Assembly: GCA_963796685.1 (NCBI GenBank)
Contig: CAWCMR010000005.1
Coordinates: forward strand, 64,001 to 128,000
DNA: 64,000 nucleotides
Origin: an uncultured delta proteobacterium
GTDB lineage: Bacteria; Myxococcota_A; Polyangia; Fen-1088
Direction of reading: 5' to 3'
Position numbers and translations under genes: made by a program. Below, one piece after another: positions 1-64,000 of the stretch (positions are counted from its first letter, which is position 1; the number at the start of each line of letters is the position of its first letter). The notes beneath the pieces are model-generated. The model saw only the letters and a program-made list of their open reading frames with translations, was not told where the DNA came from and made no database searches.

Positions 1-1
1 C

Positions 2-208
2 GGCCCGGCCGATTTCGCCAAGTTCGCCATCACCTTCGTCGCCAGCACCTCGAGCCCGACCGTCGACGCGACCGACTGGAAGACGACCGCCGCCTTTCCG
101 GTCGCGCTCGGCTACAGCTACACCGCCGACCCGCCTGATTGTTTGAAGGCGGGATTGCCGAGTGTGGCGGGGGCGGGCAAGGGGCTGGCCACGCTGAAGT
201 GCAACTGA
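2..208 (+). CDS. 3' end of a hypothetical protein (partial, runs off window start)
   Basis: Frame 2 is open from the window edge (GPADFAKFAITFVAS...TLKCN*) with GC3-rich codons; stop TGA at 206-208. Confidence 0.55.
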   Translation, partial: GPADFAKFAITFVASTSSPTVDATDWKTTAAFPVALGYSYTADPPDCLKAGLPSVAGAGKGLATLKCN

Positions 209-348
209 GGCGGAGCCAGCGGAACGCGCCCCGCGGTAGCCGCAGAAGACCGTGGCCTTGGCCGATTGCGATTGCCGTCGGCCACCCGTTGCTTCCCTCA
301 CCTCGCGTCGCGTGGGACCTCGCGCTGGCCATGTGCTAGGCCTTGAGC

Positions 349-534
349 ATGTCCGAGCACAAGGCAACTATCGTCTGGGATAGGTTGCGACCATGGCTTG
401 TTTGCCGGACACGCGACCACACCCTCGATTCTCGGTGGCGAAAGTGGGTTCGTCCAACAGCCGGGTCCATGTCGGTATCGAAGAGGAAGTGTATGCGCAT
501 CGTCGATCCGGATGAAGATGGAGGGTCGGGATGA
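349..534 (+). pseudogene. Degraded OsmC/Ohr-family peroxiredoxin remnant
   Basis: MSEHKATIVWDR...RDHT...VDPDE resembles the OsmC-family N-terminus; the catalytic Cys region is missing. Confidence 0.45.
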
Positions 535-2186
535 CGAGCGAGCTCGTCGGGAGGGTGGCCTTGTTCGTCGTCGTCCTGAGCAGCCCCGGCCTGTCCCGCG
601 CAGCCCATGCGGACACGCCAACCGCCAACCCTAACGCGGGCGCGGCCCGCACGGATGGGGCCAGCGACGCAACCGCTCCGCCCGAAACCGGGGCGCCGCG
701 TGCCGAAGAGCAACCGGCGAGCATTCGTATCACGGGCACCTCGATTCTGCCGGAGAGCGTCGCCCTGGCTGCCGTTGGCGCTCCGCCCAAACCCGGCGAA
801 GACGTTCGCGTCTGGGGGTACGATGCGGCCCAGCGTATCGCGCGCGCCTATCGGGTGCGTGGTTACCTGTACGCCCGAGCGTGGTTCAGCGACAGCAAGC
901 AACCCGGCGTCCTGTGGTTCGACGTCGACGAGGGCCGCATGCGCGTGTCGTTCGTCGGGATGGGCAGTATAAGCGCCACATTGTTCCGCCTGCGCCTGAA
1001 TCTGCCCGGCGGGGTCTTCCAGAAAGACAAAGTCGAGAATTCCCTCGCCGAGCAGCGGAAGGCGTTCAATCTGGCCAACGTCTACTACCGGGTCCACGAG
1101 ATCGAAAGCTCCGAAGTGACCGTGTTCGGCGAGGTCGTGGCGGCGCGTACGTTGGAGATCCATGTGGTACACGGTGAATCCTTCGGGTGGGCTCTCGATA
1201 TTTCGGTCAGCGCCGCCTGGGGCGTGGTGCCCAGCTTGAAATACAGCGCGTCCGATCTTCTTTGGCACGACGACCGATTGCGGCTCGATTGGGACATGGC
1301 ATTTCCTTACCGTCGCTACGTGTTCGACGCCGCGCCGCGAGTGACCTGGGTGCACGGTGGGCTCGATGCCTCCTACCGGCTGCCTCACTTCTTCAAGGTG
1401 CGCTCGGTCGACTTCCTCGGCTTCGCCCCACGCCTCGACTCGGCGATCTATTTTTCGCAATACGCCCGTTCCGATTTGCGGCTATCCAGCTTCTATCTCC
1501 TTCGCGATGCCACCTTGGCAAACCTGGTGTCGTCGTGGCGCGAGGTCGAGGTCTCGCTGGGCGTGGGCGCCGATTTCGCCCGCGTGTTCTTCTTGCGTAC
1601 CGCCGCCACCCAACCCGATGAGCTGCCGGTTACACCCCCCGCTGACGTCTACTCCGTGCGCAGCCTGATGCGTGCGTCCGCCAAGTGGACCTCGGCGCTG
1701 CCCTGGTTTCGACGCGATCGGCGCACCTTCACCAATCTGCTGGTCGACGTGGCTCTGCCCGCAGAAGTGCGCGCCAACCTTTGGGGGCAGTACCTGACCG
1801 TCCGGGGACGCCACCGCCTGTTCCTGCGTGGGCGCGCCATCGCCTTGGCGGGGAACGTGCCCTTCTGGGACGACGTCGAGCTCGCGGGCACTTACCAGCG
1901 GGTCTTCTTCAATGATCTCTACTGGGCCCACGACGCGGCCCAGGTCGAGGTCGCCTATCACATCCAGCTGTGGCGCGACTGGTTCGAGGTGGGCGTCTTC
2001 CACGATTTGTCCGTGTTCGAAGATCGCATCTCTTCGCCGCCCAGGCTGCGGGCGATGGACGCGTTCGGCCCCAGCGTGCACTTCCTCATCCTCGATCAAT
2101 ACGCGCTCAGCATCCACCAGGGCATCGGCTTCGCACCCGGGAAGCTCAGCCAAACCCTCTCGTTCAGTATGGAGAGTGTCTTCTAG
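531..2186 (+). CDS. Omp85/BamA-TamA-like outer-membrane beta-barrel protein
   Basis: Signal peptide, POTRA-like segment (AYRVRGY...FDVDEG), amphipathic beta strands and terminal Phe (SFSMESVF). Confidence 0.6.
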   Translation: MTSELVGRVALFVVVLSSPGLSRAAHADTPTANPNAGAARTDGASDATAPPETGAPRAEEQPASIRITGTSILPESVALAAVGAPPKPGEDVRVWGYDAAQRIARAYRVRGYLYARAWFSDSKQPGVLWFDVDEGRMRVSFVGMGSISATLFRLRLNLPGGVFQKDKVENSLAEQRKAFNLANVYYRVHEIESSEVTVFGEVVAARTLEIHVVHGESFGWALDISVSAAWGVVPSLKYSASDLLWHDDRLRLDWDMAFPYRRYVFDAAPRVTWVHGGLDASYRLPHFFKVRSVDFLGFAPRLDSAIYFSQYARSDLRLSSFYLLRDATLANLVSSWREVEVSLGVGADFARVFFLRTAATQPDELPVTPPADVYSVRSLMRASAKWTSALPWFRRDRRTFTNLLVDVALPAEVRANLWGQYLTVRGRHRLFLRGRAIALAGNVPFWDDVELAGTYQRVFFNDLYWAHDAAQVEVAYHIQLWRDWFEVGVFHDLSVFEDRISSPPRLRAMDAFGPSVHFLILDQYALSIHQGIGFAPGKLSQTLSFSMESVF

Positions 2187-2299
2187 ATAACCGATCGTGA
2201 TATGGAAATCGCGGTTTCTGTCCGTAATCGATTTGGGCCGTCACGCCTTCGTAGCGTTCACGGAACGCATGTCCATCGGATGAAACATGCGCACCGACG

Positions 2300-2776
2300 T
2301 TAACCGCTCTTTTGCCCCGACCTTCCGCCGCTTGGGTGTGAAAGTAGTCTCTTTCTCGTTTTGGCTGCCCGGTGCGCAGCGGACGAAGGAGAATTCGCGC
2401 CTCCCTCGCGTCGGCGTCTGTCAGCCGCCTGTCTGGCTTGTTTTGAAAGTGCAGTGAAGGAAGCCGCATCGCGCGGCTCCTTCCGGCGAGCTTGCAGGCT
2501 TGACCACGCCCTCTTCGGATCGGGTCGCTTGCCCGCCTCCGAGCGGGCCTGCGATGCCTTCTTCTTGCTCCCTTTCGCTCGGGGTCTAGTCATGATCCCG
2601 GCACGCCGTGCCTGGGACAGGCCAATGGCGATAGCCTGCTTTGTGTTCTTGGCCCCGTGCTTTCCCTTTCGGATATGGCGTATCTCCTCGCGTACGAACT
2701 CACCCGCCGCAGTGGACGGTGCTTTCCCTTGGGCCGTGTCACGTTTCGCTTTCTTGATTACGCTTGCATTCGGCAT
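2300..2776 (-). CDS. DUF6496-like basic putative DNA-binding protein
   Basis: STAAGEFVREEIRHIRKGKHGAKNTKQAIAIGLSQARRAG motif; start trimmed to ATG 2776. Confidence 0.75.
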   Translation of the reverse strand: MPNASVIKKAKRDTAQGKAPSTAAGEFVREEIRHIRKGKHGAKNTKQAIAIGLSQARRAGIMTRPRAKGSKKKASQARSEAGKRPDPKRAWSSLQARRKEPRDAASFTALSKQARQAADRRRREGGANSPSSAAHRAAKTRKRLLSHPSGGRSGQKSG

Positions 2777-2828
2777 TGATTGCGTTCCTTTCAAATATTC
2801 GTGGCACTGCGCAGCCGCTTTCGCCTGC

Positions 2829-2844
2829 TGCAAAGCTGAGACCA
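2829..2844 (-). promoter_or_regulatory. sigma54 -24/-12 promoter for the DUF6496 gene
   Basis: Minus strand TGGTCTCAGCTTTGCA (GG-N10-GC), 53 bp upstream of ATG. Confidence 0.6.
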
Positions 2845-2891
2845 AGATCCAGCTCACCCCGGCCTTCACGGATGCAGCCCAGAGGCAGGCC

Positions 2892-2907
2892 TGGCACGGT
2901 ATTCGCT
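2892..2907 (+). promoter_or_regulatory. sigma54 -24/-12 promoter for the yihY-like operon
   Basis: TGGCACGGTATTCGCT (GG-N10-GC). Confidence 0.65.
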
Positions 2908-2955
2908 ACCTTTGGGTAGCGTCCCAAGCCTCGTGGCAGGAGAAACCGAATCTGA

Positions 2956-3957
2956 ATGCGAAGAACGCAAGACTGGTGGCGCTTCATGAAGCGCCTCTAT
3001 CAAGACTATGTCGATCACGGAGTGGCGGATAGCGCCTCAACTCTCAGCTACTACTTCGTCTTTTCGCTGTTTCCATTCCTCTTCTTTCTGACAACTCTCG
3101 CTGCCTACGTACCCCACGTACGAGAGTCCCTGAACCCGTTTCTGGCCAGAGCCCGCGTCATCCTGCCTCCTCAGGCAATGGCGATTATCGAGACGCACCT
3201 GCAAAATCTCGTCACTCGACCCCGTCCGCGACTACTCACGCTTGGGTTTCTCGTCGCAGTCTATTCTGCTTCGCGCGGCGTGGACGGTGTGCGCAAGGCA
3301 CTCAACCGCGCCTACGATGTGAAAGAGTCGCGGCCGCTTTGGAAGACCGAGTTGCTGGCCTTTGGTATGACTGTCGGGGGCGGCCTTCTCGTATTGGTCG
3401 GAATCAGCGTCCTGATTGCCGGCGGGGATGTCGGCCTCTGGTTGGCCCGCCACCTTCACATCGCCGACGCCTATGTGCTGGTGCTACGCTGGATTCGCTG
3501 GCCGCTGACCGCTCTCGTGATTACGTTGAGCGCCGCGCTCAGCTATTACGTCTTGCCTGACGTCGAGCAGGAATTCAAATTCATCACACCAGGCTCCGTG
3601 ATCGGGACGCTGGTCTGGTTCTTGGCAAGCTGGGGCTTCAGTGCCTACGTGACTCATTTTGGCAGCTACAATGTCACGTACGGCTCCATTGGTGGCGTGA
3701 TCGTGCTGATGACCTGGTTCTACATCACTGGCTTCATCCTTCTCATGGGCGGTGAAGTGAACGCGCTCCTCGAGGCATCGGTCTCGGGCGGCAAGCAGCG
3801 TGGCGCACGTGCACCCGACGAATCGCCGCCGCCGCCCGAAGAGCGTCCGAGTGCGATGCCCGTTGGCGCGTCCGATACGGCAAGCGCTGCCAGCCGCTCG
3901 CGTGGCGGCAATCGTCGAACGGAACGCCAAACGATGAAGAGAACGAATCACCGATGA
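2956..3957 (+). CDS. YihY/virulence factor BrkB family membrane protein
   Basis: LSYYFVFSLFPFL, ALNRAYDVKESRP and YNVTYGSIGGVIVLMTWFY motifs; multiple TM helices. Confidence 0.9.
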   Translation: MRRTQDWWRFMKRLYQDYVDHGVADSASTLSYYFVFSLFPFLFFLTTLAAYVPHVRESLNPFLARARVILPPQAMAIIETHLQNLVTRPRPRLLTLGFLVAVYSASRGVDGVRKALNRAYDVKESRPLWKTELLAFGMTVGGGLLVLVGISVLIAGGDVGLWLARHLHIADAYVLVLRWIRWPLTALVITLSAALSYYVLPDVEQEFKFITPGSVIGTLVWFLASWGFSAYVTHFGSYNVTYGSIGGVIVLMTWFYITGFILLMGGEVNALLEASVSGGKQRGARAPDESPPPPEERPSAMPVGASDTASAASRSRGGNRRTERQTMKRTNHR

Positions 3958-5124
3958 GTGCCCATCACGCACGTACCGGGCGGCCCCGCCGCGTCCTCAT
4001 CGCCGCCAGCGTCATCGTGGCCTTGGCAGTCGTTGTCCGCCTTGTCTTGGACCCGATTGCCGCGCACTACACGCGCAAGGCGCTCGCTGCATCGGACACC
4101 GTGAACGGCGCCTTCGAGAAGGTACACGTCAGCGCGTTCCCCCCGCGATACGCAATTTCGCGGCTCAAGATCATCGCAGCACGCGGTGGCAACTGGGACG
4201 AACCCCTGTTCTACGCTCCTCGAGCTATGGCGGTGGTGGATTGGAGGCGCCTTTTCCACGCCGAGTTGGCCTTCAGCGTGCGCCTGGACGAGCCCAAGGT
4301 CATCGTCGTTACAAAGGCGCCATCAGGTGCCAAGCCGGAGCGTCCTACAACACCGCCGCTGGAAGCTCCGCGCCTCTCTGCAAAAGCTGCTGCCAGCACG
4401 TGCAAAGAGGGTCGAGATCCGCCAGGGGGAGGTCCTCTTTCGCGACAGAGCCGCTCCACGTCATCCCGAGATTTGGGTTCATCACATCGAGCTCGTTCTC
4501 GAAAACTTGACGACTCGAAAGGAGCTGGCGCAGGGGCAACCCGCCACGCTCAGCGCCCGTGCGACCCTTGGCCACAGCGGTGCAGCTACCCTCTTCATCT
4601 CCGCCGACCTGTTTGCCATCAAGCCCGACTTTGCCGGGACTCTGACTCTGCGCGGTTGGAAGGTGGCAGAGCTCTTCGATCTCGTGGAGCCGGCGACGCA
4701 CTTGCAGACGTCGCAGGGTACCCTTAGCATCTTCGCCAAGTTCCGGGCCCACGGAGGCATCATCTCGGGCGGCATCAAACCGGTGCTCGAGAACATCGAG
4801 GTTCGACCAATCGAGAGTACCATGCTCAACGAGTTGAAAGCGTGGGTCGCGGACAAGGGTATCCAACTGTTCTCAGACCGCGTCCCCGGTCGCGATGCCG
4901 TCGCGACAGTTGTTCCTATCGAGGGGCACCTCGCGCAACCGGACCTCGAGCTGTTCCCCGCAATTCTGGGCGTTGTGCGCAACGCGTTCATCGAGGGCGT
5001 CTCTGCCGGCTTCGCGCATCTTCCGCCGCCTGCAGCACCCCGAAAACAGGGGTTGCTCACGCAAATCGAGCACTCCTTCGAGAAGGACAAGGGGCCGCCC
5101 AAGGCGCAACCACCGAAGAAATGA
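3954..5124 (+). pseudogene. DUF748 (AsmA-like) domain protein split by one frameshift near 4360
   Basis: N-terminal TM anchor in ORF 3954-4727 continues in ORF 4186-5124 (SGGIKPVL...VATVVPIEG...LGVVRNAFI); could be an assembly indel. Confidence 0.65.
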
Positions 5125-5130
5125 GCAGCC

Positions 5131-5562
5131 ATGAGACTGTTGACCCTGCGACGTTGGATTCTCGGAGTGACCGCAATGCCCATCCTTGCCTGCGCCCATG
5201 CCAAGAGGACCGACGCCACGACGCCGGCCGCGAACGAGCCGACAACCGAGCACGCTGCCGCCAAAGCAGCACCCCATTCTGACGGAGCCGAGGCGGTGTC
5301 GGCGGATGGTCATCGCAGCACGACGCCGATCGCCGCGCGCCCCGAAGGTCTGCTCAAGAAGGGTGCCGAGCAGAAGATTCGCGACAAGTTGTCCGAGGAC
5401 GGATTGCTCGAGGATGGAAAGACCTCTACCGAAACGGCACTGCGCCGATTCCAGGGCTCGCATGACCTACCCACGACCGGCATCCCCGATCACGAGACGA
5501 TAAAGAAGCTGGGGCTCGCTCCCGACGATGTCTTTCGCAAAGCGCCCACTCCGTCAAGGTAG
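5131..5562 (+). CDS. Peptidoglycan-binding domain lipoprotein
   Basis: Lipobox ILAC; C-terminal TETALRRFQGSHDLPTTGIPDHETIKKLG (PG_binding_1-like). Confidence 0.8.
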   Translation: MRLLTLRRWILGVTAMPILACAHAKRTDATTPAANEPTTEHAAAKAAPHSDGAEAVSADGHRSTTPIAARPEGLLKKGAEQKIRDKLSEDGLLEDGKTSTETALRRFQGSHDLPTTGIPDHETIKKLGLAPDDVFRKAPTPSR

Positions 5563-5646
5563 AGACTGCCGCCCTGTCTGTCGACGAGCTTGCACGCCCG
5601 CCAACCGCCTTCCTCGTGGTCACGGTCGGCTCTTCTCCGGACGTGT

Positions 5647-5955
5647 TTAGGTTCGATTATAAAGCCGTCGCAACTCGGCCTTCGCGCGCTCGAGCACCTG
5701 ACGTTGGGTTCTTGGCAGTTTTGGACCCGCGCGATTGATGTAGAAGACGAGCATTGACATCGCGGATCGGAAAGGTTCCGCCTTCCGCCGTCGACTCAGG
5801 TCAGCGGAACGCTTCAGCGACTGGGCCACCAATCGAGCGCTGCGCTGGCGGAATACGCCAGGCTCGAGATCGAGGGCATCGCTGCTGCGGGTAACGCGGG
5901 CAGACCACTTGCGCGTGACTCCTGGTCGACTAGAACGCTGTGTTGCCTGGGCCAT
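5647..5955 (-). CDS. DUF3175 domain protein
   Basis: KWSARVTRSSDALDLEPGVF...SAMSMLVFYINRAG motif; start trimmed to ATG 5955. Confidence 0.8.
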   Translation of the reverse strand: MAQATQRSSRPGVTRKWSARVTRSSDALDLEPGVFRQRSARLVAQSLKRSADLSRRRKAEPFRSAMSMLVFYINRAGPKLPRTQRQVLERAKAELRRLYNRT

Positions 5956-5995
5956 GCGAAGTCCTTGCCCGTTCCTCTTCTTCGGCGATGGACCA

Positions 5996-6580
5996 TCACA
6001 CGTGCAAGAGCTTGAACCCGATGTCGGTTCCCATTCCCATTGCATAGCCGAGTTGGATGTTGAGACAAGCGAGCGGCTCGAGGAAACGCGCAATGCGCAG
6101 GAGCCCCGCGTCCACCACGTCGAATCCAATCGAGCGACCAAGATCGATGACGATAGCCTTTGCCTTGGCATCGTCACCGGCGACGAAGGTGGTCAGTCGC
6201 TGCTCACCCAGATGGCCTTTGTCCATATGCTGAGCAAAGACAGCATTGAAAGCCTTTACGACTCGCGCCTTGGGTACCTTGTTTTGCAGTTCTTCTGCAC
6301 CGCTTGTATCGAAACCCACCGCCCAGCTCTTGTCCGGTGCGAGAGCATTGGTCACGTCGATAACGATCTTCCCATCCAGAGCTGTGCCCGTTTCTCTTAC
6401 TACGGAATCAAGGGAAGTGAACGGCACCGCGACCACGACGATACTGGCCCACTCGGCAATCTCCCGCACGGTCTTTCCATCATGGCCCGCCGTTCTCACT
6501 TCGTTTCCAGTCCTCTTGAAACCGCGCTCCAGCGCGCTTCCGACTTTGCCTCTACCGACAATTCCGAGCTGCTGTGTCAT
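5996..6580 (-). CDS. NADPH-dependent F420 reductase-family oxidoreductase
   Basis: GIVGRGKVG Rossmann motif, IDVTNAL, SGAEELQ, VVKAFN; RBS GGAGG. Confidence 0.88.
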   Translation of the reverse strand: MTQQLGIVGRGKVGSALERGFKRTGNEVRTAGHDGKTVREIAEWASIVVVAVPFTSLDSVVRETGTALDGKIVIDVTNALAPDKSWAVGFDTSGAEELQNKVPKARVVKAFNAVFAQHMDKGHLGEQRLTTFVAGDDAKAKAIVIDLGRSIGFDVVDAGLLRIARFLEPLACLNIQLGYAMGMGTDIGFKLLHV

Positions 6581-6633
6581 CTCGTCCTCCTATCTTGGGC
6601 ATGTTGGGTATATGGGAATCCGAGTCCGATCCC

Positions 6634-6649
6634 AGCAAGGCACATACCA
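6634..6649 (-). promoter_or_regulatory. sigma54 -24/-12 promoter for the F420-reductase-like gene
   Basis: Minus strand TGGTATGTGCCTTGCT. Confidence 0.62.
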
Positions 6650-6779
6650 GACACAGCAGTTAGCTAAGCTACTGCATGGATTCTCAGAATCGGTGTCCCA
6701 TTGGTCACTTCACGGCCACGTCGGTTACGAACGCGTGACGACCCGACAGCTCGTCGCAGCGGCCACGCCAACGGTCCGT

Positions 6780-6795
6780 CGGCTCGTGTTTTGCA
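6780..6795 (+). promoter_or_regulatory. sigma54 -24/-12 promoter for the ASRT operon
   Basis: CGGCTCGTGTTTTGCA. Confidence 0.55.
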
Positions 6796-6807
6796 GTGAG
6801 CTCGAGC

Positions 6808-7179
6808 ATGCTTACGATTGGCAAGAAGGTCTGGGCGATTGCAGAAGGGTACATTCCCTCTGAAGGGAACGGACCTAGTCCCGAGATGCTAAGCCACGAA
6901 ACCGCCTGCTTGCTCAATGTTGCGGACCTGGACGCCCATGTCCGCATCACGCTTTACTTCTCTGACCACGAGCCGGTGGGTCCGTACCTCGTGACGCTTC
7001 CCGCACGACGCACCTTACATCTGCGCTTCAACGATCTGCACGAGCCGGCGCCCGTGCCTCGGGGCACTGACTACGCAAGTGTGATCGAATCCGATGTACC
7101 CATTGTCGTCCAACATACTCGGCTCGATACACGGCAGGCCGAGGCCGCTCTGCTGTCAACCGTCGCGTACTTCCAATGA
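6808..7179 (+). CDS. Sensory rhodopsin transducer (ASRT) family protein
   Basis: IGKKVWAIAEGYIP...SHETACLLN...SDVPIVVQHTRLDTRQAE signature. Confidence 0.88.
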   Translation: MLTIGKKVWAIAEGYIPSEGNGPSPEMLSHETACLLNVADLDAHVRITLYFSDHEPVGPYLVTLPARRTLHLRFNDLHEPAPVPRGTDYASVIESDVPIVVQHTRLDTRQAEAALLSTVAYFQ

Positions 7180-7216
7180 GCGTCGCCAGGAAAACAACCA
7201 TGACGGAGCCCGGATC

Positions 7217-10200
7217 GTGAGAGCCCCATTGGATCTCGCCCGTCTACGCACCCGAGCAGAGCCTGGGCGTTTGAAGCGTTTGCACACCGACGACGCACGG
7301 TCGGCCATCGGTCGGGAAGCGGTGCGCGCGCTCTCGTCCGATCTGGTGCGCGTCATCGAGGGCGAGGTTCGTTTCGACGAAGGCAGCCGCGCCTTGTACG
7401 CCACCGATGGCTCCAACTATCGTCAAGCGCCGATTGGCGTGGTCATTCCGCGACACGCGCAAGACGTGGAGAACACGGTGCGCTTGGCGCGCAAGTACAA
7501 CGCGCCTTTGCTTTCGCGCGGAGGCGGCACCAGCCTGGCAGGACAGTGCTGCAATGTCGCGGTGGTGATGGATTTCTCGAAGTACATGCACCACGTACTC
7601 GAGATCGATTCTGGACAGAAGCTGGCCAGGGTCGAGCCGGGGTGTGTGCTCGATCGCTTGCGCGAGGCGGCTACCCGCGAGGCGGATCTGACCGTCGGCC
7701 CGGATCCTGCAACGCACAGTCGCTGTACTCTGGGCGGCATGTTGGGGAACAACTCGTGCGGCAGCCACTCTTTGCTTAGCAAGAAGCACGGACTCGGGCT
7801 GCGCACCAGTGACAACACGCAGTCGCTCGACGTGCTGCTATACGACGGCACCCGGCTCCACGTCGGTGCGACGCCACCCGACAAGCTGGAGATGTTCAGC
7901 CGACAGGGCGGGCGTGTGGGCGAAATCTACGACGGCCTACGCGGGCTGGTCGACCGTTACGGCCAGGTGATCCGCGAGCATTATCCCAAGCTCGGTCGGC
8001 GCGTGTCCGGCTACAACCTCGACGACCTTTTGCCCGAGAATGGCTTCCACGTCGCGCGCGCCCTCGTGGGTTCGGAGTCCACGCTGGTGACCATCTTGGA
8101 GGCCACGTTGCATCTGGTGCCCGCGCCGAAGCAGCGTACTGTCGTGATGCTCGGTTTTACCGACGTGGTCGAGGCGGCCCACTGTTCGGTCGAGGTGCTC
8201 GCCTTCGAGCCCATCGCCTGCGAAGCCATCGACGACCTGTTGTTCCGTGACGTGCGGAAGAAGGGCGACGAGAACGCGAGCCTGGCCATCTTGCCGCGCG
8301 GACCGGCGTTTCTGCTGGTTGAATTCGGCGGCGAATCCAAGGCCGAAACCGACGGGCAAGCCGGGCGCATGATTGAGCACCTCGGCAAGCTCAAGAAACA
8401 CCGGCCGGTCGATCATAGGGCGTACGACGATCGCGAGCACGAAGACATGGTGTGGTCCGTGCGCGAGGGCGCGCTCGGCAGCACGGCCTGGGTGCCCGGC
8501 CTGCCCGACGCGTGGCCCGGCTGGGAAGATTCAGCGGTACCAGTCGAGAGGGTGGCCGACTATGTGCACGAGCTACGCGATCTCTTCCATACCTTCGGCT
8601 ACAACCCGGCGCTCTACGGTCACATGGGCCAGGGTTGCATTCACTGCCGCGTCGGCTTCGATTTGTACACGCAAGCCGGCATCGACCATTGGCGCGGGTT
8701 TCTCGATCAGGCGGTAGCGCTCGTCACCAAGTTTGGCGGCGTGGCTTCGGGCGAACACGGCGACGGTCAGGCTCGCGCGGAACTACTACCCAAGATCTAT
8801 GGGCCAGAGCTGATGCAGGCTTTTGCCGATTTCAAGCGCATCTGGGATCCCGACAACCGTATGAATCGCGGCAAAGTCATCGACCTGGACGGCGCCGCAT
8901 ATTTGGTCACCCAGAACCTGCGCGTAGGACCTGATTACAACCCACCCCAGCCGGCGACCCATTTCACCTACGTCGAGGATCATCACGACTTCGGCCGCGC
9001 CGTTCTTCGTTGTGTGGGCGTTGGTGCTTGCCGACGCGAGGGAGGGGGAACCATGTGCCCCTCGTACATGGTGACCCGCGAAGAGCAGAGCTCGACCCGC
9101 GGCCGGGCGCGCATGCTGTTCGAGATGATGAATGGCGAGATCATCACCGACGGCTGGAAGAGCGAGGCCGTCAAAGACGCCCTGGATCTGTGCCTGTCGT
9201 GCAAGGGCTGCAAGGGGGAGTGCCCGGTCAACGTCGACATGGCGACCTACAAGGCGGAATTCCTGAGCCACTACTACCAAGGCCGCCTGCGGCCGCGCCA
9301 TGCCTACGCCTTTGGCCTGATCCATCACTGGGCGCGGCTGGCGTCGCACATGCCCGGATTGGCCAACCTCATGACCCAGACATCAGGATTGTCGGCAGTG
9401 GCCAAGTGGCTGGCCGGAGCCCATCCGGCGCGCGTGCTGCCGCCCTTCGCTGCGCGCTCGTTCCAGACCTGGTTCCGCACGCACGCGCGGCTCAACCAAG
9501 CGGCCCAGCAGGTCTTGCTGTTTCCCGACACGTTCAACAACTACTTTCACCCCGACGTCGCCATCGCCGCGACCCATGTGCTCGAACGGGCGGGCTTCGA
9601 CGTGCGGGTGCCCTCGCAAGATCTCTGCTGCGGCCGGCCCCTTTACGACTACGGCTTTCTCGACCGGGCCACACGTCAGTGGTGCGGGTTGCTCGACAAG
9701 CTGCGCCCGTACCTGCAGGCCAGTATTCCCATGGTGGTGCTCGAACCGAGTTGCTATTCGGCCTTCAAGGACGAGCTCTGCAACCTGATGCCGAACGATC
9801 AGGACGCGCGGCGCCTCAGCGAGCTGAGCATGACCCTGAGCGAGTTTCTGCGTCGTCACGCCCCCGGCTTCTCCCCTCCCAAAGTGGCCCGCAAGGCCTT
9901 GCTGCACGGCCACTGCCATCAGAAGGCCCTTGACACGCGCAACGACAAGGAGCTGGGCAAGCTGTTCGCCGAAAAGGCCGTGCTGGCCAAGCTGGGCATC
10001 GAGGTGAGGCAGCCTGAAGTCGGGTGTTGCGGAATGGCAGGCGCCTTCGGCTACGAGAAGAGCAACGACCACTACGAGGTCAGCATCGCCTGCGGCGAGC
10101 GGATGCTCTTGCCCGAGGTTCGTCAGACGCCGGCAGGGGAAATCATCATCGCCGACGGCTTCAGCTGCCAGGAGCAAATTTTGCAAAGCACGGACCGCCA

Positions 10201-10396
10201 CGCGCTACACGTCGCGCAAGTGCTGGACCTGGCTTCGGGCGGCGGCATCCCGCCGACGCTGCCCGAGCGTCCGATGGTCGAGCAGCGCAATCGCACGACG
10301 CGCGCATTGGCCGTGCGCACCGGACTGGTGCTGGGTGGCGCTGCGATCGCGTTGTTGCTGGGTTGGCGGTCGTGGAGAGGGACGCGCGGAAGGTAG
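7217..10396 (+). CDS. FAD-binding and (Fe-S)-binding oxidoreductase (GlcD/YdiJ-like)
   Basis: RGGGTSLAGQ, CTLGGMLGNN, SGEHGDG, CVGVGACR, CLSCKGCKGECP and CCG domains; GTG start with GGAG RBS inferred. Confidence 0.9.
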   Translation: MRAPLDLARLRTRAEPGRLKRLHTDDARSAIGREAVRALSSDLVRVIEGEVRFDEGSRALYATDGSNYRQAPIGVVIPRHAQDVENTVRLARKYNAPLLSRGGGTSLAGQCCNVAVVMDFSKYMHHVLEIDSGQKLARVEPGCVLDRLREAATREADLTVGPDPATHSRCTLGGMLGNNSCGSHSLLSKKHGLGLRTSDNTQSLDVLLYDGTRLHVGATPPDKLEMFSRQGGRVGEIYDGLRGLVDRYGQVIREHYPKLGRRVSGYNLDDLLPENGFHVARALVGSESTLVTILEATLHLVPAPKQRTVVMLGFTDVVEAAHCSVEVLAFEPIACEAIDDLLFRDVRKKGDENASLAILPRGPAFLLVEFGGESKAETDGQAGRMIEHLGKLKKHRPVDHRAYDDREHEDMVWSVREGALGSTAWVPGLPDAWPGWEDSAVPVERVADYVHELRDLFHTFGYNPALYGHMGQGCIHCRVGFDLYTQAGIDHWRGFLDQAVALVTKFGGVASGEHGDGQARAELLPKIYGPELMQAFADFKRIWDPDNRMNRGKVIDLDGAAYLVTQNLRVGPDYNPPQPATHFTYVEDHHDFGRAVLRCVGVGACRREGGGTMCPSYMVTREEQSSTRGRARMLFEMMNGEIITDGWKSEAVKDALDLCLSCKGCKGECPVNVDMATYKAEFLSHYYQGRLRPRHAYAFGLIHHWARLASHMPGLANLMTQTSGLSAVAKWLAGAHPARVLPPFAARSFQTWFRTHARLNQAAQQVLLFPDTFNNYFHPDVAIAATHVLERAGFDVRVPSQDLCCGRPLYDYGFLDRATRQWCGLLDKLRPYLQASIPMVVLEPSCYSAFKDELCNLMPNDQDARRLSELSMTLSEFLRRHAPGFSPPKVARKALLHGHCHQKALDTRNDKELGKLFAEKAVLAKLGIEVRQPEVGCCGMAGAFGYEKSNDHYEVSIACGERMLLPEVRQTPAGEIIIADGFSCQEQILQSTDRHALHVAQVLDLASGGGIPPTLPERPMVEQRNRTTRALAVRTGLVLGGAAIALLLGWRSWRGTRGR

Positions 10397-10406
10397 GGAG
10401 GAGCCA

Positions 10407-11402
10407 ATGCATGTGGGCAAAGACACGGTTGTGGTGATAACGGGCGCCTCGGGCGGTGTGGGCCGGGCCACCGCCCGCCTGTTCGGCGAGCGCAGGGCCA
10501 AGCTGGCCCTGCTGGCCCGGGGTCGCGATGGCGTCGAGGCCGCAAAACGCGACGTGGAAGAGCGCGGCGGTCGCGCCCTGGCCATCCCCACCGACGTCAG
10601 TCAGTTCGCCGAAGTGGAAGCCGCCGCCGCGCAGGTCGAACGTGAGCTGGGGCCCATCGACGTGTGGATCAACAACGCCATGGTCTCGATGTACAGCCCG
10701 TTCTTGCAGATGCGAGCTGACGAGTTTCGCCACATCACCGAGGTGACTTTCCTGGGCACCGTGCACGGGACCAAGGCGGCCCTGACCCGCATGATCGAGC
10801 GCGACCGCGGCGTCATCGTGCAAGTCGGCTCGGCGCTGGCGTTCCGGTCGATTCCCCTGCAAAGCGCCTACTGTGCCAGCAAACACGCCATCCAGGGCTT
10901 CACGGAATCGCTGATGTCCGAGCTGATTCACGAGGGCAGCCACCTCCACGTCGCGGTGGTGAACATGCCTGCGCTGAATACCACGCAGTTCACCTGGACC
11001 AAGAACCGCATGCCCAACAAGGTCCGGCCAGTCGGCACGATCTACCAGCCCGAGGTCGCAGCCGACGCCATCCTATTCGCGATCGAGCACCGGCGTCGGG
11101 TAATCAAGGTCGGCTACACCACGGTCAAGGCGACCTTGGGCGAGAAGATCATCCCCGGCTTGCTCGACCATCACCTCGCCACAGCGGCCTGGGACGGGGC
11201 CATGTTGCCCGATTTGGAAACCTCGGGTCGGCCGGACAACTTCTGGCAGCCTCTCCCCGGCGACCACGGTGCGCACGGCGACTTCGATGTGAACGCGAAA
11301 CGGTTCAGCCTCGAGCTGTGGCTGGACAAGCGCCGTTGGGGCGTCGCGGCTGCGGTGTTGCTGGCAGCAGCGGGGCTGTGGCTGTGGAAAGAGCGCCGGT
11401 GA
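10407..11402 (+). CDS. SDR family oxidoreductase with C-terminal TM tail
   Basis: TGASGGVG, NNA and YCASK motifs; RBS GGAGGAG. Confidence 0.92.
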   Translation: MHVGKDTVVVITGASGGVGRATARLFGERRAKLALLARGRDGVEAAKRDVEERGGRALAIPTDVSQFAEVEAAAAQVERELGPIDVWINNAMVSMYSPFLQMRADEFRHITEVTFLGTVHGTKAALTRMIERDRGVIVQVGSALAFRSIPLQSAYCASKHAIQGFTESLMSELIHEGSHLHVAVVNMPALNTTQFTWTKNRMPNKVRPVGTIYQPEVAADAILFAIEHRRRVIKVGYTTVKATLGEKIIPGLLDHHLATAAWDGAMLPDLETSGRPDNFWQPLPGDHGAHGDFDVNAKRFSLELWLDKRRWGVAAAVLLAAAGLWLWKERR

Positions 11403-11422
11403 GGTGCTCCGAGGTGCCCGAA

Positions 11423-12523
11423 TCAGATTCGGTATCGCTCCGCATCGGCGTGTTTCAACACCAGACCGTGGCCGGGTCGGCCGGGATCCGGCTTGAGCGC
11501 GCCTTGCCTCACCCCCAAAGCACCGTCGAAGAGAATGGCGTCGATGCGCACGTGGTCGTGAAAGTACTCGACATGCCGGATGGACGAGACGCTACAGGCT
11601 ACGTGCGAGTGCAGCTGGGGGGCGCAGTGGGCAGACAGCGGAATGGCGAAAGCCTCGCACAAGGCGCCGACTTTGCGGAAACCGGTATAGCCACCGCAGC
11701 GGGTGACGTCGGCCTGCATGCAATCGACTGCTCGGCTTTCCAGCATGCGGCGGAAGTAGTCGAGGGTATCGCCGTACTCCCCGGCGGCGATGTCCATGCC
11801 GGCGGGGCTTCGCTCGCGCAGGAAGCGCAGGCCTGCCAGGTCGCGAGAGGGGCGGGGCTCTTCCAACCATACGACCCGCGACTCGTCGTGGAATCGCTCG
11901 GCCAGAGCCAGTGCCTGCTTGCGGCTGTAGGCGCCGTTGGCGTCGACAAACAGATCGACCCCGGGACCGATCGCCCTCCGGGCGGCGGCCACCCGCGCGG
12001 GATCGGCCTCGGGGACACGCCCCACTTTCATCTTGACGCTGGTGATGCCCATTCCTGCCCAGCTGGCAAGTTGCTCGCACAGCCTGCTTTCGCTGTAACT
12101 GGTAAAGCCGCCGCTGCCGTAGACAGGGGCCGCCTCACGCACCTGACCCAAAAGCTGCATGACGGGAACGCCGAGTAGCTTTGCATGCAGATCCCACAGC
12201 GCAATGTCCACCGCGGCGATGGCCATCGAGCCAGCGCCGGGTAGGCCGACATTGCGCAACCGCTGGCACATGGTGTGCCACACTGCCTCGGTGTTGTGTG
12301 CCGGCTGGCCCAGCACACACTCGCGCAGGATCCCGTCGATCAGCGCGGCAGTGGCAGAGCTGGCATAGGTCCACCCTAGCCCGGTTTCGCCACCAGCGGA
12401 CAGCTGCACCACGACGACGTCGGTGTACGTCCACTCAAGCGTGCCATCCGACTCAAGCGCGTCGGTTGGCACACGGTAAGTCGCAAGGTCCAGGCGATCG
12501 ATGTTCATGCTTGCGACTCTCAC
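11423..12523 (-). CDS. Mandelate racemase/enolase-superfamily protein
   Basis: AVDIALWDL, KMKVG, FVDANG, WLEEP, AAGEY and SAHCAP motifs. Confidence 0.9.
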   Translation of the reverse strand: MRVASMNIDRLDLATYRVPTDALESDGTLEWTYTDVVVVQLSAGGETGLGWTYASSATAALIDGILRECVLGQPAHNTEAVWHTMCQRLRNVGLPGAGSMAIAAVDIALWDLHAKLLGVPVMQLLGQVREAAPVYGSGGFTSYSESRLCEQLASWAGMGITSVKMKVGRVPEADPARVAAARRAIGPGVDLFVDANGAYSRKQALALAERFHDESRVVWLEEPRPSRDLAGLRFLRERSPAGMDIAAGEYGDTLDYFRRMLESRAVDCMQADVTRCGGYTGFRKVGALCEAFAIPLSAHCAPQLHSHVACSVSSIRHVEYFHDHVRIDAILFDGALGVRQGALKPDPGRPGHGLVLKHADAERYRI

Positions 12524-14319
12524 TTGACCTTCTGCGGAATCAGGCTCTCCACCACTCCCTTGAAGGCCTGCTTGACGATGCCCGCTTCATGAGAATCGCC
12601 ACGAAGGATGGTTTCGGTAAAGTTCTTGGCTTGCTGGAAGGTAATGTGCGGCGGCAGCGTCGGCGTATCAGGATCGGTAACCGCCTCGACGATGACGGGG
12701 CGATCGCTGACGAGCGCTCGGTCCCACGCTTCCCCCAGTTGCTCGGCCTTCTCGACCCTTATTCCGCGCAGTCCAATCGACTCGGCGAAGCCAGCGTAGG
12801 GGAAGTCCGGCAACCTCTGGCTCGCATCGAACCGCACGTCGCCCATCGCGATTCGCTGCTCCCACGTGACTTGGTTGAGATCCCTGTTGTTGAGCACCAA
12901 CGTGATCCAGTGCGGGTCGCCCCATTCCTTCCAGTATTTGGCCACCGTGATGGTTGCGTTCAGCCCGTTCATCTGCATGGCTCCGTCTCCCGTGACGGCT
13001 ATGCAGACCCGTTCCGGGTAGCAAAATTTCGCGGCTACGGCGTAAGGCACGGCAGCTCCCATCGAGGCCAAATTGCCCGACCCGCTTGCCAGCATGCCGG
13101 ACCGCACCTTGAGATCCCGAGCGTACCAATTGGCCGAAGTTCCGCTGTCCGCCGCAAGAATGCAACGTTCGGGCAACCTCGAGCTCAACTCCCAAAAAAC
13201 CCGCTCGGGGTTCAGTGTTCCTTGGTTGCCCGCGCTCATGGCGCGTCCCTCGACCACCTGCCACCAATCCTTCACATTGGCGCTCACCCTCTCCTGCCAT
13301 GCTCGGTCGTGCTTGCGCTCGAGCAACTTGGCGAGGGCGCTGAGGGTTTGTCGGGCGTCGCCTTTCAAATTGACGTCCATCGGAAAACGCAGGCTCAGCA
13401 GGCGCCCGTCGATGTCGATCTGAACCGCACGGACCTTGCCCGGCTTGGGATAGAATTCGGCATAGGGGAAGCTACTCCCGACCACGAGAAGGGTATCGCA
13501 CTCTTGCATGAGGTCCCAGCTCGGCTTGCTGCCGAGTAGGCCGATGTGTCCCGTGCAGTAGGGCACGCCGTCCGCAATCACCGCCTTGCCAAGCCAACTC
13601 TTCGCCACGCCGGCACCCAACAGATCGGCAACATGCAGGACCTCTTTCTCGGCGCCAAGCGCGCCTGCCCCGACCAGCATCGCGACCTTGCTGCCTTGGT
13701 TCAAAAGGTTTGCCGCCGCCTGCAGGTCTTCTGCATGCGGAACGATATACGCCACTGGGCAACCGATTCCCGACAGCGCATGATCGTGTCGCTGCGGAGG
13801 GCTCGGAACTGCGGCCTCCTCCTGGATGTCCTTGGGGAAAATGAGACAGGTTACGGTCTGTTGATCCAGGGCGATTCGAAAAGCCCTATCTATGCAGTGA
13901 CGAACCGCCGTCGGGCTTGCAACCGTCACGCAGAATTCGCTGGCGACGTCTTTGAAGAGGGTTTGCAAGTCGACCTCCTGTTGATACTGGCTGCCGATTG
14001 CGGTGGTTGCCGATTGCCCCACGATGGCCACCACCGGCTGGTGATCCATTTTCGCATCGTAAAGGCCGTTCAAGAGGTGGATGGCGCCGGGGCCGCTGGT
14101 TGCCATACAGACGCCAACTTGACGGGTATATTTCGCATGTCCCGAGGCCATGAATGCGGCAAGCTCTTCGTGACGGGCTTGGATGAAACGTGGCTTATCG
14201 CCATTTCTTCGTATTCCCGCTGTGAGTCCGTTGATTCCATCGCCCGGGTACCCGTAGACCCGCTTGACACCCCATTGCTGCATGCGCTCCGCTACATACT
14301 GTCCCACAATCATGGCCAT
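12520..14319 (-). CDS. Thiamine pyrophosphate-requiring enzyme (pyruvate oxidase/decarboxylase-like)
   Basis: GYPGDGIN, RHEELAAFMA, TSGPGAIHLLNGLYDA and GDGAMQM..LNN TPP motif. Confidence 0.92.
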   Translation of the reverse strand: MAMIVGQYVAERMQQWGVKRVYGYPGDGINGLTAGIRRNGDKPRFIQARHEELAAFMASGHAKYTRQVGVCMATSGPGAIHLLNGLYDAKMDHQPVVAIVGQSATTAIGSQYQQEVDLQTLFKDVASEFCVTVASPTAVRHCIDRAFRIALDQQTVTCLIFPKDIQEEAAVPSPPQRHDHALSGIGCPVAYIVPHAEDLQAAANLLNQGSKVAMLVGAGALGAEKEVLHVADLLGAGVAKSWLGKAVIADGVPYCTGHIGLLGSKPSWDLMQECDTLLVVGSSFPYAEFYPKPGKVRAVQIDIDGRLLSLRFPMDVNLKGDARQTLSALAKLLERKHDRAWQERVSANVKDWWQVVEGRAMSAGNQGTLNPERVFWELSSRLPERCILAADSGTSANWYARDLKVRSGMLASGSGNLASMGAAVPYAVAAKFCYPERVCIAVTGDGAMQMNGLNATITVAKYWKEWGDPHWITLVLNNRDLNQVTWEQRIAMGDVRFDASQRLPDFPYAGFAESIGLRGIRVEKAEQLGEAWDRALVSDRPVIVEAVTDPDTPTLPPHITFQQAKNFTETILRGDSHEAGIVKQAFKGVVESLIPQKVK

Positions 14320-14353
14320 ATGTTCCTTTGTGTCCCGCTTGCAACAGCACGGC

Positions 14354-14369
14354 TGCAAATTGCACACCA
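14354..14369 (-). promoter_or_regulatory. sigma54 -24/-12 promoter for the TPP-enzyme/enolase operon
   Basis: Minus strand TGGTGTGCAATTTGCA. Confidence 0.62.
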
Positions 14370-14746
14370 ACGTGAGTGACGCGCATCGCGGGACACCTCA
14401 CTACCAGCGGTGCCTCTCCGCTACCCGTTCCGCCCTTGGAGTTCCGATGGCGGTCTTTGCATTCCGTCGTTCCTCGGGCTGGCGCAGGTCACGTCACCGA
14501 GGGCTACGGTAAGGAAACACAGGTTTCCATTTGGTATCGGGCGTTCGAGCTTGGATTCAGCCAGAGCTCCAGCCAGCCTTCCGCGCGTTCTCGGAGAAGA
14601 GTGGGGTCGAGCTCCTGGCACGTCGAGTAGGGGCAATCGTCGTGGTGCCAATGGTATTCCCGCGCCCTGACGCAATTCTTCGTGGCGTCGCGTGGAAACA
14701 CGGCGTGGATCCGGGTCGCGGACTCCGGGGCGTCAAACGTTCGCCT

Positions 14747-14762
14747 GGGCCCGGCAATTGCA
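14747..14762 (+). promoter_or_regulatory. sigma54 -24/-12 promoter for the csbD-like gene
   Basis: GGGCCCGGCAATTGCA. Confidence 0.55.
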
Positions 14763-14787
14763 GAGTTTGCCAGGTAGGAGGTTCAAC

Positions 14788-15021
14788 ATGAACTCAGACA
14801 TCTTGAAGGGGAAGTGGACCGAGATGAAGGGGCAGTTGCAACGGAAGTGGGGAAAGCTCAGTGACTCGGACTACGACGAAATCGCTGGCAACGTGGATGT
14901 GCTGGTAGGCCGCCTGCAACAACGCTATGGCTATCAAAGGGAGCGCGCAGAGCGCGAGGTGCACGATGTTATCAAACAACTAGCAGCCGAGAGTGCGGGC
15001 GGAGGTCCCGGCCGGGTCTGA
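14788..15021 (+). CDS. CsbD family general stress protein
   Basis: MNSDILKGKWTEMKGQLQRKWGKLSDSD...LVGRLQQRYG; RBS AGGAGG. Confidence 0.92.
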   Translation: MNSDILKGKWTEMKGQLQRKWGKLSDSDYDEIAGNVDVLVGRLQQRYGYQRERAEREVHDVIKQLAAESAGGGPGRV

Positions 15022-15089
15022 ATCTTTTTGGTCCCTAGCTCCGACCTTCGGCCAGATCCAGCCGGTGGTGGCTTTGCCAGGCCGAGTTG

Positions 15090-15105
15090 TGGCATGGCCA
15101 GTGCA
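15090..15105 (+). promoter_or_regulatory. sigma54 -24/-12 promoter
   Basis: TGGCATGGCCAGTGCA, 25 bp upstream of ATG 15130. Confidence 0.65.
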
Positions 15106-15129
15106 TTCAGCTCGAGATGAGGTGAATCC

Positions 15130-15630
15130 ATGAGATCAGCAATCATTGCAGCACTTACGTTGACGTTCGCCCCCTCCCTCGCACTGGCGAAGTCCGCGAC
15201 AGAGAAGTCGTTCCCGCCCGTCCGCTCGCTACCAGCAATCGTCGCGGACAGTGTCGTAGTCAATCCCTCGGGAACGACTGCCGCTCCCGCGCCCGTGGTC
15301 GCTGCCCCCCAAGTGGTCGAGGGTAGTCCGCGGCGCACCACGGTTCTCCACGAAGAGGAGCACAACTACATGAGCACGATTGCCGTCAACACCTTCATGG
15401 GAGGCCTGGCAGGTGTTCTTATAGGCGGAGCCATCTACTACCTGGGCAGCCGCAACCACGCCTATCGGATCGGATACTGGGCTGCCGGTGGCGTGTTGGT
15501 TGGTGCAGCCGTTGGAGTCACGCAGGTATTGGTTCAAGAGAGTCGTGCGGAAGCGGCCGTGGCGGCAACGCGGTCCTTGCAAGATCCCGCCATGACCTTC
15601 CGGGTTGCTTTGTTTCATCGGTCGTTCTAG
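15130..15630 (+). CDS. Hypothetical exported protein with two glycine-rich TM helices
   Basis: Signal peptide (SLALA), GxxxG-type helices; RBS GAGG. Confidence 0.7.
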   Translation: MRSAIIAALTLTFAPSLALAKSATEKSFPPVRSLPAIVADSVVVNPSGTTAAPAPVVAAPQVVEGSPRRTTVLHEEEHNYMSTIAVNTFMGGLAGVLIGGAIYYLGSRNHAYRIGYWAAGGVLVGAAVGVTQVLVQESRAEAAVAATRSLQDPAMTFRVALFHRSF

Positions 15631-15652
15631 CAACGCTACGGGGACGTGACGC

Positions 15653-16759
15653 CTACTCCGAGCGTCCATGACCCGACATGGCCAACCGCTTGTCCCACGG
15701 CTCGGAGATCGTGGGAATGGTTCTGGTTACTTCCTCTTCCATCGGGTGCACAATCCTGGGCACTGCCCAAGGCGGGGAGGCGAACGGCCTCGTGCTCACG
15801 GGTGGGACCGCGTGAAGGACGAACGGCGTCGAGGTCCTCCGGCCCGCAGGCCCAAACGCGGAGGTTGCTTCTGACAATTGGCCATCGGTGTGAAGGGCCC
15901 GATGGAGTGCCTCCCCAAAGGCCAGGACAGACACGAAACGGTCGTGCGGCGACTTGGCCATTCCTCGTCGCAGGACCTGCTCCACGGCGGGCAGCGAGCA
16001 GTCGTTCAACGGCAAGGGATCGCGGTTGACGACGTTGTATAGGATGGAGATGGCGGTAGCACCACGCCACGGCAGTCTGCCCGTCAGCAGCAGGTAGCTC
16101 GTTACGGCAAGCGCAAATTGGTCGCAATGAGCTCCCACGTCCCCGCTCTCTACCTGTTCGGGCGCAATGAAAGGAGGGGTTCCCTCCAGTGCGACCTTGC
16201 AGTCGAGATTGTTGCGCCGAACATCCCTGGAGATGCCAAAGTCGATAATCTTGACGATATCGCTCTCCTGCTCGCACGGCACAATCATGATGTTGCTCGG
16301 CTTGAGATCCTGGTGAACGACTCCGACCCGATGTGCAGCATGAAGCCCGTGAGCGACTTGACGAACAATGGAAGCAACCTGTGCAATGGGCAGTAAGGGT
16401 TGTTTCATCAAGATCTCGGCCAGATTCTTGCCCGGGAGGAATTCCATGACCAGGTAGGGAAGCCCCGTGTCGGTCCGGTTGAAATCCATGAGCTGCACGA
16501 CGTTCGGGTGATGGATGGTTCCCATCGCGATGGCTTCATGGCGAAATCGCTCGATTGCCTCCTCGCTCTGACATCCGGGCGGCAACACCTTGACCACGAA
16601 CTTGCCCGGCATACGTTCGTGAGAGGCGAGATACAGCACACCCATGCCACCACGACCAAGCTGCTTGAGAAGACGGTAGGTCCCCCCTAACACAGCCCCT
16701 GGCGCGAAGGCACGCGCCTTGTCGTCCAACCTGCGCTTGTTTAGAGTCGATTTCCTCAC
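15653..16759 (-). CDS. Hanks-type Ser/Thr protein kinase (non-RD)
   Basis: LGRGGMG, VVKVL, HQDLKPSN, DFG and APE motifs. Confidence 0.92.
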   Translation of the reverse strand: MRKSTLNKRRLDDKARAFAPGAVLGGTYRLLKQLGRGGMGVLYLASHERMPGKFVVKVLPPGCQSEEAIERFRHEAIAMGTIHHPNVVQLMDFNRTDTGLPYLVMEFLPGKNLAEILMKQPLLPIAQVASIVRQVAHGLHAAHRVGVVHQDLKPSNIMIVPCEQESDIVKIIDFGISRDVRRNNLDCKVALEGTPPFIAPEQVESGDVGAHCDQFALAVTSYLLLTGRLPWRGATAISILYNVVNRDPLPLNDCSLPAVEQVLRRGMAKSPHDRFVSVLAFGEALHRALHTDGQLSEATSAFGPAGRRTSTPFVLHAVPPVSTRPFASPPWAVPRIVHPMEEEVTRTIPTISEPWDKRLAMSGHGRSE

Positions 16760-16787
16760 TGGCCCCTCTCTCTAGCGATAACTGCCT

Positions 16788-16803
16788 AGCGATAATTGTG
16801 CCG
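16788..16803 (-). promoter_or_regulatory. sigma54 -24/-12 promoter for the kinase gene
   Basis: Minus strand CGGCACAATTATCGCT. Confidence 0.62.
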
Positions 16804-16876
16804 AAAAGGCTCGGAATCCGGTGACGTAAGCCGAGTGGGTATGTCACCGCTGCGAAACCTCCGAGGCGCCCGCTGG

Positions 16877-17455
16877 TCACGTTCGAGGAAGAATGACCAG
16901 CGCGAGTTGGTGGGCCGCATGCCACTCGGCCATGAGCAGACTCGGATCCATGCGACGCCAAGATCCCCTTGGATCCGCCACAAGCACCGCCTTCGTGACA
17001 GGATTGACACCCGCAACCACAACATAGTGCCCAATGCGACGCGAGCCGTTCTGCTCGACCAGACCGATAATTACCGGACGGCCCCTGGAGATCTCGTAGG
17101 TCAGATCGTCAAACACTCCTTCCACCAGAAAGGCCCGGACACCATGTTGCCAGGCCGCCGCTTTCAACCGACTCGCTTCCAACCCCTGGGGCGAAGAGCC
17201 CAAAGCCCTTCTCACCTCGGACAGGTCGATCTGGGGTCGCCAGAACGCCAACACTGTGGTCAGCGCCGCAACCCCACAGTCGGCCTCTTGATGGACAGGA
17301 AACAAGCGGACCCCAGGAATTTCAACCCAATGCGGATCCGATGAGATTGGGCCGGTCTGACTCGTGGCGCAGCCCGCGAACACACACAGCAGTAGGCATG
17401 ATTTGACGCGACCAACGCGAGCGCGAACAAGCCCTCTGGCCACGCTCGGATTCAT
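16877..17455 (-). CDS. Stand-alone C39-family cysteine peptidase, probable lipoprotein
   Basis: QEADCGVAAL...GHYVVV...ADP catalytic Cys/His/Asp; lipobox FAGC. Confidence 0.82.
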   Translation of the reverse strand: MNPSVARGLVRARVGRVKSCLLLCVFAGCATSQTGPISSDPHWVEIPGVRLFPVHQEADCGVAALTTVLAFWRPQIDLSEVRRALGSSPQGLEASRLKAAAWQHGVRAFLVEGVFDDLTYEISRGRPVIIGLVEQNGSRRIGHYVVVAGVNPVTKAVLVADPRGSWRRMDPSLLMAEWHAAHQLALVILPRT

Positions 17456-17766
17456 AGGATGAGCAAGGCGATAACCACCACCAACGCCAGCGCTACCACC
17501 CCGCCACCAAGGTAAATGCTCACACCTTCTCCGCCGCGAAATTTTCCCAGCTCCTTCGGGGTTCGCTTCTCACGCGCCGCATAGCGAGCAAGCTCATTCG
17601 CGTCGACCGGAGCTGCACGAGCAGGTTTTTCGACAGCGCGCGTGACCGTGGTCGCCGCGGTCGACGCCCCCACGGCCTCGGCCGATGCCATGGGAACCGC
17701 CGCTATCCAGAACCCCACAATGAAGATCAACCCTCGCAGTGTCATCAGGAACCTCCTCTGGCTCAT
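17452..17766 (-). CDS. Small exported protein with a double-glycine motif and hydrophobic C-terminal tail
   Basis: Signal peptide; ...ELGKFRGG|EGVSIYLGGGVVALALVVVIALLIL; ATGA overlap with the peptidase gene. Confidence 0.7.
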   Translation of the reverse strand: MSQRRFLMTLRGLIFIVGFWIAAVPMASAEAVGASTAATTVTRAVEKPARAAPVDANELARYAAREKRTPKELGKFRGGEGVSIYLGGGVVALALVVVIALLIL

Positions 17767-17780
17767 CTCGTGCCGCTAGG

Positions 17781-17797
17781 TACAAAGTCTGTGCCAA
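17781..17797 (-). promoter_or_regulatory. sigma54-like promoter variant for the GG-protein/C39 operon
   Basis: Minus strand TTGGCACAGACTTTGTA (consensus -24; GT instead of GC at -12). Confidence 0.45.
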
Positions 17798-17959
17798 CGA
17801 CACATTCGCTGAGTCCTGCGAGAAGCGTCCCCAACGCCAATTGGCTTGGCGCATGGATCCGATGCGACCCCGGTTACGCTTCTGTTACATCGGGTACGTC
17901 GCGGTTACCTCGGGTATGGATCGTCCAAGTCGTGGGACGCTCGTGTCTGCCCTGTGCAT

Positions 17960-17975
17960 TGGCCCAGACTGTGCA
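17960..17975 (+). promoter_or_regulatory. sigma54 -24/-12 promoter for YHS/DUF3309
   Basis: TGGCCCAGACTGTGCA. Confidence 0.6.
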
Positions 17976-18025
17976 GTAGTACGGGTCCGCAGTCAGGTGA
18001 AGCAACAAACTACGGGAGGTGTTCA

Positions 18026-18244
18026 ATGGCGACTCAGAGAACAACACACTCGCTGGATGAAGGACGCATCACTTTTGAAGACCCCAGCCATACCAAGCCC
18101 AAGGATCCAGTCTGCGAGATGGATGTGGATCCGAATGGTGAGGGCACGCAAACGCTGGTTCACGGTGGCAAGACCTACTTCTTCTGCTCGGAAGAATGTA
18201 GGGACAATTTCGCATCTGATCCGGACAAGTTCGTCCCCAACTAG
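18026..18244 (+). CDS. YHS/TRASH domain protein
   Basis: KDPVCEMDVDP...GKTYFFCSEECRDNF; RBS GGAGG. Confidence 0.9.
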   Translation: MATQRTTHSLDEGRITFEDPSHTKPKDPVCEMDVDPNGEGTQTLVHGGKTYFFCSEECRDNFASDPDKFVPN

Positions 18245-18266
18245 CCCCTGGCTGGACAGGAAGACC

Positions 18267-18419
18267 ATGCGAGCCATACTCATCATCATTATCGTGCTCC
18301 TACTGGTAGGGGCTCTCCCAACATGGCCTTATAGTTCTGGGTGGGGCTACTATCCCAGTGGTGGGCTCGGACTCTTATTGGTAATTCTCTTCGTTCTCAT
18401 GCTGCTTGGCCATATTTGA
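18267..18419 (+). CDS. DUF3309 family small membrane protein
   Basis: LVGALPTWPYSSGWGYYPSGGLGLLL signature. Confidence 0.9.
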   Translation: MRAILIIIIVLLLVGALPTWPYSSGWGYYPSGGLGLLLVILFVLMLLGHI

Positions 18420-18464
18420 ATCATTGGCCGCTTGCCTCGGCCGGCGTGGTGCTTGGGGTCGCGG

Positions 18465-18480
18465 CGGCACGTCGATTGCA
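18465..18480 (+). promoter_or_regulatory. sigma54 -24/-12 promoter
   Basis: CGGCACGTCGATTGCA, near consensus, 20 bp upstream of ATG 18501. Confidence 0.65.
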
Positions 18481-18500
18481 CCCGGAAAGTAGGGCTTCCG

Positions 18501-18647
18501 ATGAAGAGACTCTTGCTGCTGATGCTCTTGGTCGCCGTCGAGCTTGGCGGATGTTACGTAGGGGTGCGCGGATGTGGATGCGGACGCGAGCACCGTGGAT
18601 TCCATGAGGGCAGACCGGCCGGCTGCGGGTTTTCATGCGGGGCCTGA
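18501..18647 (+). CDS. Putative small Cys/Gly-rich lipoprotein (48 aa)
   Basis: MKRLLLLMLLVAVELGGC lipoprotein-like signal; has its own sigma54 motif upstream. Confidence 0.45.
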   Translation: MKRLLLLMLLVAVELGGCYVGVRGCGCGREHRGFHEGRPAGCGFSCGA

Positions 18648-18717
18648 GCCCGCAGGACGACGACGAAGGTCTCGCCCCCGACCATCGCGGTCCGCTACGA
18701 CGCGGCTCGTTGCCGCC

Positions 18718-18766
18718 TGGCTCACGGGAGCTGGGAGTAGGTCACGGGGTTCGGGTAGTTGCCGGT
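18718..18766. repeat. 49-bp direct repeat, left copy (duplicate of the GH8 gene 3' end)
   Basis: TGGCTCACGGGAGCTGGGAGTAGGTCACGGGGTTCGGGTAGTTGCCGGT, identical to 19571-19619. Confidence 0.95.
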
Positions 18767-18792
18767 TGCGCGCTGGCTGACGGCGGGACCAT

Positions 18793-19170
18793 TCAGCAAG
18801 GCAACGATTTTATGGGATACGCCATGATATCGCGGTCGCGGGTGACGAGAGTCAGTCCATCTGCCCCCGCCTGGGCCACCAGCATGCGATCGAACGGATC
18901 GCGGTGTAGCCCGGGCAGCCTGCGCAGTCGCTGTACATGGCGAAGATGAACCGGCAGCTCGATGAAGCGTAGACGCTTCATTTGCGCCTCCAGGTCGTCC
19001 GGCACATCGAGCTTGCCGAGAGCTCGCTTGATTTCCATCTCCCAAGCAGAAACCACGCTGACCAGGACCGTAGTCTCGGGCCGTTCAAGGAGTTGGCGAA
19101 CCCGCGCAGAAAGCTCGCCCGGCGAGGCAAGTGCCCAGAGTAGCGCGTGGGTGTCGAGGAGCAGCCTCAC
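18793..19170 (-). CDS. vapC: Type II TA toxin, VapC/PIN domain
   Basis: MRLLLDTHALLW...SVVSAWE...HRDPFDRMLVAQA...VTRD. Confidence 0.92.
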   Translation of the reverse strand: MRLLLDTHALLWALASPGELSARVRQLLERPETTVLVSVVSAWEMEIKRALGKLDVPDDLEAQMKRLRFIELPVHLRHVQRLRRLPGLHRDPFDRMLVAQAGADGLTLVTRDRDIMAYPIKSLPC

Positions 19171-19436
19171 CTCGACCGTTTCTTGGATTGCCGGGCGGGG
19201 ACCACCGTGCCCTCGAAGAGACGAATGATCTCATCAGGCGTTTCGTCGAAATCGTCGGCCGCGCGCACCTTGCCCTCCCAACCACCCAGGCTGCGTGGTG
19301 TTTCCTCGGGAAGGCAGGAGACCAGGCGGACGTATGGACGCCCCGACTTGGCGATGACGATGTCCTCCCCCGCCACCGCTTCTTCGAGGAGACGGGAAAG
19401 GTGCGTCTTAGCCTCCTGGACGTTCACCGCTTTCAT
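19167..19436 (-). CDS. Type II TA antitoxin, Phd/YefM family
   Basis: VNVQEAKTHLSRLLE...GEDIVIAKSGRP; GTGA overlap with the toxin gene. Confidence 0.92.
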   Translation of the reverse strand: MKAVNVQEAKTHLSRLLEEAVAGEDIVIAKSGRPYVRLVSCLPEETPRSLGGWEGKVRAADDFDETPDEIIRLFEGTVVPARQSKKRSR

Positions 19437-19442
19437 ACACAG

Positions 19443-19471
19443 AGTCTGGTCTGGTCTGGTCTACTTGTCAA
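19443..19471 (-). promoter_or_regulatory. sigma70-type promoter of the TA operon with AGACC repeats (probably leaderless mRNA)
   Basis: Minus strand TTGACA-17 bp-CAGACT-6 bp-ATG; tandem AGACC units in the spacer. Confidence 0.65.
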
Positions 19472-19475
19472 GCTC

Positions 19476-19562
19476 GCGCAGGTCGAGGTCGCCATCACCT
19501 TCGACCCGCCCTGGACGCCCGAGCCCATGAGCGACGACGCCCGCATGATTCTGAATTCGTAA
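19476..19562 (+). pseudogene. 3'-terminal fragment of a DUF59/SufT (PaaD-like) gene
   Basis: AQVEVAITFDPPWTPEPMSDDARMILNS* resembles the DUF59 C-terminal motif; no 5' part is present. Confidence 0.65.
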
Positions 19563-19570
19563 GCCCGGCG

Positions 19571-19619
19571 TGGCTCACGGGAGCTGGGAGTAGGTCACGG
19601 GGTTCGGGTAGTTGCCGGT
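19571..19619. repeat. 49-bp direct repeat, right copy (GH8 gene 3' end)
   Basis: Identical to 18718-18766; encodes TGNYPNPVTYSQLP* on the minus strand. Confidence 0.95.
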
Positions 19620-22600
19620 CAGGAAGAGGTCGGAGTAGACGCCCAGGGATTCCTGGAAGTACCGGTCGTTCTCGAGCGTGGTCGAGATCGCTTCCTCGAC
19701 GGCCTCGCGCCGGATATCCGGGGTCGTGGTGCCGCCGTCGTCGAACAGGCTGACGTAGCTGCACATGCCCATGTTGACCGTGTAGCCGTTGTGCCCGATG
19801 GCCGGATCGCAGTTGGTCACCGTGCCGCTGCCGTTCAAGCTGTCGCAGATCGACGAGAAGCGATTGGCGTTCGTGGCCACGGGATTCTTCTTGTAGAAGT
19901 TGGTGAAGAAGTCCTGGGTGGCGTCGATCTTGGCCCGCATCTGGGACTTCTGTGAATAGTGCGTCGACGAGTTCGCCGCGTTCTCGGGTAGCGAGGTGTT
20001 GTCGCCGAACCACGCGGCGTCGATACCCTCGCGCCACAGGCCACGCAGCTCTTCGTAGGTACCCTCGGACGCCGTGGCGCAGGGGGAAGCGATGGAGCCA
20101 ACAGCACCGATGAGGCCCGGATTGACCCCGGCCGCGTCGTAGCATTGCTCCAGCATCTTGTAGACCGTCTGCGCGGCCCGGTACCAGAAGTCCTTGTGGC
20201 TTTGGCCGTTAGAGGCCTGGCTGCCGGAGGCATGCTGGGCGAGGAAGTCGCCGAACACCCTGAAATAGCCCGGCGGGTAGTAGTCGAGTCGGATCTTGAT
20301 GTCCTGGCCCTTGTCATACACACAAGGTTTGCCCGGCTGCCCGGAACAATCCTTGCTGTCGGTGTCTCCGATGGACGGGTAGTTGTATTGGCCGTCGTAG
20401 GCCGCGTCCACCTCGCACTCCATCTTGGTCAGCCAGTCGACGGCGGCATCCGTCCAGGTACCGGAAGACTGCGGCGGCTTGTCGTTCGGCCACTGCAACG
20501 CCGCATAGACGAGACCGATGGCGATGTCCACGTCACCGTCGAAGGCGCTGTCGCCGATGCCACCGCAGCTATCGCCGGCCGAGGTGTCGCACGGCTTGTC
20601 CAGTGGACGACAGACTGCCCGCTCCCTGCCACTCCCAGCCCATGAGCCCGCCACAGTACTTCTTCGCAGTCTGCGAAAGGTAGTGCCGGACGAAGAGCCA
20701 GAGCTTGCCCACCAAGTCCTTGTCGCCGACAGCGGCAGCGATGGCCATGCCGTAGCCCTGGCCCTCGCTCACGGTTTCTGGCGGATCGGTGTGCACCCGC
20801 GCGGCGTCGGGGTCGCAGTCGCCATTGATGATGTAGTTCTGCTTCCAGATCCCGTAGCGCTCCCACACGAAGGCGTTGAACAGATCCTGGACCGTGGCCT
20901 GGTCGGGATAGACATAGGCCAGGGACGCGCCGTAGGGATACATGAACTTGGACTTGCTGTACGGGAACCAGGCCCCGTTGCCGAACCCCACGGTCACCGG
21001 CGTGGCAGGCGGCTTGGGCGCGCACGCGCTGTCGTTCCACACGCCGGTGGCGGACCAATCGCCGTTGGTGCCATCGGGGTAGTAGTCGAAGAACTTGAAT
21101 TGCGGTTGGTTGATCCCGGTCGGAACTTGCGTATCGGGCTTGCCGTAGTACCAGCGCAGCCAGTAGTCACCCGGGGTGGTCGGGAAGCCGGTTCTGGGCG
21201 TGACCGTGTTCCATTCCGTGGGGCTGCGAGTCTTGTCCACAGCACGCCAGGTGGTCGTGGCGGTGAACGACGAATCCGGCACCGGACACTCGAACCACGG
21301 CCGGTCCTGCTCGCGCCAGCAGATCACCTTGAGCGCGCTCGCTCCCGTGACCTCCATCTCGATCCACTTGGGCATGAACTCGGGCTTGGGGAAGAAGGTG
21401 AAGGTCTTCTGCCCGGCCCAGATGTAGCGGAAGTGGATGGTGTGGTAGCTCGGTGGCTGGGGCGGGTTGCACGGATCCACAGCCACGGTGCTGCCCGCGC
21501 AGCCCGGCCCGGGGTTCGAGGTGTAGACGAAGTAGCTGTTGGGCTGCAGCGACCAGTCCATGCACACGGTGGCAGAGGGTGGGCTCTTGTTGTCGGGCGC
21601 GCCGGCGTAGCCGATCCAGAGCTCGGTGGTGGTTCCGCGCGCCGGAAGCTGGATGCCGTTGGTGTAGAGGTTCTTGGATTCGTCGGGGTAGCGAAAGACG
21701 ATTGACGGCGCGGTGCCCGTCGCTGGCCAATCGGCGTTGGGAATCAGGACGTAGTACCAGGGACAGGTGCCATCCTGGAACTCGAGCATGGCGGTGAGCT
21801 CGCAACTGCCCACGCCCGTCACCTTGAGGCTCGACGGATAGGGAGGCGGCGTGAAGCCGAGCTTGGTCGCCAAGTCGACCGGGCAGGCCGAACCGGCGTA
21901 AGGTGTCGCCGGATTCGTCGGATCGTTCCACGGCCAACGGAAGTGGACCTTGGTGTAGCCCGTGGGCGGAGTTTCGTCCGGCGGGGTTCCGACCTTGCAA
22001 GCCGGGGCGGTCAAGGTCGTCGGGTCGGAAGTAAGGTGGAACTTTCCGCTGCTGTAGTCGGTGGCCAGCGCACTGCTCGATCCGGTGTCCTCGATCCAGA
22101 ACTCCTTGCTGCTGTTCACCGAGGTGATGCTGATGGGACCCGAGGGATTGCCCGCCGGGCACATGTCGGCGCCGACGGCTTGAATCTCGATGGTGGTCGT
22201 GGTCTTGGGAAGGCAGACGGAATAGTAGGTGCAGGGGGGATTGCCGTTGATGTCGGTGGCTACCATCCAGTCGAGCGCCGTACTTCTGGTAGCCGCTCGT
22301 ATCGATCACGACAACTTCGAGCGGCGGTGTCGAAAGCGTGCCAAGCGTGGGCGTAACCCCCTTGGACCACACGTCGCGCACGTGCACCCGCACCTGCCCT
22401 GCCGGGCATACCAGCGTTTCCTGAGGCGGCGGCAGATCCACCGGCCTGGCCACGTCTGGAGCGGCGTCCGGAGTGGTAACCACCGCCGCATCCGGCGGCG
22501 GCTCGGCGCCAGGTGGAAGAGGATCGTCAGGCACCGCGCTGTCGGGAAGCCCCCCGAGAGTCACCGTGCCGCCAAAAACCCCCGTAAGCCCCGCATCGGG

Positions 22601-22753
22601 TGGCGGGGGAGGCGGCGGCACGACGGGCGGATCGATGACCACGACCGTGGGCTTGCCCGACTCCAGCAGAAGGTGTGAGTTGCAACCAACCAGCGCTCCG
22701 ACCAAGGTCATGGCGATCAACCCGACCAAATGCTTCTGCGTGTTGTGCTTCAT
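19575..22753 (-). pseudogene. Large lipoprotein with C-terminal glycoside hydrolase family 8 domain; two frameshifts (~22261, ~20620)
   Basis: Lipobox LVGC; TVSEGQGYGM, LMGW and SAFDGDVDIA GH8 motifs spread over three overlapping ORFs; may be intact in vivo. Confidence 0.75.
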
Positions 22754-23260
22754 GGGATCAGTCCGGTGCCAAAATCGCTGGGTAGCCGCGGAGAAACCGC
22801 GAAAAACCGAAGAATGTTATCACATGCTTGCAGGTAAACGATGGCCGAGCAGGGAAGCGAGCGAGGGCGTCTGCCACAGGCCCGCGTCACGCTCTGACGT
22901 CATCTACGATGGTCTCGGCGCCGTCCGAGATCAACCAACAATGAAGCCCGAACACGTGAGACAAATCACAATTCTCGTCACGCTTCAGACCAAGGCAGAG
23001 TCAATTCCGCCGGGTTCCACCATAATCCCGCGATAGCCGCAGGAGGTCGTGATCAGGGTTCCAGCCGGTCCGCGAACCTTAACGCACCGCTTTTCCCTAA
23101 ATCCTTCGCTTCCCGTTTTTTTTGACGACGCACGGATAGCGCAAGCACTCACAAGGCAAAGCGAGAGGCAAGGCGGCCGGCCATCGAAGGGTCGGTTGGT
23201 TTGCCTTCGAGCTTGAGGATTCGGACGAAGATCCAACACAAAGCGGGGAGACTCCAAAAA

Positions 23261-24208
23261 ATGAAGACGAGGTATCTGTTGTCGATTTGCGCTGCGGGTG
23301 CGCTGTTCGCATCCCTTGGGATGACTGGTTGCTCATCGAGTAACGGAGGGCTTCCCTCCGGTACCGGGGGCAAGACCGGCTCTGGCGGGAGCACCACAGC
23401 CACCGGCGGAGCCAAAGGCACCGGTGGCGCGCTAGGCACAGGTGGTGTCATGGGCACTGGCGGCGTGCAAGGCACAGGCGGTGCCAAGCAAGACGCGGCT
23501 CCGACTCAAAACGATACCGCGTCTGCCTGCGGCGGCCTGGGTGAGGCGTGTTGCACGGGCGGCCAAGCTTGTACGACCGCAAACTTGACCTGCCAGGCCT
23601 CAGCCGGTGGCGGCGGCAGAACCTGCCAGGCCGCCCCCGACGCCGCTCCAAGGCCCGACACTGCGTGCGGCGGGATCGGTGAGGCCTGCTGCGGTACGGG
23701 CGCGAATGCCACCTGCACGGCTGCCGGGGCCACGTGCCGGAACGGAACGTGCCGAGCCGCTGGCGTCGATGGCGGCGGAGGGACCGACGTTGCCTGCGGT
23801 GGCATCGGCGAAGCCTGCTGCGCGAATCGTACATGCACGGCTGCCGGCGCGACCTGCGGCGGCGGTGGTGCCGGAACCTGCCGCACGGCAGGCGTCGACG
23901 GAGGCGGAACGACCGCCGACGCGGCTCCCTGCGGAGCCCAAGGTGAGGCATGCTGCGGGACGGGCCCAAATCGCACCTGCACCGGCGCCGGGTTGACCTG
24001 CCAGGCTGCGGCTGGCGGTGGCACCCGAACCTGCGAGGTAGCCCCCGATGCCGCGCCAACACCCGATGCGCCTCCCTGCGGAAACCAAGGTGAGGCATGC
24101 TGCGGGACGGGCCCAAATCGCACCTGCACGGGCGCCGGGTTGACCTGCCAGGCTCCGGCTGGTGGCGGCGCCCGAACCTGCGAGGTCCCGGCCGTCGACG
24201 CCGGCTAG
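23261..24208 (+). CDS. Cys-rich repeat lipoprotein
   Basis: Lipobox MTGC, Gly/Thr linker, five CGxxGEACC...C...C...C modules. Confidence 0.85.
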   Translation: MKTRYLLSICAAGALFASLGMTGCSSSNGGLPSGTGGKTGSGGSTTATGGAKGTGGALGTGGVMGTGGVQGTGGAKQDAAPTQNDTASACGGLGEACCTGGQACTTANLTCQASAGGGGRTCQAAPDAAPRPDTACGGIGEACCGTGANATCTAAGATCRNGTCRAAGVDGGGGTDVACGGIGEACCANRTCTAAGATCGGGGAGTCRTAGVDGGGTTADAAPCGAQGEACCGTGPNRTCTGAGLTCQAAAGGGTRTCEVAPDAAPTPDAPPCGNQGEACCGTGPNRTCTGAGLTCQAPAGGGARTCEVPAVDAG

Positions 24209-24232
24209 GCGAACCTTCGTAGAATCCAAAAG

Positions 24233-24266
24233 AGACCGGGTGGCCTGTGGCTACCCGGTCTTTTTT
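24233..24266 (+). terminator. Rho-independent terminator
   Basis: AGACCGGGTGGCC-TGT-GGCTACCCGGTCT stem followed by a T run. Confidence 0.85.
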
Positions 24267-24371
24267 ATTGGTATCCGTTAATTGGTACCCAACCAACCCA
24301 TAGCCGCCAGACATCGCGGTCTCGGAGCGGTGTGGCTTGCACCCAAGGGGCTTCCAGACGAAGCTGCCTCC

Positions 24372-24983
24372 ATGTCACCTTCCCTGCGTGTCAGCTTGCG
24401 GCGACTGGCCCTGGCCGGGCTCGCCGTTTGGGCCATCGCAGCCTGCGCTGGCGGCTGTCGTTGGCTCTTCGGCAGCAGCGAACAGACATCCATGGACGAC
24501 ATCGAAGCCAATCTCGATCGGCTCATCGTGGTGGCCAAGACCGGGCTCAATCTGCAGGTGAGTCCCCGCTTCACGACCTTCGGCCCTTTACCCGGCGCCG
24601 CGCCCTGGGACGCGCCCGTGCCGGGCGATCGCACCTTCGAGGTGCAAGGTCAGCGCGTGCGCTTCAAGACCGGCAAGGACGGCCTTATCCATGAACGCTA
24701 CGAGGCACGCGCCTGCCCGCTACGCGAGATCTGGAGTTGCGTCGAGCTGTGGGCCACCGGCAAGCTCGGCGAAAACGGCCAGCTCGCCTGCGTCGGGCTG
24801 CGCCTGGAAGTGGGCGCCACCATCGAGAAGGAGAAGCTCGACCTGCGCAAGGCCGACCATTGCCCGTTTCTGACCACCGATCCGGGACCGGCCGAGCAGG
24901 TCGTCCGCGGAATCGAGAAGGCGCAGCTCGAGCACGCCCAGCGCCAGGAGGTCGACAAGTACCTGGATCCCAAGGCGCGGTAG
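24372..24983 (+). CDS. Hypothetical lipoprotein
   Basis: Signal peptide with lipobox-like AAC/AGGC; GC3-rich codons. Confidence 0.7.
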   Translation: MSPSLRVSLRRLALAGLAVWAIAACAGGCRWLFGSSEQTSMDDIEANLDRLIVVAKTGLNLQVSPRFTTFGPLPGAAPWDAPVPGDRTFEVQGQRVRFKTGKDGLIHERYEARACPLREIWSCVELWATGKLGENGQLACVGLRLEVGATIEKEKLDLRKADHCPFLTTDPGPAEQVVRGIEKAQLEHAQRQEVDKYLDPKAR

Positions 24984-25055
24984 CGCGCTGGTTCCACGTC
25001 GACGAATTGGGCTGGTTTCCCGGCCCTCGAATGGTGTACTGCTCAGACTACGACC

Positions 25056-26834
25056 GTGGCAGAACTTGGCACATCCATCGCGGGTACGGGCGACGCAGCC
25101 GCCACCCTGGCGTCCGTCGACGGTGCCGTCGCGGAGCTGCGCAAGCTCGTCGCCCAAGGTCCGGCGCACAGAGGCACGTGCGAGGAGAGGCTGGCCGACC
25201 TGCGCCGGCTGTGGCTCGCGCGGGCCGAGACGTTTTCGCCGAACGCCCTCTCGGCTCTGCGCGAGATCGCAGCCCTGCTGCGCCAACGGACGACGCGCGA
25301 CGAGCACCTGGCCAAGGCCAAGTCCGTTCTCAAGGACGTGTTCGGCTATCGCTCGTTCCGGCCCGGCCAGGAAGACATCATCGCCACCGTGCTCTCGGGC
25401 CGCGACTGCGTCGGAGTCATGCCCACCGGCGCGGGCAAGTCGCTGACCTTCCAGATCCCGGCGCGCATCCTGGGCGGGACCACGCTGGTCATCTCGCCGC
25501 TCATCGCCCTGATGAAGGATCAGGTCGACGCGGTCAACGAGGTTGGCCTGCGCGCCACGTTCATCAACTCCAGCCTGTCCCCGGAGGACAGGCGCGAACG
25601 CGTGGCGCGTGCAGTACGCGGCGAGTACGAGCTCATCTACGCCGCGCCCGAGGGCATCGAGGCCTCCCTCGGCGCGCTCTTCGGCCGCATCAAACCCCGG
25701 CTGGTGGCCGTCGACGAAGCCCATTGCATCAGCCAGTGGGGCCACGATTTCAGGCCCGCCTACCGCAACCTGCTCGGGCTCAAGTCGCGCTTCAACGACC
25801 CGCCCATCCTGGCCCTGACCGCCACCGCCACCGCCGAGGTCACCCGCGACATCATCGAACAGCTCGCCATGCGCGGGCCGGCCTCGTTCCGGGGCAGCTT
25901 CTTTCGCCCCAATCTGCACCTGCACGCCTACCGCAAGGGCGACGACGGCCCCAGCGTGCGCGAGCGCATCCTGCGCCTGGCCCGCGCGCGACCGGGCCAG
26001 AGCGGCATCGTCTATTGTCTGTCCCGCAAATCGACCGAGCAGACCGCGGACTACCTGCGCGAGCACGGCGTCTCCGCCCGCGCCTACCACGCCGGCATGG
26101 AAAGCGACGCGCGGACCCGCGTGCAGGATGCCTTCCGCTGCGACGAGGCCGACGTGGTGGTGGCCACGGTCGCCTTCGGCATGGGCATCGACAAGTCCAA
26201 CGTCCGCTACGTCATCCACCGCGACATGCCCCGCTCGATCGAGGGGTACTACCAGGAGATAGGCCGCGCCGGCCGCGACGGCGTGGCCAGCGACTGCGTG
26301 CTGTTCTACTCGTGGGCCGATGTGATGGGCTACGACCGTTTGTTCGAGTCGAGCGGCGATCTCGCCCCCGAGCTCGTGGCCCGCCACCGCGATCGCGTGC
26401 GCGAGATGTTCCGCCTGGCCGAATGGACGCAATGCCGGCACCAAGCACTGGCCGCCTACTTCGGCGAATCCATCAAGGCCTGCGAGCAGTCTTGTTCGGT
26501 GTGCGCGGGCTGGGACGTGGTCGCGCAAAGCAAGCCGGTCCCGCGCAAGCCGGCGAAGAGCCGAACCGGGGCCCGGCCGCTGCCGCCGGTGCCGCCTCCG
26601 GCCGGCCCGGCCGGCGACGAGGAAAACCTGTTCCTCGCGCTCAAGGCCCTGCGCCGTCGCATCGCCGACGCGCGCAAGATGCCGGCCTACATCGTGTTCA
26701 GCGACGCCACGCTGATCGCCATGGCGGAGAGCAGGCCGATGACGCCAGGCGAGCTGCTGGCCGTTCCCGGCGTGGGTCCGCGCAAGCTCGCGGCCTACGG
26801 CGAGGCGTTTTTGGCCTTGCTGCGCGAGAAGTAG
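25056..26834 (+). CDS. recQ: RecQ-family ATP-dependent DNA helicase with HRDC domain
   Basis: [44 protein letters not shown], Zn site, C-terminal HRDC ([11 protein letters not shown]). Confidence 0.9.
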
Positions 26835-26850
26835 GACGCCCGCAAGGCGG

Positions 26851-27897
26851 TCAGAACTTCGTGCAGTCGATGACGAAGCGGTATTTCACGTCGCCCTTCA
26901 CCGTCCGATCGAAGGCCTCGTTGATCTTGTCAGGGGTCGTCATCTCGATGTCGCTGGTAATGCCGTGGGTTCCACAATGATCGAGCATTTCCTGGGTCTC
27001 GGGAAGGCCACCCACCAGCGAGCCCATCACCTTGCGCCGGCCGAAGATCAGCGCGAACGGGCTTAGATCCAAGGTCTGAGGCGACGCGCCGACGAGGATG
27101 AGGGTTCCGTCGCGCTTCAGGCAGCCGAGCGCTCCGTTGATATCGTGCTTGGCCGAGATGGTGTCGACGATGGCATCGTAGCGGTTCGCCAGCGGCGCCA
27201 AGGCGTTCTCCCCGCCGGTGAGCACGAAGTCGTGTGCGCCCAGCCTTTGTGCGTCGGCCTTCTTCGCCGGAGAGCGACTCAGCATCGTGACCTCGGCGCC
27301 GAACGAGGCGGCGAGCTTGACCGCCATGTGGCCAAGCCCTCCGAGCCCCATCACGGCGACGCGCGAGCCTTTGCGGACGCCGACGTGGCGAAGCGGCGAG
27401 TACGTCGTGATGCCGGCGCAGAGCAGCGGGGCGACACCCGCGGGATCGAGGTTCGCCGGAACACGCAGGACGAAGTGCTCATCGACGACGATCTGGTTGG
27501 AATAGCCCCCCAGGGTCTGCGTCTTTCCGCCCGTGTCCGCGTCCGGGCCTCCGTAGGTCATGGTGAAGCCGTTCTCGCAGTAGTTCTCGTGACCCTCTTT
27601 GCAGCTTGGGCAGGTCCGGCACGAGTTGACGAAGCAGCCCACGGCCACGCGCTGACCGACCTTCAAGCTCTTGACATCATCGCCGACCTTCACCACGCGA
27701 CCGACGATCTCGTGCCCCGGAACGCACGGGAAGGTCGTCATCCCCCATTCGTTGCGGGCGAAGTGAATGTCGGAATGGCAGATGCCGCAGAAGTCGATGG
27801 CGATTTGAACATCCCGTCGCCCGGGCGTGCGGCGTTCGAATTGAAACGGAGCAAGGGGCGCATCGGCCGACTGGGCTGCATAACCTTTGGTGAGCAT
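26851..27897 (-). CDS. Zn/NAD(P)-dependent alcohol dehydrogenase (CAD/YahK-like)
   Basis: CGICHSD, PGHEIVG, CRTCPSC..C, GLGGLG and KYRFVID motifs. Confidence 0.93.
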   Translation of the reverse strand: MLTKGYAAQSADAPLAPFQFERRTPGRRDVQIAIDFCGICHSDIHFARNEWGMTTFPCVPGHEIVGRVVKVGDDVKSLKVGQRVAVGCFVNSCRTCPSCKEGHENYCENGFTMTYGGPDADTGGKTQTLGGYSNQIVVDEHFVLRVPANLDPAGVAPLLCAGITTYSPLRHVGVRKGSRVAVMGLGGLGHMAVKLAASFGAEVTMLSRSPAKKADAQRLGAHDFVLTGGENALAPLANRYDAIVDTISAKHDINGALGCLKRDGTLILVGASPQTLDLSPFALIFGRRKVMGSLVGGLPETQEMLDHCGTHGITSDIEMTTPDKINEAFDRTVKGDVKYRFVIDCTKF

Positions 27898-28032
27898 GGG
27901 TCCTCCAATCCTCGATGCCGCGTAGTCTGTCGGACGCCGCTATCCGGCGCCAGCTCGATCGCGAAACGATGGGCATCTAGTCTCGGATTCCAGGGGACAC
28001 CTTGAAACGGTGTACTCTTGCGCGGTCGCAAG

Positions 28033-28728
28033 ATGAAGGTTCACGCAAGAAGGGTGCTGGCCTCGGGACTGGCCGGGATGAGGCACAACGCCCTGCCCGG
28101 AGTCGCGCTGTGGCTTCTCGCTCTCCTGCTCGTCCTCGCGGACCGGACGCTTCCCGCTGCCCACGCCTTCTTCCAGAACGTCGGCGTGATGAAGAGCCGC
28201 TACGGTCTTGTCTTCTCGGCGACGAGCACGGCGTTCTTCGGCGGTCTTGTGCCATTCGCCTTTCTCATGGCCAAGGGAAGGATTTCGCGCGACCGGCTCG
28301 CGGTCGAGCTCGCTTTCTACGTGCTCTTCTGGGCCTACAAGGGCGTCGAGGTCGACCTGTTCTATCGCCTGCAGGCCCACCTGTTCGGCACCGATGCGAC
28401 CCCAGGCACCATCGTGCGAAAAGTCTTCGTGGATCAGTTCGTCTACAACCCTGTCTGGGCCGCCCCGACCTCGGCGCTGGCCTTTCTGTGGAAGGAGAGC
28501 GCCTTCTCATGGCGCGCGATGAAACCGAAGCTGGGCTTCGACTTCATGACCTTCTCCGTGCCGGTCACGCTGATGTCCACCTGGGCGGTTTGGATCCCCG
28601 CGGTGGCCATCATCTATTGTCTGCCAGCCCCGCTGCAAATTCCACTCTTCAACCTGGTGCTCTGTTTCTGGGTGCTGGTGCTGAGCTTCATCAGCAAGGC
28701 ACCGGCCAGCGCGCCGACGTCAGCCTGA
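28033..28728 (+). CDS. Mpv17/PMP22-like membrane protein
   Basis: KVFVDQFVYNP...WAVWIPA...LQIPLFNLVLCFW pattern. Confidence 0.7.
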   Translation: MKVHARRVLASGLAGMRHNALPGVALWLLALLLVLADRTLPAAHAFFQNVGVMKSRYGLVFSATSTAFFGGLVPFAFLMAKGRISRDRLAVELAFYVLFWAYKGVEVDLFYRLQAHLFGTDATPGTIVRKVFVDQFVYNPVWAAPTSALAFLWKESAFSWRAMKPKLGFDFMTFSVPVTLMSTWAVWIPAVAIIYCLPAPLQIPLFNLVLCFWVLVLSFISKAPASAPTSA

Positions 28729-28781
28729 CGCCGCTCCAGGCCTGACCCGAGCTGCACCTGCTCCACTGGAGGGGAAGGCCC

Positions 28782-29036
28782 CTAAGGAAGCCTGGAAGCC
28801 AGGAACGTGTGGCATGGCCGTTGGGAGGCAATGACTCGCTTTGATTTCGACCACCACGAAGTGGACCGATTCCAGGAATCCAGGCCAAGTGCCTTGTGGA
28901 CCTATCGGAACACGGATGACACTGCCGGTTGGCTCCTCGTGCTCGAGTCCCTTCTGCTTGTCCTGTTGGGAGTGCTGTCTATCCTCTTTCTTCCTGCTTT
29001 CCTGGCTCCCTTAGACGTTATCGGTCCCGTGCCCTG
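28782..29036 (-). mobile_element. Internally deleted GxxExxY cassette with terminal inverted repeats (MITE-like), copy 1
   Basis: IR CTAAGGAAGCCTGGAAGCCAGGAA (28782-28805) and TTCCTGCTTTCCTGGCTCCCTTAG (28991-29014); minus strand holds fragments GLEHEE..VHKALG.GFLESV..EIK; homologous to 44290-44702. Confidence 0.7.
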
Positions 29037-29205
29037 ACCAACGAATTCAGGCCATCCTCCAGAAGTTGTTCGGCGGCAAGTACGTCCGCGGCTCCGGTCT
29101 ATTGACGATGCGGTGACAAGCCAGGCGTGTTCCCCGACACACCACGGCCACCAGAAGTCTTGTGTAGGGCCGGCAGATGCTTCTAAGCTGCGTCCTTCCC
29201 GCTTC

Positions 29206-29991
29206 ATGTGGTTCAAGCTCCTGCGTAAGGCTCTGCGTTCCCCGACGTCGATGGTCACAGGTGGCCTTCGGTTCTGGCTCGCCCATCGCACGCCTCTCCG
29301 ACGGGCACGTATCCTGTGCCAGTGCGCGGACGGGCTGCGTCTGCACCGTGTATCCGGGTGGGAGGTGCGCTCCGGCCGGGTCTACCGTCGAGTTGCCCGC
29401 GAGCTGCGTGACCTCTCCCCTGTCGAAGGCGATGCCGCGGTGGACTGGGCCGAATTCGCCCATCGAACCATGACACGTGCCCGGCAGCCCCTGCGCGAGC
29501 TCGCCGCGGGGCTTGCGGTTTTGGCGGGCGCTCTCATCGCCGTCGCGGCCATCGTCCTTGCCGTCGGCTGCGCCGCCTCGCCTGACCTGCGCGGTCGCCT
29601 GTTTCCCCGCGATCTGGCCGCGGGCAAGCCGTGGGTCGCCAGCAGCTCCGCCTTCGGCGTACCTGCCAGCGGCTTCGGACCTTCGAGTCGCGAGCAGCTC
29701 TTCTTTCACACCGGTGCCGTCACCAACCCCTACGTCGATATCGATCTCGGCGCCGAGCACACCATTCGCAGCATCGAGGTCGAAAACCGATCCGACTGCT
29801 GCAAGGCGCGCGCGCTTCCCCTCGACGTGAAGATTCTCGACGGAGGCACTTGGCACCTGGTGGCCGAGCGACGGGCGTATTTCTCGACCTGGAGCTACGA
29901 CATCACGCCGGTGCGCGCGCAAACAATCCGCTTCGAACGCCCGGGCACGGACTTCTTTCACCTCAAGCGAATTTCCGTCTACGGCCAATGA
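29206..29991 (+). CDS. Membrane-anchored discoidin/F5-8 type C (galactose-binding-like) domain protein
   Basis: TM helix then DLAAGKPWVASS..FFHT..IDLG..IEVENRSDCC; start uncertain. Confidence 0.65.
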   Translation: MWFKLLRKALRSPTSMVTGGLRFWLAHRTPLRRARILCQCADGLRLHRVSGWEVRSGRVYRRVARELRDLSPVEGDAAVDWAEFAHRTMTRARQPLRELAAGLAVLAGALIAVAAIVLAVGCAASPDLRGRLFPRDLAAGKPWVASSSAFGVPASGFGPSSREQLFFHTGAVTNPYVDIDLGAEHTIRSIEVENRSDCCKARALPLDVKILDGGTWHLVAERRAYFSTWSYDITPVRAQTIRFERPGTDFFHLKRISVYGQ

Positions 29992-31535
29992 CGCTGCCGC
30001 GCCCGCTCAGATTTCTGACCAAGGATCGAGAATCCGGGTGGACGTTCACGCTCGTCGTCTGCGTTCCCTACCTGGCTTTCCTCATCTGGATGCACGTGCA
30101 CCACGAAATGTGGCGCGACGAGATCCACGCCTGGACGCTTTCCCGCCTGGTGCACGGGTTCTGGGAGCTGGTGACCGGTGACCGCATCTACGCCGGACAT
30201 CCTCCGCTTTGGTACTGGTACCTGCGCGTGTGGACGTGGTTCATGGAATCGGCCTGGGGCATCCAGGCCGCCACCGCGGCGGCGGCCGTGGCCGCTGCGG
30301 CGCTGCTGCTTCGCTTCGCGCCGTTCCCGCGCTACCTCAAGGTGATGCTGCTCTTCTCGTACTATTTCGGCTTCGAGTATTCGGTCATGGCACGCAATTA
30401 CGTGCTCGGCTGGCTTCTCTTGTGCCTCTTCTGCGCCCTCTACCACCCTGTCCGCATCCGCTACTTCGCCCTGGCGATCGCGCTGGCCCTGCTGTCCCTC
30501 ACCAGCATCTACGGCCTCATCATGTGTATCTTTCTGCTCGGGTTCTTCGTCCTGGACCAATTCAGGGTGTCGAATGCACGTCCGGGCCTGCGACCGGCCG
30601 AGCACACCTTCGTCACCTCGCCGCGCATCTTCGCGACCATCGCCATCGTATCGGTGGCGATGCTCTTTTGCGTGCTCACCATCGAGCCGCCCGATCCCAA
30701 TCCGTTCTCACCCGCCTTCAACTTCGCCGCGCTGACGCCATCGGCATTGCCCAACATGCTGTACCGGGTGACCGCGGGCATTCTGCCTTGGCGGAAAGCC
30801 ACCATCGCCGATTTCTGGGGTATGTCGTGCACCCTGTGGGATGCCACGTCGACCTGGCCCAAGTACGTGGGGGCGGCTCTCTTGCTTCTGGCGACGCTCG
30901 CGCTTTATCCCTCGTGGCGTCTGATGTTGGCCTACCTGGGCGCGGTCGCGACCATGATGGCCTTCCAAGAGGCGCGGTTCGAGGGTGCACCCCGCCACTG
31001 GGGACACTTCTTCATGTTCCTGGTGTCCGTGTGCTGGCTCGTACGATTGCAATTCCCGAAGCGATCGCACTGGTTCTCGACGCTCTTGCTCACCGGCATC
31101 TTGGCCGTGCAGGTGCAAGGCCTGGTCGCCGCCACCGTCGTGGACACGCGCGAGGTCTTTTCGGGCGGTCGCGATGCCGCCGCCTTCATCCGCAAAGCGG
31201 GCCTGCAGGATCTGCCCTTCGTCGCCGGCCCGGACTACACCGCTGCCACGGTCGCGGGCTATCTGCGCCGGCCGTTCTACGCCGCCGAGACCGCCGAATA
31301 CGACGAGAACGTGGTCTTCCACAATCGCCGCCGTCCGTTCTCTCCGCAAGAGCTGATGAACCGTGCGGTGGGTGTCCTGCGCGAACGGAACAGCCCCGTG
31401 TTGCTGGTTTGCAACCAGTGGCTTCCCGATCCACCGCCGGGCATCCGGCGCACGCTGCTCTTCACCAGTCGCCCCGGCATCGTCGCAGACGAGGACTTCT
31501 CGGTGTATCGGTTGGAAGCCCAGGCGGAGCCGTAG
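29988..31535 (+). CDS. Polytopic membrane protein, probable GT-C glycosyltransferase
   Basis: First loop HEMWRDE..GHPPLWY with DE motif; many TM helices; ATGA coupling to the upstream gene. Confidence 0.7.
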   Translation: MTLPRPLRFLTKDRESGWTFTLVVCVPYLAFLIWMHVHHEMWRDEIHAWTLSRLVHGFWELVTGDRIYAGHPPLWYWYLRVWTWFMESAWGIQAATAAAAVAAAALLLRFAPFPRYLKVMLLFSYYFGFEYSVMARNYVLGWLLLCLFCALYHPVRIRYFALAIALALLSLTSIYGLIMCIFLLGFFVLDQFRVSNARPGLRPAEHTFVTSPRIFATIAIVSVAMLFCVLTIEPPDPNPFSPAFNFAALTPSALPNMLYRVTAGILPWRKATIADFWGMSCTLWDATSTWPKYVGAALLLLATLALYPSWRLMLAYLGAVATMMAFQEARFEGAPRHWGHFFMFLVSVCWLVRLQFPKRSHWFSTLLLTGILAVQVQGLVAATVVDTREVFSGGRDAAAFIRKAGLQDLPFVAGPDYTAATVAGYLRRPFYAAETAEYDENVVFHNRRRPFSPQELMNRAVGVLRERNSPVLLVCNQWLPDPPPGIRRTLLFTSRPGIVADEDFSVYRLEAQAEP

Positions 31536-33543
31536 CTACCAGCGCGCCATCAAGGCCGCGTTGCCGTCGGTCGAGTATCCGCGCTTGGCCAAGGCAAAGG
31601 GCGGTTCGACCGCGACCACGCCGAATTCGCCGTTGCGCAACAGGCGGGTCAAGGTCTCGCGCTCGTTGCCGATGAAGTCGTTGGCCTCGCTGGGAAAGAG
31701 GAGATACTCGGCGTCGGCTTCGTTGCTGATGGTCAGGTTGTAGGCGTCGGGCCGGTTCGAGACGAACGGGGTGGTGAAGCCCGATCCGGAAACCTTCGCC
31801 CGCGGCGGCAGGTGGCGCAGCAGCCGCACGGCCGCGTCGTGGCGGCGCTTGCCTTCGGCGTCGATGCCGAAGGTGTACTTGATGGGACCGCCGTACGAAT
31901 TGGCGTGCTGGAAAATCGCGCCGAATTGGTAGCTCAAGGGCAACGTCATGCAAATCAGGGTCGCGAGCGCCGCGCGCCGCTGGATCGCCCCCAAGCCCGA
32001 CTGCCCGCTGATGGCGGCGCGTCTGCCCATCCATTCCAGGCCCAGCGCGACGCCGGGAAAGAAGAAGGCGATCCAGTGGGCGCTGTACTGGAAGTTGATG
32101 CTGACCAGCGCCCCGTAGTGGGTCGACAGCACGGTGAAGAGGAACCCCGGAATGGCCAGCACCAACCAAATGGGCCGGCGGAAGGGAAGAAAGGCCAACG
32201 GCACGAGGATCTGGAGCATGTAGACGAGCTTGTCCATCTCGGCCAGGGTCGACATGGTGAAGGCAGGGTTGGCGAGCACGGTCACGAGCACGCTGCCGAA
32301 TCCCTTGCCGCCTTGAGGAACCAGAATCCTTGTAGATCATGGTGAAGCTCTCGCCCCCGCCCACGTAGGGCATGGCGACGAACTTGAGGGTCAGGCAATA
32401 GAGCGCGCCGATGACGGTCAGGAGCACGCCCGTCCGTGGCCGCCGCCCGCTGAGCAGGAAATAGAGTCCAAGCACCGCCACCCAAGACGATACGTCCTCG
32501 CGACAGCTCAAGGTCAGAAGCACGAACACGGCGGCCCAGCGGTCGCGGCGCGTTTCCAGGAAGTACCACGCCCACCACAGCAAGAACGGTCCAAGTGGCA
32601 GGAAGTGAAACTCGAACAGGTTCTCGCCGTGCAAGGCCGGGTAGAGAAGATAGGTCAGGGCCAGGATGCAGGCCGGCCAGCGGTCGACGTGCCGCCGGGC
32701 GAGCTTGTACAGCGGAATCGCGGCCGCGCCAAGGATCGTCGATTGGATGAGCATGAGCGTCCCGGCGTTCTGGCGGATGGCATAGAAGGGCAGCAGCGCA
32801 TAGGCGAAGAACTCGGCGTGATTGCCGAAATGGCTGCGCCCTGGCCCTTCCCACGGCGGCGTCTTGAAGAACGAGCCCCCGTGCAGCATGTTCCACAGCA
32901 AGCTGTCGTAGATGCCGGTGTCATAGCCCGAGCGAAGCGAGTAGTAGAAGCAGTAGGTGTAGTACCCGAAATAGCAGATGTAGAAGATCGCGCCGATCAG
33001 TACCAAGATGGCAGGCAGCGAATACGCCGTCCGCGGCATCGCCAGGACCAGCTCCCCACGAAACCTCCGCCATGGCGCCAGGACTTTGGCCTCCCAGGGA
33101 AACGGCCCGGCCCGCAGCGACGCGATGACGGCAGCCCACGTGGCCACACCGAACAACACGACCAGGGTCAGGAACGAAAGGTCACGCCCTTTCCACACCT
33201 CGCAGCGAAAGAGCAGTGCGAAGAACCCGGCCAGGCACAACGGAGCCAGTCGCCTCGACGCGTGGTAGAGCTTTGCGGTCACGTTCGGCGTGGCAAAATG
33301 GGTGAAGAGGTAAAGCCCGCCGGCCAGGACCGCCGCGACGCCGCCCCCGAGGATGGAGACGAGCAGGTTCTGCCGAAGGTGGCTCGACAGGTGGTTCTCT
33401 TGGAAGTAGTGGACCAGCCACACCGGCGTGATGGCCACGCCGACCACGAAACCGATGGACACGCCACCCGCCAGGAGCAGGCCAAGGGCGCGCACCGAGT
33501 ACGACAGCCGGGTCTGGAAATCACTGTCTCGCGCGGGCGCCAC
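31536..33543 (-). pseudogene. DUF2079 family membrane protein (GT-C-like), one frameshift near 32327
   Basis: YDTGIY..HFGNHAE..FEFH..CREDV..FQYSAH motifs; reading YKD(+T)LVPQGGKGFG restores the frame. Confidence 0.75.
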
Positions 33544-33545
33544 GT

Positions 33546-35615
33546 CTAGTTCCTCATCCGGGAAAGGACGCCCGCGTTCAGATCGGTCGGGTAGCCGCGC
33601 TTGGCGAGCACGTACTGCCCGCGCTCGGCCACCACGCCGAAGGCTCCGTCAGGCAACACCTCCATGATCTTGGCGCGCTCGTCGCCACCCACGGGAAGGC
33701 TGAAAAGCAAGTAGTCGGCGTCGGCGATGCCCATGCGCAAGGTGTAGGCGAAGGCTCGGTTCGACACCTGCGGCACGATGTTCTCCGACGAGACGATCTT
33801 CGCCTTGCGTGGCACCATGGCCAGAAGCTCGTAGAGCGTGCGCCTGCGTTCCACGTCCTCGGACGTGGTTCCGAAGTGGTAGGTGCCGAAGCCGCCGCGC
33901 GCGGCATTGTGCTGAAGCAAAGCGCCGAGCTGATACGACGTGGTGAGCACCGCGAGCGAGATGGCCACGAGCCACGCCCGCCGCCAAGCCGCGCCCGCGC
34001 GCCCGCGCCGGGACGCCTCATGGCCGACCCACGCCAGGTTGGCCACGAGAGCGATGAACAGGTACGAGGTCCAGTGCGCGGTGTACTGAAACGAGATCTG
34101 GTAGAGCGGCTTGTAGCCGGTGGAAAGCAGCGTGAACAGGAAGCCCGGCACGCAGCAAAGGATCCCGATGGCCCGGCGCATGGGAAAGAACGCCAGGGGC
34201 AGGAAGATCTTCGAGCAGGTAGACGAGCTTGTCCCGCTCGAGGACCACGCCCAGAGTGAAGACCGGGTTGCCGAACACGGTCTTCATCACCCCACTGAAG
34301 CCCTTGCTGCCCTCGGGAACCAGGCCCGCGTACTGGTGGATGAACGCCTCCGAGCCCCCGCGCTGAAGCGGCATGATCACCAATTTCATGCTCACGAAAT
34401 AGATCGCTCCCGCACAAGCGAGCCACAGCCCGGCCCGGGAGCTGCGGTTGGTGAGCATCAAGAAGAGGCCGCCGATCACGAGGCCGATCGAGACATCCTC
34501 GCGCACCGACAAGGTCAGGACCGCGAAGATGAACGTCGCCACCGCCCGCCGGGAAAGCGCGAAGTAGAGGGTGAACCACAGGAAGAACGGCGCCAGCGGC
34601 GGGTAGTGAAAGTCGTACAGGTTCGACCCGTGCAGCGGCGGATACAGCACGTACCACACCGCCACCAGGCACGACAGCCACGGTCCGAGATACTTGCGCG
34701 CGACCAGATAGAGCGGGATGGCCGCGCCGCCGATGAGGGCGGCCTGCAGAGATCAGAATGGTTTCCGCGCTCTGGTGGATGGCGTAGATGGGCGCGATGA
34801 TGTAGCTGAGGTAGGCGGCGTGCTCGCCGACCAGGTTGCCGGTCGGGCCACCGTAGGGCGTGGTACGGAAGAGCGCGCCGCTGTGAAGCGCGTTCCAGAT
34901 CACGTTCTCCTCGAGCCCCAGGTCGAGGCTGCTGGACAGGACGTTGCGGTGGTGGACCACGGTGTAATACCCGAAGTACGCGGTGTAGACGAGGGCAGCC
35001 AACACCACGAGGACGAAGGGCAGCCAGGTCGCGCTCCACCGCCCCATCTGCGCGCCATCGGCGAGCGCGCGATCGAAAAGGCGCGGCCGGCCGAAGACCG
35101 GCTGGGTGGCAAGCGCGACTTGGACGAGCTTCTGCGCCGAGAACACCAAGACCAGGACCAGCAACAGGAAGACCACCTCGCGCCCACCCTGCCAGAAGCG
35201 CCAGCGAAACATGAGGGGCAAGAGCGCCGCCAGCGCCGCAGGCGACAGCCGACGACCCAAGCGCTCGATGTGGTCGCCGAACAGAAGCTGCCTGCGGGCC
35301 AGCAGCCCGAACAGGAGCAGCGGAAAGATGGCCATTCCGCAGACGCCGAAGGTGACCGCGCGCAGCCCGCGCTCGTGGGTGGGCCCGTTGCTCAGGACGA
35401 AATCGTAGAGCGAGGCGGATGCCCAGAAGCTCCCACAGGCACACGCCGAGAGAGAAACCGATGAGCGCCAGCACCCCGAGACCGGAAAAGGCCGCGCTGA
35501 GGCGCGGGCGCCAGGCGGCAAAGTCGGCTGAAAGCCCGACCCTGCCAGCATCCTCGACAGCCTCGGCGGGCCGGCCTGACGCCGGGCCCTCGCCGACTTC
35601 CTCGCCCGTGCTCAC
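33546..35615 (-). pseudogene. Second DUF2079 family membrane protein, three frameshifts (~35420, ~34750, ~34210)
   Basis: LDLG..GEHA..YDFH..VREDV..FQYTAH motifs spread over four ORFs; paralog of the neighbouring gene. Confidence 0.72.
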
Positions 35616-36631
35616 GTCGGCTTGCCCTCGCTCCTCGCAGCCGCGGGACCGGCTGGTGCCTGTTGCGGCGCCTCGCCCCCCACGCCGCCCGCCGCGAAAT
35701 TCACTTCCTTGGCCACGGTATAGAGCGGACGACGCTGCACTTCTTCATAGATGCGGCCGACGTAGGCGCCGAGGATGCCAATCATGAAAAGCTGGGCCGA
35801 GGAGCCGAGCGCCACCAGGATCATGATGGTCGTCCAGCCCGGCACCGCACTCACGCCATGAATCTTCACCCAAAACGCCCAAGCGCCGAGGCCCATGGCC
35901 AAAAGGGCCGCGAACGCGCCTAACCAGGTCGCCATGCGCAGCGGAAGGGTCGAAAACGACGTGATGCCGTCGAAGGCGAACTTCAACATCTTGCTCAGCG
36001 GGTACTTCGTGACGCCGGCGAAGCGCTCATGGCGCGTGTAGGTCACCGAGGACTGCCGGAAGCCGATCCACCCGACCAACCCTCGAATGAAGCGGTGGCC
36101 CTCGCGCAGCGAGCGCAGGGTCAGAATCACGACCCGACTCATGAGCCGGAAATCGCCGGCATCGAGCACCACGTCGAATCCCAGCATGGCACGAAACACG
36201 CGGTAGAAGACCAGGGCCGTCAGGCGCTTGAACCAGGTCTCGCCCAGTCGCCGCCCGCGAACCGCATAGACGACGTCGTAGCCTTCGCGCCAGCGGGCCA
36301 GCATCGCACGCACCACCTCGGGTGGATCCTGAAGGTCGGCGTCCATGACCACGACCGCTTCGCCTTCCGCCCGATCCATCCCGGCCGTGATCGCGATCTG
36401 ATGGCCGAAATTGCGCGAAAAGGAGATGACCTTGAAACGGGGCTCGCTTTTCGCCATGTCGGCCAGCAACTTGGCCGAGGAATCGCGCGAGCCGTCGTCG
36501 ACGAAGACGACCTCCCAGGTTTCGCCCAGCTCGGCAAAGAACGCGCGCAGACGTCGGTCGAGCTCGGGAATCGTTTCTTCCTCGTTGAAGACGGGGATCA
36601 CGACCGAAAGGGTGGGACGTGCTTCTGTCAT
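35612..36631 (-). CDS. GT2 polyprenol-phosphate glycosyltransferase (GtrB/YkoT-like)
   Basis: VIPVFNEE, FVDDGSRD, SRNFGHQ, MDADLQDPP, GDFRL and two C-terminal TM helices. Confidence 0.92.
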   Translation of the reverse strand: MTEARPTLSVVIPVFNEEETIPELDRRLRAFFAELGETWEVVFVDDGSRDSSAKLLADMAKSEPRFKVISFSRNFGHQIAITAGMDRAEGEAVVVMDADLQDPPEVVRAMLARWREGYDVVYAVRGRRLGETWFKRLTALVFYRVFRAMLGFDVVLDAGDFRLMSRVVILTLRSLREGHRFIRGLVGWIGFRQSSVTYTRHERFAGVTKYPLSKMLKFAFDGITSFSTLPLRMATWLGAFAALLAMGLGAWAFWVKIHGVSAVPGWTTIMILVALGSSAQLFMIGILGAYVGRIYEEVQRRPLYTVAKEVNFAAGGVGGEAPQQAPAGPAAARSEGKPT

Positions 36632-36847
36632 GCAGGAGGCCGTTTATACCGCGAACATCGCGCCAATTGGACCAAAGACCACCCGAGATCGCCAGCCATC
36701 CGGGGCGGCATCACTCCCGCGATAGCCGCAGAAGGCCGTAGCCGTGGCCGACCACCCGTATGCGACCATCGGTGTGACACATAGCACTGTGGAGCCCGAA
36801 TGGCGTCGGCGATGGCGCCTCCTTGGCCGGGCTGCTAGTTTCGCGCC

Positions 36848-37807
36848 ATGAAGCTTCGCATTCTCTACCACGGCAATTGCTTCGACGGCTCGGCGTCTGC
36901 GGGGTTGTTCGCGCGATTCTTTCGCGAACGCCTGGCGAAGGGCGATGCCGAGGTCGCGTATACGCCCATGCAGCACAAGGGCGACGCGCAGCCGATTGCC
37001 GAAAAGCTGCTCGACGGCGATGTGAACGCCTGCGTGGATTTCCGCTACAGCCAGAACCCACGGCTTGGCTGGTGGTTCGACCACCACGTTTCGGCGTTTC
37101 AGCTACCCGGCGACGAGGCGCATTTTCGCGCCGACCGCAGCGGGCAAAAGTTCTACGACCCGCACGCCAAGAGCTGCACCCGATTCCTCGCCACGAAGCT
37201 GGCCCAGCATTTCGACTGGGACATTGCTCCTTTCGCCGAGCTTCTGCACTGGGCGGAGATCATCGACGGCGCGCTCTTTCCGTCGGCGGCCATGGCGGTC
37301 GAGCTGCACGAGCCGGCCTTGCGGCTCATGACCTGGGTCGAGAACAACCGCGACAAGGCGCTGGCCGAGCGGTTCATCGGGGAGCTGGTATCGCGCCCGC
37401 TGGCCGACCTCGCCGCCGACACCTACGTGGCCGAGGCGTTGCAGCCGCTCCTGGTGCGCCACGAGCAGAACCTGGCGGCCATGCGCCGCCTTTCGCACCT
37501 GGACCGGGGCGTGGTGACGAGCGACCTCATCCCCGAAGGTATCGCCACCATCAACAAGTTCATCGTCTATTATCTGCACCCCGAGGCGCGCTATTCCGTC
37601 ACCCTCCTCGAAACCGCCGAGCGCTACAAGATCTCGGTCGGCTCGAACCCGTGGCCGAAAGCTCCGCGCACCCACGACATCGCCAAGCTGTGCGAGAAAT
37701 ACGGCGGCGGCGGCCATCCCGCGGTAGGCGCCATCTCGCTGCCCAAGACCGATCTGGAGGCCGTGCGCAAGGTCGCAGGTGAAATCGTGGACGTTCTGCA
37801 GAGCTAA
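36848..37807 (+). CDS. DHH/DHHA1 family phosphoesterase
   Basis: YHGNCFDG, VDF, FDHH and GGGGH motifs. Confidence 0.85.
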   Translation: MKLRILYHGNCFDGSASAGLFARFFRERLAKGDAEVAYTPMQHKGDAQPIAEKLLDGDVNACVDFRYSQNPRLGWWFDHHVSAFQLPGDEAHFRADRSGQKFYDPHAKSCTRFLATKLAQHFDWDIAPFAELLHWAEIIDGALFPSAAMAVELHEPALRLMTWVENNRDKALAERFIGELVSRPLADLAADTYVAEALQPLLVRHEQNLAAMRRLSHLDRGVVTSDLIPEGIATINKFIVYYLHPEARYSVTLLETAERYKISVGSNPWPKAPRTHDIAKLCEKYGGGGHPAVGAISLPKTDLEAVRKVAGEIVDVLQS

Positions 37808-39825
37808 TAAATGATGCCGTGGCAGGTGGTGTCGCACGTCCCGCTGCCGTTCAGGGGACCATCGTCGCACTCTTCGCCGAAGAGGCTGTCGACCTTGCCG
37901 TCGCCGCAGTAGGGAACGGTCCGGCAACCGGGGCCGCAGCCCTGGGTCTGACCGTAGGTCGTCTGGTTGACGCCATCGTCGCACTCTTCGCCGTAGGCGG
38001 TGTCGACGTTGCCGTCACCGCAGAAGGGGCCGACGGTGCACTGGGTGGTGCAGCCGCCGTAGGCATCGTCGGCGTTGGCGGCGCCGTTGTCGCAGGCCTC
38101 GCTGCCGTTGATGATGCCGTCGCCGCAGCGATCCTTGCAGACGGTGTGGGTGCGGTTGAATTGGCCCACGGTCAGCTTGTAGCTCGACCGGGTCTGCTTG
38201 CGCTCGGCCTGGAACAAGGCGATTTCGTAGACCTTGCCCTTGGTCAGGTTGAACTTGGTCGCGGTGGCCGCATCGAGCGTGATGGCGCCTTCGGCGGCCT
38301 CGTGGATGCCGCCCAGATCCACGGCCAGCTTGCCGTTCAAGAACACCCACACGTCGTCGTCGCCGATGAAGTCCAGAGTTTCGCCGCCCTTGAATTCGAA
38401 CCAGTAGCGGAGCTCGCTGGTGAACGAAAAGTTGTGCTTGGAGTTGTCGAGGTCGCAGGTACCGAGGAAGGGGTGCTCGGGCCCCGGCCTACCCTGTGCG
38501 TCCGGGGCGTCCCAGCCCTTGCCATCGAGCGGGAAGAAGGCCGGCCGCAGCCATAGCTTGAGATCGCTCGAGTAGTACGAGGAGTGGTCGTACATGAAGG
38601 TGCCGTTGGGCTGGCCTAGCAAGGTGAGGGTGTCGACGACTGTGCTGCAGTACTTCGAGTCCCGATACCAGGTGTCGAAGTTGGTCTGATTGGAGGTCTT
38701 GGACAGGGTGGTGTCGACCGCCGAGTTGTATTGCGGTTTGCGGTCGGGGCCCAGGGTGTCGAGCACCACGCCCAAGGTCAGGGTTCCATTGGTGGGAACC
38801 TCGAAATCCGGATGGGGTGGCGGATTGGTGATGGTCGCCGTCTGCGGGATCATGTCGCGGTAGATGATGGGAACCACCATGTCCGTGTCGGATCCTTCGA
38901 CGACCTGCTGGCAGTCCCAGCCCGGTTCCAGCTTGCACGTCGACGAGCACCCGTCACCCGAGCTCAAGTTGCCGTCGTCGCATTCCTCGTCGGGCAGCTT
39001 GAGGCCGTCGCCGCACGGCGAGGTGCAGCCGCTGGTTCCCGTGCAGATGGGCTCGGACTTGCAGTCCGAGGCGCAGCCGTCGCCGGGCATGGTGTTGCCG
39101 TCGTCGCACGACTCGCTGCCTTCCTTGGTGCCGTCGCCACACACCGTCCTGTGGCAAGCGGTGTTCGGCTTCGAGCAAGCGTAACCCGGCTCGAGCTTGC
39201 ACCCCGAGCTGCAGCCGTCGCCCGAGTTGGCGTTGCCATCATCGCATTCCTCCCAGCCCGTGAGCAGGCCGTCCCCGCACCTAGGTTGACAGCGAAGGCC
39301 GGGCGCGGCGCAAACCCAGCCGGGCTCCACCGTGCTGCAATCGGCGGAGCAACCGTCGCCGTCCGTGGTGTTGTGATTGTCGCAAGCCTCCTTGCCCGAA
39401 ATGTGCCCGTCGCCGCACACCACGGTCGACACGCAGGGCGAGCCGGCGGTGGGGCAGACGAAGTCGGTTTCAACCCGGCAGGCCAGGGAGCAGCCGTCCC
39501 CCGGTATGGTGTTCCCGTCGTCGCACTCCTCGTCGCTGTCCAAGGTGCCGTCGCCGCAGTGGGGAGGGATCCCGCACCCGCTCGGATCCTGGCAAACCGG
39601 GCGCGCGTCGTTCCTGGTCGGCACGTCGAGCGAAAAGGTCACGGCGCTGTCGAGCTTGAGCATGATGGCGGCATCCCCCGGCGCGAGCGTGGCCGCGTCG
39701 GGAACGGCATTGCCGGTGATGGTTCCGCCGTTGCAGCCCACGAGCCCGCAGCCTGCCGTCAGCATCCCCATGGCAGCGCCCAAGCGGGCTCGCCTGGCTC
39801 GCACGACATCGCACTGGCCTAGCAT
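37804..39825 (-). CDS. Fibro-slime domain lipoprotein with myxococcal Cys-rich (DUF4215) repeats
   Basis: Lipobox LVGC; many CGDG..EECDDGN..GDGCS..C repeats; HNFSFTSE..FIGDDDVWVF..DLGGIH..AER. Confidence 0.92.
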   Translation of the reverse strand: MLGQCDVVRARRARLGAAMGMLTAGCGLVGCNGGTITGNAVPDAATLAPGDAAIMLKLDSAVTFSLDVPTRNDARPVCQDPSGCGIPPHCGDGTLDSDEECDDGNTIPGDGCSLACRVETDFVCPTAGSPCVSTVVCGDGHISGKEACDNHNTTDGDGCSADCSTVEPGWVCAAPGLRCQPRCGDGLLTGWEECDDGNANSGDGCSSGCKLEPGYACSKPNTACHRTVCGDGTKEGSESCDDGNTMPGDGCASDCKSEPICTGTSGCTSPCGDGLKLPDEECDDGNLSSGDGCSSTCKLEPGWDCQQVVEGSDTDMVVPIIYRDMIPQTATITNPPPHPDFEVPTNGTLTLGVVLDTLGPDRKPQYNSAVDTTLSKTSNQTNFDTWYRDSKYCSTVVDTLTLLGQPNGTFMYDHSSYYSSDLKLWLRPAFFPLDGKGWDAPDAQGRPGPEHPFLGTCDLDNSKHNFSFTSELRYWFEFKGGETLDFIGDDDVWVFLNGKLAVDLGGIHEAAEGAITLDAATATKFNLTKGKVYEIALFQAERKQTRSSYKLTVGQFNRTHTVCKDRCGDGIINGSEACDNGAANADDAYGGCTTQCTVGPFCGDGNVDTAYGEECDDGVNQTTYGQTQGCGPGCRTVPYCGDGKVDSLFGEECDDGPLNGSGTCDTTCHGIIY

Positions 39826-39849
39826 GGTCGTGGTATTCTAGCCGAATCG

Positions 39850-40728
39850 ATGCCCAATCGCATTGCTTCGCTGCAGTTCCTTGCGGGCGCGTTGGTTTGC
39901 CTGGCCGCCGTCTTGGGGGCCTGCAAGAAGGCGGATGTCGCACCCGGTGACGCGGGCGCGGCCGACCGCCATGTCACGGCCAGCAGCGGAGGCAGCGGAG
40001 GCCAAAACACGGTCGGTGAGGGCGGCAGCGGTGGGCAGGCCACGGGAGGCGGCGGCGATCAAGGCGGCAGCGGCGGCGGCGGCGCAGACGAGGGTGGGAG
40101 CGGCGGCGGCGGAGCGGGCGGAACCTCGAGCCAGGGAGGCAAGAGCGGTCGCGATGCCTCGATGGGCGGCGCGGCCGGCAAGGATGCCAGCCGCGAGGCT
40201 TCGCCGGCCATCGACGGCGGCCCGGTCAGCTGCGACGACATCACCAGTCCAGGCCGCCTGGCGGTCTACTACTACTGCGACAGCGCGGCCTCCGGCTCGT
40301 CCATCCAAATCCACCTCGATCTCGTCAACTACACCGCCTTCAGCTCGAAGCTGTCGCAGGTGACGGTGCGCTACTGGTTCACCGACGAAGTGGCCGCCTC
40401 GCCGAACGTGATGGAGCAGTACTACGTTCCCATCCCCACCACCATGAAGTTCATCACCCTCGATCCGCCCCGGGCCGGCGCGGACACCGTGCTCGAGATG
40501 TCCTATTCGCCCTCTCCCGACGCGGGCACGTCCTGGGTGGAGACGCGCGGGTTCAACTTCGCCTTCCACAAGACCAGCTACGACGGCACCTACGACCAGA
40601 CCAACGACTACTCCTACGATCCGACCTTGAAATCGGCCCTCGGCCTCAACCCCAAGATCACCGCCTACGTCAACGGCGTTCTGGCCTGGGGCTGCGAGCC
40701 GGACGTCCTTCCGAATGGTGGCGGGTAA
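39850..40728 (+). CDS. Lipoprotein with Gly-rich linker and CBM3 cellulose-binding module
   Basis: Lipobox LGAC; VTVRYWFT..YDQTNDYSY..KITAYVNGVLAWGCEP. Confidence 0.85.
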   Translation: MPNRIASLQFLAGALVCLAAVLGACKKADVAPGDAGAADRHVTASSGGSGGQNTVGEGGSGGQATGGGGDQGGSGGGGADEGGSGGGGAGGTSSQGGKSGRDASMGGAAGKDASREASPAIDGGPVSCDDITSPGRLAVYYYCDSAASGSSIQIHLDLVNYTAFSSKLSQVTVRYWFTDEVAASPNVMEQYYVPIPTTMKFITLDPPRAGADTVLEMSYSPSPDAGTSWVETRGFNFAFHKTSYDGTYDQTNDYSYDPTLKSALGLNPKITAYVNGVLAWGCEPDVLPNGGG

Positions 40729-40752
40729 CCCGCGGCACCCTGGCAGAAGGTA

Positions 40753-41601
40753 TCAGAGGCTGGGCATCGACAGGGTTCGACGAAGAGCACGCCGCTCGCG
40801 TTTGCGCGCGACCTTGGCGATCCGTCGCTCGAGCTTGGCGGCGGACACGGCCCGACCTGCCAGACCCTCCTGTTCCTCGTGGTGCTCGGAAAAATCGCCG
40901 GGTGAGGTCCCGAGCTCGAAGATCGTGACCTCGCGCTTGCCGCGCTCGCCGACGCGCAAGGGCATCACCGCTGCCCCGATGCCGGCACCCACGTAAACCG
41001 CCCCGGCGTTGTCGTTCGCCCGCCGGCTTCCGTATAGACCGTGCACGTACCTGTGCCCGCCGATCTTGCCCAGGGCTATCTCGTGCAATCCGGCCAGCGT
41101 GATCTGTCCGCCGTGCGTGTGTCCGGACAGCACCAGCGGAATGCCGTGCGGCCACAACATGTCCGCTTCCTCCGCGATGTGCGACAGGGCCAGGGATGGA
41201 AGATCGCGGCGCAGACCAGCCACCGCCTTGTCGCGCCGGGCATGACCCGTATACGCGTCGTCGAGCCCGACGATTTGGATGCGCTGGCTGCGCACCGTGA
41301 TCGTGGTGTTCTGGTTGCGCAAGACCTCGACCCCGCCCCGCTGCAAGGCCAAGCAAACCTCGTCGGCGCCGGCCCAATAGTCGTGGTTGCCCAGCACGGC
41401 GATCACCGGGGCATGAAAGCCCACCATCAGATGGGTCAACTGGTCCAGGTAGAGCTGGCTGTGGCAAACGAAATCCCCGGTGACGAGCACCAGATCGGGG
41501 CTCTCCGCGTTGACCAGCGCCTGCGCCTCGCGCTGAATCGCGAACGGTGTGACCCGACCGACGTGCAGATCGGTCACGTGCGCGATGCGCATCGGATCCA
41601 T
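40753..41601 (-). CDS. Calcineurin-like metallophosphoesterase (YkuE-like)
   Basis: DLH, TGDF, LGNHD and SGHTHGGQ motifs. Confidence 0.9.
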   Translation of the reverse strand: MDPMRIAHVTDLHVGRVTPFAIQREAQALVNAESPDLVLVTGDFVCHSQLYLDQLTHLMVGFHAPVIAVLGNHDYWAGADEVCLALQRGGVEVLRNQNTTITVRSQRIQIVGLDDAYTGHARRDKAVAGLRRDLPSLALSHIAEEADMLWPHGIPLVLSGHTHGGQITLAGLHEIALGKIGGHRYVHGLYGSRRANDNAGAVYVGAGIGAAVMPLRVGERGKREVTIFELGTSPGDFSEHHEEQEGLAGRAVSAAKLERRIAKVARKRERRALRRTLSMPSL

Positions 41602-41816
41602 CCGCCGCACGTAGGCGGCAGGACCGGCGAATCGGCGCAAGGCGACTCGCCCCTGCTTCACCCTCGAAGCCGCCACCGACGATCTCGCCCAGCTTTGACT
41701 CCACGAGAACGGCGGGAACATCATCTACAGAAAGTGTAACTGCCGTCGCCCGGATGTCCAGGCAAGTTGCCGCCATGGCAGACTTGCGACGCGCGGCCCG
41801 CCGCGCCGCACATCCG

Positions 41817-42473
41817 CTACAGCCCGGAATCTACAGACGAATCCAAGGGCGCAGGCTGGGTGCCCCCGTCGAGGACCGGAATCGTGGGGATCGCCTGACG
41901 GCAATCCGCGGGCACGTGACAACTGGCGATGGCGCCGCAAGTCTCGGCAACTTCGGCCAGGCGGCTGGCGAAGGGCTCCGTGGCGACGTACGGACACGAG
42001 GTTGGCCAGGGGATATCGGCCTGGCAGAGCGTGATCACGTCCTCGGGGCTGAGAGACTTGGCCGTATCCTGGCAGATCCCATTCGAGCACGTGTACTGAT
42101 AGGTGGTCGTTCCGAGGGTTGCGTCCCAAGGTGCGCAATCCGCGTCGACGGTGCACGCGACAGGATGGCCGGGCTCGGCCGCGTTCACCTGGATGGGACC
42201 GCTGGACAGGATGAGAACATGGATGGTCAAAATGCGGCTCCAAAGCATGACGAAGGTGTCACCGCTCTGGACGCTGTCGCAGGCCAGCGGTGTGATCCTT
42301 GGATCCTCGGGTGTCAACGTGCAAATGCCCCCCGAGCAATTGGCGTCGAAGACGTAGCCGAGCGTGTCGGTCACCGTCACCGGCGGCGTGCTGCCGCCGG
42401 AGGAGCTGCTGCTACAAGCAAACGCCGATACCAGCAGGATGGCAAGTGCGGATGGTTTCGTGATTGGCGACAT
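41817..42473 (-). CDS. Cys-rich hypothetical lipoprotein
   Basis: Lipobox AFAC followed by a Ser/Gly linker; many Cys. Confidence 0.75.
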   Translation of the reverse strand: MSPITKPSALAILLVSAFACSSSSSGGSTPPVTVTDTLGYVFDANCSGGICTLTPEDPRITPLACDSVQSGDTFVMLWSRILTIHVLILSSGPIQVNAAEPGHPVACTVDADCAPWDATLGTTTYQYTCSNGICQDTAKSLSPEDVITLCQADIPWPTSCPYVATEPFASRLAEVAETCGAIASCHVPADCRQAIPTIPVLDGGTQPAPLDSSVDSGL

Positions 42474-42486
42474 GGTCCCTCGTTCG

Positions 42487-43254
42487 CTAGATGAAGTGGG
42501 CGATGGCCGCCGAGAACTCGGACGGCCTTTCCAGATTGCTCAGGTGCCCGGCGCCGGCGATCTCCACCAAGCGCGCGCCGGGAATGGCCCTGGCGAGGTC
42601 CGCCATTTCCGCGGGCGGAGAGATCTTGTCCTCGGTTCCCACCATGACCAAGGTGGGACAGCCGATGGCCGCCAGCTCGGCCCGACGATCGGGCCGGTCG
42701 CGCAAGGCTCGGATGCCGGCCGAGACGCCCTCCGGGCTCTGCTTGCCGAGGCCACGCACGTGTTCGCGTACCGCCTCGCTGGCCGCGGGCGAAAGCAGCG
42801 CCGCGAGCTGACGTTCGACCAGCGCGGGTACGCCTTCTCGCGCCACCAAAGCCAGCGCGTCCGCGCGCCCAGCCCTTGCCACGTCCGAATCGGCGGCGGC
42901 GCGCGTATCGGCGAGAATCAGGCGTTCGAGGCGCGCCGGATGGCGAGCGGCGAAGGCCAGCGAAACGTAGCCGCCCATGGATAAGCCGCCCACGCTGGCG
43001 CGCCGGATACCCAGGCTGTCGAGCAATGCCGCAACATCGTCGGCCATGTCGGCAATGGAAGGATCGCCGCCGCCCAGGTCGGAGGCCCCGAAACCGCGCA
43101 TGTCGGGCACGAGCACGCGGCAGCGATCGGCCAGGGACCGCGCCGTGGACGCCCACATCCTTCCGTCCAGGGGAAAGGCGTGAACGAGCACGAGCGGCTC
43201 TCCATCGCCGAACGATTCATAGGCCAGCGCCCGATCGCCGATGCGCGCTTTCAT
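42487..43254 (-). CDS. Alpha/beta fold hydrolase
   Basis: HAFP, PDMRGFG, GLSMGG nucleophile elbow, EDK and AGHLSNLE. Confidence 0.9.
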   Translation of the reverse strand: MKARIGDRALAYESFGDGEPLVLVHAFPLDGRMWASTARSLADRCRVLVPDMRGFGASDLGGGDPSIADMADDVAALLDSLGIRRASVGGLSMGGYVSLAFAARHPARLERLILADTRAAADSDVARAGRADALALVAREGVPALVERQLAALLSPAASEAVREHVRGLGKQSPEGVSAGIRALRDRPDRRAELAAIGCPTLVMVGTEDKISPPAEMADLARAIPGARLVEIAGAGHLSNLERPSEFSAAIAHFI

Positions 43255-43328
43255 GGGCCCGACGTTAGCACGGAGTTTGAAAGCGCGGAAACTTGCGTCT
43301 TCTCGCCATCGGCCGGACGATCCGAGGC

Positions 43329-44237
43329 ATGGGCCTGTCCGTGGATCTGGCGATTCAGCAATTCCTCGACCATCTTCGGGTCGAGCGCGAGCTGTCCGTC
43401 GCGACCCTGGTGGCCTATGGCCACGACCTGGCGGCGCTGGCACGCTTTCTCGTCGGTCGCGGCGTCGAGGACGCGTGCGCCGTGCGCCCGGTCGATGTCC
43501 TTGAATACCTGGCCGCGCTCACCGAGCAGGGGCTCTCCGCGCGCTCGCAAGCACGGACCCTGGTGGCGCAACGTCAGTTCTTCAAGTTCCTGCGCAGCGA
43601 GCGCATTTGCGACGCCAACCCCACCGAGGAAATCGACCTGCCCCACTTCGGACGCAAGCTGCCGGTCTTCCTCAGCTTGGACGAGGTAGACCGCCTGTTG
43701 GCCGCGCCAGGGCGAGGCACGCCGCGCAGAATGCGTGATTCGGCCATGCTGGAGACCCTCTACGCGGCCGGCCTGCGGGTGTCGGAGCTGGTCAAGCTGC
43801 GCCTTGGCGACCTCAACCTCGAAGCAGGGTACCTGGTGGCATTCGGCAAGGGCAAGAAGCAGCGAATCGTCCCCCTAGGCGAGGCCGCGGTCGACATCCT
43901 GCGTTCGTACGTGCAATCGGCACGACCGGAGTTTCTCAAGGACACGAGTCGTCCCACCGAGGACGCGGTCTTTCTCACGCGCTTCGGAGGGCGTATGACC
44001 CGGCAGGCCTTTTGGAAAATCCTGGCCGCCCACGCGCGAGCCGCCGGCATCGACAGGCCGATCTCGCCACACAAGCTGCGTCATTCCTTCGCCACCCACC
44101 TCGTCGAACGGGGAGCCGACTTGCGCTCGGTGCAGGCCATGCTCGGCCATGCCGACATCGGCACAACGGAGATCTACACCCACCTATCGCGCGCCCACCT
44201 GCGCAACGTCTACGACAAGTTCCACCCCAGGGCGTAG
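43329..44237 (+). CDS. xerD: Site-specific tyrosine recombinase XerD
   Basis: GLRVSEL, GKGKKQR, HKLRHSFATH, LGHADIGTTEIY and C-terminal HPRA. Confidence 0.9.
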   Translation: MGLSVDLAIQQFLDHLRVERELSVATLVAYGHDLAALARFLVGRGVEDACAVRPVDVLEYLAALTEQGLSARSQARTLVAQRQFFKFLRSERICDANPTEEIDLPHFGRKLPVFLSLDEVDRLLAAPGRGTPRRMRDSAMLETLYAAGLRVSELVKLRLGDLNLEAGYLVAFGKGKKQRIVPLGEAAVDILRSYVQSARPEFLKDTSRPTEDAVFLTRFGGRMTRQAFWKILAAHARAAGIDRPISPHKLRHSFATHLVERGADLRSVQAMLGHADIGTTEIYTHLSRAHLRNVYDKFHPRA

Positions 44238-44289
44238 GCCCAGCGCCCGCCCAGCGAGGCCAGTGCGCGGGAGGGCATTGGAACACTCC

Positions 44290-44702
44290 CAGGGCAAGGC
44301 CCGGGACGGATAACGTCTCCGGGACGGATAACGTCTGACGGATAGCGTCTAAGGAAGCCAGGAAAGCAGGAAGACAGAGAGTAAGCAGTACTCCCAACAG
44401 GACAAGCAGATGGGACTCGAGCATGAGGAGCTAACCCGAAGTTCCCCGCGAAGAGAAGGCAACTGCGGAATTACTGATTCCTGGAGTCGGTCTGCGAGAA
44501 CGCCCTCGCCCTCGAGCTTGCGGCTCCGATCGAGACTCTCGAGGATGTCCACTTCGCGGTCGTTCGCTCCTGGGCTAGATCCGGGCCACCGGCCCTGAGC
44601 ACGGGCTGATCTTGACCTTCGCCGAGCCAACGCTCGAAATCAAGCGCGTCACTGCCTCCCAACGGCCATACCACCCATTCCTGGCTTCCTGGCTTCCTTA
44701 GA
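44290..44702 (+). mobile_element. Decayed GxxExxY cassette with 25-bp terminal inverted repeats (MITE-like), copy 2
   Basis: TCTAAGGAAGCCAGGAAAGCAGGAA (44348-44372) and TTCCTGGCTTCCTGGCTTCCTTAGA (44678-44702); fragments MGLEHEELT, FLESVCENALALEL, EDVHFAVVRS, HGLILTFAEPTLEIKRV. Confidence 0.75.
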
Positions 44703-44800
44703 GGAACACCCCAGGGAGAGGAACACCCCAGGGTTCCCATGATCCCTGTGGCGGAGCCGCGCATAGCGCGGGGGTGGCAGGGCGGGAGGCAGGTGCCGAG

Positions 44801-45125
44801 CCTTCGAGGGTTCCCATCTATCGCGTTGGCGGAGCCGGGCTTTGCCCACCGACTGCGTCGGTGCTTCGGGACCTACACCTCCACGCCCTCCCCCTCGCGT
44901 CCTTCGGACGCGCCCCTCGCGCCTCCGCCATAGCGCGGGAGGGTTTGGGAACCCTTCGAGGGTTCCCATCCATCGCGTTGGCGGAGCCGGGCTTTGCCCA
45001 CCGACTGCGTCGGTGCTTCGGGACCTACACCTCCACGCCCTCCCCCTCGCGTCCTTCGGACGCGCCCCTCGCGCCTCCGCCATAGCGCGGGAGGGTTTGG
45101 GAACCCTTCGAGGGTTCCCATCCAT
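44801..45125. repeat. Tandem 152-bp REP-like palindromic repeat (2 copies plus a partial)
   Basis: Units start at 44801, 44953 and 45105; contain the GGGAACCCTTCGAGGGTTCCC hairpin. Confidence 0.9.
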
Positions 45126-45197
45126 GTCGATTGACCATCTCGGACCCCGTCGGCTATACCCCAGGGTTCGTGTTGCGGCCATGCCGCGGAGACAGCT

Positions 45198-45875
45198 TTG
45201 AACATCGGAGCCGACCAAATTCAGCGCGCGATCCTCTATCTGATCGCGTTCATCCTCAGTATCGCCGTCCACGAGTACGGCCATGCCTGGATGGCGAACC
45301 GCCTGGGCGATCCCACGCCGCGCATGCAAGGACGCCTGACCCTGGCGCCACAACACCACATCGACCCCATCGGGACCATCTTGATGCCGATCATCATGGC
45401 CATGTCGTCGGTGCCACTGCTGGCATGGGGCCGGCCGGTTCAATACAACCCGGCCGCCTTGACGCGTCGATTCTCGATGAGCACGGGGCGGATGCTGGTC
45501 GCCGTCGCCGGGCCGGCCATGAACCTGGTCATGGCCTTCGCGGTGTCGATCGTGATCGTCGTGGCGGCCAAGCTGCACGTGCCCGCCCGCTTGCTCAACA
45601 CGCTGTTTCACTACCTGGTCTATCTCAACATCTCGCTCATGATCTTCAATCTGATTCCCATCCCCCCGCTCGACGGTGGCGCCGTCCTGGCCTGGGTGCT
45701 CCCCCGTTCCATGCACAACGTGGTGGACTTCCTGTCGCGCTACGGAGGGTTCATCTTGCTGCTCATGGTGATCAGCCCCTCGATGGGCCTGCCGCTCATG
45801 GGCGTCATCGGCTATCCCATCGACCTCATCACCTCGTACTGGGTTGCCGGCCTCAGCATGGTGATGGGCTCATGA
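45198..45875 (+). CDS. Site-2 protease (M50) family protein
   Basis: HEYGH, GDPTP..GRLTL, AGPAMN and FNLIPIPPLDGG. Confidence 0.92.
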   Translation: MNIGADQIQRAILYLIAFILSIAVHEYGHAWMANRLGDPTPRMQGRLTLAPQHHIDPIGTILMPIIMAMSSVPLLAWGRPVQYNPAALTRRFSMSTGRMLVAVAGPAMNLVMAFAVSIVIVVAAKLHVPARLLNTLFHYLVYLNISLMIFNLIPIPPLDGGAVLAWVLPRSMHNVVDFLSRYGGFILLLMVISPSMGLPLMGVIGYPIDLITSYWVAGLSMVMGS

Positions 45876-46927
45876 GCCAAGAGCGCCCTCCCTCGCCGCC
45901 GAACCCCATGCCGTCGGCTTTGCCGAACGACGCGCAGGGCAACGCAGCCTACCGCGTGACCTTGCCCGAGTTCGAGGGCCCTCTCGATCTGCTGCTCCAC
46001 CTGTGCCAGACCCACGAGCTCGACATCCTCAACATCTCCATCGCCTTCATCGCCGAGAAATACATCGAGTACCTCGAGGTGATGCAGAACATGTCGGTCG
46101 AGGTGGCGGCCGACTACCTGGTCATGGCCGCGCACCTGGCCTACCTGAAATCGCGCGAGCTCGTGCCGTCGCCCGAGCCGCTGGAAGCCAGCGAGGAGGG
46201 TGAGGATCCCATCGATCCGCGCGAAGAGCTGATCCGGCGCTTGCTCCAGTACCAGAAATACAAGCATGCGGCCGAAAACCTGGGCAACCGGCCCATCGAG
46301 GGCCGCAACGTCTTCGTGCGTGGCGCGGTCCTCGACCCCGGAGCCGAGGCGGGCTTGGCCGAGCACTCGGTGTGGAAGCTCCTCGAGCACTGGGCGCAGA
46401 TCCTGGAGAAGGCCAAGCCCCAGTACACCCACGACGTGGTCGTCGATCGCATGTCGATCACCGACCGTATCAACCAGATCGTGGATCTGCTCGAGACCGG
46501 CGAGGGCATGGTCCGTTTCGAGGATCTGCTCGGCAAGGACTTGCCCGAGGCCGAGTTGCGCCACAAGGTCGTGGTGTCCCTGCTCGCGGTGCTCGAGCTG
46601 GCGCGTCTGCGCGTGGTTCGCATCCTGCAACAAGCAGATACGGGCAGCTTCTTCCTGGCCCAGGCCGAAGGCGCCAACCTGGCCGACGCGCGCAACCTGA
46701 ACGTCACGTCGGCGAAGGAAGACGACCTCCCGCACGTGGAAGTGGCGACGGCACCCACGCCCGTGAAGGACGACCCGGGCGCCGAAAGCGCGAGCCCCGC
46801 GGGCGATACAGCCCAACTTGTACCCAAAGAAGATGTAGTCTCCGCTCCTTTCCCTGCCTCCGCCGAAGGGGGCGAGGAAGTCATCGATGGCCAAACGCAA
46901 GAAGAGCAAAAAGACACCCACGAGTGA
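45872..46927 (+). CDS. scpA: Segregation and condensation protein A
   Basis: FEGPLDLLLHL..AADYLVMAA..LKSR..DPREELIRRL..LAVLELAR. Confidence 0.92.
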   Translation: MSQERPPSPPNPMPSALPNDAQGNAAYRVTLPEFEGPLDLLLHLCQTHELDILNISIAFIAEKYIEYLEVMQNMSVEVAADYLVMAAHLAYLKSRELVPSPEPLEASEEGEDPIDPREELIRRLLQYQKYKHAAENLGNRPIEGRNVFVRGAVLDPGAEAGLAEHSVWKLLEHWAQILEKAKPQYTHDVVVDRMSITDRINQIVDLLETGEGMVRFEDLLGKDLPEAELRHKVVVSLLAVLELARLRVVRILQQADTGSFFLAQAEGANLADARNLNVTSAKEDDLPHVEVATAPTPVKDDPGAESASPAGDTAQLVPKEDVVSAPFPASAEGGEEVIDGQTQEEQKDTHE

Positions 46928-48212
46928 AAAGGTCGCCCAAGCTCCGGCGCCCGAAGCGAACGAGAACGCCGCGTCCCCGGAAACCGCGGCCGAATCGCAG
47001 ACCGTCAATCCGTCGCTGGCGGAAGCGCCGAGCCCTGCCGTCGTGGTCGAGGGGCCTGTCGCGGAAGCCAACACCGACCCGCCCGTTTCCGACGAAGGGG
47101 CCGCCGAAGCGACCGAACCCGCGCCCGCCGAGGCCGCCGAGGGCGAAGCTGCCGACGCAGGGATGGACGCAGGGGGCGACGCAGCCCAATCGGTCTCGCC
47201 CGAGGAAACGGCCGCCCAGGATGGCATGCCCGCGGATGGCATACCCGCGGAGGGCATGCCCGCGGACACCTCGACCATGCCCGCTGGGACCGAGGCCGCC
47301 CTTGCGACGACCGAGACCGTCGAGGGCGAGGAAGCGCCCTCCGAGTCCAAGCTGGAATCGATCGTGGAAAGCCTGCTCTTTGCCTCGGACAAACCGCTCG
47401 GGCTGGCGGAGATTAAGCGGCTCCTCGGCGAACGCGACGGCAAGAAGGTGACGGCGGCGCTGGCGTCCCTCACCGAAAGGCGCAAGGGCACCGGCATCGA
47501 GGTGGCAGCCCTGTCGTCGGGCTGGCACCTGCGCACCAACCCGGAGAATGCGGACTGGGTGTCCAAGTTGCTGGTGGGCCGGCCCGTGCGCCTATCGCGC
47601 GCCACCCTGGAGACCCTGGCCATCGTCGCCTATCGCCAGCCCGTCACGCGCCCCGAGGTCGACGACATTCGCGGCGTGGACTGCGGTCCGGTGCTCAAGA
47701 CCCTGCTCGATCGCGGGCTGGTGCGCATCATCGGCAAGAAGGAAGAGGTGGGCCGCCCCATGCTCTACGGCACCACGCCCGAATTCCTGCGCATCTTCAA
47801 CCTGCGCGACCTCTCCGAGCTGCCGACCCTGCGCGAATTCTACGATCTATCGACCGAGGACCAGTCTCGCGTCGAGGCCGAGCACGGCCCGGGGCCGGAG
47901 CCGCAGTCGCCCAGCGCGACCACGCCGAAGCCCGACGTGGCCTTGACCTCGGTCATGCGCGGCGCCCTCCAGCCCGAGCCGGAGGACACGGATCCCCTCC
48001 TCGACGAGCTCGACGAGGCTTCCCAACTGGCCAAGCAGGCCCTGGGCGGAATCGAGCCAGCCCCGGACGAGGGCGAAGCGAGCGGGGGCGAAGAGGGGGC
48101 GGGTGGTCCCCAAGCTCCCGAAAGGAGAGTCCAGTCCGAAGACCTCAAGTCGGAATCCGACGGCAAGACCGACGAGGCACCACCGTCCTCGCCTCAGCCC
48201 GTGGGTGAATAG
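46887..48212 (+). CDS. scpB: SMC-Scp complex subunit ScpB with acidic N- and C-terminal extensions
   Basis: VESLLFAS..LSRATLETLAIVAYRQPVTR..IRGV..GRPMLYGTT..FL. Confidence 0.92.
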   Translation: MAKRKKSKKTPTSEKVAQAPAPEANENAASPETAAESQTVNPSLAEAPSPAVVVEGPVAEANTDPPVSDEGAAEATEPAPAEAAEGEAADAGMDAGGDAAQSVSPEETAAQDGMPADGIPAEGMPADTSTMPAGTEAALATTETVEGEEAPSESKLESIVESLLFASDKPLGLAEIKRLLGERDGKKVTAALASLTERRKGTGIEVAALSSGWHLRTNPENADWVSKLLVGRPVRLSRATLETLAIVAYRQPVTRPEVDDIRGVDCGPVLKTLLDRGLVRIIGKKEEVGRPMLYGTTPEFLRIFNLRDLSELPTLREFYDLSTEDQSRVEAEHGPGPEPQSPSATTPKPDVALTSVMRGALQPEPEDTDPLLDELDEASQLAKQALGGIEPAPDEGEASGGEEGAGGPQAPERRVQSEDLKSESDGKTDEAPPSSPQPVGE

Positions 48213-48222
48213 GGAATCGACC

Positions 48223-48978
48223 GTGGCCAAAATTCGTCTCCAGAAACTCCTTGCGCAGGCTGGCGTTGCTTCGCGTAGGCGCGCCGAGGACATGATTCGC
48301 GCCGGTGAGGTCACCGTGGGTGGCGCGGTCGTGACCGAGGTCGGCATCTCGGTCGATCCGCAGCACGATCGGGTCGAGGTCCACGGCAAACGCGTGCAGC
48401 CCGAGGAACCCCAGTATCGCGTGATTCTCAAGCCCCGGACGTGTCTGGCCACGCTGGGCAAGCCCGCGGCGGACGCCGCGACGGGCTCCGCGGATCGCGC
48501 GACCCTAGCGCGTTTCATCCCCGACGTGGAAATAGGCTGGACCGTGGTGGCGCCGCTCGACTTCCTGGCCGAGGGCGTGGTGCTGCTGACCACCGACGGT
48601 GCTCTCGCCGCACGCATGTCCCGGGGCGGTGGGCACGTGCCCATGACCTACCACCTGAAATTCCAGGGCAAGGTGGGCGACGACGAGGTCGCGCGCCTTC
48701 TGCGCGGCTGGAAGTGGGACGGCCGCCCGGTGCGGCCATCCAAGGTCGTGGCCATCGCCACCACCGGAAAGAACACCTGGGTCGAGATGGTGGTCGCCGA
48801 GAGCCGTCCGCGCGTGCTCAAGGCCGCGGGCGAGCTCATCCGACACACGCTATTGAAGATTTCACGCGTTCGCCTGGGCGAAATCAGCTTCGAGGGCTTG
48901 AAGATGGGCGGGTTTCGCGATGTCACGAAGAAGGAAGTCAAATCCCTGCTTCATGACGCGGGACTCGCAGGGTCCTGA
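48223..48978 (+). CDS. rluB: S4-domain rRNA pseudouridine synthase (RluB/RsuA family), divergent active site
   Basis: RLQKLLAQAGVASRRRAE S4 domain; LDFLAEGVVLLTTDG; located after scpAB. Confidence 0.75.
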   Translation: MAKIRLQKLLAQAGVASRRRAEDMIRAGEVTVGGAVVTEVGISVDPQHDRVEVHGKRVQPEEPQYRVILKPRTCLATLGKPAADAATGSADRATLARFIPDVEIGWTVVAPLDFLAEGVVLLTTDGALAARMSRGGGHVPMTYHLKFQGKVGDDEVARLLRGWKWDGRPVRPSKVVAIATTGKNTWVEMVVAESRPRVLKAAGELIRHTLLKISRVRLGEISFEGLKMGGFRDVTKKEVKSLLHDAGLAGS

Positions 48979-49100
48979 ACCGATCCCAAATCCGGGCTGT
49001 TGCTCGCATCCAAACGCGCTACAATGCCCGCCGTGCCGGGCACTATCGACGTGAAGGACTGCCGTCCTCCGATCGGGAGAGTGTCTTCGTCTAGGTCAGA

Positions 49101-49146
49101 GCTCCATGCAGGGGAATTCGCCGGCTCCATGCAGGGGAATTCGCCG
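49101..49146. repeat. 23-bp tandem duplication
   Basis: GCTCCATGCAGGGGAATTCGCCG x2. Confidence 0.9.
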
Positions 49147-49225
49147 TCGTGGGTCCGATATGCCGGCAGACGCTTGCCAGCCGCGTTCCATTTGGCTGTC
49201 GAATCATGAGTGTTAGGAGGCCACG

Positions 49226-49681
49226 TTGGAAATCAACAAAGACTTCATGAGGCTCCTGCGAGTGTTCGCCAAGGTGGACGTTCGCTACCTACTCGTAGGA
49301 GCGTTTGCCGTCGAGTACCACGGCCAACCGCGCACCACCCGTCACATGGATCTGTGGCTCGACGACTCGGCGGAAAACATGGAGCGTGCCTACCGCGCCC
49401 TGACCGAATTCGGCGCCCCTGCCATCGCCATCGATCACCTGAACGCGGCGCCGCCGCTGGAAGTGGTTTGGATTGGCGTGCCTCCCAATCGCATCGACCT
49501 TGCCAAAGGGATCCGCGGCCTGGATTTCGTCGAGGCATGGCTGCATCGGGAAACCACCGAGCTCGAAGGCATTCATGTCCACGTCATCGGGCGCCGGGAT
49601 CTGATCGCGGCCAAGCGCAATTGCGGCCGGGCCAAGGACCTCGCCGACGCCGAAGCGTTGGAATCGGCGCCTCCAGCGTAG
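49226..49681 (+). CDS. Solo nucleotidyltransferase-fold protein (DUF6036/AbiEii-like)
   Basis: YLLVGAFAVEYHGQPRTTRHMDLW..RIDL..LIAAKR..GRAKDLAD; TTG start with AGGAGG RBS. Confidence 0.8.
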   Translation: MEINKDFMRLLRVFAKVDVRYLLVGAFAVEYHGQPRTTRHMDLWLDDSAENMERAYRALTEFGAPAIAIDHLNAAPPLEVVWIGVPPNRIDLAKGIRGLDFVEAWLHRETTELEGIHVHVIGRRDLIAAKRNCGRAKDLADAEALESAPPA

Positions 49682-49686
49682 CCGGC

Positions 49687-49751
49687 CCCTCTCAGTACCG
49701 CCGCCGGGCCGAGGGCACAGCCGAACCCTCTCAGTACCGCCGCCGGGCCGA
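49687..49751. repeat. 26-bp direct repeat
   Basis: CCCTCTCAGTACCGCCGCCGGGCCGA at 49687 and 49726. Confidence 0.85.
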
Positions 49752-49784
49752 TGGCCCGGACCCTTCGATCATGAAACGTGACAG

Positions 49785-49850
49785 CCCCTCACCCGCCTCG
49801 CTGCGCTCGGCGACCTCTCCCCGCTTCGCTTCGCTACGCGGGGCGAGGTG
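49785..49850. repeat. CCCCTCACCC...CCTCTCCCC...GGGGCGAGG-type palindromic REP-like element
   Basis: Characteristic nested hairpin motif. Confidence 0.55.
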
Positions 49851-49857
49851 TTTCAGG

Positions 49858-50292
49858 TCAGGGTTCCCATGTCCATGATCGCGTCGGCGTAGGCTGGCTT
49901 CGCCAGCCGAAGCCACAGCGCGGGAGGGTTTGGGAACCCTCTCAGGGTTCCCATGTCCATGATCGCGTCGGCGTAGGCTGGCTTCGCCAGCCGAAGCCAC
50001 AGCGCGGGAGGGTTTGGGAACCCTCTCAGGGTTCCCATGTCCATGATCGCGTCGGCGTAGGCTGGCTTCGCCAGCCGAAGCCACAGCGCGGGAGGGTTTG
50101 GGAACCCTCTCAGGGTTCCCATGTCCATGATCGCGTCGGCGTAGGCTGGCTTCGCCAGCCGAAGCCACAGCGCGGGAGGGTTTGGGAACCCTCTCAGGGT
50201 TCCCATGTCCATGATCGCGTCGGCGTAGGCTGGCTTCGCCAGCCGAAGCCACAGCGCGGGAGGGTTTGGGAACCCTCTCAGGGTTCCCATGT
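49858..50292. repeat. Tandem array of five identical 84-bp palindromic units plus a 15-bp partial
   Basis: Units start at 49858, 49942, 50026, 50110, 50194 and 50278; hairpins GGGAACCCT-CTC-AGGGTTCCC and GGCTGGC-TTC-GCCAGCC; no unique spacers. Confidence 0.95.
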
Positions 50293-50389
50293 ATAACGCA
50301 GGGAACCTAGCTGAAAAATTCGCCATCTGTTACGATGGCGACTCGGGCTGCGTCTGTCTTTCAAAGACGCCTCTCGACCCTAGGCACCC

Positions 50390-51907
50390 ATGCGTCGTGT
50401 GCTAATCGTGGATGACGAGCAGAACCTGCGGCATATGCTGCAAACGCTGCTCAAGCGCGAAGGCTATGAGCCCGTCGGGGTGGCGTCCGTCGAAGGGGCG
50501 TTGCGCGAGCTTTCCGATCGCCCCTACGACATCGTCATCACGGATCTGCGTATGCCCGGACAGAGCGGCATGGATTTGGTCGATCAGATTCGACGGCTGA
50601 AGCTGGGCACCACGGTGGTCGTCATGACCGCCTACGGCAGCCGCGACATCGCCATCGAGGCGATGAAGCGCGGCGCCTATGACTACATTTCCAAGCCCTT
50701 CGAGGCCGACGAGATCGTCCTGCTCTTGCGTAAGGCCGAGGAACGCGAGCGGTTGTTTCGCGAGAACCAGTCTCTGCACAAGCAGATTCGGGCGGGCGGC
50801 CAGGAGCCCGAGACCGGGCTCGGCGATCTGGTGGCGCACAGCCAGCAGATGCTGGACCTGTTTCGCACGGTGCGAAAGATCGCCGAATTCAAGACCACGG
50901 TGCTCATCGGCGGCGAGTCCGGAACGGGCAAGGAGCTCATCGCCCGCGCCATCCACCGGATCTCCCCGCGCGCCCAGGCTCCCTTCATCGCCGTCAATTG
51001 CGGCGCCATCCCCGACACCTTGCTCGAATCCGAGCTGTTCGGTCATCGCAAGGGCGCGTTCACGGACGCCAGCCGCGACCGCAAGGGCCTGTTCGAGGAA
51101 GCCTCCGGCGGCACGCTGTTCCTCGACGAGATTGGCGAGCTGCCGCTCGGCTTGCAGGTCAAGCTCCTCCGCGTGCTGCAGGAAGGCGAGGTCCGCCGCC
51201 TGGGAGACAGTCAGGATATCAAGGTGGACGTGCGCGTAGTCGCGGCGACCGCGCGCGACCTATCCGCCGAGGTGGGCCGCGGCGCTTTTCGCGAAGATCT
51301 CTTCTATCGCCTGAACGTGTTCGCGCTGCACTTGCCGGCGCTGCGTGAGCGACGGGAGGACATCCCGCTGCTCGTCGAGCACTTCCTGGCCCGCATGAAC
51401 GCGCGCATGGGCCTTGCGGTCGCGGGAACGTCACCCGAGGCCATGCGGATGCTCGTCGACCACGATTGGCCGGGCAATGTACGCGAGCTGGAAAACTGCG
51501 TCGAGCGCGCCATCGTGCTTTGCGAGGGCTCGCAGATCGAGGCCGATTCCTTGCCCGAGCGGCTGCAGCAGCGCTCGAGTCCACCGCCCGTGGTGCCGGC
51601 CGATACCCCGGACGACGGCGATCTGTCCATCAAACGGGCGTCCCGCCGCTCGGAGGAATCGCTCATCAGGCGCGCCCTGCACAAGACCCGGGGCAACCGC
51701 ACACGCGCCGCCGAGTTGCTCGAAATCAGCCACCGCGCCCTGCTCTACAAGATCAAGGAATACGGCATTTCCGTGGGGCGGGATACGCGCGAGCTGACCG
51801 CCATGGTCGAGGGGCGGCTGGACACGCCAACCCCGATCACCCCCCCACCTCTCACGCCCACGCCGATGTCTTCTCCGACGATCGATTCAACTTGGAGGGC
51901 CAAATGA
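50390..51907 (+). CDS. sigma54-dependent NtrC-family response regulator
   Basis: Receiver (IVDDE, TDLRMP, KP), [29 protein letters not shown] and Fis-type HTH. Confidence 0.95.
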
Positions 51908-52008
51908 TCGATGTGTACTCCAGAGTCGATTTTTTGATTTTTCCGCAAGGAAGCGCACAGTGTAGGTAAAGATACGACAACGCGGGATACCATAGGGAGA
52001 CAACACGA

Positions 52009-53067
52009 ATGGCCAAGAACTGCATAGGACTCGATATCGGGTCGAGCTCGGTCAAGGTCGTCCAGATCAAGGAGACCTCGAAAGGGCTGCAATTGGTCAA
52101 CTTCGGGTTCGAGCCCCTGCCCGCGCAGACCATCGTCGACGGCGCCATCATGAACCAAGGCGCGGTGGTCGAGGCCATCCGCACGTTGCGCGATAACCTT
52201 GGCATCAAGGGCCGCGAGGTGGCGTCCGCGATTTCCGGACACTCGGTCATCATCAAGAAGATCAAGGTTCCGCCCATGACGCCCGAGGAGCTGGAAGAAC
52301 AGATCCCCTGGGAGGCCGAGCACCACATTCCGTTCTCGAAGGACGATGTCGAAATCGATCACCAGCTGGTCGGCAGCGACCTCGCGTCCGGCGGCCAGAT
52401 GGAGCTCTTGTTGGTGGCAGCCAAGAAGGAGGTCGTCGCGGACTACAGCATGGTCATCCGCGAGGCCAAGCTCGTGCCCATGGTCATGGATGTCGCCGCT
52501 TTCACCATCCAGAATGCCTTCGAGGCGAATTATACGATGGTGCCCGAGGAGGCGGTGGCGGTGATCAACGTCGGCGCCACCCTGTCCAACATCAACATCA
52601 TCGCTGGCGGAACCAGCGCGTTCACCCGAGACGTGACCGTGGGGGGAAACGCCTTCACCGAGGAAATCCAGAAGCGGCTCAACGTCAGCCAAGAAGAAGC
52701 CGAGGCGTGGAAGATCGGTTCTGCGGGCGAAGGCGTGAGCGACGTCGTCCCCCAGGAAGTCGAGGCCGTCATCGCGTCGGTAGCAGACAGCGTGGCCGGC
52801 AAGTTCCAGCGCTCGCTCGACTTCTATTTGGCATCGTCGAGCGACGCGACGATCACGAAGATCTACCTGTGCGGAGGCTCCGCCAAGGTACCGGCGCTAC
52901 AAAAGGCCTTGGAAGCCAAAGCGCGCGCGGCGGTCGAGATCATGGATCCCTTCCGCAAGATCGCGGTCGACGAGCACCGCTTCGACATCGCTTTCGTCCA
53001 GCAGCACGCCGCCGAGGCCGCCGTGGCCGTGGGGCTCTCGCTGCGGCGACCGGGAGACAAACAGTGA
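52009..53067 (+). CDS. pilM: Type IV pilus assembly protein PilM
   Basis: IGLDIGSSSVK actin-like fold, LLVAAKK, LCGGSA; first gene of the operon. Confidence 0.95.
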   Translation: MAKNCIGLDIGSSSVKVVQIKETSKGLQLVNFGFEPLPAQTIVDGAIMNQGAVVEAIRTLRDNLGIKGREVASAISGHSVIIKKIKVPPMTPEELEEQIPWEAEHHIPFSKDDVEIDHQLVGSDLASGGQMELLLVAAKKEVVADYSMVIREAKLVPMVMDVAAFTIQNAFEANYTMVPEEAVAVINVGATLSNINIIAGGTSAFTRDVTVGGNAFTEEIQKRLNVSQEEAEAWKIGSAGEGVSDVVPQEVEAVIASVADSVAGKFQRSLDFYLASSSDATITKIYLCGGSAKVPALQKALEAKARAAVEIMDPFRKIAVDEHRFDIAFVQQHAAEAAVAVGLSLRRPGDKQ

Positions 53068-53690
53068 TCCGGATCAACCTACTCCCGACGCGCAAGGCGA
53101 AGCGGCAGGAGGCCAGCCAGCGCCAGTTCCTACTCATGGGGCTGGCCGTCCTGGCGACGATCGGGCTGGTCATCTTCTTCCACCTGCAAGCAACCAACGA
53201 GCTCGAAAGAGCCCAACACGACAACACCATCCTTCAGGCGGATGTGGCAAGGCTGAAGCAAGAGCTCGGCGACTACGACAAAATCCGAGGGCAACGCGAG
53301 GAGCTGCTCAAGCAACGCAAGACCATCCAGTCCCTGGAAGCGGGACGCACCGGCCCCGTGTATCTCCTGCGCGAGCTCTCGGAGATCCTGAGCCCAGGCA
53401 AGGGCCCGACCTTCGATCGCGTGACCTACGAGGAGACCCTGCGCAAGGATCCCAACGCCGGCTTCACCAACTGGGAGACCAAGCGTGCCTGGCTCGACTC
53501 GTACACGGAAACCAAGCTGGAGGTCAAGATTCGCGGCGCCGCCAAGTCCAACGAGGACGTGGCCGAGTTCCTGAAGCGCCTCAATTCCTCGGTGTTCTTC
53601 AAGGACGTCAACCTGGACGCGACGGCCCAGGCGAGCAAGGGCTCGGTGAAATATGTCAACTTCGGCCTTTCAGCCAAGGTGATCTATTAA
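53064..53690 (+). CDS. pilN: Type IV pilus assembly protein PilN
   Basis: N-terminal IRINLLP motif plus TM helix; GTG start overlaps the pilM stop. Confidence 0.93.
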   Translation: MIRINLLPTRKAKRQEASQRQFLLMGLAVLATIGLVIFFHLQATNELERAQHDNTILQADVARLKQELGDYDKIRGQREELLKQRKTIQSLEAGRTGPVYLLRELSEILSPGKGPTFDRVTYEETLRKDPNAGFTNWETKRAWLDSYTETKLEVKIRGAAKSNEDVAEFLKRLNSSVFFKDVNLDATAQASKGSVKYVNFGLSAKVIY

Positions 53691-54287
53691 ATGAACGACT
53701 TTTTGCAAAAGCTGACGCGCCTCAAGACACCGGTGAAGATCGCCGCCACGGCAGTCTTGGTGGGGATCATCCTGGGCGCCTACGGGGGACTTTTCTACCT
53801 CGACATCCAAGATCAGATCAAAGGCGCACACGCGCGGCAGGTGCAGCTCAAGGGTGAAAAGGACAATTACGAGAAGCGCAAACGCGAGTATCAAGCCTAC
53901 CGCACCGAGCTCACCCAGTTGCAACAGGAACAACGTGAGTTGCTCAAAGCCCTGCCCAAGAAGGCGGAAATTCCGACCTTCCTCTCGAATCTGCAGGAAC
54001 AAGCCGAATTGGCGGGGCTGGAAATCGTTTCCCTCACCATCGAAGCCGAGCAGCCCATGGATCTCTACATTCGGATCCCGGTGCGCATCGAGGTGCGTGG
54101 CACCTACCACAGCATCACGAAGTTCTTCAAGAACTTGAGCGAGCTCCCTCGTATCGTGAACGTCGAAAACCTCGCACTTACCGTCGAGAAGGCCGAATTG
54201 GGAGCGTCGCCACGCTTGCGCGCCAAGTTCGTAGCAGCCACTTTCCGCTATCGCGACCAACCGGGTTCGTCGGAGGGTGGCACATGA
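53691..54287 (+). CDS. pilO: Type IV pilus assembly protein PilO
   Basis: TM and coiled coil, LPKKAEIPTFL, GTYHSI..FF..LPRIVNV. Confidence 0.93.
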   Translation: MNDFLQKLTRLKTPVKIAATAVLVGIILGAYGGLFYLDIQDQIKGAHARQVQLKGEKDNYEKRKREYQAYRTELTQLQQEQRELLKALPKKAEIPTFLSNLQEQAELAGLEIVSLTIEAEQPMDLYIRIPVRIEVRGTYHSITKFFKNLSELPRIVNVENLALTVEKAELGASPRLRAKFVAATFRYRDQPGSSEGGT

Positions 54288-54865
54288 GAAGGCTGGCGAT
54301 GCTGGCGCTTGGGCTCGCCACCTTGGCGGGGACGGTCTGGTTCGCCGAGGCGGGGGAACCCGCCAAGAAGCCGGCTGCACCGGCGGCAAAGACTCCCGTC
54401 AAGGGTGCACCCGCTGCGACCACGCCCACCGCTTCCCCGACCGGTGCCGAGGCCCTCGCCCAGCGCATGGCAGTTCTGCGCCGCAAGGTCTTGCGCGAAG
54501 AGGACTTTGCCGAGAACGATGATTCCAACCGAGATCCGTTCCGCTCGTACCTCGACACGTGGATCGAACGGGGGCCCAAGGTCACCACCAGCGTGGTGTC
54601 TGCGATCTTCGCCAAATACTCCCTGGAAGAGTTGACCCTGATTGCGGTCATCAGCGGCGACGCGAACCCGCGAGCCATGTTCAGGGATCCCACCGGACTC
54701 GGGCAAACCATCAAGCGCGGCGACTACATTTCCAAGTCGGCCGCGCGGGTCACCAAGATCCTTTCTGATCGCGTCGTGCTGGAGCTGTCGGAGATAACAC
54801 CGGGAGGGGCAACCAAGGCCTTGGAACGAGCCGTCCTGGTCAATCCGGAAGGAACAGAGCAATGA
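54284..54865 (+). CDS. pilP: Type IV pilus assembly protein PilP
   Basis: RDPFRSY..YSLEELTLIAVI..AMFRDPTG..IKRGDYI; operon position. Confidence 0.88.
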   Translation: MRRLAMLALGLATLAGTVWFAEAGEPAKKPAAPAAKTPVKGAPAATTPTASPTGAEALAQRMAVLRRKVLREEDFAENDDSNRDPFRSYLDTWIERGPKVTTSVVSAIFAKYSLEELTLIAVISGDANPRAMFRDPTGLGQTIKRGDYISKSAARVTKILSDRVVLELSEITPGGATKALERAVLVNPEGTEQ

Positions 54866-57800
54866 TTTTGCAAAGAGAACGCCCCAAGCTCTTGGCCGCT
54901 TTACTGGGTGCCGCAACCCTGGCCTTGTGGTCCATGCCCGCGCTTGCCGACTCGGTTCGGGTGCGAGCTATCCAGGTGTCGGAAACGGCCGGTAACACGG
55001 CGGTGGTCATCGCAGCCTCGGCACGTCCTACCTTCACCACGTGGAAGCTGGAGCAGCCTGCGCGGGTCGTGATCGAGCTGAGCGGGGCCCGACTCGGCAA
55101 CGTGAATGTTCCGCTCGATGCCGGGACCTACGCCGTGGGCTTGGTTTCAGCCAGCGTGACCGAGGATGACAGCGCCGGGCCGCGCACGCGCATCGTGCTC
55201 ACCTTGCGCCAGACCTCCGACTACCAGGTCGAGAGCAAGGGCAACGATATCACCCTTCGCGTCATTCCACGTACAAGGCCGCCAATGGTGGTACCCGATA
55301 CCGCGGTGGCTAGACAAGAGATTGAAGCCCGCGCCAAGGCCGAGGCCCAGGCGCGCAGGGAAGCGCAAGCGAAAGAGCAGGCGGAGGCGCAAGTGCGGAT
55401 GGAGGCGCAGGCCAAGACCGAAGCGCAAGCCCGCGCCAAGGCCGAAGCGCAAGCCAAGACCGAGGCGCAAGCCCAAGCCAAGCTCGAAGCGCAGGCCAAG
55501 ACCGAGGCACAAGCCCAAGCCAAGCTCGAAGCGCAGGCCAAGGCCGAGGCACAAGCCCAAGCCAAGCTCGAAGCCCGGGCCAAGACCGAGGCCCAAGCCC
55601 AGGCCAAGGAAGAAGCCCGGGCCAAGACCGAGGCCCAAGCCGAGGCCAAGGAAGAAGCAACCAAGCGCGCCCTCGCCCAGGCTCGCGCCGACGTCCAAGC
55701 GCAATTGGCGGCCAAGGCCATGGCCGAAGCCCGCGCGCACGCCGAATCGCAACGCAAGACAGAGGCCTTGCTCAAGAACGAATCAAGGGAGCGCCTTGCC
55801 GCACAGACTGTCGCACAGGAACGAGCGCGCGCGGAGGTAGCCGCACGCGAGGAGGCGGATCGGTTGCGCCGGGAGCTGGCCGATGCGCACCGAGACGCCG
55901 CCAAGGCACGTGCCGAGGCGAGTGCCGCCAACCAGGAGAGCCAACGCGAGAGGCTGGCCCTGGCCCAGGCCGAGAACCGGGTCAAGCAGGCACAGGCCGA
56001 GACCGAGCGCGCGCGCGAGCGGGCCCATGCGGCCGAGGGCGAGTCGGCGGCGGCGCGTAGGCGCGAGTCGGAGCACGACCAGGCGCTTCGCTTGGCCAGC
56101 GAGGAAGTCTCCGCCCGCCAGAAGACGCTCAATCGGATCGCCCAGAAGCAACAAGAACAACGAGACCGCATGGCCTCGGCCGAGCGACTGGTCAGCGAGC
56201 GCGAAACCAGCGTACGCGAGTCCGCGTCTCGACTCGCCGAGCGCGAGAAGGAGGCCCAGGCCGCGCGCACCCGGCGCGACAGCCTGGCTCGCGATGCATC
56301 GAGAAGCAGCAAGGCGGAGGCCGCGACGGCGCTGGCCGAGGCAGAGCGCCAGAAGAAGAGCGCAGCAGCCGCTGCCGAGCAGTCACGCCAGGAGCTTGCC
56401 CGTGCCGTTGCCTCCCGTCGGCAGGAGGAGACCCGCAAGGATGAGCAGGCCAGTCTGCGCCGCGCCGAGGAAGACAAATTGGAGAGGGCGGTCGCGCAGC
56501 GCAAGGCCGAAGAGGTCCGCCTCGCCGATGCGCGCACCGAGCGAGCCCGCCTCGACGAGGAACGGTCCAAGCTGGAACATGAACGGGCCGAGCTCAAGAC
56601 GGCCCGCAATGCCCTGCTCGCAGAGGTCGAGCGTCTGAAGGCGTCGGCGGCGACGACCACGACGGCGGTGAGAACGACTGCGGTGTCCACGACCGCGGTG
56701 CCGGCCAAAGCAGAAAGCGTCGCAGTCAGGCCAGCACCCAGGGCAGTGGCACCTCGGTCGCCGTCCGCGGCCAGCGCACCACCTTCCCTCGCGCAAAACA
56801 CCCTGGCCCGGCGGCCGAGCCCGCCGATCCCGAGCAATACCACCCGGACGCGCTCGGTCACGCTGCGAGCGCTGAGCCACATTCGCAACATCGATTTCGT
56901 CGACGAGCCCCGCCGCGCTTCGGTCATCATCGACATCGACGACGGCGCCGTAGTTTCCGTGGAACGCATCACCGGCCACCGTTTGAGCCTGCGCATCGAA
57001 CACAGCGAGCTGCCCGAGAGTCTTGCGCGCAACCTGGACGCGACGGAGTACCTCGGACCGGTCAAGATCATCAGCTCGTACCGCGATCCCAGCGCACAAA
57101 GCACGGTGCGCGTCGATGTGGACCTGGCGGAGGACGTCCCGAACCGGGTGCGTGTGGATGGCAACCGCATCTTCTGGGATTTCCAAAAGGCACCGGCGCC
57201 CAGCCTGCCCGCGGTCGTCGTGCCGCCACCCTCGGTGAGGTTCGTTCCCGCGCAAAAGATGGCCGGATTCCTGGCGACCCTCAAAGACGGCGTGTGGGTG
57301 GGCCAGGCCATCCCGCCTTATCTCGTACCTCCAGTTCAAACGGGCGGCACGGGAAGCACGCCCGCGGCCGACACGGAAACCTCGCCTGCTGCCTCGACCG
57401 CCGCGGCGCCAACGGCTTCTGCGGGACGCCAAGGGAATGGCTCATCGGCCCACTACGGACCCATCGGCAAGAAGCGCTACACCGGCCGCCGCATCGACCT
57501 CGATTTCAAGGGCGCGGATATTCACAACATTCTTCGCCTGCTGGCCGACGTTGGCCAGGTCAACGTCATCGTGGCCGACGACGTGCGCGGCGAGGTCACC
57601 ATCAAGATGCGCGACGTGCCTTGGGACCAGGCGCTCGACGTGGTGCTACGTTCGAAGGGGCTTGGTTCGGTCCGCGAAGGAAACCTTCTGCGGGTAGCCC
57701 CACTGGCCCAACTGGAAAAGGAGCTGGAAGCGGAAATCGCCCGCCAGAAGCAGGTGGCGGACGTCCTTCCCATCGAGACGCGCCTCATCGGGGTTTCGTA

Positions 57801-58791
57801 TGCCGAGGCTGGTTCGCTGATGGACAAGATCCACGACCTGCTATCGCCAAGGGGCAAGGTCTCGGAAGACCGTCGCACCAACACGCTCATCGTCTCGGAC
57901 GTGACCAAGAACCTACAGCTCATCGAGGATCTGGTGCGTAACCTGGACACCCAGACCTCGCAGGTAACCATCGAAGCACGCATCGTGGAGGCCGATTCGA
58001 ATTTCGCGCGGCAGATTGGCGTGCAGTGGGGTGGAACCGCGTTCATGGACTCCACCCACGCCAACCCGACGGGCTTGGTCTTTCCGTACAATGTGGGGAT
58101 TGGCGGCGGAGCCGATGACCCAAGCTCGCCGCTCGGCGGTATCGTCCCCGGTCCACGCACCGGGACCGGCACGACCGGAAGTCCGAACTTCCTCGTCAAC
58201 ATGCCTGCGCCTGCGGGACTCGGTACCGGCTCGGCCATCGGTTTGACCCTTGGATCCGTGGCCGGGGCCTTCAACCTGAATTTGCGTCTGTCGGCCATGG
58301 AGACCACCGGCCAGATCCGCATCCTGTCCTCGCCACGCATCACCACCATGGACAACGTCCAGGCGTTCATCGAGCAGGGCGTGTCGATTCCCGTTTCCGT
58401 GGTCAGCGCCATGGGCGCGCAGACGCAGTTCGTGGACGCCAAGCTCCACCTCAGCGTGAAGCCGCACGTGACCAACGAGGGCACGATCTCGATGGTGATC
58501 GACGTGACCCGCAACGAGCCTGACTTCGTCAACACCGGGGCCCGCGGCGATCCGTCCATCCAGAAGAAGGAAGCCAAGACGACCATGCTCGTGCGCGACG
58601 GCGATACCGCGGTCATCGGCGGCATCTACACGCGCAACACCGGTCTCAGCAACGCACGCGTTCCCTTCTTCTCCGACATACCCGTGCTCGGGTGGTTCTT
58701 CCGCAACCGCAAGGAGAACGACAACCGGTCCGAATTTCTGGTGTTCATCACCCCGCGCATCGTCAACCGTTCGCGCGTGGCCGGACCGTAG
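54862..58791 (+). CDS. pilQ: Type IV pilus secretin PilQ with a long coiled-coil insertion
   Basis: AMIN-like domains, YTGRRIDLDF, VPWDQALD, secretin core (QVTIEARIVE..GDTAVIGGI..VFITPRIV). Confidence 0.95.
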   Translation: MILQRERPKLLAALLGAATLALWSMPALADSVRVRAIQVSETAGNTAVVIAASARPTFTTWKLEQPARVVIELSGARLGNVNVPLDAGTYAVGLVSASVTEDDSAGPRTRIVLTLRQTSDYQVESKGNDITLRVIPRTRPPMVVPDTAVARQEIEARAKAEAQARREAQAKEQAEAQVRMEAQAKTEAQARAKAEAQAKTEAQAQAKLEAQAKTEAQAQAKLEAQAKAEAQAQAKLEARAKTEAQAQAKEEARAKTEAQAEAKEEATKRALAQARADVQAQLAAKAMAEARAHAESQRKTEALLKNESRERLAAQTVAQERARAEVAAREEADRLRRELADAHRDAAKARAEASAANQESQRERLALAQAENRVKQAQAETERARERAHAAEGESAAARRRESEHDQALRLASEEVSARQKTLNRIAQKQQEQRDRMASAERLVSERETSVRESASRLAEREKEAQAARTRRDSLARDASRSSKAEAATALAEAERQKKSAAAAAEQSRQELARAVASRRQEETRKDEQASLRRAEEDKLERAVAQRKAEEVRLADARTERARLDEERSKLEHERAELKTARNALLAEVERLKASAATTTTAVRTTAVSTTAVPAKAESVAVRPAPRAVAPRSPSAASAPPSLAQNTLARRPSPPIPSNTTRTRSVTLRALSHIRNIDFVDEPRRASVIIDIDDGAVVSVERITGHRLSLRIEHSELPESLARNLDATEYLGPVKIISSYRDPSAQSTVRVDVDLAEDVPNRVRVDGNRIFWDFQKAPAPSLPAVVVPPPSVRFVPAQKMAGFLATLKDGVWVGQAIPPYLVPPVQTGGTGSTPAADTETSPAASTAAAPTASAGRQGNGSSAHYGPIGKKRYTGRRIDLDFKGADIHNILRLLADVGQVNVIVADDVRGEVTIKMRDVPWDQALDVVLRSKGLGSVREGNLLRVAPLAQLEKELEAEIARQKQVADVLPIETRLIGVSYAEAGSLMDKIHDLLSPRGKVSEDRRTNTLIVSDVTKNLQLIEDLVRNLDTQTSQVTIEARIVEADSNFARQIGVQWGGTAFMDSTHANPTGLVFPYNVGIGGGADDPSSPLGGIVPGPRTGTGTTGSPNFLVNMPAPAGLGTGSAIGLTLGSVAGAFNLNLRLSAMETTGQIRILSSPRITTMDNVQAFIEQGVSIPVSVVSAMGAQTQFVDAKLHLSVKPHVTNEGTISMVIDVTRNEPDFVNTGARGDPSIQKKEAKTTMLVRDGDTAVIGGIYTRNTGLSNARVPFFSDIPVLGWFFRNRKENDNRSEFLVFITPRIVNRSRVAGP

Positions 58792-58851
58792 ACCGTAGCA
58801 AACGACTAGGTAGGTATCGCCATGATGCAACCACGCAATGGGGGACGAGCA

Positions 58852-59700
58852 ATGAACCATCACGGGAAGCGGTATGCCTACGGCGCCGCGTGTGTCGCCA
58901 TCGCGCTCGGGGTCGCCTGCGCCACCGATGCCTTCACCGCGCTGCAGATCAAGCAAGTGCAGGTCCTGACCGGCCCTGAATGCAGCGTTCCTGGCACGGC
59001 CACCACGCTGTTTCGCGATCACGGCGTGCTCGATCTGGCCCTGCCCGACGGATCCATACCGCCCTACTATCTGCCGCTGCTGGTCGTCAACAACCTGGCC
59101 TCCGTGGGAAATTCGCCTGCCGAGGAAATGAACAACATCACGCTCAGCCACTTCACCGTCGAGCTTTCGGCGCCTGGTGTCACCTGGAACTCTTCGTGTC
59201 CTGCAAAGTTCGACACCCAGACCATCACCGACACGATTCCACCCGGCGGCTCGGTCGGCACATCCATGGACATCATCCAGGCTGCCCACTCCCAGTGCCT
59301 GCGGTCGCAGCTGACCCAACAGGGTCTGGTGGTCACGGCGAAGATCACGGCCAAGGGTCGCCACGGCGGCACGGGCATCGAAAGCGCGCCCTTCATCTTT
59401 TCGGTCGACGTGTGCGCCGGCTGTCTGCAGGTCGGTTACACGGATCCGACCTTGGCAGCGTACCAATACCCCGCGGACGTTCCCTTGTGCTCGAGCTTCG
59501 CCGGCAGCACGAACAACTCCACCGGAGCCCCGTGTCTTCCCTATGGCCAGGACGCGCCCATCTTTTGTTGCAGTGTCACCGAGACGGTAAACAAGGTGGC
59601 CACGCAGGTCGCCTTGTGCCCTGGCGTGTTTCCACCCAAGAGCTCCACCGCAACCTCCACGGCAACCTCCACCAGCACCTCGACCGGCACGGGCTCGTAA
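58852..59700 (+). CDS. Cys-containing hypothetical lipoprotein downstream of pilQ
   Basis: Lipobox GVAC; Ser/Thr-rich tail; start 58822 or 58852. Confidence 0.75.
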   Translation: MNHHGKRYAYGAACVAIALGVACATDAFTALQIKQVQVLTGPECSVPGTATTLFRDHGVLDLALPDGSIPPYYLPLLVVNNLASVGNSPAEEMNNITLSHFTVELSAPGVTWNSSCPAKFDTQTITDTIPPGGSVGTSMDIIQAAHSQCLRSQLTQQGLVVTAKITAKGRHGGTGIESAPFIFSVDVCAGCLQVGYTDPTLAAYQYPADVPLCSSFAGSTNNSTGAPCLPYGQDAPIFCCSVTETVNKVATQVALCPGVFPPKSSTATSTATSTSTSTGTGS

Positions 59701-59762
59701 GACCGAGCGGCTCGCGCTATTGACACCGCCGGATCTCTCCGACTAGAAGCGAAAGAACGACG

Positions 59763-60122
59763 ATGTTCCGCGAAAGTCTGCAGCGCATGGTGGATCGCCT
59801 GGCCGGAGGTGTGGCCGGCATCCTCATGGGGTTCGACGGCATCTCGGTCGAGTCGTACACCAAGGACGGTGAAGAAGGCCTGGACATCCAGACCGTGGGC
59901 ATGGAGCTGGCCCACGCCGTGGTTCAGATGCGAAAGGCCACCGCCAATCTCGAAGTCGGGCCGTTGCACGAGCTGACCTTGAAGGCCGACAACTTGGTGG
60001 TCCTCATCTACTTGTTGAGCGATGAGTACTTCGTCGCGTGCGCCCTCAAGCCCGAGGCCAGCCTTGGCAAGGCGCGCTACCTGATGAGGCTTCTGGCCCC
60101 GCAGATGCAGGCCGAATTGTGA
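59763..60122 (+). CDS. mglC: Roadblock/LC7 domain protein, MglC-like
   Basis: [20 protein letters not shown]; synteny between pilQ and accBC as recalled for Myxococcus. Confidence 0.8.
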
Positions 60123-60685
60123 CCGGGGAGCCGCGAGCACAGCCTCCGGCCAGGCCGCTGATCCTGGTCATTCACGGGCCGAACCTGAATCTGCTGGGCA
60201 CGCGCGAACCGCACATCTACGGTTCGACCACCCTGCGCGAGATCGACGAGGAGCTCCGTGCCCGTGGCATCGAGCTCGGCGTGGCCGTCGAAACCTATCA
60301 ATCCAATCACGAGGGCCTTCTCATCGATCGCGTCCAGCAAGCCCAGGGCAAGATCGCGGGGCTGATCGTCAACGCGGGGGGATTGACCCATACCAGCGTG
60401 TCCCTGCGCGACGCCATAGCCGCGATCAAGGTGCCAACCGTCGAGGTCCACCTCTCCAACCTCTACACGCGCGAGCCGTTCCGCCATCTCTCCTATTTGG
60501 CACCGGTGTGTCTGGGGCAGATTGCGGGGCTGGGCCCGATCGGGTACCGTTTGGCGCTCGATGCGCTGGCCAGGCTGGTGCCGGGCAACCGGCCAGTCCC
60601 CGGCGGCCGACCGTCCCCATCCCGTTCGACCCCAACCAAGTCGCGTGCCGCGACTTCGTCCAAGAAAGGAGCCGCGAGAAAATGA
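60119..60685 (+). CDS. aroQ: Type II 3-dehydroquinate dehydratase
   Basis: [33 protein letters not shown] and EVHLSN..RE. Confidence 0.95.
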
Positions 60686-61203
60686 GCAAACGCAAGGCCC
60701 CCGTCGCCGCCGCCAAGAAGGTATCTTCGGCCAGCCGCGAGGCGTGCGCGTGTGAAGGTCAACCCGTCGATCTCGACAGACTGCGCGAGTTGGCCGAGCT
60801 CGCCACGGAATTCGATTTGGCCGAGCTCGAGCTCGATGCCTACGGAGGAGTCCGGGTGGTCCGCCGCGCTGCGGGTGCCGCCTTCCCCGCAGCAGCACCT
60901 TTGCCCCCGTCCCCGATTCACGTGGTCGCGCCGGCCGAAACGGTGGTCAAGCCCGCCGAAACCGGAGCCCTCCTCACCTCGCCCTTCGTGGGAACGTTCT
61001 ACCGCGCGCCCTCGCCCGAGGCGCCCCCCTTCGTGGATGTTGGCCAAAGCGTGCGCAAGGGACAGGTGGTCTGCATCGTCGAGGCCATGAAGCTGATGAA
61101 TGAAATCGAGTCGGAGCTCGACGGCAAGATTCTCGAAATCCTGGTAAAGAACGCGGAGCACGTCGAGTACGGCCAACCCTTGTTCCGCATCGAAAAGGCC
61201 TAG
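60682..61203 (+). CDS. accB: Acetyl-CoA carboxylase biotin carboxyl carrier protein
   Basis: [13 protein letters not shown] and EAMKLMNEI biotinylation motif. Confidence 0.95.
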
Positions 61204-61308
61204 GAGATCGCGCAGAAAGCGCGGAATGCCGGGGCGGTGGCCGGTCGAAGATCGCTCGCTTTCTCCGGCCTGCGCAGGCTTCCATCAACGCATACGGACG
61301 GTGCACGC

Positions 61309-62631
<1,323 letters not shown>

Positions 62632-62783
62632 CCCCTCCGTTGGAGGACGCATCGAGGTCGGCCGATCCCTCGACCTCGCCAACTGCCATGCCAGGTGGTC
62701 CGCGCGCCCCGGGCGGAAAAAACCTGGACGCTCCTTTACACGTGTGGCGTTCCCGGTAACACTGTGCATGCGGACTTCAACAG

Positions 62784-64000
62784 GTGGTAACGAAGAAAGA
62801 CAAGCACCTCGCAGCAGCGCAGAAGTACTTGGAGCGGGGAAGCTTCGAGAAGGCCTTGGCGGAGTTTCAGAACGCCGTCAAGGAGGACACGAAGGACACC
62901 CGCACCTGGCTTCGCATGGCCGAGATCTATGTTCGTCTCGGCCACAATGACAAAGCCACCGAGGTCTATCAGAAAACCGTCGATCTCTACGTCGAGCAAG
63001 GCTTCTTCCAGCGCGCCGTCGCCGTCTACAAGAACATCATCAAGCTCTCGCCGGATTTCGTCGATGCCCGCATCAAGCTTGCCGAGGTCTTTCGCCAGCT
63101 CGGGCTGCTCTCGGACGCAGTCCAGCAACTGGAGCAGGCTGCCGTGCTCTATCAAAAGACGAACCGCCAGGCCGAGGCGCTGAACGCGTTCAAGCAGATC
63201 ATCGACCTCAACCCCGAGCAACCCAATCCGCGTATCCGCTACGCCGAGCTCGCATCCCAGACCGGGGCCATCAAGGAGGCCGTCGCCGAATTCTCCGAGG
63301 CCGCGCGCCTGGTCAAGGCGCAAGGACGGACCGAGGAATTCCTGCGCGTGGCGGAGCGGCTTCTGCACTACGACCCGGACAACCACGCCATGGCCATGGA
63401 AGTGGCGGCAAAATACCTGGACCACAACAACGCGCGCGCGGCGCTCTCCCGTCTCAAATCGGTGTTCGAAGCCAAGCAGCGCGATCCCGCGGTCCTGGAT
63501 CTGCTGGCGCGCACCTTCGAGCAACTCGGTCAGCCCCACAAGACCCTGCCCGTGCTCAAGGAGCTGGCGCGCGTCTACGCGGAAAGCGGTCGTATCAGCG
63601 AGCGCAACCAAACCGCCCAGCGCGTGCTGTCCATGGATCCGAATGACGCAGAGATGCACGAGCTTCTGGGCAAACCCCACAGCAGCCTGGCCAAGACCCC
63701 TCAGGCGCCCACCTCGGCCAAGCTGACCACGCCCTCGTCCATGCCCATGCCTTCGCTGACGCCCCTGCCCACGACCGGCACGACCGGTTTGAACAAGCGT
63801 CCCGTGTCGATCACCTTCAGCGAAATGGAGGTGCCCCAGGCCCTGCGCAACAAGTACGTCAGCCTGCCCGCGGAGCCCATGGCCGCAACCATGTCCGAGC
63901 GCCTCAACATCGCATCGGGCATGGTCGAAAAATCCGACGACGATGCCGAGGTCAAACGCATCCTGGCCGAAGCCGACGTGTTCGTGAAATACGGGCTCGT
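62784..64000 (+). CDS. TPR-repeat protein, SgmX-like (partial, runs off window end)
   Basis: Open frame from GTG 62784 (VVTKKDKHLAAAQKYLERGSFEKALAEF...ILAEADVFVKYGL); TPR pattern; follows accC; absent from the ORF track because it has no stop. Confidence 0.8.
   Translation, partial: MVTKKDKHLAAAQKYLERGSFEKALAEFQNAVKEDTKDTRTWLRMAEIYVRLGHNDKATEVYQKTVDLYVEQGFFQRAVAVYKNIIKLSPDFVDARIKLAEVFRQLGLLSDAVQQLEQAAVLYQKTNRQAEALNAFKQIIDLNPEQPNPRIRYAELASQTGAIKEAVAEFSEAARLVKAQGRTEEFLRVAERLLHYDPDNHAMAMEVAAKYLDHNNARAALSRLKSVFEAKQRDPAVLDLLARTFEQLGQPHKTLPVLKELARVYAESGRISERNQTAQRVLSMDPNDAEMHELLGKPHSSLAKTPQAPTSAKLTTPSSMPMPSLTPLPTTGTTGLNKRPVSITFSEMEVPQALRNKYVSLPAEPMAATMSERLNIASGMVEKSDDDAEVKRILAEADVFVKYGL

Follow-up and report, generated by a model that had tools for sequence, protein, structure and literature searches.

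Two GxxExxY gene relics in a Polyangia genome as probable dead copies of a small transposable element with outer terminal repeats

Two homologous stretches of the window (the whole 64,000-nucleotide stretch of DNA that was analysed, from a genome here called G000) are probably dead, internally deleted copies of a transposable element of about 0.6 kb, which inserts by way of outer repeats. In its full form, the element would begin with an outer terminal inverted repeat (GGGTGCCWAACTGATTTGGGG) and a GCAACG-N15-CGATAAC motif, followed by an inner arm made of AGGAAGCC words, the gene of a GxxExxY (PD-(D/E)xK) nuclease, the complementary inner arm, and the outer repeat again (...TGTYAAGCACCC). A preliminary description made from the window alone had proposed a mobile GxxExxY cassette bounded by the AGGAAGCC repeats; this interpretation is partly supported, in that the mobile reading survives with a corrected anatomy. 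The eye-catching word-array arms form a stem inside the element, and in at least one lineage of these cassettes movement depends on separate outer repeats and leaves a 9-bp duplication.

The window copies and their family

Copy 1 (Table 1) and copy 2 (44295–44702, plus strand) form a homologous pair with different internal deletions, as originally proposed: when 28740–29080 (minus strand) is aligned with 44270–44760 (plus strand) by MAFFT, the identical runs are long at both ends and the interior gaps differ. Words of the AGGAAGCC type form the stem that closes each copy, and in RNA folding the arms close the minimum-energy structure of both, with z-scores against shuffled sequences of −2.5 (1 of 100 shuffles as good) and −4.4 (0 of 200). 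In copy 2 a 2-nt internal loop divides the stem into 17 + 6 pairs, in agreement with the 23/25 inverted-repeat match first reported for this copy.

Both copies are damaged outside the stem as well as inside it. Copy 1 has neither outer terminal repeat; what is left of its outer segments amounts to about 24 nt on the left and about 15 nt on the right. In copy 2, the final 16 nt of the outer-left remnant stand in tandem about 2.7 times (44303–44350), and the right flank has no recognisable outer right end; GGAACACYCCCAGGG is also present to the left of this copy, at 44280–44294. The N-terminal ORF piece of copy 2 (44410–44598) is interrupted by a foreign insert, and the C-terminal piece, from 44603 (GLILTFAEPTLEIKRV), is in a different frame. 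Because neither an outer terminal repeat nor a clean duplication is kept, the family membership of the window copies rests on homology of their inner parts. A position just after a stop codon, suggested earlier for both copies, holds only loosely: copy 2 starts about 60 nt past the stop of an XerC/D-type recombinase gene and is followed by scpA, and copy 1 is sited between two convergent ORFs.

Table 1. Features of the two relic copies in the window
Feature	Position	Strand	Basis or remark
Relic copy 1, full extent	28766..29037	−	Read against family consensus and alignment
Copy 1 outer-left segment remnant (CAGGGCACGGGACCGATAACGTCT)	29014..29037	−	3' half of the GCAACG-N15-CGATAAC motif
Copy 1 inner left arm (TAAGGGAGCCAGGAAAGCAGGAAG)	28990..29013	−	Closes fold
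Copy 1 interior: 5' leader and GxxExxY ORF debris	28807..28989	−	Middle and C-terminal part mostly deleted
Copy 1 inner right arm (GTTCCTGGCTTCCAGGCTTCCTTA)	28783..28806	−	Closes fold
Copy 2 outer-left segment remnant (CAAGGCCCGGGACGGATAACGTCT)	44295..44349	+	Read against family consensus
Copy 2 inner left arm (TAAGGAAGCCAGGAAAGCAGGAAG)	44350..44373	+	Closes fold
Copy 2 interior: leader, start codon at 44410, two ORF pieces	44374..44676	+	Sequence, ORFs, alignment
Copy 2 inner right arm	44677..44700	+	Closes fold
Copy 2 right flank: AGAGGAACACCCCAGGG twice in tandem	44701..44733	+	Read from sequence

The link to GxxExxY rests on DNA homology with relics that match PF13366, on a profile match and on a common start. 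Among paralogous relics, C25:1266996–1267124 matches PF13366 at 1.7e-12, and two others do so at 7.3e-11 and 2.9e-7; the start ATGGGACTCGAGCATGAGGAG is common to these paralogs and the window pieces. For the paralogous relic piece L015:1600–1728 the bit score is 48.2, where the cut-off is 22. An HMM built for this analysis from 20 intact GxxExxY proteins recognises the C-terminal piece of copy 2, at positions 92–117, and copy 1 has no match to it at E ≤ 0.05. The preliminary assignment of the ORF pieces to GxxExxY is upheld by this indirect route, but not by the pieces themselves, for which the search for PF13366 failed: the three that were compared with Pfam, one of them from copy 1, matched 0 families at E ≤ 1. 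In both copies the region with D/ExK is deleted or out of frame. Since a paralogous relic and the intact gene of a sister family do match Pfam, the window copies descend from a GxxExxY gene, yet as derivatives they have dropped out of PF13366 and TIGR04256.

Comparison of the window copies with the whole genome by blastn gave 94 HSPs, which merge into 30 loci. The similarity is far beyond chance, and this is a 30-locus family, not a chance pair; these relics account for some 30 odd intergenic repeats in the annotation of G000. There are 33 family matches in the congener G002, and relics occur also in another genus and in metagenomes. The genome-wide count thus bore out a dispersed family, but produced no intact parent, as there are 0 intact genes of the relic family in G000 (an assembly 88.6% complete) or G002. 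When 401 genomes of the class were compared with the N-terminal fragment, its best intact relative showed 70% identity over 40 aa.

Outer ends, insertion sites and inner arms

Conserved sequence extends beyond the arms, by about 63 nt on the upstream side and about 28 nt on the downstream side, as far as GGGTGCC...GCACCC, termini which in G000 are found only with this relic family. The true ends, GGGTGCCWAACTGA...AAGCACCC, thus lie outside the arms. The terminal inverted repeat of the family, GGGTGCCTAACTGA, matches the reverse complement of the right end GGGTGCTTAACAGA at 12 of 14 positions. There is no transposase gene inside the element, a point on which the first reading was correct.

Direct duplications of 8–9 bp flank these outer ends. 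In metagenome copies they are TCCAGTCTC on both sides (L111, 9/9), GTACGCAT (L112, 8/8) and GTCGCGGCA versus GTCGCAGCA (L113, 8/9), and at C8:562260 in G000 the duplication is CTTCCTCG (8/8). Six old, complete copies of G000 and G002 have flank matches of 3–6 of 8, no better than mismatched left/right controls (also 3–6), so the duplication evidence for the relic family consists of the four copies above together with the sister family. The element thus inserts by its outer repeats, and a staggered 9-bp target cut leaves the 8–9-bp direct duplications.

Comparison of filled and empty sites points the same way. The block with copy 2 is absent between the same genes in 5/5 congeners examined. Another site is filled in G002 (L024) and empty in G000 (C25:1505828–1505832); the insert there includes the outer-left segment, and its junction is unclean, with extra bases beside the left end. 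For five of the copies in G002 there is an orthologous copy in G000. As further copies and empty sites exist and sites are polymorphic between congeners, the reading of a dispersed mobile family survives.

Deletion derivatives, too, have been copied, in the manner of MITEs. The junction ATGGGACTCGAGC/yTGATCTTGAGC occurs at three non-orthologous sites (C8:463041 in G000, L014 and L024 in G002), and another deletion junction is common to L111 and L112, whose flanks are different; the same junctions at different sites show that derivatives were themselves copied, as the first reading had supposed. Decay in place is shown by the orthologous site C13:337812 (G000) / L032 (G002), where the deletions differ. 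In G000 the family has probably lost every intact gene and is without a partner, and it is probably now only decaying, through internal deletions in place.

The role of termini originally given to the roughly 24-bp AGGAAGCC repeats is not supported. If the arms were the working ends, with the nuclease acting on them as in REP/RAYT systems, the process would spawn gene-less or gene-poor hairpins, and such hairpins do exist: in G000, which has a single intact GxxExxY gene, CACAGAGGA words make up the arms of that gene, 69 such arms occur in the genome, including 17 uniform gene-less hairpins with 40–60-nt loops, and the exact 21-mer of the AGGAAGCC arm is found at 15 loci in MAGs of several phyla, mainly in short hairpins. 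However, the conserved unit, the polymorphic insert and the duplications of the relic family all reach the outer ends, all 30 perfect duplications of the sister family adjoin outer repeats, and there is no G000 copy in which arms directly abut unrelated flanks on both sides. Arms as working ends are contradicted for the relic family by the outer-end duplications and the extent of the insert, and we regard this explanation as very improbable.

The AGGAAGCC arms are rather an inner hairpin general to many GxxExxY genes. In a phylum sample of 21 near-full GxxExxY genes, 15 are flanked by inverted word arrays that score at least 16 (shuffle maxima 9–14), and the same kind of bracket surrounds a PF05635 (four-helix-bundle) gene in G000. 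The arms pair as a stem around the gene, with the insertion sites lying elsewhere, and may serve as an RNA stem of the intervening sequence (IVS) type or as a cruciform.

That bracket also invites an account without transposition, in which the copies are remnants of an IVS-type RNA-level cassette or ordinary gene duplicates spread by recombination. A stem-bracketed small ORF does resemble the 23S rRNA intervening sequence, as far as the latter is described in excerpts of PMC4990558, and the PF05635 gene is similarly bracketed. Against this, the copies occupy unrelated intergenic sites with direct target duplications, which contradict both versions, none lies in rRNA, and four loci (relic L015; intact cassettes L001, L051 and L060) have no Rfam match. 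We give this account hardly any credence.

A live sister family and the candidate movers

The congener G004 carries a live sister family, whose element is 579 bp long and has the same layout as that of the relic family. Its 73 termini correspond to about 36 nearly identical copies (96.7–99.7% identical to a reference copy), and perfect 9-bp duplications, every one abutting the outer repeats, occur in 30 of the 32 complete copies. The terminal repeat is 23 nt long, with 21 matching, and the sole ORF is GxxExxY (PF13366, 1.3e-40, 138.9 bits; TIGR04256, 2.4e-41, 140.8 bits). The relic and G004 families have different end sequences, and over the N-terminal 38 aa that were compared the identity of their proteins is only 61%.

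This family is live, and copies itself without a recognisable transposase inside it. In the G004 assembly, which is 99% complete, consists of 30 contigs and resolves insertion sequences present in 10 copies, there is no longer element that has even the first 14 nt of the ends in common; nor is there a partner element with the same ends in G000 or in 76 genomes of the taxonomic family. The transposase listing for G004 covered PF01609, and ends were read for three of the ten copies of one multi-copy insertion sequence and for two single loci. Two 2.0-kb terminus pairs are no partner element, being copies with nested insertions of an unrelated IS4-family element (a DDE gene, 1428 bp, its own ends, 11-bp duplications).

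We consider the chances about even that an unlinked transposase acts in trans on the element, which would then be a mobile insertion cassette (MIC) with GxxExxY as its passenger; the absence of a partner element from all the genomes named above weakens the in trans part of this reading. It is conceivable, though doubtful, that the GxxExxY nuclease itself is required for movement, a reading that is weakened in turn because PD-(D/E)xK enzymes are not known to carry out strand transfer unaided. That something else moves the element seems rather unlikely.

In its strongest form, the second of these readings makes the nuclease the transposase or an indispensable part of it, so that the 0.58-kb unit is autonomous and the relics are its non-autonomous or dead descendants. 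This accords with the many near-identical G004 copies, their perfect duplications, single ORF and lack of a longer partner; with the retention of the gene in the same place and orientation by two diverged families despite different ends and the low protein identity given above; and with the complete decay of the relic family, in which no gene is intact. It accords also with conservation of the catalytic residues D65, E75 and K77, which, like G20, G22, L24, E25 and Y28, do not vary among 9/9 aligned intact relatives. Substitutions among G004 copies lean synonymous without reaching significance (15 synonymous versus 25 nonsynonymous, expected synonymous share 0.253, p = 0.06).

Other observations speak against an autonomous unit. 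No PD-(D/E)xK enzyme is known to achieve strand transfer alone, and duplications of 9 bp at unrelated targets are typical of DDE enzymes. The domain is broken in 10 of 32 G004 copies, and copies with the same defect stand at different sites, so that movement does not depend on a copy's own gene. In four congeners a GxxExxY gene lies between comM and recA as a fixed, vertically inherited single copy without outer repeats, under purifying selection (dN/dS 0.07–0.19), and in G050 the cassette is found just downstream of the end of an apparent transposase ORF, within a larger repeated unit. We advance only as a tentative proposal that a PD-(D/E)xK GxxExxY protein of about 130 residues is the lone protein of an autonomous transposon, which might cut the target with a 9-bp stagger, free the element at its GGGTGC ends and leave the joining to host repair.

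The predicted structure of the protein (pLDDT 93) has its best fold matches in Cas4 SSO0001 (Z 8.0), restriction enzymes and Hjc (Z 6.5), which are all generic PD-(D/E)xK proteins. The function of PF13366 is listed as 'Unknown' in excerpts of PMC3424549, and our literature search found no paper describing hairpin-armed GxxExxY cassettes, GxxExxY repeats or mobility. Because no partner transposase is in sight, the live 579-bp family makes the question of the mover testable: the alternatives are a transposase of a new type and a very successful cassette whose helper it has outlived or hidden. If the autonomous reading were true, the large GxxExxY family would gain a function, and the nuclease would represent a new kind of transposase in an element that is about the smallest self-mobile DNA known from bacteria.

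Comparison with known systems

Unlike elements of the IS4/IS5 type, the 579-bp unit has no DDE ORF of its own, GxxExxY being its one ORF. REP/REPIN–RAYT systems likewise have a single small gene between inverted repeats, and the many matching gene-less hairpins of the CACAGAGGA family in G000 add to the likeness; however, the enzyme here is a PF13366 PD-(D/E)xK protein and not an HUH Y1 transposase, and the family studied moves with outer repeats and 9-bp duplications.

TnsA of Tn7 is a PD-(D/E)xK protein linked to transposition, and works with a DDE partner. PDDEXK_2 is labelled 'putative transposase' in excerpts of PMC3424549. Both have the same catalytic fold as the structure model of GxxExxY. 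Specific similarity was not found: a PDB sequence search with the protein gave 0 matches at E ≤ 10.

The 23S rRNA intervening sequence with its S23p ORF is, in the same excerpts of PMC4990558, a small ORF between complementary ends that form a long stem, a selfish element whose way of moving is unknown. The word-array bracket of the PF05635 gene in G000 extends this likeness. The element described here differs in lying between protein genes and not in rRNA, in carrying another ORF family, and in having outer repeats and target duplications beyond the stem.

With MITEs and MICs, derivatives of insertion sequences that are bounded by terminal inverted repeats and have no transposase, the element shares terminal inverted repeats, a duplication of fixed length, many copies, the lack of a transposase gene, and the copying of deletion derivatives. 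It differs from them in that no cognate insertion sequence with the same ends was found in G000, G004 or the 76 family genomes. MIC passengers vary; here two diverged element families carry the same gene at the same position.

Outer ends and target duplications of the relic family

The preliminary description assigned the two window copies to a candidate mobile family, and they do belong to a dispersed one. The genome under study (G000) is 88.6% complete, with 7.31 Mb in 26 contigs; blastn with both copies found 94 HSPs in it, at 30 loci, of which 19 keep both arms and the remainder are one-ended. When window 28740-29080 (minus strand) is aligned with 44270-44760 (plus strand), both ends form long identical runs and the gaps in the middle differ. 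When each copy is folded as a single strand, its two arms pair to close the structure of minimum energy (z-scores of -2.5 and -4.4 versus shuffles for the two copies). Copy 1 is flanked by a pair of convergent ORFs. An Rfam search with four loci found nothing relevant.

The arms had been taken for the terminal repeats of the element. Similarity, however, extends past them: many relic copies have GGGTGCCAAACTGATTTGGGGGGTCAGCCCACGCAACGCCCAAGGCCCGGGACCGATAACGTCT in common upstream of the left arm and AGAGGCCTCCTCTTCTGTCAAGCACCC downstream of the right arm, and only beyond these segments are the flanks unrelated between copies. Together the outer ends make up an imperfect inverted repeat, found in G000 only with the relic family; matches to the outer terminus in two other genomes, G467 and G218, were rejected as unrelated sequence. 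A metagenome scan with a 34-nt pattern added three relics whose outer ends are complete and whose flanks carry clean direct repeats, and a duplication also surrounds one locus of G000 (see table). In six other complete copies from G000 and its congener G002, left and right flanks resemble each other no better than mismatched pairs do, which we read as an effect of age and which limits the relic family's own evidence for duplication. The GGAACACYCCCAGGG and GGGACGGATAACGTCT repeats around copy 2 do not fit a 9-bp duplication.

Although the window's own ORF pieces reach no Pfam family at E ≤ 1, they can be tied to GxxExxY because paralogs of the window copies in G000 match PF13366 (7.3e-11, 2.9e-7 and 1.7e-12), a custom HMM built on intact GxxExxY proteins (20 sequences) recognises the C-terminal piece in copy 2, and the start ATGGGACTCGAGCATGAGGAG is common to the window pieces and the PF13366-matching paralogs.

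Positions and sequences of features in and around the relics (window coordinates unless a contig is named)
Feature	Position	Strand	Sequence or match
Left arm, both copies			TAAGG(A/G)AGCCAGGAAAGCAGGAAG
Right arm, both copies			(A/G)TTCCTGGCTTCC(T/A)GGCTTCCTTA
Copy 1, left arm	28990-29013	-	
Copy 1, right arm	28783-28806	-	
Copy 2, left arm	44350-44373	+	
Copy 2, right arm	44677-44700	+	
XerC/D-type recombinase gene, one side of copy 2	43293-44237		PF00589, 1.5e-48
scpA, other side of copy 2	45131-46927		PF02616, 9.5e-26
Direct repeat, left of copy 2 (one)	44280-44294		GGAACACYCCCAGGG
Direct repeats, right of copy 2 (two)	44703-44716, 44720-44733		GGAACACYCCCAGGG
Tandem repeat beside copy 2 left arm	44303-44350		GGGACGGATAACGTCT, ~2.7 times
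Second repeat family, two tandem units of ~200 nt each	44720-45125		GGGTTCCCATCYATCGCGTTGGCGGAGCC...
Duplication, metagenome relic 1			TCCAGTCTC both sides (9/9)
Duplication, metagenome relic 2			GTACGCAT (8/8)
Duplication, metagenome relic 3			GTCGCGGCA vs GTCGCAGCA (8/9)
Duplication, G000 relic	C8:562260		CTTCCTCG both sides
Intact GxxExxY gene of G000 (L001)	C25:838602-839067		CACAGAGGA arms
Four-helix-bundle gene of G000 (L088), outside the window	C5:241085-241399		PF05635 (23S_rRNA_IVP)

Distribution and decay of the relics

Of 41 genomes searched, only G000 and G002 carry the relic family in abundance (33 matches each); three more have one or two weak matches, and the other 36 have none. 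G018, a genome from another genus, has a truncated left end to which the outer segment is still joined. The comparison of filled and empty sites proposed in the preliminary description reveals copies that are polymorphic between congeners. At the copy 2 site, ~860 nt separate the recombinase stop from the next gene's TTGACC...TATACC promoter in G000, while in the five other congeners examined the interval is 0-60 nt or, where a different repeat fills it, 173 nt; the copy 1 site in G002 holds 101 unrelated nucleotides. In the reverse comparison, 13 G002 loci were set against G000: five are orthologous copies, one site consists of 27 unrelated nucleotides in G000, at another G000 retains a solo right end only, and the insertion at L024 is absent from G000, the inserted piece including the outer-left segment and the junction not being clean.

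Other repeats occur alongside the relics. Pieces of the second repeat family beside copy 2 make up most of the 342 matches obtained in all five congeners searched, and this repeat accounts for the 173 nt at the copy 2 site in G002. A further repeat, ending ...GAGGTGGTTTCAGGTC, is inserted in three G002 relics (L012, L014 and L123), each time at the TCTAAGG / AGGAAGCC junction, which is the left arm's base.

Of the 27 two-armed copies mapped (19 in G000 and 8 in G002), nearly every one has an interior deletion of its own, and the HMM-matching pieces span positions 1-43, 42-67 and 91-117 in different copies. Deletions differ even at the orthologous site C13:337812 in G000 and L032 in G002, which shows decay in place. 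Deletion derivatives were also copied, as shown by the junction ATGGGACTCGAGC/yTGATCTTGAGC at three non-orthologous sites and by another common junction on different flanks in metagenome relics L111 and L112. The intact parent gene that had been anticipated was not found in G000 or G002; the longest G002 copy (L005, 372 nt between arms) was rejected as a parent, being broken. Across the class (401 genomes), the best intact relative of the relic N-terminal fragment shows 70% identity over 40 aa (this sample contains G466, flagged unpublished, on which no claim depends).

A live sister family and what might move it

A protein search with the relic N-terminal fragment gave 18 equal-scoring matches in the congener G004, where the unit is 579 bp long and copies are 96.7-99.7% identical to a reference copy. 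Its ends, GGGTGCCTCCCTGAAACGGGGGC and GCCCCCATTTCAGGGAAGCACCC, are of GGGTGCYTCCCTGA type, and its parts are a GCAAC...CGAAAAC motif, inner arms of GGAACGGAG-type words and one ORF, which is GxxExxY. G004 carries 73 such ends, and perfect 9-bp duplications were found in 30 of the 32 complete copies read, the 9-mers having no obvious consensus by eye. The part order is identical in the 579-bp element and the relic family, and the ends of both have in common GGGTGCC..CTGA..GGGGG..CAGCC and AAGCACCC; we accordingly regard them as sister families and, on this basis, read the 8-9-bp duplications of the relics as the product of the same mechanism. Rebuilding the empty sites of 15 G004 insertions in G000 adds little, as one spans the junction (70% identity) and the remaining 14 have a match to a single flank or none.

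Could the encoded nuclease itself move the element? The protein is predicted to be a generic PD-(D/E)xK nuclease: D65, E75 and K77 are invariant in all nine aligned proteins, a sequence search of the PDB gave no matches, and fold searches with a model of pLDDT 93 gave only generic PD-(D/E)xK matches, led by Cas4 SSO0001 (Z 8.0, the highest), restriction enzymes and Hjc (Z 6.5), with a best Foldseek E of 5e-3. The nuclease domain is broken in 10 of the 32 G004 copies, and copies with the same defect lie at different sites, so that movement of a copy does not depend on its own gene. Substitutions among the G004 copies (15 synonymous and 25 nonsynonymous, for an expected synonymous share of 0.253) give p=0.06, which is not significant. 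Movement by the nuclease is thus a somewhat unlikely explanation; we put the chances of a helper enzyme so far unseen at about even, and leave the small remainder to something other than either.

A partner element sharing the 579-bp ends was found in none of 76 genomes of the family. Within G004, no other element has even the first 14 nt of these ends, one further match having one mismatch, and the other DDE loci read for ends, from a transposase listing confined to PF01609 (30 matches), lack a GGGTGC end; a second multi-copy IS in this genome ends in CAGGGTCATCGCATC. Two pairs of G004 ends enclosing 2.0 kb hold a 438-aa IS4-family transposase (PF01609 1.3e-9; NF033592 97.6 bits, below the cut-off of 115) and were considered as the autonomous parent. 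This reading was rejected because the transposase belongs to a 1428-bp IS that has ends of its own (17 bp, perfect; CATAGGCATTAACCCAA), is flanked by 11-bp duplications, stands alone at six other sites and is nested at different points of two 579-bp copies. This IS has eight full copies in G004, and copies ~90% identical are also present in G002. Other candidate partners were rejected: in G011, the similar ends that form a 2.5-kb pair lie on either side of ordinary host genes, and end matches in G018 and G009 are solo or cut by contig ends.

In another genome, G050, six paralogous GxxExxY cassettes with CGCAGAGCC arms (L060, L070, L078-L081) are each part of a longer repeated unit, which starts with the end of a transposase-like ORF (...FRWTYTGRALQA, stop) and extends to ...CCGCCCCGCTGTAC/TA (ending ...CTGTAC/TA). 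This ORF, just upstream of the cassette, looks like the C-terminal end of a transposase, possibly IS630-like.

Inner arms, resident genes and related elements

Inner arms of this kind bracket GxxExxY genes in general. PF13366 is present in 19 of the 151 genomes of the phylum sample, and flanking inverted repeats score 16-33 in 15 of 21 near-full genes, against shuffle maxima of 9-14 (30 shuffles each); the remaining six score ≤13. The arms consist of tandem 7-9-nt purine-rich words (CACAGAGGA, CGCAGAGCC, CACGGAGGG, CACGAAA and others). An exact 21-mer of the AGGAAGCC arm occurs at 15 loci, mostly short hairpins, in MAGs labelled Planctomycetota, Verrucomicrobiota, Spirochaetia and Chloroflexota.

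Just one GxxExxY gene is intact in G000; it lies between comM and recA, where it is also found in G002, G004 and G010, while G001 has a 15-nt scar and G012 an empty site. Its dN/dS is 0.07-0.19 across four species, with dS near saturation; its arms are complementary within each species and their words differ between species. The retained site and low dN/dS indicate that GxxExxY can also be a fixed, selected gene. Arms of CACAGAGGA type number 69 in G000, including 17 uniform gene-less hairpins, and these hairpins also have common outer flanks (TTGAAACCCGAGCAATTTCCGGATTCTAA ... TGAAAAAAGGCTTGTGCGCGCTCTGCAC).

Inverted GTGGCC/GGCCAC word arrays bracket the PF05635 gene of G000, and such arrays also adjoin some relic copies. 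The pattern GCAACG-N14-16-CGATAA, which we take to resemble a putative alternative-sigma promoter, lies upstream of six of the seven GxxExxY genes of genome G120 (L058, L071, L082, L084-L086) and in the outer-left segment of the relic family, with no background match in 135,692 nt from the same loci.

Judged by title and abstract, none of the papers found on GxxExxY, PDDEXK_3, PF13366 or TIGR04256 deals with repeats or mobility; the domain is only mentioned beside a reverse transcriptase in PMC8934634, and its function is given as unknown in PMC3424549. What is new here are the outer repeats, the 9-bp duplication and a live 579-bp family without a partner, together with a fully decayed family that represents the end of the element's life cycle. 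REP/RAYT systems are among the nearest described kinds. The others are MITEs and mobile insertion cassettes (PMC3129680) and the intervening sequences of 23S rRNA (PMC4990558).
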